This document shows, in pieces, positions 1-64,000 of a stretch of DNA of 64,000 nt; the stretch's first letter is position 1; the number at the start of each line of letters is the position of its first letter. A model generated the notes under the pieces. It had not been told where the DNA came from. It was given only the letters and a program-made list of their open reading frames with translations, and did no database searches. Source of the stretch: Guillardia theta CCMP2712 (lineage: Eukaryota > Protista > Cryptophyta). Where the stretch lies: positions 269,569 through 333,568 of the forward strand of contig NW_005434628.1 of NCBI RefSeq assembly GCF_000315625.1, in the 5' to 3' direction. Both the position numbers and the translations under genes were made by a program.

Positions 1-10440
<10,440 letters not shown>

Positions 10441-10589
10441 CTGTTGACCATGAACTCTCCTGCGTGCTGTCTCACCTTCCCTATCTCTCTTTCCTCCTTC
10501 TCTCAACCGTTGAACCGCTCTCATCCTCTTCCTCCTTCTTGTCTCTTCTCCTTCGCACCACTGCCATTACAGAGGAAGGCAAAGTACTT

Positions 10590-11110
10590 TTACTGCTAGG
10601 GGTGGGGGTAGTACCCCTGCCCCTCTCTGTTCCACCCCAATGCCTTGAGGACCCATCGAAAAAAAGGCAACATGGGTAGGGTATGTTGTATCACCCCCGT
10701 TCCAACAGCAAAATATCGGATGTTTTCCAGGCCATCATTGAAAGTACCGGTGATTGTTTGAGTTGCACCGGGTAGTGAACCAATAGGAGGGGTGGGGGGT
10801 CAATCATACACGGCGAGGGGTGAGTGGGGGTGGGGGTCACAGCCATAGGGGCGAACAGACAACTTTGACAAGAGATTGACTATATACAGTCCATTATTGA
10901 CTATATCTATGAGATGTTGACAACAGAGCTTCTTAAAGAGCTTATTCGATTGACTATGGAGACGATGAACCTATATAGTCAAGAAAAGAAGTTCTATGTT
11001 GCTGAGATTTGTGGGTGGGGGTGGTAAAGTACCCCCATCCAAGTAGCCTTTTGATTCTTATTTTATTGGGTACGATAAGAATGGGGTTTGGTTGTAGGGG
11101 GTGGGGTACA
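10590..11110. promoter_or_regulatory. GGGGTA/TACCCC-rich intergenic block in the divergent region between the RCC1 and PGI genes; contains 4 TTGACTAT motifs
   Basis: Dense GGGGT/ACCCC/GTACCC words; TTGACTAT at ~10876, ~10897, ~10950 and inverted at ~10975. Regulatory role inferred from position. Confidence 0.45.
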
Positions 11111-11504
11111 CTGAACGAAGGATCCCATGGCTGACACCAAGGTGAAGTGAGCAAGTCCAGGAATGGGGGAGGGGGGGGGAGAGGAGAGAAGTGAGAGGAG
11201 AGAGGAGAGGAGAGACAAAAGAAGGATGGAATAAAGGACAAACACAGGAAGCAAAGACGGGCACAGGGAAGGAGGGAGAACCGAAGGAAGGGAAGGGAGC
11301 GGGGAGGATTACCGATGGCATTTTGGGACGATCTTGTTTCATTCAACGAGATGATGTCAAAGCTTGAGTGACTAGCATTTGATCTGATCCAAAACTGGAG
11401 ATGCAACATGGTCCAGGGGAAGGAGCAGAAAAGTGTGATTGTAGGTGTACCTTGCGAGAGGGCGTCGCACAGTCGAAAGAAATTCCGGAGTCATAACGAG
11501 GGTG

Positions 11505-11910
11505 ATGGGGCAGGCCTGGGCCGCACTAGAGAAGCATCATCATGCGATCAAGGAGGTCCATATGAGAACGCTCTTCGAGAAAGAGCCTGCAAGATTCCAG
11601 CAGCTCAGGTGATCTTCCTGTTCATCAGAGAAACATCAGATATGATTTATGTGTGTGTTTCTGCCTGCGGCCCAACCATGAGTTGTTGTCATTCGCTGAT
11701 TCGAGAACTTACAGCTTGCAAGTTGGCGATATTCTGCTGGACTACAGCAAGAACCGCGTCACAGCAGAGACGATGCAGCTGCTGACGAACCTCGCAAGTG
11801 AAGCTGGTGAGCTGGCTCGAGGTCGTTATCCTTCAAGCCTCAAGCAGTGGCAGGTGTTTGCGAGAAGAGAGATCAGATGTTTGCTGGGGCCACAGTCAAC
11901 ACGACAGAAG
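11505..11910 (+). CDS. PGI: Glucose-6-phosphate isomerase, 5' fragment (3 exons) truncated by an assembly gap
   Basis: Spliced translation [91 protein letters not shown] and MF.G..+N.TE are PGI N-terminal hallmarks. Confidence 0.92.
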
Positions 11911-12010
11911 NNNNNNNNNNNNNNNNNNNNNNNNNNNNNNNNNNNNNNNNNNNNNNNNNNNNNNNNNNNNNNNNNNNNNNNNNNNNNNNNNNNNNNNNNN
12001 NNNNNNNNNN
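11911..12010. other. Scaffold gap (100 N) followed by a (GA)n tract at 12011-12045
   Basis: Run of N; the rest of PGI does not resume after it, so the true gap is much larger than 100 bp or the join is wrong. Confidence 0.97.
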
Positions 12011-12049
<39 letters not shown>

Positions 12050-12257
12050 TTAAAGAACAGGCGCGGGGGACACGGGGGACCCTCCTCCAGCGCGTTACGG
12101 AGAGGGAAAACCGTGGCATCGCAATGAAGTATACAAGCATCCCGAGAGTGAAGGGCCCGAGGGGAAAGCCTAGGGAGGGAAGAATCTGTGACTAGTCGAC
12201 ACGTCCACGTTGCTCTCTTGCCGCCCAGCGGGCCTCTCCTGAAACACAACGATCTCC

Positions 12258-13409
12258 TTAGCCACGAGGAAGAGGCTGTTGCCGCATCGGCTGCAGATGG
12301 GAGCTCCCGCCTGCGAGACAACAGTCACGCTCCTCGCAAGCCATAGATGAGGCGAGGGCCACCAGCTTCTGGACTTCACAGAACCGGCACTCGTTTGGAA
12401 GCGGCTGCTGAAAACATGAGTTAAGGAGGAGGCGAGGCAGGGGGTGGGGCGGGGGAAAGGAACAGGTCGAGAAGTGGGGGAGGGGGAGGAACGGGGTGAG
12501 GAGGAGGGAGAGGAAGTACCTCTGTGCTGTCCTGCACATGGCAGACAACCTGCACTTGTGTCACTGAGAATGTCTCCTGCAACCTCACTCTCCCTCACCG
12601 CTTGTAGGTTTGAGAAGGATGCCTCTCCCGCCGGCAGCGCTGGGGCATTAGGGGCAGCGTCACCTGACTGCCACTCCGCTAGCACCTGCAGAGGGAGCCT
12701 GTCAGTCCAGCAACAGACGCTGCTGTCACTGAGTAGCGCATGCTTGCCTTCTTGGCCTTTGAGATTCTCAGGTACCTCCAGAATATGTATCTGCGTTTCC
12801 CGCAGTCACGGGGGCAAACGCAACAATCCTGCCTCACATCATTCCCAGGGCGAAGGCGGAGCTGAGGAGAATAACAAATATGTACATGACCTGGCACAAG
12901 AGTCAGCCGGCACGAAGCTAGCAAGCAGCAGGAGCCAACCAGCGGCTTTCTGGTGATTATTTCTTGAACTTGAATGCCTTGTCAGCACAAAGGGAGCACA
13001 GTCGATGAAGCTTACCGCATAATCCAGTGTTATCCCCTGGTAGAACAGAGTGAGGGAACACATCAGGCATGGTCGACAAACAAACCTGTGGCCTCCCACA
13101 TGCACGTACAAGCACTTTGACAGCAGCCTCTACTCGGGTACGAATTTGACGTAAGCAAGGTCCGGGAATGGTATTCGTGACTTACATTTGGTTGGCCTGC
13201 GAGCAAACATCGATGGATGCATGGCTGCAAGTGTTTGCAGTGGTGAATTTTTTCCCGCATTCAGTGATACAGCAGTTCGTGTTTGTATTCCTTGACATCC
13301 CGCCGCTGGACGAGTTCAAGACAAATGTCGACGAGATTTCTTCTAGTCTGCTAGTATGAGTCAGGTTTCCCATCATGTTGGCCATGCATGCAGGGTTGAT
13401 CCATAACAT
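12258..13409 (-). CDS. Hypothetical multi-exon Cys-rich protein
   Basis: Minus-strand ORF pieces separated by GT-AG introns with CT-rich sense strand; CxxC motifs (CLPC, CRFC); no recognised family. Confidence 0.35.
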
Positions 13410-13594
13410 CAGGCTGACACTAATTCAGCTTCCCTCGCCTCTCCTCTCCTCCCTCCCTCCCTCCCTCCCTCCCTCCCTCCCTCCCTCCCTCCCTCCCTCC
13501 CTCCCTCCCTGCACCTCCCTTCGCATATCCTACTGCCCGTTCTCACACGTTCACTCCTCTCTGAGTTCGACAGTTCTTTAGTTACGTATTTTTT

Positions 13595-14500
13595 TAACCA
13601 CCCCTACCCGACCATTGTAGCAGAAATATGGGGGAAACAAAGGGTATCTCAAAAAACAAAACCCCGATTTCAGCCGGGCTATTCAGCCCCACCCCTCTAC
13701 CCCCCAATATTCAATATATGGTCCCTCCTTGACAACATCAAAAAGTTAATAATGGTACCCCCTGGCCTCAAGAGGGTACTCACCCCCACCCCGTTTTTCT
13801 ATAGAAACACTGGGGTGATGAGAGGCGTTCTTTCCTCACAGCCCCACCAGCCTCACCCCCTAGTCGCAGGCTATTATTATTCACGTCAGGGTACATACAT
13901 GTACCCCTACCCGGTCTTGTTTTTTACTTTGGAGTACCCCTACCTGAAGTCAACTCTGCTCCAACCACCCCCCCTGCCCTCTCCCATCTTGCGCCCCCAC
14001 AGAAATCGATCCAACACCCCTGCTCCCATGATCCACCCCACCCCCTCGGGACTCATCCGATTAGGGACGTACACGATATGTACACTATCCAATATACGCA
14101 CCCCCTTACCAGTTTACAGTACCCCTGTGTTCTATATGACAAATGGTACATCCAGTACCCCTCAGTTAGCACCCCTACCTATGGACTCAGTAGCCTACCG
14201 CTATTTTGGTTGGTGCAAAATGGGGTAGTCATTTATAACGCCCCTCCATTTTTAAAACATATTTAAATATCGAAGAAGAGACGTTTCACGTACGAGCCTG
14301 TTACTATGCCCGGCCGCACCGTCACTGTGTGTGACGGGCCGCTGACAGGTGCCGGGCGGACCGGGCCCGGGGCCCGGGACTCCCGTCCGGACGCATTCAA
14401 GCCTTGGCAACGCCGGGCCGGCGAAGGAGCAAGAGTACGGTCTTTTGGCACCGTTGAACCCGGCCCATTGCAAGATCGGACACGGAGGCTGTACTGAGTA
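13595..14500. other. Bipartite intergenic module: TACCCC-rich block (13595-14240) plus CG-palindrome block (14300-14500)
   Basis: Many TACCCC/ACCCC words, then CCGG/GGGCCC/CGGACCG/GTCACTG words. Confidence 0.7.
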
Positions 14501-14555
14501 GAAGGCTAAACCGATCGCTAGGGAACTTGATTTACTTCCTGGGCTAGTCAGCCTC

Positions 14556-17500
14556 TCACACCACCCAGACTTTGATGTTGCAATCCGCGCCAGTTGACAC
14601 AAGTTGACCAGGGGAAAGGAACTTCACAGCTAGAGGTCGAGCAAGCGAAGTCAGCTGGCGCAAACAGTGATTTAAGGGTGTCTGACCTGTCACTCCACCC
14701 ACATTGGCTCGGTCTAGCACCGTCCTCTTGTTCGGGCCACCTTCCACGCTCCACACGATGATCTTGGAGTCCAACCCGCCGGTGGCGAACTTAGACGAGT
14801 CTGAGATGTGGGAGCGGTCAACGCTTTATGCAGCCAGCATGCCAGCCGATTCACCTGGAGACCAATCCAAGCACGTGATCTTGGCGAGGTGAAAAGTCAT
14901 GCCCTTGGTCTTGACGGACTTGCTGACGGCATCCCATAGGATCACTTCCTTCCCCACATCGCCAGACGCCAACAGCTTGCCGCATGGCGAGTATGCCACC
15001 TGGTGAAAGGCAGTCAGATAAGATCATAATCAACAGACTCTCGTGACCTTGGTCACTGAGCTGTGATGCTCCGCTAGCTCCTGGGCGGGCGAGAGCTTGT
15101 CGCCAGCCAGAGAGAAGATGCGAATCTTGTTGTCCTCGCACGCCACAGCCACCTGCCTTGCCCATCAGTTGGTCCTTGAGGGTTGTCGATTCTCGTCTGC
15201 CTCGTTTTGAGCAGGTGAAAGCGAAACACCCGATGCCCCGAAGGAGATGGGTGTTGAGCTTGCGATCTTCCAAGCGGTGCCCTGGGTAGGACGATTGAGG
15301 TAAGGATGAGTGAAGTATACCGAGGATCAGAGAGACAGGGAGCTCACCTGCTTTCTGACGCACAGGAGGGCCTTGTTGGTAGCGATAACACAGAGCTGTC
15401 CATCATTCGAGAGGCTGAGCCCAGCTGGCTGACCTCCGAGCGACAAGGATTCTCCGACCTTGAGGAGCAACAATCTCAGATCAGGTGGCAAGCTCCTCCT
15501 TCGAACGCACCACTTCCATCTTGCTGAGGTCAGCGGTACGAAAAGTGTCATCAAGGCCACAAGACACAAGGGTATCTCCGCAGATGGCGTGATCAGCGAT
15601 GGCGTTGGTGTGCCACTTGCCCTGTTGCATGTCAGATGGGCGACGCAGCTCAAGAAGGCAAGAGAATTGTCACCTGCAGACTATAACCTTCTGCTTGTCC
15701 CAAGGCGAATCTAGCCACAGGGTGGCAGGCGTTAGACAGGAGGACCTAAGTAGAACAGGCCTCAAGCCTACTTGTTCACGAGACCGTCGTAGCTGGCAGA
15801 GACGATCAAACCCTTCTTCGGATCAGTGGTGAGAGCCGTGACGTTCTTGTTGTGCCCCCTGATCACCTAGGAGGTCCCTAACTTTCAGCACTCGGCGATG
15901 AGGAGATCCTGCCAGCATCGCTCACCCGACTGAAGGTTCCAGGTGAGGCTGCGTCAAGGTAGGTAAGATCTCCTCGGAGGGACAGCGAGATGATCTGGTT
16001 GCTGTTGGGAACCCACGCGACCCCAACCTGTGCGATTTCAGAACATTTCGATAGCGTTGATGACGTCGCATCCGCTACCTGCATGTCCTCAGTCGCGGGC
16101 TTTGCTCCTCCAATGCTCCAAGTTCCGATGTTCGCGTATGTGTTGGCATCCCACACAATGACCTAAAAGCATTCCAGGCATTTCAGAGATCGCAGAACCC
16201 CAAGAGACAAGATGAAGCATACAGTTTTGTCTGCGGAGGCTGTGACAATCTTGGAAGAGTCTGACGACCAGGAGCACGCGTAGATGGTTCCCTTGTGTCC
16301 CTTAAGCTCCCCTGAAACAGCAGGTTCGCTATACGATACAACGGAAGCTTGAGAAGCTACCGATCTTTGAGCTCGATGCACTATCATAGATGAAACCAAG
16401 CATGTCGGATCCAACCTTTCCACAACATGTCATTCGAACTCGTTGTCGTTCGACTTGACTCACGGTGCAATATTTGGTGCCATCGGGCGAATATCGGACA
16501 CAGTTGACGAATTTGGTATGGTCCTGTCCAAAATGCTTAAGATTTTGAGCGCTGGTTTGATTTCAAACCAAACCTTGAGAGTCTTGGCAAACTTGAAGGG
16601 AGGTCCATCCAGCAGCGTAACCTGATTGAAGAAAGCATCAGCTCCAAGCACTCAAGAAAGAATGAGCTGGAGTGGAATTTTCTGCAAAAGAGAAGTTTGC
16701 AATCAAGTTCATGCGGTCAGACGAACTCCCATGTGTTCTACAGCATCCACATCTGCGTGAATACACAAAACATACCTGGAAATCCTCTGATGCTGTAGCG
16801 ATCTGGAAGGGCTTGACACTTGCCAGCAGGTATCAGCTGGAAATCATGGAACGAGGAGACTTTAATTACGGCTTGAAATCACAAGAGAGAATCTTCTTGC
16901 TGTGTCCCGCAATCTCTCCAACGCTGAAAGAAGAGCGAGTTAGGGTAGCTCTTAACCCCGTGACGATCACTCAACCTGCTTCCGGTATCCCACATGAAGA
17001 CACGTCCAAACGAGTCCTTCCCTGTACCAGCGTGAGTGGACGAGGATGCTGCCTTCATCCATTGAGCCTTTTCTCACCATCACCGACGGCAACAATCCTT
17101 TGGCTGTCCGGAGACCACTGAATGTCATGGATGGCTCCTCCAAGGCACTGGGATGCAAGAAAACAGTAAGCACGGGGTCTGACTTGTCTAGTGAGCAAAG
17201 GTAGACCTGAGCTTCAAACTTGATGATATGCTCGGGGTTGTCAAGCGACCAAACTTTGACTACACCAGAGGCTGGGAGAAGCTCAACACGTCATATGGTA
17301 TCTGGTGATGATAGACAGTGCACCATCTCCTGACGCAACCCATGCGCCTGATGGCGATGGTTTAGCAACAGTAACATCCTTGGCGTGTTCTGTGTCGAAA
17401 AACAGGTAAGGTTGAGGTGCGCACAGAAACTTTGCGACACCAGTGAACACTTCTGCTGAAAGAGGGTTAGAGACGCTACGAATGATCACGCTTCTGCCAC

Positions 17501-17663
17501 AGCCATAGAACAGTTTCTCTCCCTGCATATATGACCCGTGAGTTCAGGGATTGCATGCACGCATGTCGAGAACCTTGGCGTCTACGCTAATCGTGGTGCC
17601 TTGTCCTCTCGTTGTTGCCGGAGATGCCGCAAAGATTTCTTGATACGGCTTCAACACAATCAT
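14556..17663 (-). CDS. AIP1: Actin-interacting protein 1 / WDR1 (WD40 repeats), many short exons
   Basis: MIVLKPYQEIFAASPATTRG, EHAKDVTVAKPSPSGAWVASGD, DIQWSPDSQRIVAVGDG, ARVFMWDTG, VGEIAGHSKKILSCDFK, GPPFKF, HTKFVNCVRYSPDG, LVSTGADCNIKVWVV* all match the AIP1 family. Confidence 0.93.
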
Positions 17664-17989
17664 CACAACCTCATAACATTGATTTGGAACGAAATCCATT
17701 CAAAAGTTGAGGTCCATCCAATCCTTACACCCGGTGATCGAACTTCCGAGTAAACAGCTTTCACCCACCTGCTTTGTCCCTTCCCTCCCCTTACTGCCTA
17801 CACGACTCCATGCCCTCTCTCCACTTGAAACATGGTGACCGTCTCCAACTTTGGCATTTCCCCCTCTCCACGACCGCCCTTCGTCCACACCAAACCCCTC
17901 CTCCTCCCATCTCAATAGTGCTTCCCAGCCATACCAGAGCAGCCATGCTGTCGTTCTGTCGTCAGTATCCTCTTCTCTAACCGGATTCC

Positions 17990-18725
17990 ACAGGGCACAT
18001 CGGGGGTGGTTGTAAAGGTTGTGGGGTTATCTTGTTTGGGGGTACTGATGAAGGAGGGTGGTAGGAGTACCCCATTTGAGTCTGATATTATCGTTTAAAA
18101 GTACGGGTACTTCCCATCTCAGGCGCCCTTGCAGGGGTAGATTTGAAAGTGGTGGGGTATTCGCCGGCTTATTCCAGGGGTTATTGGGCCGGGAGGGCAT
18201 GAGGGTGACGCCATTGGAACAATCGGGAAGACGGTTATTTTGACCGTTACAGTCCCCGGTACCGTACTAGGCTGTCACTGTGCACGGTGGCACTGCGGCA
18301 CTGTGCCCGGCCGGCGTGTCCGATCACTGCGGCAGGACCGGACGCCGGCTGCGGCAGTGCCGGATCGCTTCAGACTCTGAGAGCGACTGTTCCGGAGGTG
18401 GGGGGGGGGGGGGGGCGGTCAGTTCCGAACTCAGCGACTCGGCGGCGACTCCGGCGAGTCACCGTGGCGGGGCGGCAGTGTCCGGATCGGGCCCGGGTCC
18501 CCGGCCGGGCGCGATCACGGGGCCCGGCCCCCGTCCGACGCCGGGCCGCCGGCGGGTCGCCAGGTCCGATCGGACCGTCGTCACCGCAAGGCCGCGCTCA
18601 GCTTTCACCGTGCGGCGCCGCGGGGGCCGGGCGTCGGACAGTACGGTCCGGTCTCGGATCCACTGGCAGCCAGTGCGGCGCCGGGCACCCGGCGTCCGGC
18701 CGATACTGATACTGAGCGGGCCTGC
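17990..18725. other. Bipartite intergenic module: GGGGTA-rich block (17990-18260) plus long CG-palindrome block (18260-18725)
   Basis: Upstream of AIP1; words CCGATCGG, TACGGTCCG, GGGCCCGG, CACTG/CAGTG, GACTC/GAGTC. Confidence 0.7.
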
Positions 18726-18774
18726 GCTAATAAAACTGAGGAGGGCCTTCCGCCAGAAATAGATCTGCCAAATA

Positions 18775-19625
18775 ATGTTCGCCCTGCTCGCAGCGGCCAG
18801 CTCTTCTAGCAGGTACGAAGGACAACAAGCGATCCCCCAGCCGTTATGGTCATGGTAGATGGTCGGATAGAGCTAGCTGACTCGGACAAGTGAGGTTGCC
18901 ATCTGTGAGGCATATTGCTCCAGCCGTTCATGGCGGCATATGGTGGCAAAATGACAAGGTCACTGAGCCATGAGGAACGAACTTGTGGCCCAGTGGTGCA
19001 TCATCATCGGTGCCTTACACGAGTAGGAAAGTCAAAGTAAGTGAAGTATGGTAGGCTCAAGAAACATCTCAACTCAGATGTGCTACTTGTACAGATAAAG
19101 CTATACCTAGCACAAGCACCTGAGTGCCCCAGAAGCAGAATGTTTGTGATGATGTTGTCAAACCAGTACCAATGAGTTGAAGGAGCTAGACGCAAGAGTT
19201 GGCTGAGAATTGTGCTCTTCAAAGCACAATGCTACTGTGTGAATTTGAGCTCTGATTGTTCTAGTTTGCTATCACACTCTCAACGTTGCAGTGTACAGCA
19301 CAATCGATGTCTTCTAGAACAACATGTGAGAAACAGGGTGGAGATGGAGATGGAGATGGAGATGGAGATGGAGATGGAGATGGAGATGGAGATGGAGATG
19401 GAGATTATGGTAGAGGTTGTTGTAGTCAATGCTGACTTCGATTTCAGTTCTGGTTCGTGTGACATTTCACACGGCCAATTTTCCATCGCATGCAGCAGCA
19501 TCTGCTCGACAGCATGGCCGGGTGCAGGATGCATCCCTGCAGGATCTGGGACGTCAGACACGTCCAAGAACACTAGCGACAGATTTCAGTGGGGCTGTCC
19601 CGCCACCGGACAAGGGTCCTGCTAA
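18775..19625 (+). CDS. Possible small Cys-rich spliced protein or gene relic
   Basis: MFALLAAASSSS start, GT-AG segments, last exon SGSCDISHGQFSIACSSICSTAWPGAGCIPAG...FQWGCPATGQGSC*. No continuous frame could be established. Confidence 0.25.
19341..19405. repeat. (GAGATG)n microsatellite
   Basis: About 11 copies. Confidence 0.95.
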
Positions 19626-20625
19626 CTTGTAACCAGACAGTCACAGGGCACTATGGCCGCAATGACTTACGGTCACTGACTGTGAATTTGAGCGGCGGAG
19701 GGAGCGAAAGACAAGGGAGACAGGCATGGCCGTCAGGGTCACACGTGACTTAGAGTTACTTGATATCGTTGATGTGGGAATGAACTCGTTCTCTTGACAT
19801 TCCGTCACGCAGCGCAGTTGGTCTCTATGACATGCGACAAGACCTTCTCATCTATTGACTCTCCCCCCTCCTCTCCCATCCCACTCAGTGGGTTTCAGCT
19901 CGCTGACCTATCCAGGAGGTACCAATGAGGCAGAGAGATCCCAGCACAGACCGTCTTGAGAGATGATGCCATCGCATGACTCAGAACCGTCTCGACGCCT
20001 CATGCTTCATACCTTGCTCCTACGAGTAGCAAAGAGGCGGCGATCATGATAAGAAGCAATCTCGTCAGTTTCACTGTTGCTGAGGTTGTGTTGGAACGGA
20101 GAGGATAGGGGGACGATACAGACAGGCAGACTGAGAGTTTCAGCACTTGGTACATCACGCTGGAGGTTGAGACGATAATGCACGAGCCTTGCACATAGAC
20201 GAGCAGATGTGTCGGACGATCACCCCATGAGATGTCAGATGCTCTGAGTCAGCAAAGGAGAACATCCGTGGGGATGAGTTCGAGGTTCAATTTCAGCTGA
20301 AGCTCCTACTAGCCCACGTTGTTTGCGTTTGAATGTTGATTTGTGTTCACTTGTGTTTGTAGTTTCACAGTCCTCGTCCTTTCTACCGGTTCTCCACGAC
20401 TCGTCGTAGGAGTGGTATTGACAAGTGGGAGCAAATCTCATGATTATGATCCCTGAGCCACCTGAGCTGTTCGACTCACAGACGATACCACCACCTCCTC
20501 CTCCTGTACCAGCGCTTCACTTCTCCGCTGTCACCTGATCCTATATACAGGAATGAACTGCAACATGATATGAACAAGACAATGTCAGGTGTGCAATGAG
20601 ATACAGGCAGCCATAGAAGCTGTAT

Positions 20626-20653
20626 TGATTACTGGCACATGTGCCAGTAATCA
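20626..20653. repeat. Perfect 28-bp palindrome TGATTACTGGCACATGTGCCAGTAATCA
   Basis: Sequence equals its own reverse complement, with no loop. Confidence 0.95.
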
Positions 20654-20859
20654 GGTACAATCTGATGGTTCAGACATTCCTGCACAAAGATGGCAAGATT
20701 TCTCATAAACTGAGAAATCAAAGAGCTGCCAATGAAACACAAAATAGTGATCATGATACGAGCGGTACCCCTCCACTTTCTACACAACCACAAGACAAAT
20801 CGACTTGATTTGTTACAGCCATCCCTCCAAAATCGACATCGTAAATTACAAGCAAACGT

Positions 20860-23800
20860 TTATTGATAAAGAGACATAGCATAATTGATACAAGATTGAT
20901 TGACATTCGCGTCGGTATACGTCTGAGCGATGGAACCGCAATCGGATATTGAAGTCGAGCCGCTTTGCAATGTTGTCGCATTGACCGCACACTTGACGCA
21001 TCCCCCGTACACAGCTACCTCGCTCACCCCTAGCACACCCGTGCCAGCCTTCTCGAGTCGAATGTACTGCCCGACATCCGAGCAGTTCATCGAGATGTGA
21101 GGGTTAGAAGTCTGTGTGAAAGAGGAAAGCTCCGGGACGTACGTAGACGAGTTGAAACGATAGAGGTCACTGGCGTATTGCTTGGGCCAACCTGTGCTAG
21201 GCTCTCCGACATTCACCGCGGTGGAGGCGTACATGTATGTTCCGTCATTCGCTCCGAAAGCAGATCCACCGGTAAACTGCCCGCACGAGGCGGTACCTGC
21301 CAACACCCCATCGAGCCAGAGGTTGATGGTTCCAGTGCTGATGATGTATTGCCAGGCTACAATGTGGTAGAGTCCATCTGCTGGGAAGGTGTACAGGTCG
21401 ATGCAAGCCGCGCCGATGATGCTGCCACCAACGGGAATAGACGTACTCCCATTCCCAGCTCGGAAGCGAAACACAGGTGTGGTGCTGCTGTCCCTCACAC
21501 CGATCCATGTGCCTGTATATGTAGCCCCGGCCTCAAAGATCAACCCGTCTGTGATGTTGGTAGGGAAGAGTACTCTGCATATGAAGAATTGATCGCTCGT
21601 ACCGTATGACTGACTGATGGCGCTGCTGAAACCGTACCTCGAAGAAGGGCTGAATGACGTCACGTACGCATCGAGCGGCAAAATGATCGTACCAATTGTG
21701 CCGCATAGTCTCCCTGAGCCAAGCACGGTCGAGTTGCTCAGGTATACGTTGACGTTCTCCGTGTTGGTGTAGTCGAGGTAATCCGGGTAGATGCGAACCT
21801 CTTGCACCAACTGCATGGATTGCAAGTCAACTTGCCAGTACAGGTCAGCGACGCTGCTCGTGACAGCGATGCTCTGTGGGCTATTGAAATATCCGTCGAT
21901 TGCCTTATCGGGGCCAGTGCCAGGAGATGCCGTGCTTGTCTGAGTAGACGGGCAGGCGCCCGCGCTGCACACCCTTGGAAGGTCGAAGGCGTTTCCCGAC
22001 GGACTCCAGGAGCCAGCAGCGCAAGGCAAACTGCATGGAGCCATGATATCCGGGCTCTCTTGGGTCGTCACTCCGTTGTCTGCACAGCTCACGCACCCAC
22101 CATACACCGCTACCTCGCTCAGCCCCAGTCTCGCCCTCCCGGGTTTCTGTATCGTGACATACTGGCCGAGATAGTCGCACCGTATGATCTCCTCTATGTT
22201 CCCCAACCTCGGGATCGAAGCCAGCTGGGGAACATCCGAGAAGGAGCTGAACTGGTAGAGGTCGCTGGCGTAATGGTTCGGCCACCCTGCTGTTGCCTCA
22301 CCGACTGTTATTGACGAATTGCAGCTCAAGATGTACGTTGCATCGTCGCCTCCGCTCCAAGAGGTGACGGCACTGTTCCACTCCGTGGTGGAGCTTGTTC
22401 CTTTCAAAGCTCCGTCTATCCAAAGATTGATCGTCCTCGTGCTCACGATGTACTGCCATGCAACAATGTGGTATTGGTCGTCAGAGGGAAAATCATGAAC
22501 GTCAATGCATGATGCCGTAGACGTGCCACCAGACCCCACGGTGATGTTCGTTCCTCCATCTCCTGCGCGCAATCGGAGCACAGGACGTGTGCTGCTGTCT
22601 CGGATTCCTAACCACGTGCCTGCATCCGAGCCCCCCGCTTCGAAGATCAGCCCATTCTGTACGTTACTTTGGAAGAACAACTTGCAAATGAAGAACATGT
22701 CGCTTGCACCCCATGACTGAGCAATAGCAGCAGAAAATCCAAAGGTACCCTGAGGGTTATAAGACTTGACTTTCACATCGAAGGGGGAAGTCAAGGATTC
22801 GATTTTTCCACATAGATGACCGGACCCAACGGTAGAGTTCTCACTCACAAACACAAACACACTCTCGCTCAGCGTGTAGTCCAGGTAATCTGGAAAGATA
22901 TGAACCTCCTGTACGAAGTTGAGAGCCGTGAGATTGACCTGCCAGTATGCATCGGTAGCGATCGCAGTCTCTGCAATGCTGTCGGCCTTGTTGTAGTAAC
23001 TGTCCACGGCTTTTGCGGCACCAGTGCTCGTGGAGGCATCAGAGGTCTGCACCGCTGGACATGCACCTGCGGTACAACTCCTCGCAAAGTTAATGGAGTA
23101 TCTGTACCTAGAGTACGAGCCGTTGGGACACGACATAGTACAGGGCACGGAAGCCATCACATTCACTGCATTGCAGATGCTGCTGCAGGTGCTGTCCTTG
23201 CCGCTCGAGCATGTCGAGCAGTTCGAGCATACTGTATCGCTGTTGTTGCTGCAGGCGCTGCTGATGTACTTGCCGCTCGGGCATGTCGAGCAGTATGCGC
23301 ATACTGTATCGCTGTTGTTGCTGCAGGCGCTGCTGATGTACTTGCCGATCGGGCATGTCGAGCAGTTCGAGCATACCGGGTTGCTCCAAGTTGCTATGTA
23401 TACATTGATGCTGTATGCATGGCCAACAACATTGTATGTGGGACCGGAATTCCAATAAAACCCGGTCCCCATAGTGTTGCCTTTTTCAAACCGCAAAATT
23501 TGATCTGTATAGATTGCAGTTGAGTTCGTTGATATGTAGGCTGCCAAGGAACTGTTGTCATCATAGTATGTGGAATAGTCGATTCCCCCAGATGAGGACC
23601 AATCTGCATGGATGAAGAAGTAATACCTGACAAAGAGCAGCTGGTTCTGCTTGTTGTAATACAGCCTTTCCTCCCACTGTGACAAGACAGAACCAGTATC
23701 TGAGAGCAAGGTTCGACTGTACGTCCATGACAAAGAGCATCCTATGCTCAAGTATACGTTGCCTGAGCAGGTACATGGCGAGCATACCGAGTCACTTGTA

Positions 23801-24285
23801 CCGCTACATCCCCCAGTCTTGTAATACCCACTAGGGCAGGATGAGCATGGGGAGCATACCGTATCATGCGTACCGCTGCATCCCCCAGTCTTGTAATACC
23901 CACTAGGACAGGTCGAGCATGTCGAGCACGCCGAGTCGCTTGTGTTGCTGCATCCCCCGCTCCTGTACTTCCCGCTGGGACAGGTCGAGCATGTCGAGCA
24001 TACCGTATCACTCGTACTGATACATCCCCCGCTCCTGTACTTTCCACTAGAACAAGTAGCGCATTTCAGGCAAGAATGGCTTGAAGAATCCCAGTAATAG
24101 TTGGAGTTGCAGTCACAGCCCGTGAAATGTCCTGGGTTGAGGGACTGACAAGAAACTTGATAGGAGTTCGGATCAACGCAAGACTGACAAGAAGACTCAG
24201 AGCTGCAAGCCTGTGAGATGGAGGTATCGCACTCCATCCCATAATCATACAGCAACACCAACATACACGCCTGCCCCCACTGCAT
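20860..24285 (-). CDS. Intronless 1141-aa Cys-rich surface protein: TNFR-like 24-aa repeats, then two F-type lectin (FTP/F5-8-like) domains each with a LamG/ConA-like insert, and GCC2/GCC3-like Cys modules
   Basis: Repeats CSTCSTCPSGKYRSGGCSNTSDS and CSNCSTCPSGKYISSACSNNSDTV; AxQTS..A.KA+D, YWQV.L, GQY+.+.K..L.+SEV.VYG motifs twice; inserts with GLIFEAG, YHIVAWQY, INLW+DG. Confidence 0.8.
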   Translation of the reverse strand: MQWGQACMLVLLYDYGMECDTSISQACSSESSCQSCVDPNSYQVSCQSLNPGHFTGCDCNSNYYWDSSSHSCLKCATCSSGKYRSGGCISTSDTVCSTCSTCPSGKYRSGGCSNTSDSACSTCSTCPSGYYKTGGCSGTHDTVCSPCSSCPSGYYKTGGCSGTSDSVCSPCTCSGNVYLSIGCSLSWTYSRTLLSDTGSVLSQWEERLYYNKQNQLLFVRYYFFIHADWSSSGGIDYSTYYDDNSSLAAYISTNSTAIYTDQILRFEKGNTMGTGFYWNSGPTYNVVGHAYSINVYIATWSNPVCSNCSTCPIGKYISSACSNNSDTVCAYCSTCPSGKYISSACSNNSDTVCSNCSTCSSGKDSTCSSICNAVNVMASVPCTMSCPNGSYSRYRYSINFARSCTAGACPAVQTSDASTSTGAAKAVDSYYNKADSIAETAIATDAYWQVNLTALNFVQEVHIFPDYLDYTLSESVFVFVSENSTVGSGHLCGKIESLTSPFDVKVKSYNPQGTFGFSAAIAQSWGASDMFFICKLFFQSNVQNGLIFEAGGSDAGTWLGIRDSSTRPVLRLRAGDGGTNITVGSGGTSTASCIDVHDFPSDDQYHIVAWQYIVSTRTINLWIDGALKGTSSTTEWNSAVTSWSGGDDATYILSCNSSITVGEATAGWPNHYASDLYQFSSFSDVPQLASIPRLGNIEEIIRCDYLGQYVTIQKPGRARLGLSEVAVYGGCVSCADNGVTTQESPDIMAPCSLPCAAGSWSPSGNAFDLPRVCSAGACPSTQTSTASPGTGPDKAIDGYFNSPQSIAVTSSVADLYWQVDLQSMQLVQEVRIYPDYLDYTNTENVNVYLSNSTVLGSGRLCGTIGTIILPLDAYVTSFSPSSRYGFSSAISQSYGTSDQFFICRVLFPTNITDGLIFEAGATYTGTWIGVRDSSTTPVFRFRAGNGSTSIPVGGSIIGAACIDLYTFPADGLYHIVAWQYIISTGTINLWLDGVLAGTASCGQFTGGSAFGANDGTYMYASTAVNVGEPSTGWPKQYASDLYRFNSSTYVPELSSFTQTSNPHISMNCSDVGQYIRLEKAGTGVLGVSEVAVYGGCVKCAVNATTLQSGSTSISDCGSIAQTYTDANVNQSCINYAMSLYQ
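23182..23375. repeat. 72-bp coding tandem repeat (x~2.7); a related 72-bp series (x~4) lies at ~23775-24065
   Basis: Near-identical nucleotide units GCATGTCGAGCAGT..GCATACTGTATCGCTGTTGTTGCTGCAGGCGCTGCTGATGTACTTGCCG. Confidence 0.9.
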
Positions 24286-24399
24286 ATCGCTCCCGGGTCG
24301 CCGAGTTTTGAAATGTATGCCTTAAAATTCCAAAATAAAAGCAACAATGAATTATTACGAGTCACGGTTTCAATTCATGGTTGTTTTCAATGAACTTGA

Positions 24400-24850
24400 A
24401 AGAGGGGCCAGGTGGGCTTGTGGGACTACTGGCAGCCACCCACCCCCCTTCTTAGGTTCGGCCTTTTGTACGAGTTTGTGCCACTCGAGGGCGGGTGGCC
24501 CTCGGAAGTTAAGAATCAACTTTTGACGTTCTCTTTGACTTCCGGGGTGCTGCGATCCGCCGGGAGGCCCGGGTGCCAGTACCGTCCGACACTCCGGGGT
24601 GACTGCGAAGGCGGCCCGGGGCCCGGGGGGCGGTGTAGCAGGCCCTCACTTACTCTGTGAGGGGATTGGACCAGTTCTTTTCAAAGGCTTGTTACAGTGC
24701 GCCCGGACCCACTGCCCATTTCGACCCACTGACTTACTAGTTAGTCAGGCTCCCCGTGTATTACTGAGGGGCAGTGGGCCGGCCCGGGGTCACCCGGTTT
24801 AGGCACGGCTACTGCCGCTCCCTCCATGATCCCCCGGGTACTGAGTACCT
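24400..24850. other. Mixed ACCCC / CG-palindrome intergenic module upstream of the 1141-aa gene
   Basis: GGCCCGGGGCCCGG, GGCCGGCCCGGGGTCACCCGG, CCCGGGTAC words. Confidence 0.6.
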
Positions 24851-25540
24851 CCGCCGAGCGGTTCAAACTGGATGTGAACTTCGGAAATGCGCGGCCAGTC
24901 GGTGGCACTGAGCGGACACCGTGTTTCGCGGCTTCTGAGAAAATGTCTCGAGATGTTTTCGAAGCCTGAGGACTCCGGGACTCCCGGGAGGATCCGAGTG
25001 AGTCTGTCATCGGCGTCCCGAGAGTCCAAGGTGCGTGACTTCGACTTATTATATCACTGCCCCCGGAAACCCGGTGGCATACAAAAAACAACAAATTACT
25101 TCCGAAGTTCAATGTATATTCATTCGTGTGAAACATGGTACTACGGCTTCTGGCGGGCGGATTTGACAAAACAAGTGCAAGGTTTACTCGAGCCTGCAGC
25201 AGGCATTTCATAGGTCCGCCTCAGACATTTGGGTTTGTCTAAAAAACTTGACCGCCGAATGCGGAAGCAGCAGGAAGGAGGAAACAGAACGAGAGAGAGA
25301 TTAGAAAACAAGTCACCCGAAAGATAATCGTATCAAGGATATAATCTGCCTCAAGGAATATCATCTTCTCGAGGATATCATCGTCTTATCAAGGATATCA
25401 TAATCGTTTCAACTCAAAGCACATCCCCTGCTGAGCAGGATAAGCGCAAATGATTGTTAAGATGTCCTCACGACAGCAGGGCGATCTCGTCATCCACAGC
25501 AACATCTTGAAGCCTAGAGAACAGTAACCAAAACAAAAAC

Positions 25541-27216
25541 ATGATGACAAGGACGGTGATCACAGCGTACCATGGGCTCATCCCCACCTGCCTCCCTCCT
25601 CTCCTTCTCCTGCACTTGATGCATGCTCGAGGTACGCGGTTCCCGCAGACTAGACCGTATCACACTGACCCCTTGCTCTCAGCTCTGGGCCCCTCCGACC
25701 GCGACGCTGGAAGCTGCAGAGAGCTGGAGAGGAGGGGCCTGACCCAGCTGGACGCGGCAGAGACTGAGAGATGGCTGCGGTGCCACCATGTCGGGGAGGA
25801 GGCGGTCCAGGCCATGGGAGGAAGCAACGTGACGGGAGCAGAGCTCGTGGTAGGAGAGGACGCGGAGAGGCAGGAGGACTCTAAGCTGTATGATCGCTCC
25901 AGGGGATGTCGAGGAGCGAGCTGGGAGAGGTGATGGGGATGAGCGCGGTGAGCTGGCGGCAGCGAGGGGGAGCTGGAAGATGAGGTGGCGGCAGGTGCAG
26001 GCGTGGAGGCTGAGGAAGCTAGCGATGCAAGGTGAGCGCGAGGCAGGGGAGGAGCAGGTGAGGCGGAGGCTTGAGGATGGAACAGATCTTGAAAGCGATG
26101 ACATGCAAGGAGCAGGGGAGGTCTTGGGTGAAGTGCGAGCAGCACCAAGGGATCAACAGCTGCTTATCCCATCGTGTCTGCCTGGACGTGACGGCGAGAA
26201 CGTTGGAGTACTTCGGCAGCAGCTCGCACGAAGCGTCTTTCGAAACCTATATCGCAGCCAAGTATCCTCCTTACTCGACTAACGAGGATGTGCTGCATGT
26301 GGAGCGATCGCCTGGGGAATGCGAGGGCTGTGAGTTCTTGCCCGGGACGTTCGCACTGGTAGGAAGGTACTACCCGCCCAACAGAGCACACGTGCTGGGA
26401 GATGAGGTGTGGGCGCTGTTCCAGGCGTTGAGCATCTGGGGGATGGAGGAGGAGTACAGGGAGGTACAGATCGTCCTGTGGGAGGAGGGGCGCAACGCGG
26501 ATGTGTTCGAGCTCGTCAACCCCCGGCCCGTGTGGACGACAGGGACGCTACTCAACGAGCACGGGAACTATGTCTGCATGGAGTCGCTTGTCTTCGGGCT
26601 CGCGCACCTCGGGTACGCTTTAGGGCATGCGTGCGAGCTGGGGCGGAGCTTGCGGTGCCGGCCCGCGTACCTAGCTCCTTTCCAGCAGAACGTGGTGCGG
26701 TTTCGACGACTGGCTCTGGAGCTGCACTCGATCCGGGAGAAGATGCCGCCTCAGCGCGCTCAGGTGGTGGTGATGCGCAAGGGCAGGAGGGCCCTCAACT
26801 CCATCCGCATCGTCAACACGGAGGAGGTGGCGGCGGCACTCGGAGAGCTGGAGGTGACGGTGCTGTCAGCGGACTGGTCGACGATGAGGAGCAAGGAGCA
26901 GCTGGCGGTGATGTCGGGGACCGACGTGCTCTTCTCCCTGCCCGGCAGCGACGTCATGAACGCCATCTGGATGCCGTTGGACCGCTCGCTCGTCACGCCC
27001 TGCCGCATCTTCGCCGACGGAGCGGTGGAGCATGGGAACGAGGCGGAGATCTGGTTCGGGTACCTGCACAACGTGACGCGATGGTGCGACTTCAACAGGA
27101 CGCGCGACGTGACGTCGTACAAGCAGTCGAGCTACATGACCGTGCCGGTGGACGTGATGAGGAGGCTGGTCGAGGAGCAGCTGAGGAGGCTGAGAGAGAA
27201 GGGATACGTGCAGTGA
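25541..27216 (+). CDS. Glycosyltransferase family 61-like (DUF563-like) protein with N-terminal hydrophobic leader and SAM-like domain
   Basis: Main exon in ORF 26071-27216: N.AH.LGD..W.LF, R.GRR..IVN.EEV, M.SKEQL.VM..TDVL.SLPGS..MNA.WMP (GT61 C-terminal pattern, with the HGAG motif as PGSD). Upstream exons are joined by ~50-nt GT-AG introns. Confidence 0.7.
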
Positions 27217-27464
27217 AGGTGTTATGCTGCTGAAAGTGAAGAAAGCACAGGTTCAAGTTAGCGGTGCTGATACTGGTCTCAGCTTGCAAATCTCTTAGTC
27301 AAGGTTGTCCCAAATATTCATCAGCGCTCGTAAAGGTATTTAACACTTCATTGATGCAATACTCTCCTCGCCGCGTATCCCAGTCTTCCCCTCCTATACA
27401 TGAAAGCTTCGTGCATTCTGATATTCATATCTGTGCTCCTCGCATGTTACCGCTGTCCTCCGGC

Positions 27465-28106
27465 TCACCTTTTACACCTCAAACACGGTACTGCTGCCCT
27501 CGCCTTGGCTCCCTCCTTCCTCCTCTCCATATTCCCGGGACTGGGACACGACGAGGTCCTCCGAAACATGCCCCCCTCCTCTCTCCCTGCGTCCGAGGAG
27601 CCGGAGCTGCCGTGCTCGGTTTGGATGACGTTGGCGTAGAAGCGGCTCCTGCTCGACAGCCTCCTCTTCCCTCCCGCAACACTCGTGCTAGCGCTGCTGG
27701 TGCTGATCGGAGTGCGGCCGAAGCTGGGAGGCCTCGCGAAGCCGTCGGTGCACGCATGCAGAGACAGGGAGAAGCGGTGTTGCTTGAAGCCCTCGCTGTT
27801 CAGATGCTTCGCGTGGAACCGGCTCCCACTTGACCACGTGTGATGAAAGGAGTGATGCGAGTCTGCAGATACATCACTTCTCCTCCTGCTCCTCGAAATA
27901 TCAACTGTGTCGCTCCCTCCCTCGTCTGACTTTGCTCGAGCTGCTCTCCGCTCCCGGGTTACGGCGTTGGTGGTGTGGGGTTGGAAGAAGATGGCGCAGA
28001 GGGCTTGGAAGGGGGATAGGAGGACGCAGAGGCAGGTGGAGAGGAGGTGGACGAGGAGGAGCGGGGGGGACTTGGGTGAGGACGTAGCTGAGGGAGTATG
28101 TGACAT
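27465..28106 (-). pseudogene. Hypothetical gene or relic; a ~150-bp segment (27562-27715) has a direct paralogue at ~28722-28875
   Basis: CGAAACATG..GAGCCGGAGCTGCCGTGCTCGGT..GACGTTGGCGTAGAAGCGGCTCC..CGTGCTAGCGCTGCTGGTGCTG appears in both places; downstream frames contain stops. Confidence 0.4.
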
Positions 28107-28942
28107 CTGCTGATGTTGGGCGTCGAAGTAGAGAGGGGAGCAGGATGTAGGGCTTCAAGTTAGCTGCGGATTCATGTAAACCCCGCCCCCCCCTCAAAGT
28201 ACCATTCCTTTGGGTACATAAACGATGACCGCCTCCATTCTTTGAAGTGAAACCATCACTCAGTCAGGAGCTTCACAAGCCTGCCAGGTTCGAACTAACT
28301 TCCTAGACGCATAACATTCACCGGGGCACTTCTGACAGGTCAAGACATCTTTGACTTCAAGTTCTCGGCCATGATAGCTAGCATTGGAGCTGATCGGCTC
28401 TCGGAATGTGTCTTGACTCTACCGTCTAACTGAAGAGCCCTCGTCCCTACCCTCTAAACGGGTCTCAGATATTTCATCTCGTCCAGCACCAAGCGCTTGA
28501 CTCGAGGCCTTCTCAAACTCGCTGCGAGTAGACAACTGGGTGTTGGTGAAGAAAAAACTTGCCAATCGCTTTCACCAGACCGATTGAAAGTATCAAATGA
28601 ATGTTGGAAGTATTCAAATGAAGTTCAAATGAAGACTCGTATACTCTCCAAGACAGAGTGCAACATGTTTTGATGAGTTGTATGGTACTGCGAGAACATT
28701 CCACTGATCCTTCATTGACCCCGAAACATGTCTCCTCCTCTCTCCCTGCCTCCCAAGAGCCGGAGCTGCCGTGCTCGGTCCGCACGACGTTGGCGTAGAA
28801 GCGGCTCCCGCTCGACAGCCTCCCCTCCCCCCACGCAACGTTCGTGCTAGCGCTGCTGGTGCTGCTCGGAGTGCTCCTCCTTGAGCTGGGGGAGGAGGTG
28901 GCTTGGGAGGCGATGCAGGAAGAAGGGAGGGAGACTGGGCGG

Positions 28943-29610
28943 CGCTTTCAAGATCGGTTCCATCCTCAAGCCTCCGCCTCACCTGCTCCTCCCCCCTCCA
29001 CGCCTGCACCTGCCGCCACCTCATCTTCCAGCTCCCCCTCGCTGCCGCCAGCTCACCGCGCTCATCCCCATCACCTCTACCAGCTCGCTCCTCGACATCC
29101 CCTGGAGCGATCATACAGCTTAGAGTCCTCCTGCCTCTCCGCGTCCTCTCCCACCACGAGCTCTGCTCCCGTCACGTTGCTTCCTCCTATGGCCTGGACC
29201 GCCTCCTCCCCGACATGGTGGCACCGCAGCCATCTCTCAATCTCTGCCGCGTCCAGCTGGGCCAGGCCCCTCCTCTCCAGCTCTCTGCAGCTTCCAGCGT
29301 CGCGGTCGGAGGGGCCCAGAGCTGAGAGCAAGGGGTCAGTGTGATACGGTCTAGTCTGCGGGAACCGCGTACCTCGAGCATGCATCAAGTGCAGGAGAAG
29401 GAGAGGAGGGAGGCAGGTGGGGCTGAGCCCATGGTACGCTGTGATCACCGTCCTTGTCATCATGTTTTTGTTTTGGTTACTGTTCTCTAGGCTTCAAGAT
29501 GTTGCTGTCGATGACGAGATCGCCCTGCTGTCGTGAGGACATCTTAACAATCATTTGCGCTTATCCTGCTCAGCAGGATTATTACAAGATGATGATATCC
29601 TTGATAAGAT
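28943..29610 (-). pseudogene. Inverted partial duplicate of the promoter and 5' exons of the GT61-like gene (25385-26098)
   Basis: ORF 29077-29463(-) differs from 25541-25933(+) at 4 residues plus an earlier stop; ~35-bp internal deletion; copy ends before the catalytic exon. Confidence 0.9.
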
Positions 29611-29641
29611 CGCGCGCCGGGTCACGGCGGGGCCGCGACTA

Positions 29642-30611
29642 GAAACTCTCATCAGCCTTATTAGGAACTTTCATCAGCCTTATTAGGAACTCTCATCAGT
29701 CTTATTAGGAACTCTCATCAGTCTTATTAGGAACTTTCATCAGTCTCATTAGGAACTCTCATCAGTCTTATTAGGAACTCTCATCAGCCTTATTAGGAAC
29801 TTTCATCAGTCTTCTTAGGAACTTTCATCAGTCTTATTAGGAACTTTCATCAGTCTCTCATTAGGAACTTTCATCAGTCTTATTAGGAACTTTCATCAGC
29901 CTTATTAGGAACTTTCATCAGTCTCTCATTAGGAACTTTCATCAGTCTTATTAGGAACTTTCATCAGCCTTATTAGGAACTCTCATCAGCCTTATTAGGA
30001 ACTTTCATCAGCCTTATTAGGAACTCTCATCAGCCTTATTAGGAACTCTCATCAGCCTTATTAGGAACTCTCATCAGCCTTATTAGGAACTTTCATCAGC
30101 CTTATTAGGAACTCTCATCAGTCTTATTAGGAACTCTCATCAGTCTTATTAGGAACTCTCATCAGCCTTATTAGGAACTCTCATCAGCCTCTCATTAGGA
30201 ACTTTCATCATCAGTCTTATTAGGAACTCTCATCAGCCTTATTAGGAACTCTCATCAGTCTTATTAGGAACTCTCATCAGTCTTATTAGGAACTCTCATC
30301 AGCCTTATTAGGAACTCTCATCAGCCTTATTAGGAACTTTCATCAGTCTCTCATTAGGAACTTTCATCAGTCTTATTAGGAACTTTCATCAGCCTTATTA
30401 GGAACTTTCATCAGTCTCATTAGGAACTTTCATCAGTCTTATTAGGAACTCTCATCAGTCTTATTAGGAACTTTCATCAGTCTTATTAGGAACTTTCATC
30501 AGTCTTATTAGGAACTCTCATCAGTCTTATTAGGAACTTTCATCAGTCTTATTAGGAACTTTCATCAGTCTTATTAGGAACTTTCATCAGCCTTATTAGG
30601 AACTTTCATCA
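29642..30611. repeat. 22-bp tandem array, consensus TCATCAGYCTTATTAGGAACTY, ~44 copies
   Basis: Directly visible; two C/T variable positions and a few length variants (TCTCATT, TCTCTCATT); no spacers. Confidence 0.97.
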
Positions 30612-30995
30612 TCCGTTATTTCACGGACGTTACTGCAATACTACCGTCAGGACAAATTCAAATTGACCCCACCCTATCAAGTGCTTTTCCTCCTGACCCT
30701 ACCCCCTTTTCTTGAGGTGTACCCCTATCTGAATGTTATTTTTCTCTTAGATTTACGGGTACAAGCAGTGATTGTTTGTTGACTACCGGTACTATCATTC
30801 CTGGAGCCCCTCCTTCTTCCTTCACCTCGTCGTGTACAGCTTTGCCTTGTCCTGTTCCCCTGTCAGTCGTCCTCGAGCCCTCACTCGTACGACATCACGG
30901 CCTTCCAGGCGTCTTCTTCATCCTCTTTTGCTGACTGACATCTCCGTCGCTGCTCCATCTTCTACACTGACCCTCTTTGACTAACGAGCAAGGAT

Positions 30996-32900
30996 ATGGT
31001 AGCTGCCGACGATTTCAGCCCCTTGCACCCCTCCCATGATTGCAGGAGGAGGTCTCGGGGGCCCCGACCCATGTCCTCTTCTCACTTTCCTGCATGGACT
31101 TCGTCCAGCACGGTGACTCCTGCTGAAGATTCGAAGAACAAGAACAAAGATTACATCGCTCTGGGAGCATTGGCTGCTGTTTTGTTAGTGATCGCTGCTT
31201 TTGCAATGTCGTCAGGCTCCAAACCTGCTATTTCCATGGATGCAGACACGCACAAACTGGTTTCAGACATGAATAAGAGGTTCGAGGAAATGAAGACCAT
31301 GTACAATGAGAATGTTGGACTGTTGAAAACTGCAAAGCAGAATGGCCAAGTGATTGACAAAAACTTCGACGAGGCTCTTTCCGGTATCAAGTCGACGATG
31401 GCAAAGACCGAAGAGTCTATGAAGAAGATCTCTGAGAGCCAAAGAAACTTCGAATCAGTTAAAACAGAGTTGTCAAGCGACATTCAGAAGCTTAGGAAGT
31501 ACATGCTTGATCAAATTGAGGAACAGAAAAAGTCCTCCGAGGCAAAGACCGCGGACCTTGAAAAATCACTCTCGAAGCTGAGAGAGAAGGCAGAGAAGAT
31601 GCTGTCAGACGCTGAGAGCCTCAACTCTCGTCTCCTTCAATCCCTGGAAACTGCCAAGACCGAGATCGACTCCAAGATGCAGAAGGAAGTGAATTCCTTA
31701 CTTGCCACGGAGCGCAAGGCTATCGAGAAGAAGATATCGGAGGCTTCTCAGAGCATGTTGGTTGCTGCTAAGTCCGAGATCTTGGCTATGGCCATCAGCA
31801 AGATGAACGAGGAGCTGAATGAGAAGATCAAGCAAGCAGTGGCGCAGCTTGTCAAGCAGAGGCAGAGCGACGACCTTGAGAAACAGATCAAGCACGTTCT
31901 TCGCGCACTGTTCCAGGAGAGAATCGGCAGGATTGACTGGCTCTTGGAGGTCAATGGAGCCAGCATCACCAACCATTCGGAGACCTTTCCTGCATGCAAG
32001 AACACCAGTGTTTTCAGCTACTTGAAGTGCTCGACGTCGCAACAGGTTGCAAGCGAAACTTTTGCTTCACTGTTTGTTGACGGTAACCTGCGACAGCTGA
32101 ACCCCAAGACTTTCATCCACTCGGATGTGGCTGGCTTATCCATGTTAGCCTCCTGCTCCACCTCTGCTCGTCTCACGTCCTGTTTCAGGATCGACTCCCC
32201 GAGCATGATGCTCGGCAACTGCTGGGCCATGAGCGGGTCGCAAGGTGAGAGCGAGGGGAGGAGCGCGAGGATCGAAGACGTGACGGCCTCTCTAGGGTTC
32301 GTTGAGATCCGCCTGTCGAAGCTGCTTCGCGTCACCGAGGCTGTGATCCAGGTAGGCGGAGAGTAAACATTGGTGCTGCCCTGACGTACCCGATGCAGCA
32401 CATCCCCAAGAGGATATCGCCCGACATTCGCAGCGCTCCTAGAGGCTTCCGCATCCTCGGCTCGCTCTCCGGCGCGGAAACTGAGGAGGGATCGTTCAAG
32501 GTCTTGGTTGAGGGAGAGTATGAGGTGCTCCTCGATCCCCATCCTCCTCATCCCTCTGTCGTGCCCACCCTCCTCCTCCTCTCAAGCGTCGGTCATCATT
32601 TGGTGATTGAGAATGACTGGGCAACAGGTTCGGGAAGATGCTTCTGAGGAGGAGCTGTTGCCTCATGTTCAGACCTTCGCTGTCAAGAACTCGGTTTGTC
32701 TGTCTTCCTCTTTCCAACTTCCTGACTTCATACGGCAGCCCCTCGTTGATACCATCCGCTACGAGATCTTATCAAACCAGGGGAAGCAAGAGGTGATGTT
32801 CTCCTGCTGTGCATACCAGCAATGACGATGATGGCAGTTCACATGCTTGTATCACATGCGCCTCCATGGAGAGGAGGCAACGCCTATGGTGTCGTCGTGA
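30996..32900 (+). CDS. SUN-domain (Sad1/UNC-84) nuclear envelope protein: TM helix, coiled coil, C-terminal SUN domain
   Basis: TM YIALGALAAVLLVIAAFAM; IDWLLEVNGASI, GNCWAMSGSQG, FVEIRLS, HIPKRISPDIRSAPRGF, VQTFAV, ILSNQG, FTCLYHMRLHG. Confidence 0.9.
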
Positions 32901-33353
32901 TGGCTGTAATCTAGTTGCGTGTGTGAGAGTTGAGAGTGAAGATATTGACACCCGACCCTTGAGGTCTGAAATAACTTGACGTGTCTACCTGCGTCATGCT
33001 CCTCCTTCTGTTTTATTCTCCTCACACTCCTCGACACTCCCCACCTCCCGTTCCCATCCAGTAGAGTGACTGAAGGTACAAGAATAGAACATCAATAATT
33101 TTAATCCTCTACATGGCAACTTGGTTTCTACCTTGTACGAGTCTCTAACGCACCGTCCCTGCTTCTAACTTGTTTCTTCTCTCTTCTCTCTCAGCTCCTT
33201 CCCTCCCTTCCCTCCTCTCCCCCCCTGCTCCCTTGGTGCGTCGGTTTCTTCCGTTGCGACTGTCCGCAAGGTCATCAACGGACCTCCTCCAGAGGTCCGG
33301 ACGGGGAGAGCCGAGGGGAGGGCGAGCGATGGGGTAGGAGGGAGGAGGAGGCG

Positions 33354-35662
33354 ATGGCGGAGGACGTGAAGGCACGTACAGGAGGCGGGAGGAGGCAGGG
33401 ATGGTATACGCTCTACAAGCAGATGAGCAACCCAGCGCACTTGAGTCATCTTGACCTCAGAGGATGCCAGCTGACGGCCGAGGATGCCAGGCAGTTGATG
33501 GACAGGATGAACGAGTTCTCGTCCCTGTCCTCCCTCGATCTCAGCATGAACCCCCTCGGCCCCAAGGGCATGAAGGTCGTGCTCATGGCGCTGGCGGTGG
33601 GAGACATCCAGGGAGGGAGGAAGGCGGAGGGGAGGACGTCGAGGGCTCTGAGCACGCTCCTGCTCAACTCTATCGGGCTGAGCGACCACAACTCGGGTGT
33701 TCTCGCACTCGTCGGGCTCAGACACAACTTGTCATGCATAACACTCGGCAAGAACAACCTCGCTGATCGCGCAGCTCTTGTCCTGCATAAGTCGCTGCCA
33801 GGCAACGCGAGTCAGCTCACTAGCCTCGACCTGTCGGACAACTACCTGAGCGACGTCGGGGGCTACAGGCTGCTGGAAGCAGCTGAGAGGTGCACGAACA
33901 TGAAGATGCTGATCCTGAATGGGAACCCAGTGTCGTCCGAGCTGCTTCAGAGGGCAAGGAGCATCAACGATGCTGCTGCGCGATGGAACGCGGACGCTGC
34001 GGCGCCTCAGAGGAAGATCCGTTCCTCTCATCCAGGCTTCCTCGCGTACCAGAGGATGACGTCTGCGCTGAAGCTGTTGCAGCATCAGGCGTCTCGGGTG
34101 TCCTCTCTCCGGGAAGCTCTCAAGACCGTGAGAGACGAGGTGGAGGAAGGGACGTGGCAGGAGAGCTCGGAGCATGCGAGCTCTGCCTGTTTGAAGCTCG
34201 TGAGCCTGGCGGACGAGGAGCTGAAGCAGACGGTTCAGCTCTTGTCTTCCTTCCAAGAATCAGTTGGGCTGGCGCGGGACGAGGTTGGCCAGTCGATTCT
34301 ACGATGCGAGGAGGAGGAAGGGGAGGCAGGGGATAGAAGAAGCGAGAGCGAGTACTTCTTCGAGCAGAAGCTGAAAGAGATGAGTATTGAAAACATCCGA
34401 AGAACTTCTGAGCTGGAGAGGAGAGAAGCGCAGGTGGCTCGTGCTGAGAAGAACCTGGCGAAGAGAATCCACGAGCATGCTGAAGCTCGAGCCAAGTTGG
34501 AGCGCGAGAGGGAGTTGACAGACCTGATAGCGGATGAGACCGAGCAGACGTGCCGAGAGGGCGAGCTCGTTTCTTCGTTGGCGCGCAAGGTGTACATTAA
34601 AGCCACCCATGACGAGGAGAAGAGATCGTTGCTAGAAGATCTCTACAGGCAGAAAGAAGCAAGGCTGTCGGATCTCCACCAACAGATACAACTATCCTTG
34701 TCGTCGCTCAGGCAAGAGCACCAGCAGCTCTCCGAGGACAAGGCAACTCAGAGACACGCCATGGCGTCACTGAGAGAGGCAGAGAAGAGCGTCAGGAGCT
34801 TCATATCAGACATTCAAGCTTCTTTCATCGAGTGTGACTGCGAGTGCGGCGAGCTCAATCCCCAACGGATGAGTCTTGCTGACATGCCGGAGTTCCTGCA
34901 GAATCTGAGGGTGGCGAGAGACAAGATTCTGACTTTGATCAAGACACAATATGAGACCAAGTTGAGATGTTCAACGCAAGAGAAGATCATCCAGCTCTGC
35001 ACGCATGGGCCAGCAAGTACATGGGATCAGTCTGCAGCCTTGGAAGATTCTTCCGCAGGGAATACAAGCTCCTGTAGTCACCAAGGCACTTTCGCTACCT
35101 CACAGCCTTTCGCATCCGATGCTTGCAATGAAACTAGGGGCACTGCATCTCAAGTCAGCCCCCAAGGACACGTCAAGAGGAATGGCGCAAGCGACGTGAA
35201 AGTCTCCTTGGACACCTCGTCTCCAGCACTCCACTCATCCGACGCCAGCCTGTTCCCCTGCCAGCTTCTCCATCCACATCGCGAGGGAGTGGGAGGAGAG
35301 GCCAGCAACAAGGTGAAGGGAACGCACGTGTGTTGCTGAAGCCTCACCCTGCTGCTGACAGGTGGACAGTCACGAGGCAGAGGCGGGGGGAGGCGAGAGG
35401 GGAAGATGGATGCAAGAGATGTGTGGGAGGCAGCAGGCGGATGAGGTTGGAAGTACGAGCCTTCCCTCTCCTCCTCACGCTCCCGCTCAGGTGCTCGAGC
35501 TGATCGACATGTTTGAAACTCTCGGCGACGTGTTCGAGCTCAAGTCCTACGACCTCCGGCTCAAGGTAGCTGAACCTTGTCCCTCCTGCTCCCTCCCTGC
35601 TTGTCGCTGAGATCTTGCGCAGGAGATCGAGATGGAGATTGCAAGAGCTTGACGAAAGTTGA
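33354..35662 (+). CDS. RNI-like leucine-rich repeat protein with long coiled coil
   Basis: LSHLDLRGCQLT, LSSLDLSMNPLG, LTSLDLSDNYLSDVG, MKMLILNGNPV followed by E/R/K-rich heptads; short 3' exons to ~35662. Confidence 0.8.
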
Positions 35663-35758
35663 GAGGTTGTATCACTGACAAGCATGTAGAAACTTACAAT
35701 CAATAAATCACAAGGCTGTAAATGGCCTCTTCGTCTCCGAAGTTAACTCGCCCTCACG

Positions 35759-38700
35759 TCACTCCTTCACCATCAGCCGTTTGAACGACGTCGCGCGCTC
35801 GGGTGGCCATGGCGGCATCCCTACAGGAGCAGTCAGACCCCAGCTGCTTCTTAGCTGCCAGGAGGACTTGACACCTTTCATCAGCTTGATGTTGACATCC
35901 GTGACGACCTGGAGGGTGTCCTCCAGCAGAGCATGAAAGATCCCGTGCAACCTGCCCAGCAGGGGCTTATCACGAGCTGCTGACGTCAGCACCATTGTCC
36001 CTTCACTCACCGCCGCGTGTGAGACTGCAGGTCAGGGTTGCGGTTGACCTCCAGCAGGTAAACATGCCCAGAGACATCGATCAGGAGGTCGAAGCCCAGC
36101 AGCTGACCAGCAATCGTCACCCTCCTCCTCCTCCTCCTCCGTCCGTACAGCTACCTGGAAGCACCCTCGCCGCGTTGAGAGCGTCGGCAGAGCAGCTTGC
36201 ACGCAGTCAGTCATGATCCTCTCTATCCCTGCTGCTCGTCAGCCAAGATCGCCTCCCCCTGCCCTGCAGACCTGGCAGGATCTGGTCGTCGAGCATGCCC
36301 CCCAAGTCCTTGCTCTCCAGGTACTGCCGGAAGCGAGACGCGTCCCACACAGAGTCCTCGCCGAAGAGAGGATGGTGCTTCTGCACGCAGATGTTGGTGA
36401 GGTGCGATGATTTCCTCCCAAGGTCCTTGACGTCAAACGCCTCACAAGCCCTGCAGGACATGTCGGGGGGCGCGGAGGGAAGGAGGGAAGGGGGGTACCT
36501 TCTGAGGTAGAAGTCGTCGTACCTCAGAAACAGCCGAGGGTTCACTGAAGCGACAAGGCAGAAGGCCCTGATGTCAAACTTTCGCCTGCAAGACTGTGAG
36601 AAGGAGGAGAGGAGCAAAGGGATGAAAGAGGAGGGACAGGGGGAGGAGCAAGTAGGGAGAGTGAGGCTGGGAAGGAGGAAGGGGGGGTTGGGGGGAGGGG
36701 GGGTAGAGGGGCCAAGAGGAGCAGGAAGGGGAGAGGAGTGGAAGAAGAGGGGAGTGAGAAGTCACCTTGCAATAAGGAGGGGGTTCATGATGTATTCCTG
36801 CAACATCTCAGGTAAGGAGAGGAGAGGAGGAGGAGGAGGAGGAGGAGCGGAGCTGAAATTGACCTGCAGGATGACTTCGTCCCCAGGTCTGAGGAGCCTC
36901 TTCTCCCCTGAAGCTGACTTCTTCCCTCGTTCTTTCTTCGCTGCGCTCCTCCTCTCCGCCCTTCCCTCCTCCGCCGCCCTGAGGGGCTCAATGACGTCGA
37001 GCGAGTCAACCCAGATGTCTCGCGATATGGCGGGAATGTCGCAGGTGCGGCAGACTACGATCCCCGTCCCCTGGTTGTTGTTGGAGGGCTTGATGATCCA
37101 GATCCTCTCGTCCCTCGCCATCTCCTCCCCCTCCTTCCCCAGCAGATCGCCAGCTCCCTGCAGGAGGCCCCGAGGGTTCGAGGCAATCTTGGACATGGGG
37201 AGGAAGCCGAGGTCGCAGCTAAGGTCGTTGTCAGAACAAGGATGAGGTCGTCGAAAGCTCTCTCCCTACCCCGAGCTCTTGGCGTGCTCCTCGAGGCATC
37301 GGAGGAGCTTGCTCTTGTTGGACTGAAGGGCAGCAACCCGTGATCTACCGCTCGATCAAGTCAATCAGAGCAGCTCACCAACACTTCAACTCCAGGAAGG
37401 ACGTTCACCAGCTGCTCTCCTGCAGACACGTTTGAGTTGCGCTGCTATAGTAGCAGGCCCACTGACCAGCCCTGAAGGTGTCGAAGTTGACCTCCCACGT
37501 TTGCTGTACCCACCGGATTGCATAACTGAAATATCCAGGTACCGGAGGGATCAGTCAACCCCCCAACATATCCGGCGAGTCAAGGCAGCCTGGGATTTTC
37601 TCACCTGTCATCATTCTTGGCGTTGAACGAAAGCCGTTGGTAGCCGTGCTTGGTGAACGTGTCGACGATGGACGGGAACCCGTTCCCTGCGCAGCCAGTC
37701 AACGTCAGCCAGTCTGCAAGTCACTCGCCATTGACGACGAAGAACGTCGGCTTCGCCCCCTCTTGACACCAGCTGGGCCGCCAGATGCTCTCCACCCCCT
37801 TGGGGTTTCCCAGCTCCGTGTTAACTTGTTCGAGGAGTTGGACGCATGTCAGCGGATCCCCCGTCGTGATCGACCAGCCGCTACTGCTGCTCGTCTTGTC
37901 AGCCCGCGCCCTGCTCGCCCCGTTGGCTCTGCTTCTCCCCGTTTCAGCCAGCTGCTCCAGCTGTAAAACTTCACCTTGAGGGCGAGACAAGACTCTGTGA
38001 CCCACCTTGACACCCGGCCTGACGCCCACCGGAAGGCTCAGCAGCCCCTTCTCGGTACTTGACGTGCCCGGCACCTTCACAGGATCTGCTGCTGCCGCCA
38101 GCCAGCGTCAACTCCACGAGCCCCCCACTAGCGGCTCACCATCATCTTCAGCTGACAACCTCGACGAACCTCTTGCTGAGACCGTTGCTCGGGCCGTGTG
38201 CTCGGATGAAGAGGGGGCTGACAGTGACCTGGTGGTCAAGAGCGCCCTCGGCGGCCTCGAAGGAGCCTTTGCCGAGCTCTCTTCCACCTGTTACGGGTAC
38301 ATTCCGTGTCAATGAGAGCCCAAGGGGCTGCGCGTTCAATTGCCTTCTTCTGCTTCGAGAGACTCTGAGAGCCAGCGGTGACGCCGTTGCCTATCATAGG
38401 CAGAACCTCTAGCCCAGCTCTGCTCGAGCTTTCCGCCTTCTCAGCTCGCTTCTGTCGTCCTCACGTCACACAGGCATAGCACGAACCTTCTCACCTTGCG
38501 GGACTTTGACTTGCGCGACGGCAGGATGTCCCAGGCTTCCTTGGAGACCTTCGGGACAACAGGGGCCGAGAGCCTGACGAGGACGTCAACTGCGGCAGGG
38601 GGGAGGCAGCGGCACCTGATCCAGAAGGGAGTCTCGAAGCTGGAGGAGGGAGCTGACTCATGAGCAGAGGGCCGCGTGCTTGAGCTGAGACCCTGCTGGG

Positions 38701-39916
38701 GCAGATCCGTGCTCGTCCCATGATCTTGAAGGAGCGACCGGTCAAGGCCCTCACTGACATAGCGAGGCGTCCTCGACCTCAGCAGCCTCTTGCTCTTCAC
38801 CGGCGATTCCTTGGGCTCGGACAACCTCGCAAACAGCCCTCTGGGAGTGTTGATCCTCCTCTCAGCATGCGGCGCATCGCTCTCTGTCCCTCTCGTCTTC
38901 CCCTTGACCTTGTCTTGACCTTCCTCGACGGAGTTAGAGGCCTTCAGGGGCTTCCTCGAGACCACGGACTTCCGCTTGCTCGCCTTCTTCGGGACGTCCT
39001 GCCCTTCTCCTCTCAGCTCCACAGCTCTGTTGTCATCCTGACTCATATGCAAATTGTCGAGAAGGACTTCCTCCGCACTCTCCTCTACGATTTTCAGCCC
39101 CTCGGCATGAAGGCAAAGATCCTTCAAACTATCCGAAGCATTGCTGTTTGGGCCAAGAGCTTCTCGATTTTCAGACATGCTCTGTCTGTACTGTTGGAGA
39201 TCAAGAATGGAGCGTGTAGGAGCACAGAGTTCTTCAGTACTCTCCTTCTCACTCTCTTCTTCAGCCTTCACGTCTTCCTCCTGAATCCTTAGATAATCAG
39301 CATGGTCTCCGAGGTAACGAGCCTTTACGTCTCCCTCTGAATTCGCATGACGTTGCTCGTCGATTCCGCCTCCAGCGCTGATACCCGAGTCTTCGCACTC
39401 CTCAAGCACCATTTCTGCCGCACGCATATCCTGAGAGTGGATTTGTGCTGCTGCTGGCAGCGGAGGAGGTATCTCAGCGCCTCGCTCCACTAGCTGTCGC
39501 TCCTCCTCCTCTGCCATCTCCTGCTCATGCACGCATGGCGTTATCCCTCGTTCTTCCAGCACCTTGGCCGCATCGTAGCCGCGAAGCAGCTCGATCCAGT
39601 TGTGCCGCTCAATGCAGCCGGAGCCATCGAAGTCCATGGCCCTGTGCAGCTGGACATGGGCGGCCTCGTCGATCATCCCCAGCAGAGGCCGCGAAGTTTG
39701 GAGGAACTCAGAGAGGTTGATCTTGCCATCGCAGTCGATGTCAAACACCTCGAACCCTTCCTCGGGGGTGAGCCCGTTGTACAGCAATGCAGCTGCGAGC
39801 AGGTTCAGCCCGGGGACGTGGAAGGAGAAGCAGGAGAGTTCGAGGTCAGCATGCGGGTCGCTTTGCAACGCGTGCAACGCGTCATTCGTCGTGCCCTCCG
39901 CCTCTTCCGCCTCCAT
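35759..39916 (-). CDS. Tubulin-tyrosine-ligase-like protein (closest to the TTLL10 glycylase type) with an N-terminal EF-hand pair
   Basis: WIIKPSNNNQGTGI, LQEYIMNPLLI, RKFDIRAFCLV, HLTNICVQKHHP, LLGFDLLID..VYLLEVNRNPDL; EF loops DIDCDGKINLSE and DFDGSGCIERHN in ORF 38441-39925. The join of the two parts is inferred from splice sites. Confidence 0.8.
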
Positions 39917-40466
39917 CCTTCTCACGCAGCATGTAGTTGATTCCGGGGCTTCATGGTCTCAGAAGTGAGGCAAGGTAGGCTGCTTGAGCTGCGAAACAAG
40001 ACGCAACATGTTTCAAGCATAACATGCTTCTAACGTCATTCGCGCGCACATCTCAACGGCCTGTCCAACCTGAAACCAAACTTAGTCGCGATGAAATGGC
40101 AAATAATTGACTGTAGAGGGGAGTCACGAAAGGTGAAGAGTGTTACGAATCTACGTTACAGGTTTCCATGGATCCCCTGCTCTCAAGCTAGAACATCTAG
40201 TCTGATCTGAACCTCGATGTTTCTCATCCTCAACCTCCATGCTCCCTACTCCCTCGCCCTTTGAACAAAAACCAAATTTCAACCATTCCCTCTCTGAGCC
40301 AACTGCTGTCGGGCGCGCACCAGTGGCAAGATATAGTAATACCTGAAGACATTTGTCAACAAACTGACAACAATTAGAAGGTATATTATACCCGAAGGCA
40401 GAAAGTTTGCTGCCCCGGTTCCTCCGTATTAAATGTTTACTCAACATTGTTGTCTGACTCTCGAAA

Positions 40467-41798
40467 TGGGGCGCGGATCTGACATAAGGCGCATGGGGAA
40501 AGGCGAATCGCGATGGCTGGGTATGGCAGCAATGGCAGCCATGATCGCAGCTGTTGATAGTGTGGGACATGTATATGATAGGACGGGGACTTGCCTGAAG
40601 GCAAGAGCATGCACAAGGACTTCGAGTGAAGGGTTGGTGGCAGCGGGACACCCTGTCAGTTTCGTGTCCTCGTCCTGCCCTCTGTGGGGAAGGAGCAACG
40701 GATTTGACAGGAGAGACGGCTTGACCTCAGCAGGCCCAGGAGGAAGTCCGCGACTGAGAGTTGGATGCTCCGGACGAGAGAGCCTGAGATCCCGGCGCCC
40801 GTCCCTCCCCTCGCTGAACAGGCCGACGAGACGCTGCGGGTTAAGGATGTGCTTGTCTGAGGACGAGAGGAGACTTCTGTGGGAGAAGATAGAGGATCTC
40901 GACTCCGAGATGAATGTGGCGGTATCTGAAGAGAACTACTCGCGGGCAGCAGAGCTGAGGGATGAGATCGCCCGCCTGAAATCGACAGACCCCTACTCCA
41001 ACGCGGAGGCAGAGCTCTCCATCGCCGTAGCAAACGAACGCTACGAGGAAGCGGCGGCGCTGAGGAAGAAGATGAAGGAGGTCGGAAAGCCGCCGGTGCT
41101 CCACAAGAAGGAGAAGAAGCTGCAGGCGCTCGAGCTCGCTCTAGCTACTCCTATCACCCAACCTGCTGACTCGCTCGGCATCAAAGCCAACAGCGATACA
41201 GTGACGAGGGGGGTGCGCATTCAGACGGTGGGCTTCTACCTGCCTGACCCGAGCTCTCCCTCCGATGGGCGTTTCATGTTCGGTTACAATGTCACGATCA
41301 CCAACCTCAACAACGAGACCTGCCAGCTCCTCTCCCGTACTTGGCTGATCAAAACGCGGGTGACGCCCTCCGACTCCAAGACTCAAGTTGTGAGTGAATG
41401 CTGACTGTGTGCGTCCGTGCGGTGAGAGTTTGATCTCTCTGCCAACTGCAGGTAAGTGGCTCCGGTGTGATCGGGCGGCAGCCGGTGCTGGGGCCGAACG
41501 AGAGTTTCACGTATTCTTCATTGTGCCCTCTGTCTCTGGACGAGAGCTACCTCAGGAACCTCCCACAAGACAGAGTAAGAAACTGATGTATCTTGCTGAT
41601 TGTATGAGATTGTGACGTCTGGTGAAGGTGCTCGGCAGCATGGAAGGGAGCTACCTCATGGTGACGGGGGTGATGTTGCATCATGTGCTTGTTGGTTGAT
41701 TTTGTGATCATTGCTAGTAGGCTGTTGGACAGACAGGCTTTCAGGCCATCATAGATCCTTTCTATTTCATTCTCCCAGTGGATGTCGAGATTTTCTGA
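40467..41798 (+). CDS. UVR (UvrB/C coiled-coil) x2 + ApaG/DUF525 protein with a probable targeting presequence
   Basis: [34 protein letters not shown]; [55 protein letters not shown]. Confidence 0.88.
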
Positions 41799-42001
41799 TA
41801 GTCACTTCTGATTCTACTACACCTAAACTTCTTGTTCGATAAAACTCTGCTCGTTCCCACGAACACAGATTTTGCACGGTGTCATGCAAGGCTTGCACTT
41901 GCGATGTCATGATCTTCTCAAGTTTATATCGAAATCATACTATACAATGCTTTGAAGCGAAAAAACAATCTTCTCAAAATCTTAAATACAGCCTTGGGTC
42001 G

Positions 42002-42241
42002 TTAACAGCACCGGTTCTTGTACGATATTTCCATTGACCCAGAATACTGTGAAACCATTTGCTCAAGCAAGCCATCATCAACATCTTCCGGTGCTGGCGT
42101 TAGAACGATTGATATGTCCATCTGGACCAAAGAGGAAGACCGGCTCCTGCACTTCTGGCTCTTTGTAGAAGATTGCATTTTCGTGGATATCGTGAGATTG
42201 TATTGATGCAAGGAGGTCGGATCACGGATAGGAGAGGACAA
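42002..42241 (-). CDS. Possible last exon of a small hypothetical gene (upstream exons to ~42950 unresolved)
   Basis: 79-codon frame preceded by a CT-rich intron-like tract; no recognised family. Confidence 0.25.
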   Translation of the reverse strand: MSSPIRDPTSLHQYNLTISTKMQSSTKSQKCRSRSSSLVQMDISIVLTPAPEDVDDGLLEQMVSQYSGSMEISYKNRCC

Positions 42242-43514
42242 GGAGGAGCAGCAAGGTAGGAGAGAGATTCAGGCGGGCAAACTAAAGAGTATGTAGGCAG
42301 GAGGCAGAGGAGGGAGGAAGTAAAAGACGCAGAGGGGAATCGAAAGACGCGCAAGCCTCCGTGCCTGGGAAAGGGAAAGGGCAGATCAAGGAGCCAGCAG
42401 TTTTTACTACAAGGATCGTTTTGTACTGAATTTGATCAAACCTGTCAGCATGTGTGCCTCCTTATAACGAAAAACTGTTCTTTAATGGTATCTGCAAACC
42501 GAGATCGGAAGCTTCTTTCGCACACTTACAGGATTTAAAAATCATTAAATATAAACTAGTGAATTTTTAAAAGTCAGCTTGTATCTACTTGGAAAAGATA
42601 GGTTTTCGATGTTACTTTGGTCTAAATTGGAGGCTGGCAGATGAAAAGAATAGTTTTCGTGCATAGAGCGACGTTAGGCAGTAAACAACAAGTCACGGCA
42701 GTTACGCACTCCGGCCAGCCGGTCAAACTTTAGTGAGTGCTGCCTCCAGGCCTGTGAGCGAGCAATTGCACTAGGTTTGTGTATTTGCGGAGAGCTGCCT
42801 CTTCTTTTCTCCATTACTTTTTGTGGGGCGGACTTGCTTTTTTACCTCCGACTCTCAAAGGGTTCGATGAAGAACGGCGCTGCTAGCTAGTAGTCTAGAC
42901 GAACTGAAAGATGGAGCTCTCTACGAGCCTCATGCGTCAAAACAGGTCCGGGTCAGATGTCTAGCTTCAGTCTGTACGGCTTCGTATCTATTTGCAACAA
43001 CATATGATGTTTTACACCACTAATCAGTGTATCTCGCCCTATCGGTCAACTCACGGTGACCAATCTTGAATGAGGGTAGGAGATTACTGCTGTGAGTGTA
43101 TGCACGACTCTTGTCAGCGATCCGTCTAGCTGACATCAGTAGAGCCAATTTCCTTCCTCATCAACTGACAGAGGCCAGTGAGCAATCCGAAGGGATAAAA
43201 TGCACAGCGATTTCATCGTACCTTTTCCATTAGCTTGATTGTACTCCCGTCCACCTGGTCCCCAGCTTCTCGTCAGCTCCTCCTCCTCTGCATCCCCGTA
43301 TTTACCTTAACGAGATGTGGAAGCGACTTGCTCGAGCGATTCGTGTCAGCGAGTTCCAGCCTCCTGCGACCAGCCGTGAGCCATCGGAGGGGGGGCGGGA
43401 GGAGGACGAGGACGATCACCCGTCGGTGAGCTGTGCCTGATGGGAGACAAGTCGAGAGAGGTTCTTCTGAAGCCTGTGGCTTCACGTCAGCAGCAGACGC
43501 GTCATCACCCGAAT

Positions 43515-46500
43515 CTACATCTTCACGCAGAACAGCTGGATGATATGCTTCTTGTCTCCTGCGGGCACCTGCACGCTCTGCGCTCTCTTCAGCTGGGAGG
43601 TTCCTCGACATGTCACTTGCTTCACCTTAGCCCGCGGGAGAGGAAGGGGAAGCGCATCCTGTAGCCCCATCCCTAGCAGCACCTGCGTCGCCATGTTGCG
43701 TGCCCAGTCCCATCCATGTGGCCCTGCCGAGGCTCTAGCCTTCGATGACGGGAGGATTTCGGAGGCGAGCGGGACTGAACTCTCATTGAAGGGGGTAGCG
43801 ACGACGACATACATGTACTTGGCGTCGAAGAGCATCACCCCCGTCCGCGCTATCCCCTTCCGGCACTGCTCGCACCCACTGCACAGCTCGGGGCTCTTGA
43901 GGGAGGACGCAAGGAGTCAGCAAGGAAGGAGATGGAGCAGGGAACAGCAGACTCACCGCTGGCAAGTCTTCGGAGGCATCTTCGAAGGCATGGTGACTAG
44001 GAAGAGGGATCTTGACCATGGTGAGTCCAGACGACTCGAGGTCCAAGGTGATACTTTCCGATCTCTTGATCGGGTCCACAGCGAGGGTGCTCTGACTATC
44101 CCTGTCCAGGGGCTTTGACAAGGAGAGGGCATGAACTGAGCTCGAACGTGACGAGGGCAGCGACGAGTAGGCGTCATAGAGCTGGAAGGCAGAGCTTCTC
44201 CTTTTCGACTTGCTCTTCTCTCTTCCTTCCGTGTCTTCTCTTTGTATCGGGAGGGAGGTCGTGATAGGAACTGACTTTATCCGCTCCTCCCTCGTCTTGT
44301 GTCCCGGCACCAGGCCGATCCAGTTGTCGATTGCGAGACCCTTCCATGAGCTGTCAGACTTGTCTGGAGTGGGGCTGTTTGGCGAAGCCATGTTGAGCCT
44401 GATGAGCGCGTCGAGCTTGCGATCACAATCGGAGACTTTCTTCTGCAGGTTGTCGACTTTCTTCATGGCGTTGTATCCACTCATCTGATCGTTGAGGTGA
44501 AGGAGCTGGAGGATAGCAGGATGCATCAGGAGGAAGCAAACATCAGCGTGCACATGTCACCAGGCTCTGCATCTTCAACTGTTCATCCTCTATCTTGATC
44601 TGTCTGGAGGCAATCTGACGAAGGCATCTCGTCACAACATGGTTAGAGTCAATATCAACCGACCTCGTCGATGTTGAGTGTGAGCTGCTTGAGGACAAAG
44701 AGGATCGATCCAACGCTAGAGTCTTCCTCATTGTAGACGAGCGACGTTGCCATCTTTCTCTGCACGTACTTCTTGAGCTGCTCGCGGATGATCTTCTCGA
44801 AGTTTTCCGGGTCAACCTCCTGCTCCTGATCGCAATACTCGAGGTGGTTCGTGACCTCCTCGAAGTCTTCGTACGAGAAGTGAATCTCCTTGGTGCTGTG
44901 GAGCGTTCGCATGCCTCGATTGATCTCTTTGTAGGACAGGCTGTGGTTGTCGTCCTTGTCCAGGAAGGAGAAAAGTTTTGCGATCCTTTCGCTCAGGTCC
45001 TCGCTCGTGTTGTAGTGGATCAGGGTGGCCAGCAGCGGGTCGAGAGGACTGGCATGGTGAGACTCCAGTGAGCTGAGGGTCTTCATCTCTTGCATCCTCT
45101 TCCTCTCCTTCTCTCTTGCTACCGATGTGACGAACGCATCTGACGTGCACAGACATCAGCATTCAACTTGCAGGATCTCTTGGCTTACTCAGCAGCACCG
45201 CCACGAAGACATTCACGACGATCATTCCTCCTGCCATCCGCTCACTCTCTCCATGGCATCGTCTCGACCTCCCTCACCGATGACCATGTAGGACGAGAAG
45301 AACAGAACAGACTGCGAGCCGAAGCCGCTCTCTGGAAACAAGCTCCTCGACATCTCCACCCAACCATCCCCGGTGCTCACCTGACGTCGCACCGTCACCT
45401 GCCCAGCTTGCCTCCACCTCTTCGTGGCAACACACCGTGAACATGGTGAAGAGCGAACGCTTGAAGTCGCCGAACAGCTCCTGGTCGGAGTCCTTGAAGA
45501 TGTTGACGGCAAGTACCGCGTAAATGCAGGTAATGAGCATAAGTATCACAAACGCGCTCAATAGCGGGAACACGGCCAATCTGATGACACATCGTCAAGC
45601 CTGTGGCAGGAGCGAGAGCAAACGATGAGCTCACGCAAGCGCGTCTATGATCTGCCTGAAGGATGAGAGAAACTGAAGCGACTTGACCGCTCGAAACACG
45701 CGAATCAGCCTGAGAACTTGAAGCTTGTTCTAGAGAGGCAAGATAGGACTAGATGTCACAGTTGCTGACTGTCATGAAGCATGTCAGCCTTACCGTCTCC
45801 GATATGCCGAGGCCGACGATGCTGACGACGACGATCTACATCATTGTCAAGCTCATAGCTTTGCTCTCCTGCTGCCTTACCACGAAGTCGAAAATCTTCC
45901 AGCCGTCTCTCCAGAACTTTTTTCCATACGCAATCAGCAGGAAGATTAGCTCAGTGGTGTAGACGAGAGTAAAGAAGATGTCCAGATACTTGAAAGTCCT
46001 CTCTGTAGCTGAGCCTGATTTCGGCTGAATCTCCGCTTGGAGCATATTGATCACAAAGTTGGACAGGATGATTGTGGAGATGAGAACGTTCACCGTGCTG
46101 CTCTCAAAGAAAGTTTTCACGCTCCATTGTATCCTGGCATACATCGAGATGCTGGGATTAGTTCTCCTTTCCAGCTCGATGGCAGCTCGGACGACGGTCC
46201 TTAGGAACTCTACCCAAGTGTCTCGCTCGTCTGCTGACACGAACGTTCTGAACGAGTAGCTTCTTCCTGCATTGTACCCATCCTGCGATGTCGTGACCTC
46301 GAAAGAGTACGCTGTGTTTCCGCATGTGTCGTCGTTGTCGTGCTGCAGATCTGGCAACAAATCATCATCAGCCTCCTCCTTCTACAGCAAGAGGGTGTAC
46401 ATTCTTTGGCTGTAGTCATCCTGCCGTCAGAGTCAGCAGCGCCTCCACGTTGCCCACCCGCTCACCTTCCTTCTTTGCCGCCTCGAGCTGTCCGCACAGC

Positions 46501-46861
46501 CTCGACCGACTCGACCTCGTGGAGGGGGATAGTCTCGCTGACGATCTCCGAGTCCATTTTGCAGATCATCAGCAGCTTCTTCGTTACGATCACCTGCTCG
46601 CATGCTCGTCAGCGATGTGTGCAGCAGGATATAGGACCTGTCTCGGCTGCCATTTCGCAGAGGATGTAGCGTACTGAACGGGAAGGAGGCAAAGAAAGAT
46701 TAGCATGGGAGCGAACAGGCAGGGTGAAAAAGAACCTTATCCAAGTTCCCGCACTTCAACCTCTTGTTCTCTGGAGGCAGGCCCTGAGCAATGGTGCCAC
46801 CAAGAAACTTGTCCTTGGGAGCTCGAGGAGGATCGGCCGATTGTCCATTGACTGCCGCCAT
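43515..46861 (-). CDS. Single-domain voltage-gated 6TM cation channel with N-terminal PH domain and C-terminal EF-hand
   Basis: PH: KCGNLDK..ETIPLHEVESVE..SFEVTT..GRSYSFR..ERDTWVEFL; S1-S3: ISTIILSNFV, LDIFFTLVYTTEL, FWRDGWKIFDFVV; S4: KLQVLRLIRVFRAVK; pore: FGDFKRSLFTMFTVSTGDGW; EF: DKDDNHSLSYKE. Confidence 0.88.
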
Positions 46862-47219
46862 CGGAAGGAGCAAGACTGGTACACCAAGATTAGGAGGAAG
46901 CGAGGATCTGATAATAATAATAGGAAAGCACAAAATCTTCCAACACCGCACATTAGACAAGCTGTTGAGCAACAGAGTGTCGAGATATGTGAACGATACA
47001 CGTCTTTCTCTCATCTTCATCTGCCATCTTTTCCTCTCCCTCCCTCCCTTCCCTCGCTTCATGGAATCATGTATGCACATTCCTTGCAAGATGGTATTTT
47101 GTTCTCCCTGGAGTCAGAGAGTAGCCTCTTTTTACTTAGAGCTTCTCTTAGTCTTTCGTTGACCTTTGACCCCTCTCCTGACCTTTCTGCTGTGACTTGA
47201 CATCTTCTACAATCTATTA

Positions 47220-47560
47220 ACAGATAACCTACCCCCCAGCATGCAAAATTAACCTTGAGAATCACGCTCACTTCAGACCCCCTTTGTTCTTTGGTAACCC
47301 CTGTCTTTTCGTTACATTTCCTCTAAAAATGACCCCTTCTTCAGTACCCCTACCCCCTAAGTTCCAGGGATGACATTCCGACTGTGGGCGTACCCTCAAG
47401 TCACTTCTTTGCTGCTGTCAACCCTCAGTCGGGCAACTTCTCCGCCGGACACTCAGTGCCGGCACCCGGGCCGCCGGCCCGGCCGCCGGGCAGCGCCGGA
47501 TCGTCAGTCAAAAGTTCAACGGTTTTCAAACTTAAAACTTTGAGAGTGAAGAAAGTTTCA
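47220..47560. promoter_or_regulatory. Bipartite TACCCC + CG-palindrome module in the divergent promoter region of two channel genes
   Basis: TACCCCC/GACCCC/AACCCC words at 47228-47400, then CCCGGGCCGCCGGCCCGGCCGCCGGG at ~47465. Confidence 0.55.
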
Positions 47561-47608
47561 AACCAGCGCTCGCCCAGCAGGGTCACGGGGAGATTGAGCA
47601 AAGAGGAG

Positions 47609-50600
47609 ATGAGCTGCTTCGGAATCGCAGTTCAGGTCGAGCCAGAGCCAGAGCCAGAGCCCGAAGAAACCTACTCCTCGCTCAAGCTCCGCCTAGAGGA
47701 AGCGATCAAGACTAACTCCTCGCTCAAGCTCCGCCTAGAGGAAGCGATCAAGACTAACTCCAAACTCGAAGCGGCCTTGCACGATGCCATCACGCAGCAA
47801 ACCCAGCTCACACAACAAGGCCTACAACAAAATATCAGAGAGATAGCAAAAACTTTGAACCCATCGCCTCAAGCTTCAGACGCACAGCATGCTACCCCAG
47901 TATCCCTCCCAGCTCCTCCCCAACATACAACCCTGCCCGCCAGCAACAGCGGCTGCCAAGCCAGGCAAGCCAGCGGCGAGGAGCTTGATCAGAGAGAGAT
48001 TGATGAATGCGAAGAGTCTGGCTCGCCGCCAGCAGATCTTGGGTTCTCGAAAATTTGCTGGCCCATCCAGCAAACGTCCAGCCCACCTCAATGCATTCAT
48101 ATCTCAAGCAGAAGGATTGCAAGTGCGCCCAAGAGGGTGTATGAGGCCATGAAGCAGCGAGATGATTGGAAGGACTTGACTTGTCCTGGGATAGTGATAT
48201 CTCTGACGGGGGGGGTCCGCTCTACCTATCTTCGTATCCGCCCATCGTTGAATAATTGTTGCAGGCGCTGGAGTTCGAAATAAGCGATCGATCAACCGAC
48301 TTCATCTTACAAGAATTGATGGACAGCATCAAGAAGCTGAACCCCTTGATTGTCACTGGAGGGACGCGCTACGGCATTATGAAGTCGTACTGAGCTTCTC
48401 CTGTTAGCTCTGATGGCTGATAGATTTGTCGGAAAAGCTCGAGCCAAGTATGCAATGAATGTGAACCTGTTGGGTATTGCACCTTCTGCTGTGATCGAGA
48501 TGCCCAAGGTACTTGCGAGTGAACGCTAGATTTTTCTGGGCGCTGATGAGTGTAAGATGGTGCAGGAGAACGAGGAGTCAGAAGAAGGACAGGAAACAGA
48601 CTCTGAACTGGTAGAGACAAGAACCCTTGGATCGTCCGAACAGCAGTGCGCTGAAGATGTCACAAACCGAGAACGAGCAGATTTCTCTGATGGGGAAAAC
48701 AAAGATGGTTTAGGCGCCGAGCCGCCTGGCAATGAAGCAGTGCAAGAAAAATGTTTGTTGGTGAGCAAGACCTGCGGATGTGTGCCAGAAACGAATGATG
48801 AATCATCTTTCAGGATTTGAATCACTCACACTTCATTCTTGTCGAAAGCTTAAGCGATGAGAGCGTGAGAAAAGAATGGTGCCAGCGTTTTGGAGAGGAA
48901 ACTAGTTTTAGGGCGGGACTTGAAAGAATCATCTCTGAGAATTCCGCTGAGAAAATGATACTCTCGGTTTGTGTACAAGGAGGCTTGGGATCAGGTTCGT
49001 AAGGAGCCTGTCTGATGCCTAGAAACTGAAATTTCTCCGCAGTCAAGACAGTGTTGGATGCCGTTGAACAGGGCACTCCGTGTATGATAGTTGACGGGAG
49101 TGGCAGAGCAGCAGATCTGATCAGTGATGCGGTGAAGTTGTGTTTTCCCATGGGGAGTAAGGGGCGAATGGATAGTGCTTGCTTTGACAGGAGGCAACGA
49201 GCTTTATGCGATTATTTTGAAAGCTTGTGTGGAACCAAGTATGAAACTGGGCAGTGGACAATCACTTCAAGTGATGATCAGAAGATATCTCGGATATTTG
49301 AGCCAGACAGGTCATGGAAAGATTTCTTGGAGATGTACCAACTGCCCGAGTCCAGTCCACTGCTCATACATCAATTGTTCACATTAGCCAACAGCGGTAA
49401 GTGCTGGATTTTCGAAATCAACGAAGGACATCAAAGTGGAGACTTCAAAGATGCAATGTTGTATTGTCTTCTGCATGAGGTAGACAATCAGTTGCAGAAA
49501 AAAATCGATATTGATCAACAAGAAGCGGCAAAAAACCTTGAGTTCTCGAAACAGGATGAATTGATAACGCAAGCGTTGCATAAGAAGTTCAATTTAGCCA
49601 TCAAGTTTCAAAGTCCCCATGTTTTGTCGCAAACGATCGCAAGTGCGTGGAAAGATGTGACAATGAAGCGATACGTCCATGAAGTAATCGAAGATGAGTT
49701 TGTGTTTGCATTTTGCAACTCAACAGCTGCAATGGTTGAGGTGTTGCTTCAAGAAGTACCTCATCTTGAATTTCTGCGCATTGGTTGGAAAGAGTCAAAG
49801 CTTGCCTTTACTAGGGGAAGCGGACTCATGACTTCAAAGGAATCGAAGGAAGCAAGAAGACGGTTGAGGCTTCTGAATGATTTAATGCCCAAAGTGCAGA
49901 AGGAAACGACACACGCTGGACTCCCTAAGAGAGATTTCAGAAGGTACCAGGATGAGACTAGGTTGTTTGACATTTCAGAGTTTGCAAATGTCCGCAACGA
50001 GATCGATCCTGAGATAGAAGAAGTAATTTCTCAGTTGGTCTTGAAACAAAGGCAGATGAGAAGCAAACTACGCTCGAGGGGTTTTCCCATAGTTCAATAC
50101 AACTTGGGTGCAGATGGTCCCTTGGCTGACTTGTTCTTGTCCAGTGTCGTCACACAAAAGTTTGATCTTGCAGACTTGATCTGGAGGCTTTGGATCCCTG
50201 ATATGGACAAACCTGGAGTTTTTTGGACTGAGCCAATCAATTCGATCACTTATGCCCTCATGGTACTGCTCTTTACCCTCTCAGAGCCTTGTCATTCTTG
50301 TTTGCAGGCAGTAGGCTACTTGCGAAGGAAGTCATTGCGGGAGGTCAACACGACAAAGAGGATTTTGATGGAAGAGAAGGCAGATCATCTTGAAAGAAAT
50401 GCTATTGAGGTTTATCATCATTCAATCAAAAATGATAAAGCGAAGGAGAGCATTCATGGAATCGAAAATGTGAATACACGCCTGACGTGGATATTCTACG
50501 TGATTGATAAGCGTTTGACAGATTTTGAATATCCGAACAAGAATTTTGGGTAAGTATACACTCATAGACTTGGCTGCCAATGGCTCGCAAGTCTTTCTCG

Positions 50601-52629
50601 ACGAATGCTGCGAACCAACGATCATAGGGAACCTCTACGGTGATCTCGATCCCTCGACCCCCGTCTTGTCGGTTTTCCTTGGGGTCCTTCTTCTCGGTCT
50701 CCCCGCTATGACCGGGGGCTTTGGGATTCGTTATCGGCCGAGCACAGGAAGCTTCACGTGCACAACTCATTCACTGCTGGCAAACGTTCTGAAGTCACCT
50801 CGCAGATACCGGGAGCTTCGATCCGTGACGCAGCGATTTGAAAAACTTAAAGAACCGAGCGTGTTTGATCGATGGGGTAAACGTTCACCACTGCAGCCCT
50901 GGAAGCGATAACGTGACATCTCCGCTGCAGGCTGTTGCATGTTCTCCCCCATTTCCATCTTTGTTTGGAAGGGGATAGAGCGCCTTGCTGCCACGATCTG
51001 CTTTACCCTTGTAGTGTATCCAACGTACGAGTTCTCCATCAAACTACATGAAATTCATATCTTGGAGTGGTTGTTGCTCGGGTGCAACCAAAGATCTTTG
51101 TGATGATGAGCGGCTTGACGTTGATTGCTTGCAGACATTACATCGCATCTTTCATTCGTGGGAGTCTTGTTCTTATGCAGACGGAGAAAGAGACAAGCAT
51201 TCCGTCAGGCGTGACTGACAGTAATTTAGACTTTGTTGCTTGGTATGTTTATGGTGCTTCATCAAAATTCGTATCAAAATTGACGTTGCTTTGCTGCAGG
51301 ATGTACTCAGACCTCGTAGCTTTTGTGGCTTACGCTGTTGGTCTTGCTAGGCACGTGCAATGTATACGTCATACCGAAACATGTCGTGAAATTGATTTCA
51401 CGCAAGACATGTAACCAACACCCGGAACGTTGGTTGTCGAAATTAATCCTTGTTCTGCAAGGATTGGCTTCTCAACGCCTTTTGTATCTTTTCGTTTCTC
51501 CTACTGCGTCTGCCTTTTCTTCTCCTATCTACGTCTTCTTCAATTTTGTCTTGTCAATCAACAAATCGGTGTTTTGGTAAGGCATCAGTAGATTTCGACA
51601 CAATCAGATAATGTACACAGATTTGGATTATCTTCAGAATAAGCATGATCACCATACAGTTTCTAATCGTGTAGGTCTTTTGACAAACGATTCTTTTGTT
51701 GTAATTATTTGTGATTCTGCAGATACTTCATTTTCCTGATGGCTCTATCTATCCTATTGCTTGGGGCAACTTTGATCAAGGTAATCGAAACTGCAACAGG
51801 ATTGAGAGGCAGTTGCTCATTGGTTGTAAGCCCTTACAAGACACTTGCCACGTTGATATGGAACAGCTTGACATCTACAACTACGTGACATGCTACAGCA
51901 CCTGGTGGATCTATCGATCCTTATTGATCGTAATCCTTAATGCGAACTGGAAGCAGTTGTGACGGGTCTGCAGTCCTGGGGAGAAGTAAGCATGCAAGAG
52001 ATTACAAACGGTGTTTTTGTTTTGGCGGTGAACCCCTTGCGATCTAACAAGCCTTGCACAGACACATCGATTGCAGTTTTTGTTTTAACTTACGTTGTTT
52101 TGAACGTCATCCTCATGAACCTGCTGATTGCTCTCATGACTGACACTTATCAGGAAAGTCTTGAAAGCAGAAGTTTGTTGTGCCTGATGTACCTTTCAGA
52201 CCCTCCGTAAGCAATCAAGAAAACAGTGGTTGATAGATATCGTGAATATCACCAGGGACAATTCAATGTGAGAGCAGCTGCATAGATTGAACGCAAGGAC
52301 TTCCAACTGACCAAGATGTCAGGATCGATTGTGACTTTTTATTTCCATTCTTCGTGTTGCCATTCTATCTGCTATCGTCTCAAGATTTTTGGCGCAAGAG
52401 ATATTCCAGCGATTTTCCAATATTGGGAGGCATGCTCAAAGAATCTGGCAACAAAACTCGTTGGAGGCCTTTCGATCACAGCAGGCCTGACTCGGATGTT
52501 GTAAGAATTGTAACTGACGCGAAGGAGAGGAATGAGCTTCAAAGATTCGTCGCCATCGTGGCTGAGGCAAAACGGCAAGTCAACAAGCAGCTGAGAAGAG
52601 AAAAAAAGAAGGAAGAGGCAGCCAACTAA
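47609..52629 (+). CDS. TRPM-like channel (N-terminal SLOG/LSDAT region, 6TM, C-terminal coiled coil)
   Basis: VISLTGG, LIVTGGTRYGIMK, LLGIAP, LNHSHFILVE, FRAGLERII, VCVQGG, AVEQGTPCMIVDGSGRAADLI, DLADLIW, and S6 NVILMNLLIALMTDTY. Confidence 0.9.
47674..47760 (+). repeat. Perfect 42-bp in-frame tandem duplication (SSLKLRLEEAIKTN x2)
   Basis: TCCTCGCTCAAGCTCCGCCTAGAGGAAGCGATCAAGACTAAC twice. Confidence 0.92.
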
Positions 52630-52839
52630 AATAAAGAAGAGACAACGCAATCTCTAGTCCAACCACATGAGCGGCGGCATGCACGAGATGCAGGGGAATA
52701 AGGATCAGGACAAGGAGCAGTGGCGCAAGGGTTCTGGATATTCAATCCTATCTAACAACCAATAATGCGAGAAAGACGGCAGCCTGCCCCTGGGGATGGG
52801 AAGTACCAGGGGATGAAGCAATCTAAAGCAGACTGAGGC

Positions 52840-55800
52840 CTATGCTGTATGTGGAGGACGACTGCGTTTGTTGGTGGGACGCCTTGCCGAGCGATTTCCA
52901 TGGGTGCGTGACACTGAAAGTTGCCAGTGAAGCTCTTCAGCGCTTGGCTCGTCGGAGGAGTAGGTGGGCCATGAGACTGCGATCTTCTTCGTGTTCGATT
53001 CGATTATGATCGCCAATCCCAACCTCTTGTAAAGATTGATCGCGTTGCATGTTTGTTTGATCGCGTTGGATGTATGTTTAAGGGGAGGGGAGGGGAGAGG
53101 AGAGGAGCTAGAATCAGAGATGAGAGAACGTGAGAGGAGGGGAGTAGAGGATGAATCGGGGGCTTCCTCGTCTCATTCACACGCTGCTGAAAGAAAATGC
53201 AATCAAAGAGTAGATAGAGTGTTGACGGCCTTGTTCTCCTCATCGTGTGCTCGACATGTTCGAGCTCTTTGCTTTCAACCTCGCCAGCATTCCTTGCAGC
53301 CAAATCAGACAACATCTGTATGTGTAGCATACGAACCCTTGATGTCTGACGAGCTCACTTGATCGATGATGTCCGGAGCATTGTTCTTGACTGACATGAC
53401 AATTTCTATCCGATCTATCGGTTCAGCCTCATCCATTCTCATCACGACAAGTTACCTCGTTGTGGAGGAGAAGCGAGCGAGGAGTTGACGTCGGATGTAT
53501 CGGTGGGCGGCTGGTTTGACTCTGTTTTGTTCGCTTGCCTATTCACCCACGTGTGTAAGCAGCGCAAGGGGTAAGGAAGCAGGTTACCTTCTGTGAGAGG
53601 TTTCGGACGTGTTGCTGGCGACTGGACTCTTGGATGAGCTCTGCTGAGGCATCAGGAGTGAAGATGGAGGACGGGGACGAGAAGGAGAGGAAGGAGAAGG
53701 AGGGGAAGGAGAGGGAAGGGAAAGGGCAGAGTAGTGGAGCCGGGAGGGGGCGGGGGGGGGGGTGACTAGGGGAAAGAAGGGAGGAAAATTAAATGCCGAG
53801 AAGGTTGTCATGGGGGCGAGTAGTTGACCTGCTCGATGTGATCCGTGATGGCATCGTCCTGGAAGAATTCTGTCGAGTGATAGCTCACTGTCGACCTTCC
53901 TACTTCCTGCTGCCGTGATAAACGCTGAGAGAGGGAGAGGGAGAGAGGGAGGGAGGGAGAGAGAGAAGGAGAGAGAGAAGGACAAAAAAGTCAGGCGAAT
54001 CACAAGATGAGAGTAGATGACGATGAGGAGCTACGTCGACACAAGTGACAGACATGGGGGTTGACCAATGCAGTAGCAGCTCAGGAATCCTCTAGAAAGC
54101 GTTACTGACCTCGATCATCTCCTCTATCGCGTTGAACCTCGTGGAGACTGTGCTGTGGATTGTGAGGACTTGTGAACTGACCTGAGCAGAAGCGTGAGAA
54201 AGAGGAGCGGGCTGGTAGTGGGAGGGCAACGGGAAGAGAGCAGGGAAAGAAGAGGAGGAAGACGAGGCCAAAGGAGGATGAAGAGGGCCTCTACTTTCTC
54301 AAGGCTCTGCGCAAGGGCCTCTTGGCTCTCGACTGCGTTGAGTGATCGCTGCTCAAGCCCTGAGGAGAGAAAGTTGAGCAGGAGGACAGGAACAGTACAG
54401 AAGGGCAGACGAACATACGGATGAAGTAAGAGGTGAGATGAAGTGATGAGAACTAGAACAAGGAATGGAAAGGGATATGAAGACGAGAGAGTAGGGATGG
54501 AAAACATCACCGATCTCCATCCGTGCACTGCATTTCTAAGTGGTGCAAATACAGGATTGAGCACTACCTGAGATCTTCACTGCACTCTCAGAGTAAATCT
54601 GTTGAGCTTGACTGTTCCAAGGGGAGTAAGAAGGTTGGGAGGGGTAGAAGTTTCATACTTGATCATTTGCTCGATCATCTCAGAAGTATTCTTGTAATCT
54701 GAGGCAACCACGAGTCAGCGAGCCAGTTGTATGTCTTCTTGTCCGTTGCCTCGCTCCAGACGATTCAGAAGGGTCTTCTCTACTGACTTGACGGTCTTGA
54801 TGCTTCTTGTGTGTTGGAGCTGTCAAAGACGATGATGTCAATCACGGGAAAAGTCTTGACGAGCTAGTCAAACTACTTTGTTGTCAACATCCAGCGACGA
54901 GACCAGGCGATCGACAGGCCTGAGAGCAGCAGCAGCTCTCATCGTCTCCATTCTCAACCTCCTGAAGGATCGGATCGACTGGTTCATCCTCACCAGCTGC
55001 GGACATGACTCACTCCCAGCTCGGCGAGGCTTTTCTCACCTCGGCAAGCTGAAGAAACTTCTCCAGCACGGATGGAGCTCGGATCGCGCACGTGCGTTCG
55101 AACATGACTCTGCGCTGTTTCATGGATGCGTCCTCTGATGGGAGCGAGGGGAAAAGTTTTCCGCTGCTGTGACGAAGAAGTTCGGAGTTGTCATGGTGCC
55201 TCTGAAACTTCCACCAGCTGGGAGAAAGGTGAGAGCAGCAGAGGACGATGAGAACAGATGGCAGAGGGTGCGGGTCAAACAAGGACGGGATAATTAAGGT
55301 TAGGAATGAGCGGTAGGGAGGAGGGAGAGTCTGAGAATACAGATGAAGTGATTACCGGGCAAGCAAGGTCGCGGCTGAAATCTTGAGTTCCTCAAGTTTC
55401 ACCTGATCACTGATTGTCAACACGGCTGCAGGTAATGCGATGGTGATGTTGCCGCTCGATCAATGCAGAGAAGAAGCTGCGTCATGTCGCTTGACATCTT
55501 CGAGCTTTGAAAAACATTCAACAGCTGTTTCATCGAGAAAGTGATCACAAGACCTGTTGAGCAGGGCGATGAACAAGAAGATTGCCCACACAGTTCCCAG
55601 CAGAGCAGTTAACACCAACACGATCTGTATATAATCTCGTCAGCATACAGAAGGATTCGACGTCACAAGGGAGGCAAACCTGTCCAAAGTGAGATTGAGC
55701 ATACGATTGTTCGTTCAACATCCCAAAGAAAGCAAGTGCCACTGTCCTCACACTGTCCCTGATCGCCTTGACGTTAAACCCTCTTGACGCCAAACCCTTC

Positions 55801-57322
55801 CCTCCATACCAGAAGAAGTAGAAGTCACTCCCTGTCAGCTGGGCGTTGACAGGCAGTTCTGCAATCCGAATCGCATCTGAACCCGCCAGGGAAGGTGAGA
55901 AACAGCTGGACGTTTTCACTTCTCACATGCGAGGACGAGGATCGCGAAGACCATAACGAAGATGACACAGCTGACGGGACGTTTGCCCAGCACCCACTGC
56001 ACACATACAAGATGTCATCTCATCTGTCAGCAGTGAAATGCAGTACCCGGCTGACAAACTCGTCGGAAGAAGGGAGAGAAGATTGGAGGCCCATGATCCG
56101 GGCAATCTGTACAGATCGAGCAAGCCTGGGTTGGTCCCTTTCAGTGAGAAAAAGACGTCAAGAGTTCATCGCAAGACCTCATCTCTCTCCAAAACAAATG
56201 TTTGATAGATCGGAACACACTGAAGCATCTCTGAATGGAGTTTTTCAGTTGCGATATCGGTGTTTGGATATAAGAATACCAACAGTCCAAAGAATGCTCC
56301 CAGATCATCTGCAATTCAACAAACTTCAGTAGAACATTTCTTGCTTGCTGATTCTGGCCACCTGCATGATATCTCGACTGCATTCCATCAGGTCGAACGT
56401 TCCCATCAATCTGAAGTCTTATCAGAAGGCACTTGGAGAGTAGAGCGCGGAGATAGCAAGAAAGAAGAAAGGCAGACGAAGTGAGGGCCAAACACGGATA
56501 GGGAAGCAGAGCATGCAGCAGAAGAACAGGAGGAGGTTGAGGCAGATGGGAAGGAGGAAATATGGACACTGGCCAGGGAGCATGGTTAAACCTCGTAGTT
56601 TGAGAACGGAGGATTGACAGGCATCAAAATGAATCCTTCAACCGCATACCTAAACAAGTGATCAGTTGTAATGGTTCATAACATCATCGAAAGCATCGGT
56701 CACCATGAGATAAAGATCGCGACGTCCAAGGTGGGACTGAATGTCAGAGGAGCATCATGAACCAACTCCTGCAAGGCTAGGTGAGTACGTCCCCTATCCA
56801 CCGCGTCCTCCACTTACCTTGATAACCAAATGGCTGCGAAGATAACGAAGCAGCTGAAAGAAGGCTGCCACTGCAAACAAACATCCGATGCTTCTGAGGA
56901 CTTCAACGTTGCCCGGGAGCTGCAACCAGCAGTCAAGATTCCAATCAGGACCAGCAAGATCAAACCAGCTTGCATCGATGGCCTCTTGAGACAGCAACCT
57001 TACACTCCTCCGTCTCAAGCTGGGTGACCCCCATATGAAGCCTGTACTCCCTTGTGGCGATTAGAAAGAAACAGCTTGCCAGACACAAGACAGTGATGGT
57101 GTGAGCGAGGTACGAGCAATGCTGTATGGTTTCATTTAGCTTTCCACCTGCATGATCACCACGCATCTTGAGCTTCAGCTGTGGCTTCACATTCTTCTTC
57201 TCCAACTCTTGATCCACAATGTTAGCCTCTGCTGGGCTCTCCTTGGAAAACCCGAGATACTCTGATTTCTCCGGAGTTTCAAACGTCTCTCCCGGCAGCA
57301 TGCTGCCTCCTTCCTCTGCCAT
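52840..57322 (-). CDS. SK/KCNN-like (small-conductance Ca-activated K channel family) protein with a degenerate selectivity filter; 3' end approximate
   Basis: FFQLLRYLRSHL (S2), VEGFILMPVNPPF (S3, like LEILVCAIHPIP), WVLGKRPVSCVIFVMVF (S5), LTALLGTVWAIFLFIALLN (S6), KISAATLLAR..WWKF and RMNQSIRSFRRLRME (CaM-binding-domain-like helices), then a coiled coil. Confidence 0.68.
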
Positions 57323-57479
57323 GGCTGGAGGGAATCTTCGTTTGAGCTCCACGTGTCAACCTGCTGCTCTTGCGCTTCTCCTCAGCCTATCACCATCAAC
57401 TTGCTTGCGCATGCCGTTGTAATGCCATGGAAGAGCAATAATAAAAAAAGTCAAATGTGCTTAACGGCTGCTCAACCGC

Positions 57480-57665
57480 CGACTCACCTCAGTGAGTCAC
57501 TCGGTGATCGGACCGAGCGGCGGCCGCTGGCCGGGCCGTGGGCTACCGTACGGCCGGGTGACAATACTGGGCCCGGCAGCTCAGACTGAGCTGCTGGGCA
57601 ACTTGTCCGTTGTGATAGTCGCCCGGCAGCTCAGCCTGACATTTCGGCCTTGCCCCGGAGCGTCA
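57480..57665. other. CG-palindrome block upstream of the SK-like gene
   Basis: GACTCAC/GTGAGTC, GATCGGACCG, CCGTACGGCCGG, GGGCCCGG words. Confidence 0.65.
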
Positions 57666-57997
57666 CTAGAACCTTTGTGTATCTTGAAGTGTAATGCCGC
57701 TTACAGTAAACGTCCTTACAATGCAAGCCAGGGAGAGGGCTACCGTACTAGCCTGGCTATCATTTATTTTGATCGTTGTTCCTGACAATGTCACAGCCAA
57801 CCACAGCGGTCACTTCGATGATCGGACTACGATGATGAAGCACTGGCTGGCACCGTCTGAGAGCTGATTTGACATAGACCAGGTCCGCCGGGACTCGGTA
57901 TTATGTCTATGCTGGAACAATCACTCGTAACTTGACTAGACATGCAAGTCATTCGAAGCTCTGTACTTTCTTCACGTCGATTCGGTTGAGAAAGCTT

Positions 57998-59457
57998 TCA
58001 GTTTGAATCAGAGCTGCTGGAATCAAGAATCAGGGTCAAGTATGAAGAAACACGGAAGTTGTGTTCGCCAGCTTCATTGCTCGCTCTGTTTCTTCTTCCA
58101 GAAGCCCCAGCGCCGTCTCTCTTCCTGGAGAGCGTCGGCAAATTTCTGGACCATCGAGTTAGAAATCGCCTTGTCATTCCTGTTGACCTTTGCACCAGTT
58201 TCTCCATCGACACTGTTGAAGCGCATCGTTAGCCGTCAATAGAAGCACCGCCAATGGACTCGAACCTCATGATCCACACCGATTGCACTTCGTTCTCTGG
58301 GAAGCGAACGTTCTTAGGCTTCGTTCCCTCTAGTACCACACCAAGTCTGGAGGAACTTTTTGCTTTCAAGTTGGGAGATCCAAGGCTGAGAGATTTCTTG
58401 GAGGCGTTGAGAGAAGGACTCTCTTGGCCTTGCTCACCGAAGAGAGAATCAGGATTCTGCTTCACTCCTGGGCTCGACGAGTTTCGAAGGAAATCCCACA
58501 CCCTCTTCGGAGTGTCTGGGCTGCTTGGGGTTGGGGGCGGTGCATCTACACACGAAGCAGAGTTGATCTCTGCTGTGTAGACTGCTTCTTGCAACCTTGA
58601 AACAGGTTGAAGATCAGCAGAGAAGCGATGATGTGAAACATCTACCTCTTGTCTAGCTCCAAAATCGACTCGTCTGCATCCAATCCCTCAAAAATGAGGT
58701 CCCTGGACAATGTTTTTCTTTTTGTGTGCTCGTCACTGCCTTGACTGATCGATGAATCTCCAGACGGGGGGATGGAGAGCAGCTGGCTATCGAGCAAGCT
58801 TCTCCACGAACTGATCCAAGAAAAGTTGAAAGAGGGCATTTTTTCGAATTCCTTCCTCTCCTTGGAATCATTTTCTGTTGACTTCGGCTGTGGCTCGGCG
58901 AGACCGGTGCCTTCTCCCCAGAAAGCAGCCTGTCGAGATGCCGCCTGAGCTCGTTTGGACTCTCCTAGCTTATCCAGAGCCTCGCTCTTGCGAACCCATG
59001 CCTTTGACCCACCAGTGATCTCCAGAAGAAATGAAAATTAGAATTCTTACCCGGGACCATTTCGGTTTTAATGACACGCTTTTTTCTGCATCTTCAAGCG
59101 CTGCTTTGTAGTCTTCAGTCCGAAGATGTGCTGCAGACCTTGCATGCGAAGTCAAATGTACTTGAATGAAATGTGAAAATCAGCGAGATCAAACCGACCT
59201 GTTCGCATAGAGGACTGCGAGTTTTGAATCAGAGAGACATTGACTACCGGCATTTATCGCAGTGGAATAATGTGTGATCGCTTCGGCGAAGAGCTCTTGA
59301 TGCCTGGAATGACATTCAGAGAAGCATGTGCGTGAGGAATAAGGCATTACAGTGACAGGTCCCCCTGGTTCTTTGACCATTTGATTAACCTTCTGAGCGG
59401 CTTACCAGCTTTCTTCGATCGGGTTTGAAGTTTCCGGGATTTGTTTGCCTCTGCCAT
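57998..59457 (-). CDS. TPR-domain protein with low-complexity C-terminus
   Basis: FAEAITHYSTAI, AVLYANRSAAHLRTEDYKAALEDAEKSVSLKPKWSRAWVRKSEAL after splicing. Confidence 0.85.
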
Positions 59458-59849
59458 GCCGCTAACGTTCTCTTTCTGCCTCTCGGTAATGGTCAGTGAC
59501 CTTGTATTCACTTAAGCAAAAACCAGCACTCACCATCGTCTTTCATTTACTTTCATTTCCAAGTGCAGATGCATCTTAGTTAAAAATTCTCAACATTCTC
59601 AAAATCCTTCAATTCGGCATTGATCTCAGCTTGACATCTATCATGTTGTCCGCACATACATCACAGTAGCAAGCCCTCCCTCAAGCCTCATGTCAGCATC
59701 GATGCATCGCAGTATTAGTTAGACAAGGAAAAAACCTACTAGGCTAGTCAAACTTATTCAAGTTGCCGCAGCGACCCCGAGCCGGGCCCCGGTCGTCGGC
59801 GGCCCAGGTGACCGACCGTACTCACAGAGTCATGCAGGACATATTGCTC

Positions 59850-60700
59850 ACGTTGCCTTCGTCATCCTGACGGTTTGAGTAAAGGGCCTGACGGTTGTTC
59901 TCACCTCTGTGACTACTGGCCTCTGATCCACAATCCATGAAGCTGCTCAGACCTCTCTGGCAGATATCCTCATGCCTGACCCATTCAGAGATGGCGTCAT
60001 CGCAAACATCATCACGGTCCCGCAGATCCTCGCAGATATGTCTTGCTCAGGCTCGTAAGGTCGAGGGTGTCTACGTGGACCCGAGGCTGCGCCAGCCAGG
60101 CAACCTCGTCGTGACCGCCGCCAACCATGGCGTTACCTGGACATGCTGGATAGCTGGATGTGCTTTGCGGACAGGACAGGCTGGCAGTACTTGCCACGGT
60201 GCTGGCGTTCGATCTGAAGCTGTACAGACACATCACCCACGCCCATCCGAACAAGACGTCGTGCCCTGTCTTCGACAGCAAGGTGGAGCTGTCAAGACCG
60301 AGTAATTTCCAGTCTTCAGTCTTCAACATTGTATCTTGTCTGAAGATCAAGGCAGTAGCCAACCTTCTCCATCACGGGTACTCGGTGTTATTCCTCGACG
60401 TGGACGTGCGATGGAAGCAAGACATCTGGAAGATCGTCAGGTCGTCGCCGTGCGACTACACGTTTCAGATCAACCGGCATGAATACCAAGGCGTCCCCTT
60501 CACGTACAGCGGGAGCGATGAAGGGAACACGGGGGTGTACTAAGAGAGTGACAGACGAGGCGCGGGAGGCGCTTGGTGTGCTTCTTGTGCATGCCAACTA
60601 TCTGGTGGGGAAGAGGTCGAAGGTTGAGAACCTGCAGAGCGGATTGGGTACTGGGACTGTCCGCCTGCACAGAAGCAGCATGAATGACGTAGATGTTTTT
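59850..60700 (+). pseudogene. Inverted pseudogene copy of the GT77-like gene at 61620-62705
   Basis: Apparently identical over ~60200-60542; four small frameshifting insertions; ~255-bp internal deletion after GNTGVY; heavily decayed 5' end. Confidence 0.95.
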
Positions 60701-61619
60701 ACAGCAATTCGAAACAAATTCGCATCATGTTTATGTGAGAGAGCGTTCGTTTCATTCGGTCTTCAAAATGAAGAGATGAGCGAGGGTAACTGAACTTGAA
60801 ATTCACGGGTGTGATTGATTTTTCTCCGGGTTGCGATGATTGCTTCAACTCTTTTGTTGTAGTGATTCATTCCATTGCAAGTCAGAACGCCTTTGAGGCG
60901 ATGATACCTGTCAAGATTTCTGCATCGTCAGGGTCAACGACACCGGGTAATTAGATTAGCATCAAGTTGCTCTGACTTCACCTAAGGATTGAAAAAACAA
61001 AGTTGATTAGCGATTCACTATCATCTATTGAATCGCTATGTTGATGTTTCAGGTCGTGCTAAGCTCGTTTCCTCCTCCTCCTTTCATTCTTATTTGTCGT
61101 GTTTGTGGTCATTGTCTTCACCAGCTTCTGCTCCGTCGTCTTCACAGTCATCATCACCATCATATGTCTTATTAACGTCGTTCGACGTCGTCCTCATTGT
61201 CATTTTCAGAGGTAATGCTTCAGTTCAACTTCGGTTTCATCCCCCGCGATGTCGTAATTGTCATCATCAAGTCGTCCTGGTGTTCAACTGCCTCGGCTTC
61301 ATCATGGCATTCCTGTCTGTCTCACCCAAACCTTCCTCACTACTTCTTTGAAAACTATTTGTTTATCGATTCCATCCTCCATTTCTTCCCCCCCCGCCCT
61401 CCCCCCCCCCCACCCCACTCCGGGTTGTATCAGCCATAGTTTCTGTCTTCGTCAATCTGACTTCGCATGCCAATGGAGTTTCTCAAAATTTCGCAGGCTT
61501 CAACAACTCCCATATGAGGCAAAGCAAATCAAGCAGCTTCATCTCTGCGTGAGATTGCAATGACCGTGTTGAAATCTCAATGTGCATACAGCACAATCAA
61601 GACCCGCAAAACATCTACG

Positions 61620-62705
61620 TCATTCATGCTGCTTCTGTGCAGGCGGACAGTCCCAGTACCCGATCCTCTGCAGGTTCTCAACCTTCGGCCTCTTCCCCAC
61701 CAGATAGTTGGCATGCACAAGAAGCACACCAAGCGCCTCCCGCGCCTCGTCTGTCACTCTCAGCGCCCAGCCCGAGGCTATCTGGTAGGGGTCAAACGGG
61801 CAGAAGCTGAGCTTGTCTGCCGGCAGCTTCGTCTGCCACGCTGGATGCGCTGACGACCCGTTCACTGCCTCGTGGAAGAAAACCGCCCGCTGACTCAAGA
61901 ACCGTGATCGCAGCTCGTTCCAAAACAACGTCTGATCGTCAAGCTCCAGCGGCGACAGACAAGACCCGTTGGCTACTTGCTGGAACAGGTCTCTCACCGC
62001 CCTCGTCGGCTTCGCGTAGTACACCCCCGTGTTCCCTTCATCGCTCCCGCTGTACGTGAAGGGGACGCCTTGGTATTCATGCCGGTTGATCTGAAACGTG
62101 TAGTCGCACGGCGACGACCTGACGATCTTCCAGATGTCTTGCTTCCATCGCACGTCCACGTCGAGGAATAACACCGAGTACCCGTGATGGAGAAGGTTGG
62201 CTACTGCCTTGATCTTCAGACAAGATACAATGTTGAAGACTGAAGACTGGAAATTACTCGGTCTTGACAGCTCCACCTTGCTGTCGAAGACAGGGCACGA
62301 CGTCTTGTTCGGATGGGCGTGGGTGATGTGTCTGTACAGCTTCAGATCGAACGCCAGCACCAAGTACTGCCAGCCTGTCCTGTCCGCAAAGCACATCCAG
62401 CTATCCAGCATGTCCAGGTAACCATGGTTGGCGGCGGTCACGACGAGGTTGCCTGGCTGGCGCAGCCTCGGGTCCACATAGACACCCTCGACCTTACGAG
62501 CCTGAGCAAGACATATCTGCGAGGATCTGCGGGACATGTTTGCGATGACGCCATCTCTGAATGGGTCAGGCATGAGGATGTCTAACCAGGAGACCTGACC
62601 GATAGAAGAAAAGATGACGGCTACAAGTTGCATCAAGATGATGAAGGCAACGATAGCCCATCGAAGTCTCCTTGTGGAAAACCTGGCAGGACATGGTATC
62701 GACAT
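61620..62705 (-). CDS. Intronless type II membrane nucleotide-diphospho-sugar transferase (GT77 / Nucleotid_trans-like)
   Basis: N-terminal TM WAIVAFIILMQLVAVIF; ANHGYLDMLDSW, LLHHGYSVLFLDVDVRW (DxD), NTGVYY, DDQTLFW, LVHANYLVG..KV. Confidence 0.92.
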   Translation of the reverse strand: MSIPCPARFSTRRLRWAIVAFIILMQLVAVIFSSIGQVSWLDILMPDPFRDGVIANMSRRSSQICLAQARKVEGVYVDPRLRQPGNLVVTAANHGYLDMLDSWMCFADRTGWQYLVLAFDLKLYRHITHAHPNKTSCPVFDSKVELSRPSNFQSSVFNIVSCLKIKAVANLLHHGYSVLFLDVDVRWKQDIWKIVRSSPCDYTFQINRHEYQGVPFTYSGSDEGNTGVYYAKPTRAVRDLFQQVANGSCLSPLELDDQTLFWNELRSRFLSQRAVFFHEAVNGSSAHPAWQTKLPADKLSFCPFDPYQIASGWALRVTDEAREALGVLLVHANYLVGKRPKVENLQRIGYWDCPPAQKQHE

Positions 62706-62819
62706 GGTGGGCGTTGTCTAGTGGAGGCCGCTAACGCTGTCGCATCCTGCGCTCGTACCTGTCGAGCATCGCCCGACAAAAATTTACTCTTCAGAAATGA
62801 GTGAAATCAGCAAGCACGA

Positions 62820-63400
62820 GGACCGGTCGGGCCCGGCACCCGGAAACCGACAACCGGCGCCGACTGAAAGTCAAGACTGTTTGCTAGGTTTTCATGGAGG
62901 CCTACCACCAAGCCTACCACCCCCGTATCCCCAGGGGCTGATTCTCGAAATCGCTTCTTTTCAGCCGAGATGCACTTCCTTACAACTATATTAACTACAA
63001 CCCACCGTTGCGAAATTGTCCTACGGGGTCTTGGGTGGGGTGGGGTCCACGAAAAGTCAAATCAAACGAATAGGGCGGGTAGATCTTTTACTTCAAACCC
63101 CCGACACTTGACCCTAGTACCCCACCCTTCCATCAACCCACCCCTCTGAGCCCAATGAAACACCGGCCACCTACACCACCTACGTCTTTACAACCGCCAT
63201 TGGGAAACCCTACCCTATCTCCCCATAGCAAACCCATCCCAATATACCCCACCCACTGACCTCTCGGATGTCCCCATTCCGTCCTCCTGGAGGAGGTGGG
63301 GATTAATGAGCTCAGGGGTCCTTTCGACGTTCACCCATGGGGTAGTAGATCCAGCCCTCCCCCCTCCCGACACCAAAACCCCCACGGCTGATCCAAGCCC
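62820..63400. other. Bipartite module: short CG-palindrome block (62820-62870) plus TACCCC/ACCCAC block (62900-63400)
   Basis: GACCGGTCGGGCCCGGCACCCGG, then many CTACCAC/ACCCC/GTACCCC words; upstream of the GT77 gene. Confidence 0.65.
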
Positions 63401-63775
63401 TCCCACGCTCCCCCCTCCCACGCTCCTCCTGCCCGCTCCTTCTTGCCTCCTGCGACTTGTCCTTCCTCCTACACCTAGCTCTTCTCTCCTCCCACCCAAG
63501 CCCCATACCTCCCTCTCGTTCTTCCCTTTCGACTCTCCGCGCCCTGCTTGGTGCACATTCGTAGCTGCTGCCCCCCCACACCCTCGGCACAGCGTCGTCG
63601 CCCCGGCCTTTGATCTTGTCGGCTCCTTGCTTGGCGCCTTGCTACCCTCATCTTCCCATCCCCTCATCCCTCTACAGCCACGACTCGTCTTTCTCCCTCC
63701 CGCCTCTTTCCGGAATCTCGTTCCCCCCAGGCAACAACCCCAAGCTACTCCCCCCGTGCTGTCGACCAAGACGCC

Positions 63776-64000
63776 ATGTGCCGCTGCCATCTCTCAGAGA
63801 CTAGCCCAGAGCCCGTGCTGCCCTCCCATCCCATCAAGGGAGGGCTCACCACTCCTCACTGGCATCAGTGCATGGAGCTCAGAAACAAGAGTCGCTACTT
63901 CGGCCCCGTCCGCAGGACCCCCTCGAGTTGCCGGTATCACGCCTGCAAGCGGGGCAAGGCGGTACACACGCGGCGACAGCAAGATGATACCAGCGGCCCA
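63776..64000 (+). CDS. Possible 5' end of a gene running off the right edge
   Basis: ATG followed by 75 open codons (MCRCHLSETSPEPVLPSHPIKGGL...) after a CT-rich leader; no family recognised. Confidence 0.25.
   Translation, partial: MCRCHLSETSPEPVLPSHPIKGGLTTPHWHQCMELRNKSRYFGPVRRTPSSCRYHACKRGKAVHTRRQQDDTSGP

Follow-up and report, generated by a model that had tools for sequence, protein, structure and literature searches.

NaK, CNG, and HCN channels are non-selective, have the K+-channel pore fold, and retain one or more of the filter glycines (TVGDG, TIGE, CIGYG). TRP/Nav-type pores have a second pore helix, and an S6 ending in L-L-N together with a filter Glu is more typical of TRP/PKD/Nav-type channels and of the CatSper/NaChBac/EukCat kind. 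In Guillardia theta, a true KCNN-type family exists, whose profile (A2) matches SK4/SK2 structures over the full length (E 1e-46). Some of its members have altered filters; L010 (C180:50349-52646), for example, carries the non-GYG filter P-V-G-E-V-D and is still KCNN4-like (E 5e-11). A word search with profile A2 returned mostly generic K+-channel pores, and the calmodulin-binding domain profile PF02888 gave nothing above the cut-off anywhere in the G. theta genome, true KCNN-type paralogues included.

An earlier note on the window analyzed here (the whole stretch of 64,000 nt of G. theta DNA) had proposed an SK/KCNN-like channel whose K+ filter is replaced by G-M-L-N-E-Q. The present study reveals a spliced, selected six-helix gene with a pore-like stretch that lacks GYG, as that proposal would have it, whereas membership in the SK/KCNN family is unsupported by exon-wise profiles.

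A conserved multi-exon gene on the minus strand

The gene keeps a single frame across at least 11 exons with canonical splice sites and introns mostly of 49 to 55 nt, and coding codon usage, scored exon by exon, favors the modelled frames. Its parts are as follows.

56999 to 57322, minus strand: exon 1, from the ATG at 57322-57320, 108 codons; cytosolic N-terminus and S1
56818 to 56919, minus strand: S2 exon, GT..AG borders, the 5′ border approximate
56704 to 56768, minus strand: S2-S3 loop and start of S3 (…TLDVAIFIS), placed by GT..AG borders and frame continuity; codon score +6.1
56592 to 56649, minus strand: S3-end exon with the motif E-x5-P-x3-P-F (…VEGFILMPVNPPF…), placed by a KCNN-type profile signal
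56362 to 56410, minus strand: S3-S4 loop exon, placed by frame continuity; a 181-nt intron precedes it
56280 to 56308, minus strand: micro-exon of 29 nt at the start of S4 (DLGAFFGLL), free of indels against the relative L002
56178 to 56230, minus strand: S4 exon with basic residues R..S..R..K, placed by frame continuity
56047 to 56125, minus strand: long S4-S5 linker exon (…RLARSVQIARIMGL…SDEFVSR), GT..AG borders
55927 to 55996, minus strand: S5 exon, codon score +12.7
55680 to 55876, minus strand: pore exon with the S5 end, turret, pore-helix-like stretch, and GMLNEQ
55625 to 55679, minus strand: intron of 55 nt between the pore and S6 exons, GT..AG (gtttgc...atacag)
55554 to 55624, minus strand: S6 exon, beginning IVLVLTALLGTVWAIFLFIALLN; codon score +14.6

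An in-frame stop lies upstream of the ATG of exon 1, and the donor of this exon, after ...GAGTGTAAG, is tentative. Codon-usage scores separate the modelled frame from the other two in exon 1 (+26.8 against -42 and -67), in the S2 exon (+8.2 against -3 and -21), and in the pore exon (+19.8 against -35 and -25), and are ambiguous for the S3-S4 loop exon. A 50-nt intron joins the S5 exon to the pore exon and splits a Tyr codon. The pore exon ends in ...AIRDSVRTVALAFFGMLNEQSYAQSHFGQ before its intron, and splicing to the S6 exon yields ...VRTVALAFFGMLNEQSYAQSHFGQ|IVLVLTALLG....

The closest relative, L002, is a 1232-bp metagenomic contig with 92% identity, in which all splice sites of the shared stretch are kept. 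Over seven exons, 21 synonymous and 15 non-synonymous changes give a dN/dS of 0.21 (Fisher p 5e-6), and all five of the five indels fall outside exons. The introns on both sides of the S4 micro-exon differ in length from those of L002 while the exon itself does not, and the intron following the S4 exon at 56178-56230 has a 1-nt indel. The S3-S4 loop exon differs from L002 by one synonymous and one non-synonymous change, and the S4-S5 linker exon matches the Hanusia phi peptide P0002 at 21 of 25 residues. The locus is thus a genuine gene, maintained by purifying selection.

No public protein contains the pore exon. As the G. theta proteome is part of the searched database, the gene is apparently unannotated in the public G. 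theta protein set, and the reference annotation seems to lack a conserved gene of at least 11 exons. A search of 1.84 billion representatives with the pore exon returned only P0001, P0002, and a chance match to a repeat protein; JGI metagenomes yielded zero relatives, and for P0002 no contig is recorded. Within the G. theta genome, searches with the pore exon and with a candidate exon downstream (55216-55040) found self matches only, those with the KCNN-type paralogues L007 and L010 did not match the locus, and a word search with the 55216-55040 exon found nothing.

Pore region, altered filter, and the stretch after S6

The gene encodes six hydrophobic segments, the fifth and sixth of which flank a re-entrant pore-like stretch. 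Hydropathy maxima were 2.02 for S1 (best 19-residue window of exon 1), 1.69 for S2, 1.18 for the S3 start, 0.18 for the S3-end exon, 1.61 and -0.08 for the two S4 exons, 2.13 for S5, and 2.72 for S6; the stretch between helices 5 and 6 reached 1.02, and no other part is as well conserved among the three species compared. The six-helix-plus-pore-loop topology of tetrameric P-loop cation channels is present, which speaks to topology only and not to homology.

The pore exon comprises the S5 end, (Y)AIRIAELP, followed by a 35-residue turret that includes the aromatic run GSDFYFFWYGGKG (55832-55794, minus strand). Judged by eye, two short features recur at equivalent places in the KCNN-type family: Y..RIAE where S5 ends, also present in L010 and L014, and an S4-S5 linker of 36 residues. 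After the pore helix, the K+ selectivity signature [ST]-x-G-Y-G-[DE] is absent; the equivalent six residues, encoded at 55724-55707 (minus strand) where K+ channels carry T-V-G-Y-G-D, are G-M-L-N-E-Q. Only 8 residues lie between the filter Glu and the opening Gly of S6, with a second Gly 11 residues further on, as in SK2. The spliced region carrying GMLNEQ reads on the minus strand as claimed before (exons 55876-55680 and 55624-55554), and the SK reference used for that comparison is right, matching PDB chain 9o48_A letter for letter. Counted by hand, the alignment to SK2 without gaps reaches a BLOSUM62 score of about +24, to which the first 12 residues of S6 contribute nearly everything.

The altered filter is retained in relatives. 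The pore exon is 91% identical to P0001/L002, where the filter reads GMLNEL, and the H. phi peptide P0002 has GMLNEQSYAQSHFGQ, with GMLNEQ. Across the three species, 29 of 65 columns are invariant, including R39, D40, V42-T43-V45 of the pore helix, and G51-M-L-N-E55. The long aromatic turret of the earlier note is present in G. theta, but H. phi, which keeps the pore helix and GMLNEQ, does not conserve it. Both P0001 and P0002 run straight through the 55-nt intron and are therefore unspliced open frames, and P0002 is the only transcriptome-derived peptide. ESM Atlas language-model features of the pore exon were uninformative.

The S6 exon stops after the second base of a codon, at the donor AG|GTCTTG, consistent with a TGA after this donor in the read-through frame of L002. 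Four coding-like stretches follow.

55352 to 55504, minus strand: 3′ stretch with two overlapping coding-like frames, recognized by codon scores
55040 to 55217, minus strand: candidate coding-like exon, codon score +8.3
54877 to 54996, minus strand: candidate coding-like exon, codon score +9.8
54715 to 54819, minus strand: candidate coding-like exon, stop included, codon score +7.0

In the first of these, one frame runs SKMSSDMTQLLLCIDRAA… from 55504 and the other GNITIALPAAVLTISDQ (VKLEELKISAATLLAR-stop) from 55454; the coding signal shifts frame near 55453 with too little space for an intron. A possible donor, CAG|GTGAAA, lies at 55403/55402. Compared with L002, the second frame shows three synonymous changes; L002 also carries 5 inserted nt near 55424, and its read-through frame meets an early TGA. 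The three candidate exons are separated by GT..AG introns of 43 and 57 nt, score negatively in the other frames, and are predicted to be helical and coiled-coil-like; they had no Pfam, PDB, or homologue match. They are probably what had been called CaM-binding-like helices. Against the post-S6 slice of the KCNN-type family (..AA.V[IL]Q..W..), candidate post-S6 peptides gave p values from 0.05 to 1, and the exon chain there is tentative. Several resemblances between post-S6 peptides and SK helices were noted by eye, in three different reading frames; such matches easily arise and were not counted as evidence.

Kinship with KCNN channels and rival explanations

Searched singly, the exons matched none of SK_channel (PF03530), Ion_trans_2 (PF07885), and CaMBD (PF02888). 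An hmmscan of each exon at E up to 10 gave no match to Ion_trans (PF00520) or Ion_trans_2, an exon-by-exon phmmer against the PDB gave no match, and the validated KCNN-type profile from G. theta did not match exons searched singly. Likewise, aligning the pore exon to the KCNN profile with hhalign gave a probability of 0.2%, motif tests against the L010 subgroup gave p 0.1-0.17, and a permissive tblastn with sum statistics returned noise only. These exon-wise negatives are weak, because exon-sized pieces of true family members are mostly undetectable too: a true KCNN-type paralogue cut to the same piece sizes was detected in 2 of 10 pieces.

Family-specific signal came only from the S3-end exon (56649-56592), which reaches 6.1 bits with the S3 portion of profile A2 (shuffle p 0.0024), ranks 2 of 2576 among six-frame pieces of the window, and has no match to the PKD and Ion_trans profiles; the other profile and pairwise tests fell below significance. 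Its proline motif resembles a KCNN feature and by itself hints weakly at kinship. Matches of the S3 exon by tblastn in L005 and L004 were dropped, as they lie on the strand opposite to the paralogue genes. In unrestricted exon tests, Fisher values were 0.005 for PKD and 0.03 for Ion_trans versus 0.08 for KCNN; the spacing of the matches was inconsistent, and the shuffle null appears too lenient.

Our best explanation, held tentatively, is that the gene specifies one subunit of a tetrameric P-loop cation channel with six helices, likeliest a very diverged KCNN-type offshoot with a rewritten filter. The KCNN-type (SK/IK-like) family has expanded in G. theta, and this gene would be a far-diverged offshoot of it, in which T-V-G-Y-G-D was rewritten to G-M-L-N-E-Q and both pore-helix tryptophans became arginines. 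With both filter glycines lost and an Asn-Glu pair at the pore mouth, the pore would be unable to select K+ in the canonical way. Either the pore may pass cations without selectivity or let divalent ones through, or the protein may be a partner subunit that does not conduct. We infer the channel function and the KCNN ancestry, and likewise the ion selectivity and any Ca2+/calmodulin gating. A bolder version, which we consider improbable, is a cryptophyte-specific channel in which an SK/IK chassis with calmodulin-type gating helices, a long S4-S5 linker, and a voltage-sensor-like domain has swapped its whole glycine filter for a side-chain filter made of an Asn-Glu ring and pore-helix arginines, a selectivity-filter architecture so far undescribed on the K+-channel fold. 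If so, it could give Ca2+/Na+ a Ca2+-gated way into the algal cell.

A six-helix P-loop channel of another lineage, TRP/polycystin-like or single-domain of the CatSper/NaChBac/EukCat kind, is a serious but rather unlikely competitor. The Glu in GMLNE would then be an ordinary acidic filter residue and the K+ filter not a degraded one. S6 ends in ...FIALLN, a Glu lies in the filter, the S4 basic residues stand at every third position (R..S..R..K), PKD_channel and Ion_trans genes are very numerous in G. theta, and two exons reach p 0.002 against the PKD profile in exon-level shuffles. However, these two matches lie about 30 profile positions apart in exons about 190 residues apart and are thus not collinear. 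A genome scan with PF08016, in which 128 of 128 candidate places were scored, gave 137 matches and none at C46:323-327 kb; the genome-wide scan with PF00520 scored 141 of 414 candidates. Furthermore, the gap of only 8 residues between filter and S6 is too short to hold a second pore helix, the KCNN-like paralogue L005 likewise has an Asn where S6 ends, and the S3 exon matches the KCNN profile alone. A TRP/polycystin-like assignment, first drawn from the S6-end ...LLN and from L-N-E aligned with L-G-D, is kept only as a rival, since PF08016 had no match at the locus and the spacing is too short.

It is still less probable that the product is a lineage-specific multi-pass membrane protein other than a channel, its pore-loop resemblance being a coincidence of hydrophobic helices. 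The pore exon has no homologues outside the Guillardia/Hanusia clade among the representatives and metagenomes searched, no exon matches any family, and the uninformative language-model features fit as well. Nevertheless, six helices with a charged fourth and a long linker jointly resemble a tetrameric cation channel, the stretch between helices 5 and 6 is short, strongly conserved, and less hydrophobic, G-x10-G stands at the start of helix 6, and the S3 motif fits the KCNN profile. Should the gene derive from a different channel lineage or encode no channel, its product would be an ordinary lineage-specific membrane protein. Least probable in our judgment is a decaying or silent gene, either unexpressed or truncated just past S6 with a decayed C-terminal gating region. 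Its absence from the public G. theta protein set, the unspliced state of the sole transcriptome peptide, and the frame change near 55453, with the insertion and early TGA of L002, would agree with decay. Against this stand the low dN/dS across seven exons without exonic indels, the splice sites retained in L002, and a filter and pore helix nearly invariant as far as Hanusia; a C-terminal truncation alone would not disable the membrane core.

Comparison with known channels

The putative KCNN offshoot shares with KCNN channels (SK1-3/IK, KCa2-KCa3) the six-helix layout and a proline motif at the end of S3, here acidic-x5-P-x3-P, compared with HPIPG in SK2 and LLPxPxPF in the G. theta KCNN-type family. 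Also alike are an S4 with little charge, the long S4-S5 linker after it, the Tyr and Glu at the S5 end, the S6 start G-x-x-V-x-x-L-T-x-x-x-G (SK2), and the helical, coiled-coil-like candidate exons downstream. In contrast, this gene lacks T/S-x-G-Y-G-D and the pore-helix Trp, its turret is about 20 residues longer, its exons have no SK_channel or CaMBD match, and its S6 ends in Asn.

L010, from the same genome, likewise has a filter that departs from GYG and an acidic filter residue, and Y..RIAE is shared with it and with L014. However, L010 keeps the rest of the channel in a single large open frame and matches SK4/SK2 directly, whereas our gene is divided into at least 11 small exons, keeps neither filter glycine, and has no exon-wise matches. 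Polycystin/TRP and single-domain Ca2+/Na+ channels (PKD_channel, Ion_trans; EukCat) resemble it in the acidic filter residue, the S6-end Asn, and the basic S4; the missing PF08016 match, the short filter-S6 spacing, and an S3 proline motif outside their profiles set it apart from them.

Compared with NaK, CNG, and HCN, GMLNEQ has no glycine at the equivalent filter positions, so a backbone-carbonyl filter may not form at all. By analogy, the shared principle would be a K-channel-type pore loop with an altered signature and lost K+ selectivity. If the pore works, it would reveal how much departure from GYG the K+-channel fold tolerates while still under selection, and, together with the altered-filter KCNN-type paralogues of G. 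theta, it would form a natural series for the loss of K+ selectivity in SK-type channels.

Gene model and the region beyond S6

The candidate channel gene lies on the minus strand, and its pore region is spliced just as the earlier note had read it, with a pore exon joined through a 55-nt GT..AG intron to the exon carrying S6, the last of six hydrophobic segments. Upstream, ten further exons maintain a single reading frame throughout, with canonical GT..AG introns of mostly 49-55 nt (one of 79 nt and one of 181 nt), back to a start ATG at 57322 that has an in-frame stop 5′ of it. When coding potential was scored by codon usage, with 55 kb of G. theta open frames as the training set, the modelled frame came out far ahead in exon 1 and in the exons of S2, S3, S5, the pore, and S6, very short exons being uninformative. 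Hydropathy revealed the six segments and a less hydrophobic stretch between the fifth and the sixth; the fourth is basic and precedes a 36-residue linker. Across 57322-54715, the gene is further marked by very short introns of 43-55 nt, which carry a CTGA[CA]-like element 15-25 nt 5′ of the acceptor, and by a micro-exon of 29 nt at 56308-56280.

Exons of the pore region and of the 3′ part of the gene
55876-55680, minus strand: pore exon; hydrophobic helix end, loop of 35 residues that includes the aromatic run GSDFYFFWYGGKG, followed by ...AIRDSVRTVALAFFGMLNEQSYAQSHFGQ
55624-55554, minus strand: exon after the 55-nt GT..AG intron, beginning IVLVLTALLGTVWAIFLFIALLN
55217-55040, minus strand: further coding-like exon, followed by an intron of 43 nt
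54996-54877, minus strand: further coding-like exon, followed by an intron of 57 nt
54819-54715, minus strand: further coding-like exon

After S6, the candidate donor AG|GTCTTG (55554/55553) can be joined to either of two acceptors. The one 49 nt further on gives the frame SKMSSDMTQLLLCIDRAA…, which reaches a stop at about 55420, and the one 98 nt further on gives GNITIALPAAVLTISDQ…. By codon usage, the SKMSSDMTQLLLCIDRAA frame looks coding at first and, from about 55453, the GNITIALPAAVLTISDQ frame does. Three differences from L002, a 1232-bp marine metagenome contig carrying a relative of the gene, are synonymous only in the latter; a 5-nt insertion in L002 near 55424 would require yet another acceptor. 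The jump in coding signal near 55453 (minus strand, within 55504-55352) leaves too little space for an intron and recurs in L002; it could reflect an old frameshift in the C-terminal part or the use of alternative 3′ splice sites. The three further exons are accessible in frame directly from S6 or from a donor at 55403. Presumably, they encode the calmodulin-binding-like helices that had been reported as retained, and the tests run linked them neither to CaMBD nor to the post-S6 helices of the family.

Conservation and the altered filter

The gene is real and conserved. Among 1.84 billion representative proteins, the pore exon matched three entries, namely two relatives and one repeat protein by chance. 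The first relative (P0001), 91% identical, is an open frame on L002 that runs through the intron; the second (P0002), a transcriptome-derived Hanusia phi peptide from the EukProt set, shows 76% identity across the pore helix and filter. Since P0002 reads through three short introns of the orthologous gene, the EukProt assembly contains genomic DNA or unspliced RNA here, and the peptide does not prove that a mature transcript exists. L002 is 92% identical to 56408-55179 with all splice sites kept, and all five length differences fall outside exons. Over seven exons, 21 synonymous and 15 non-synonymous differences correspond to a dS of 0.185, a dN of 0.038, and a dN/dS of 0.21 (Fisher p 5e-6). 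The same search, whose database includes the G. theta proteome, did not return the pore exon among annotated G. theta proteins, and the reference annotation appears to lack the gene.

The proposed replacement of SIGYGD by GMLNEQ holds: counted back from the conserved Gly before S6, the positions match T-V-G-Y-G-D of the G. theta family and S-I-G-Y-G-D of SK2, with a filter-to-Gly spacing of 7 residues in all three. The relatives keep this alteration, the pore helix and filter being nearly invariant in three species (V-R-T-V-x-L-A-F-x-G-M-L-N-E). The aromatic turret, the loop between S5 and the pore helix, is present in the pore exon, but neither the turret nor its aromatic run is kept in Hanusia. 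In K+ channels, the carbonyl-lined filter needs the filter glycines. As both are gone here, a K+-selective pore is unlikely on sequence grounds. The conserved Asn-Glu pair instead suggests a predicted side-chain-lined cation site, or else a non-conducting subunit. We consider it likely that the product is a P-loop channel subunit with six helices that lacks a K+ filter.

Possible kinship with the KCNN-type family

Genome-wide scans (87 Mb, 669 contigs) with PF03530 (SK_channel), PF08016 (PKD_channel), and PF02888 (CaMBD) gave no match at the locus. PF03530 matched weakly at nine other places, where Ion_trans_2 and sub-threshold SK_channel matches lie in large open frames. Seven G. theta paralogues and four cryptophyte orthologues were combined into a profile (A2), which aligned with the structures of SK4 and SK2 along almost their entire length (E 1e-46 to 1e-39), whereas matches to other K+ channels were pore-only (about 1e-17). 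Therefore, G. theta has a true KCNN-type family. One paralogue locus, L015 on contig C41, corresponds to GUITHDRAFT_163588, an NCBI protein of G. theta CCMP2712. Immediately next to the SK-like gene C42:21616-23226, locus L003 contains a long stretch of N (L003:4600-8001; G000:C42, about 23600-27000), either an assembly gap or withheld sequence.

The SK reference string given in the earlier note occurs letter-for-letter in PDB chain 9o48_A; the note's assignment of the gene to SK/KCNN met with mixed evidence. With E values up to 10 allowed, neither the exons nor the open pieces gave a relevant Pfam match (SK_channel, Ion_trans_2, or CaMBD), the search pieces being exon-sized, and phmmer with individual exons found no match in PDB. 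When the alignment of the pore exon from the three species was compared with A2 by hhalign, the probability was 0.2%, and a local HMM of the family scored no more than 1.7 bits on any six-frame piece from the locus. The weight of the exon-by-exon negatives is limited, since a true paralogue, whose full-length sequence scored 103 bits with a profile that excluded it, was mostly undetected when cut to the same exon sizes (only the pore piece with GYG and a single piece of S4 were found). When each exon was compared with the part of the profile at the equivalent topological position (1000-20000 shuffles), the S3-end exon gave one clear signal (6.1 bits, p 0.0024), ranking second of 2576 six-frame pieces from the whole window; the combined Fisher p was 0.022 and off-diagonal controls were flat. 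Unrestricted tests against G. theta PKD-type and Ion_trans-type channel profiles gave equal or smaller combined p-values, but the matching exons were not collinear. These hits indicate that the shuffle null is lenient for membrane helices. For these reasons, the one feature that we take as evidence for kinship is the S3 motif, whose match is confined to the KCNN profile, and this evidence is modest. Derivation from the KCNN-type family is the leading origin, tentative and unproven.

Comparison with altered and typical SK-type channels

The paralogue L010:850-3147 (minus strand; G000:C180:50349-52646) is a single open frame of 766 aa that a direct phmmer search of PDB showed to be KCNN4-like (E 5e-11). 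Its filter is L-P-V-G-E-V-D, as opposed to T-T-V-G-Y-G-D in its paralogues, and it is probably an SK-type channel that no longer selects K+. In the KCNN-type loci L014 (G000:C18:727500-730500; filter V-G-Y-G-N) and L013 (G000:C16:651000-654500), the pore helix and filter lie on separate open frames, indicating an intron inside the pore region. The S5-end motif Y..RI[AS]E is common to L013, L014, L010, L003, and the window gene. The KCNN-type, PKD-type, and Ion_trans-type paralogues compared mostly consist of one large open frame each, whereas the window gene has many short introns. By eye, with tests that were not significant, the gene resembles L010 and L014 in Y..RIAE at the S5 end, has arginines at the two pore-helix tryptophan positions of that subgroup, and resembles SK2 in its S6 start, G-x-x-V-x-x-L-T-x-x-x-G. 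We regard it less as an oddity on its own than as the most extreme candidate in an altered-filter SK-type series of G. theta.
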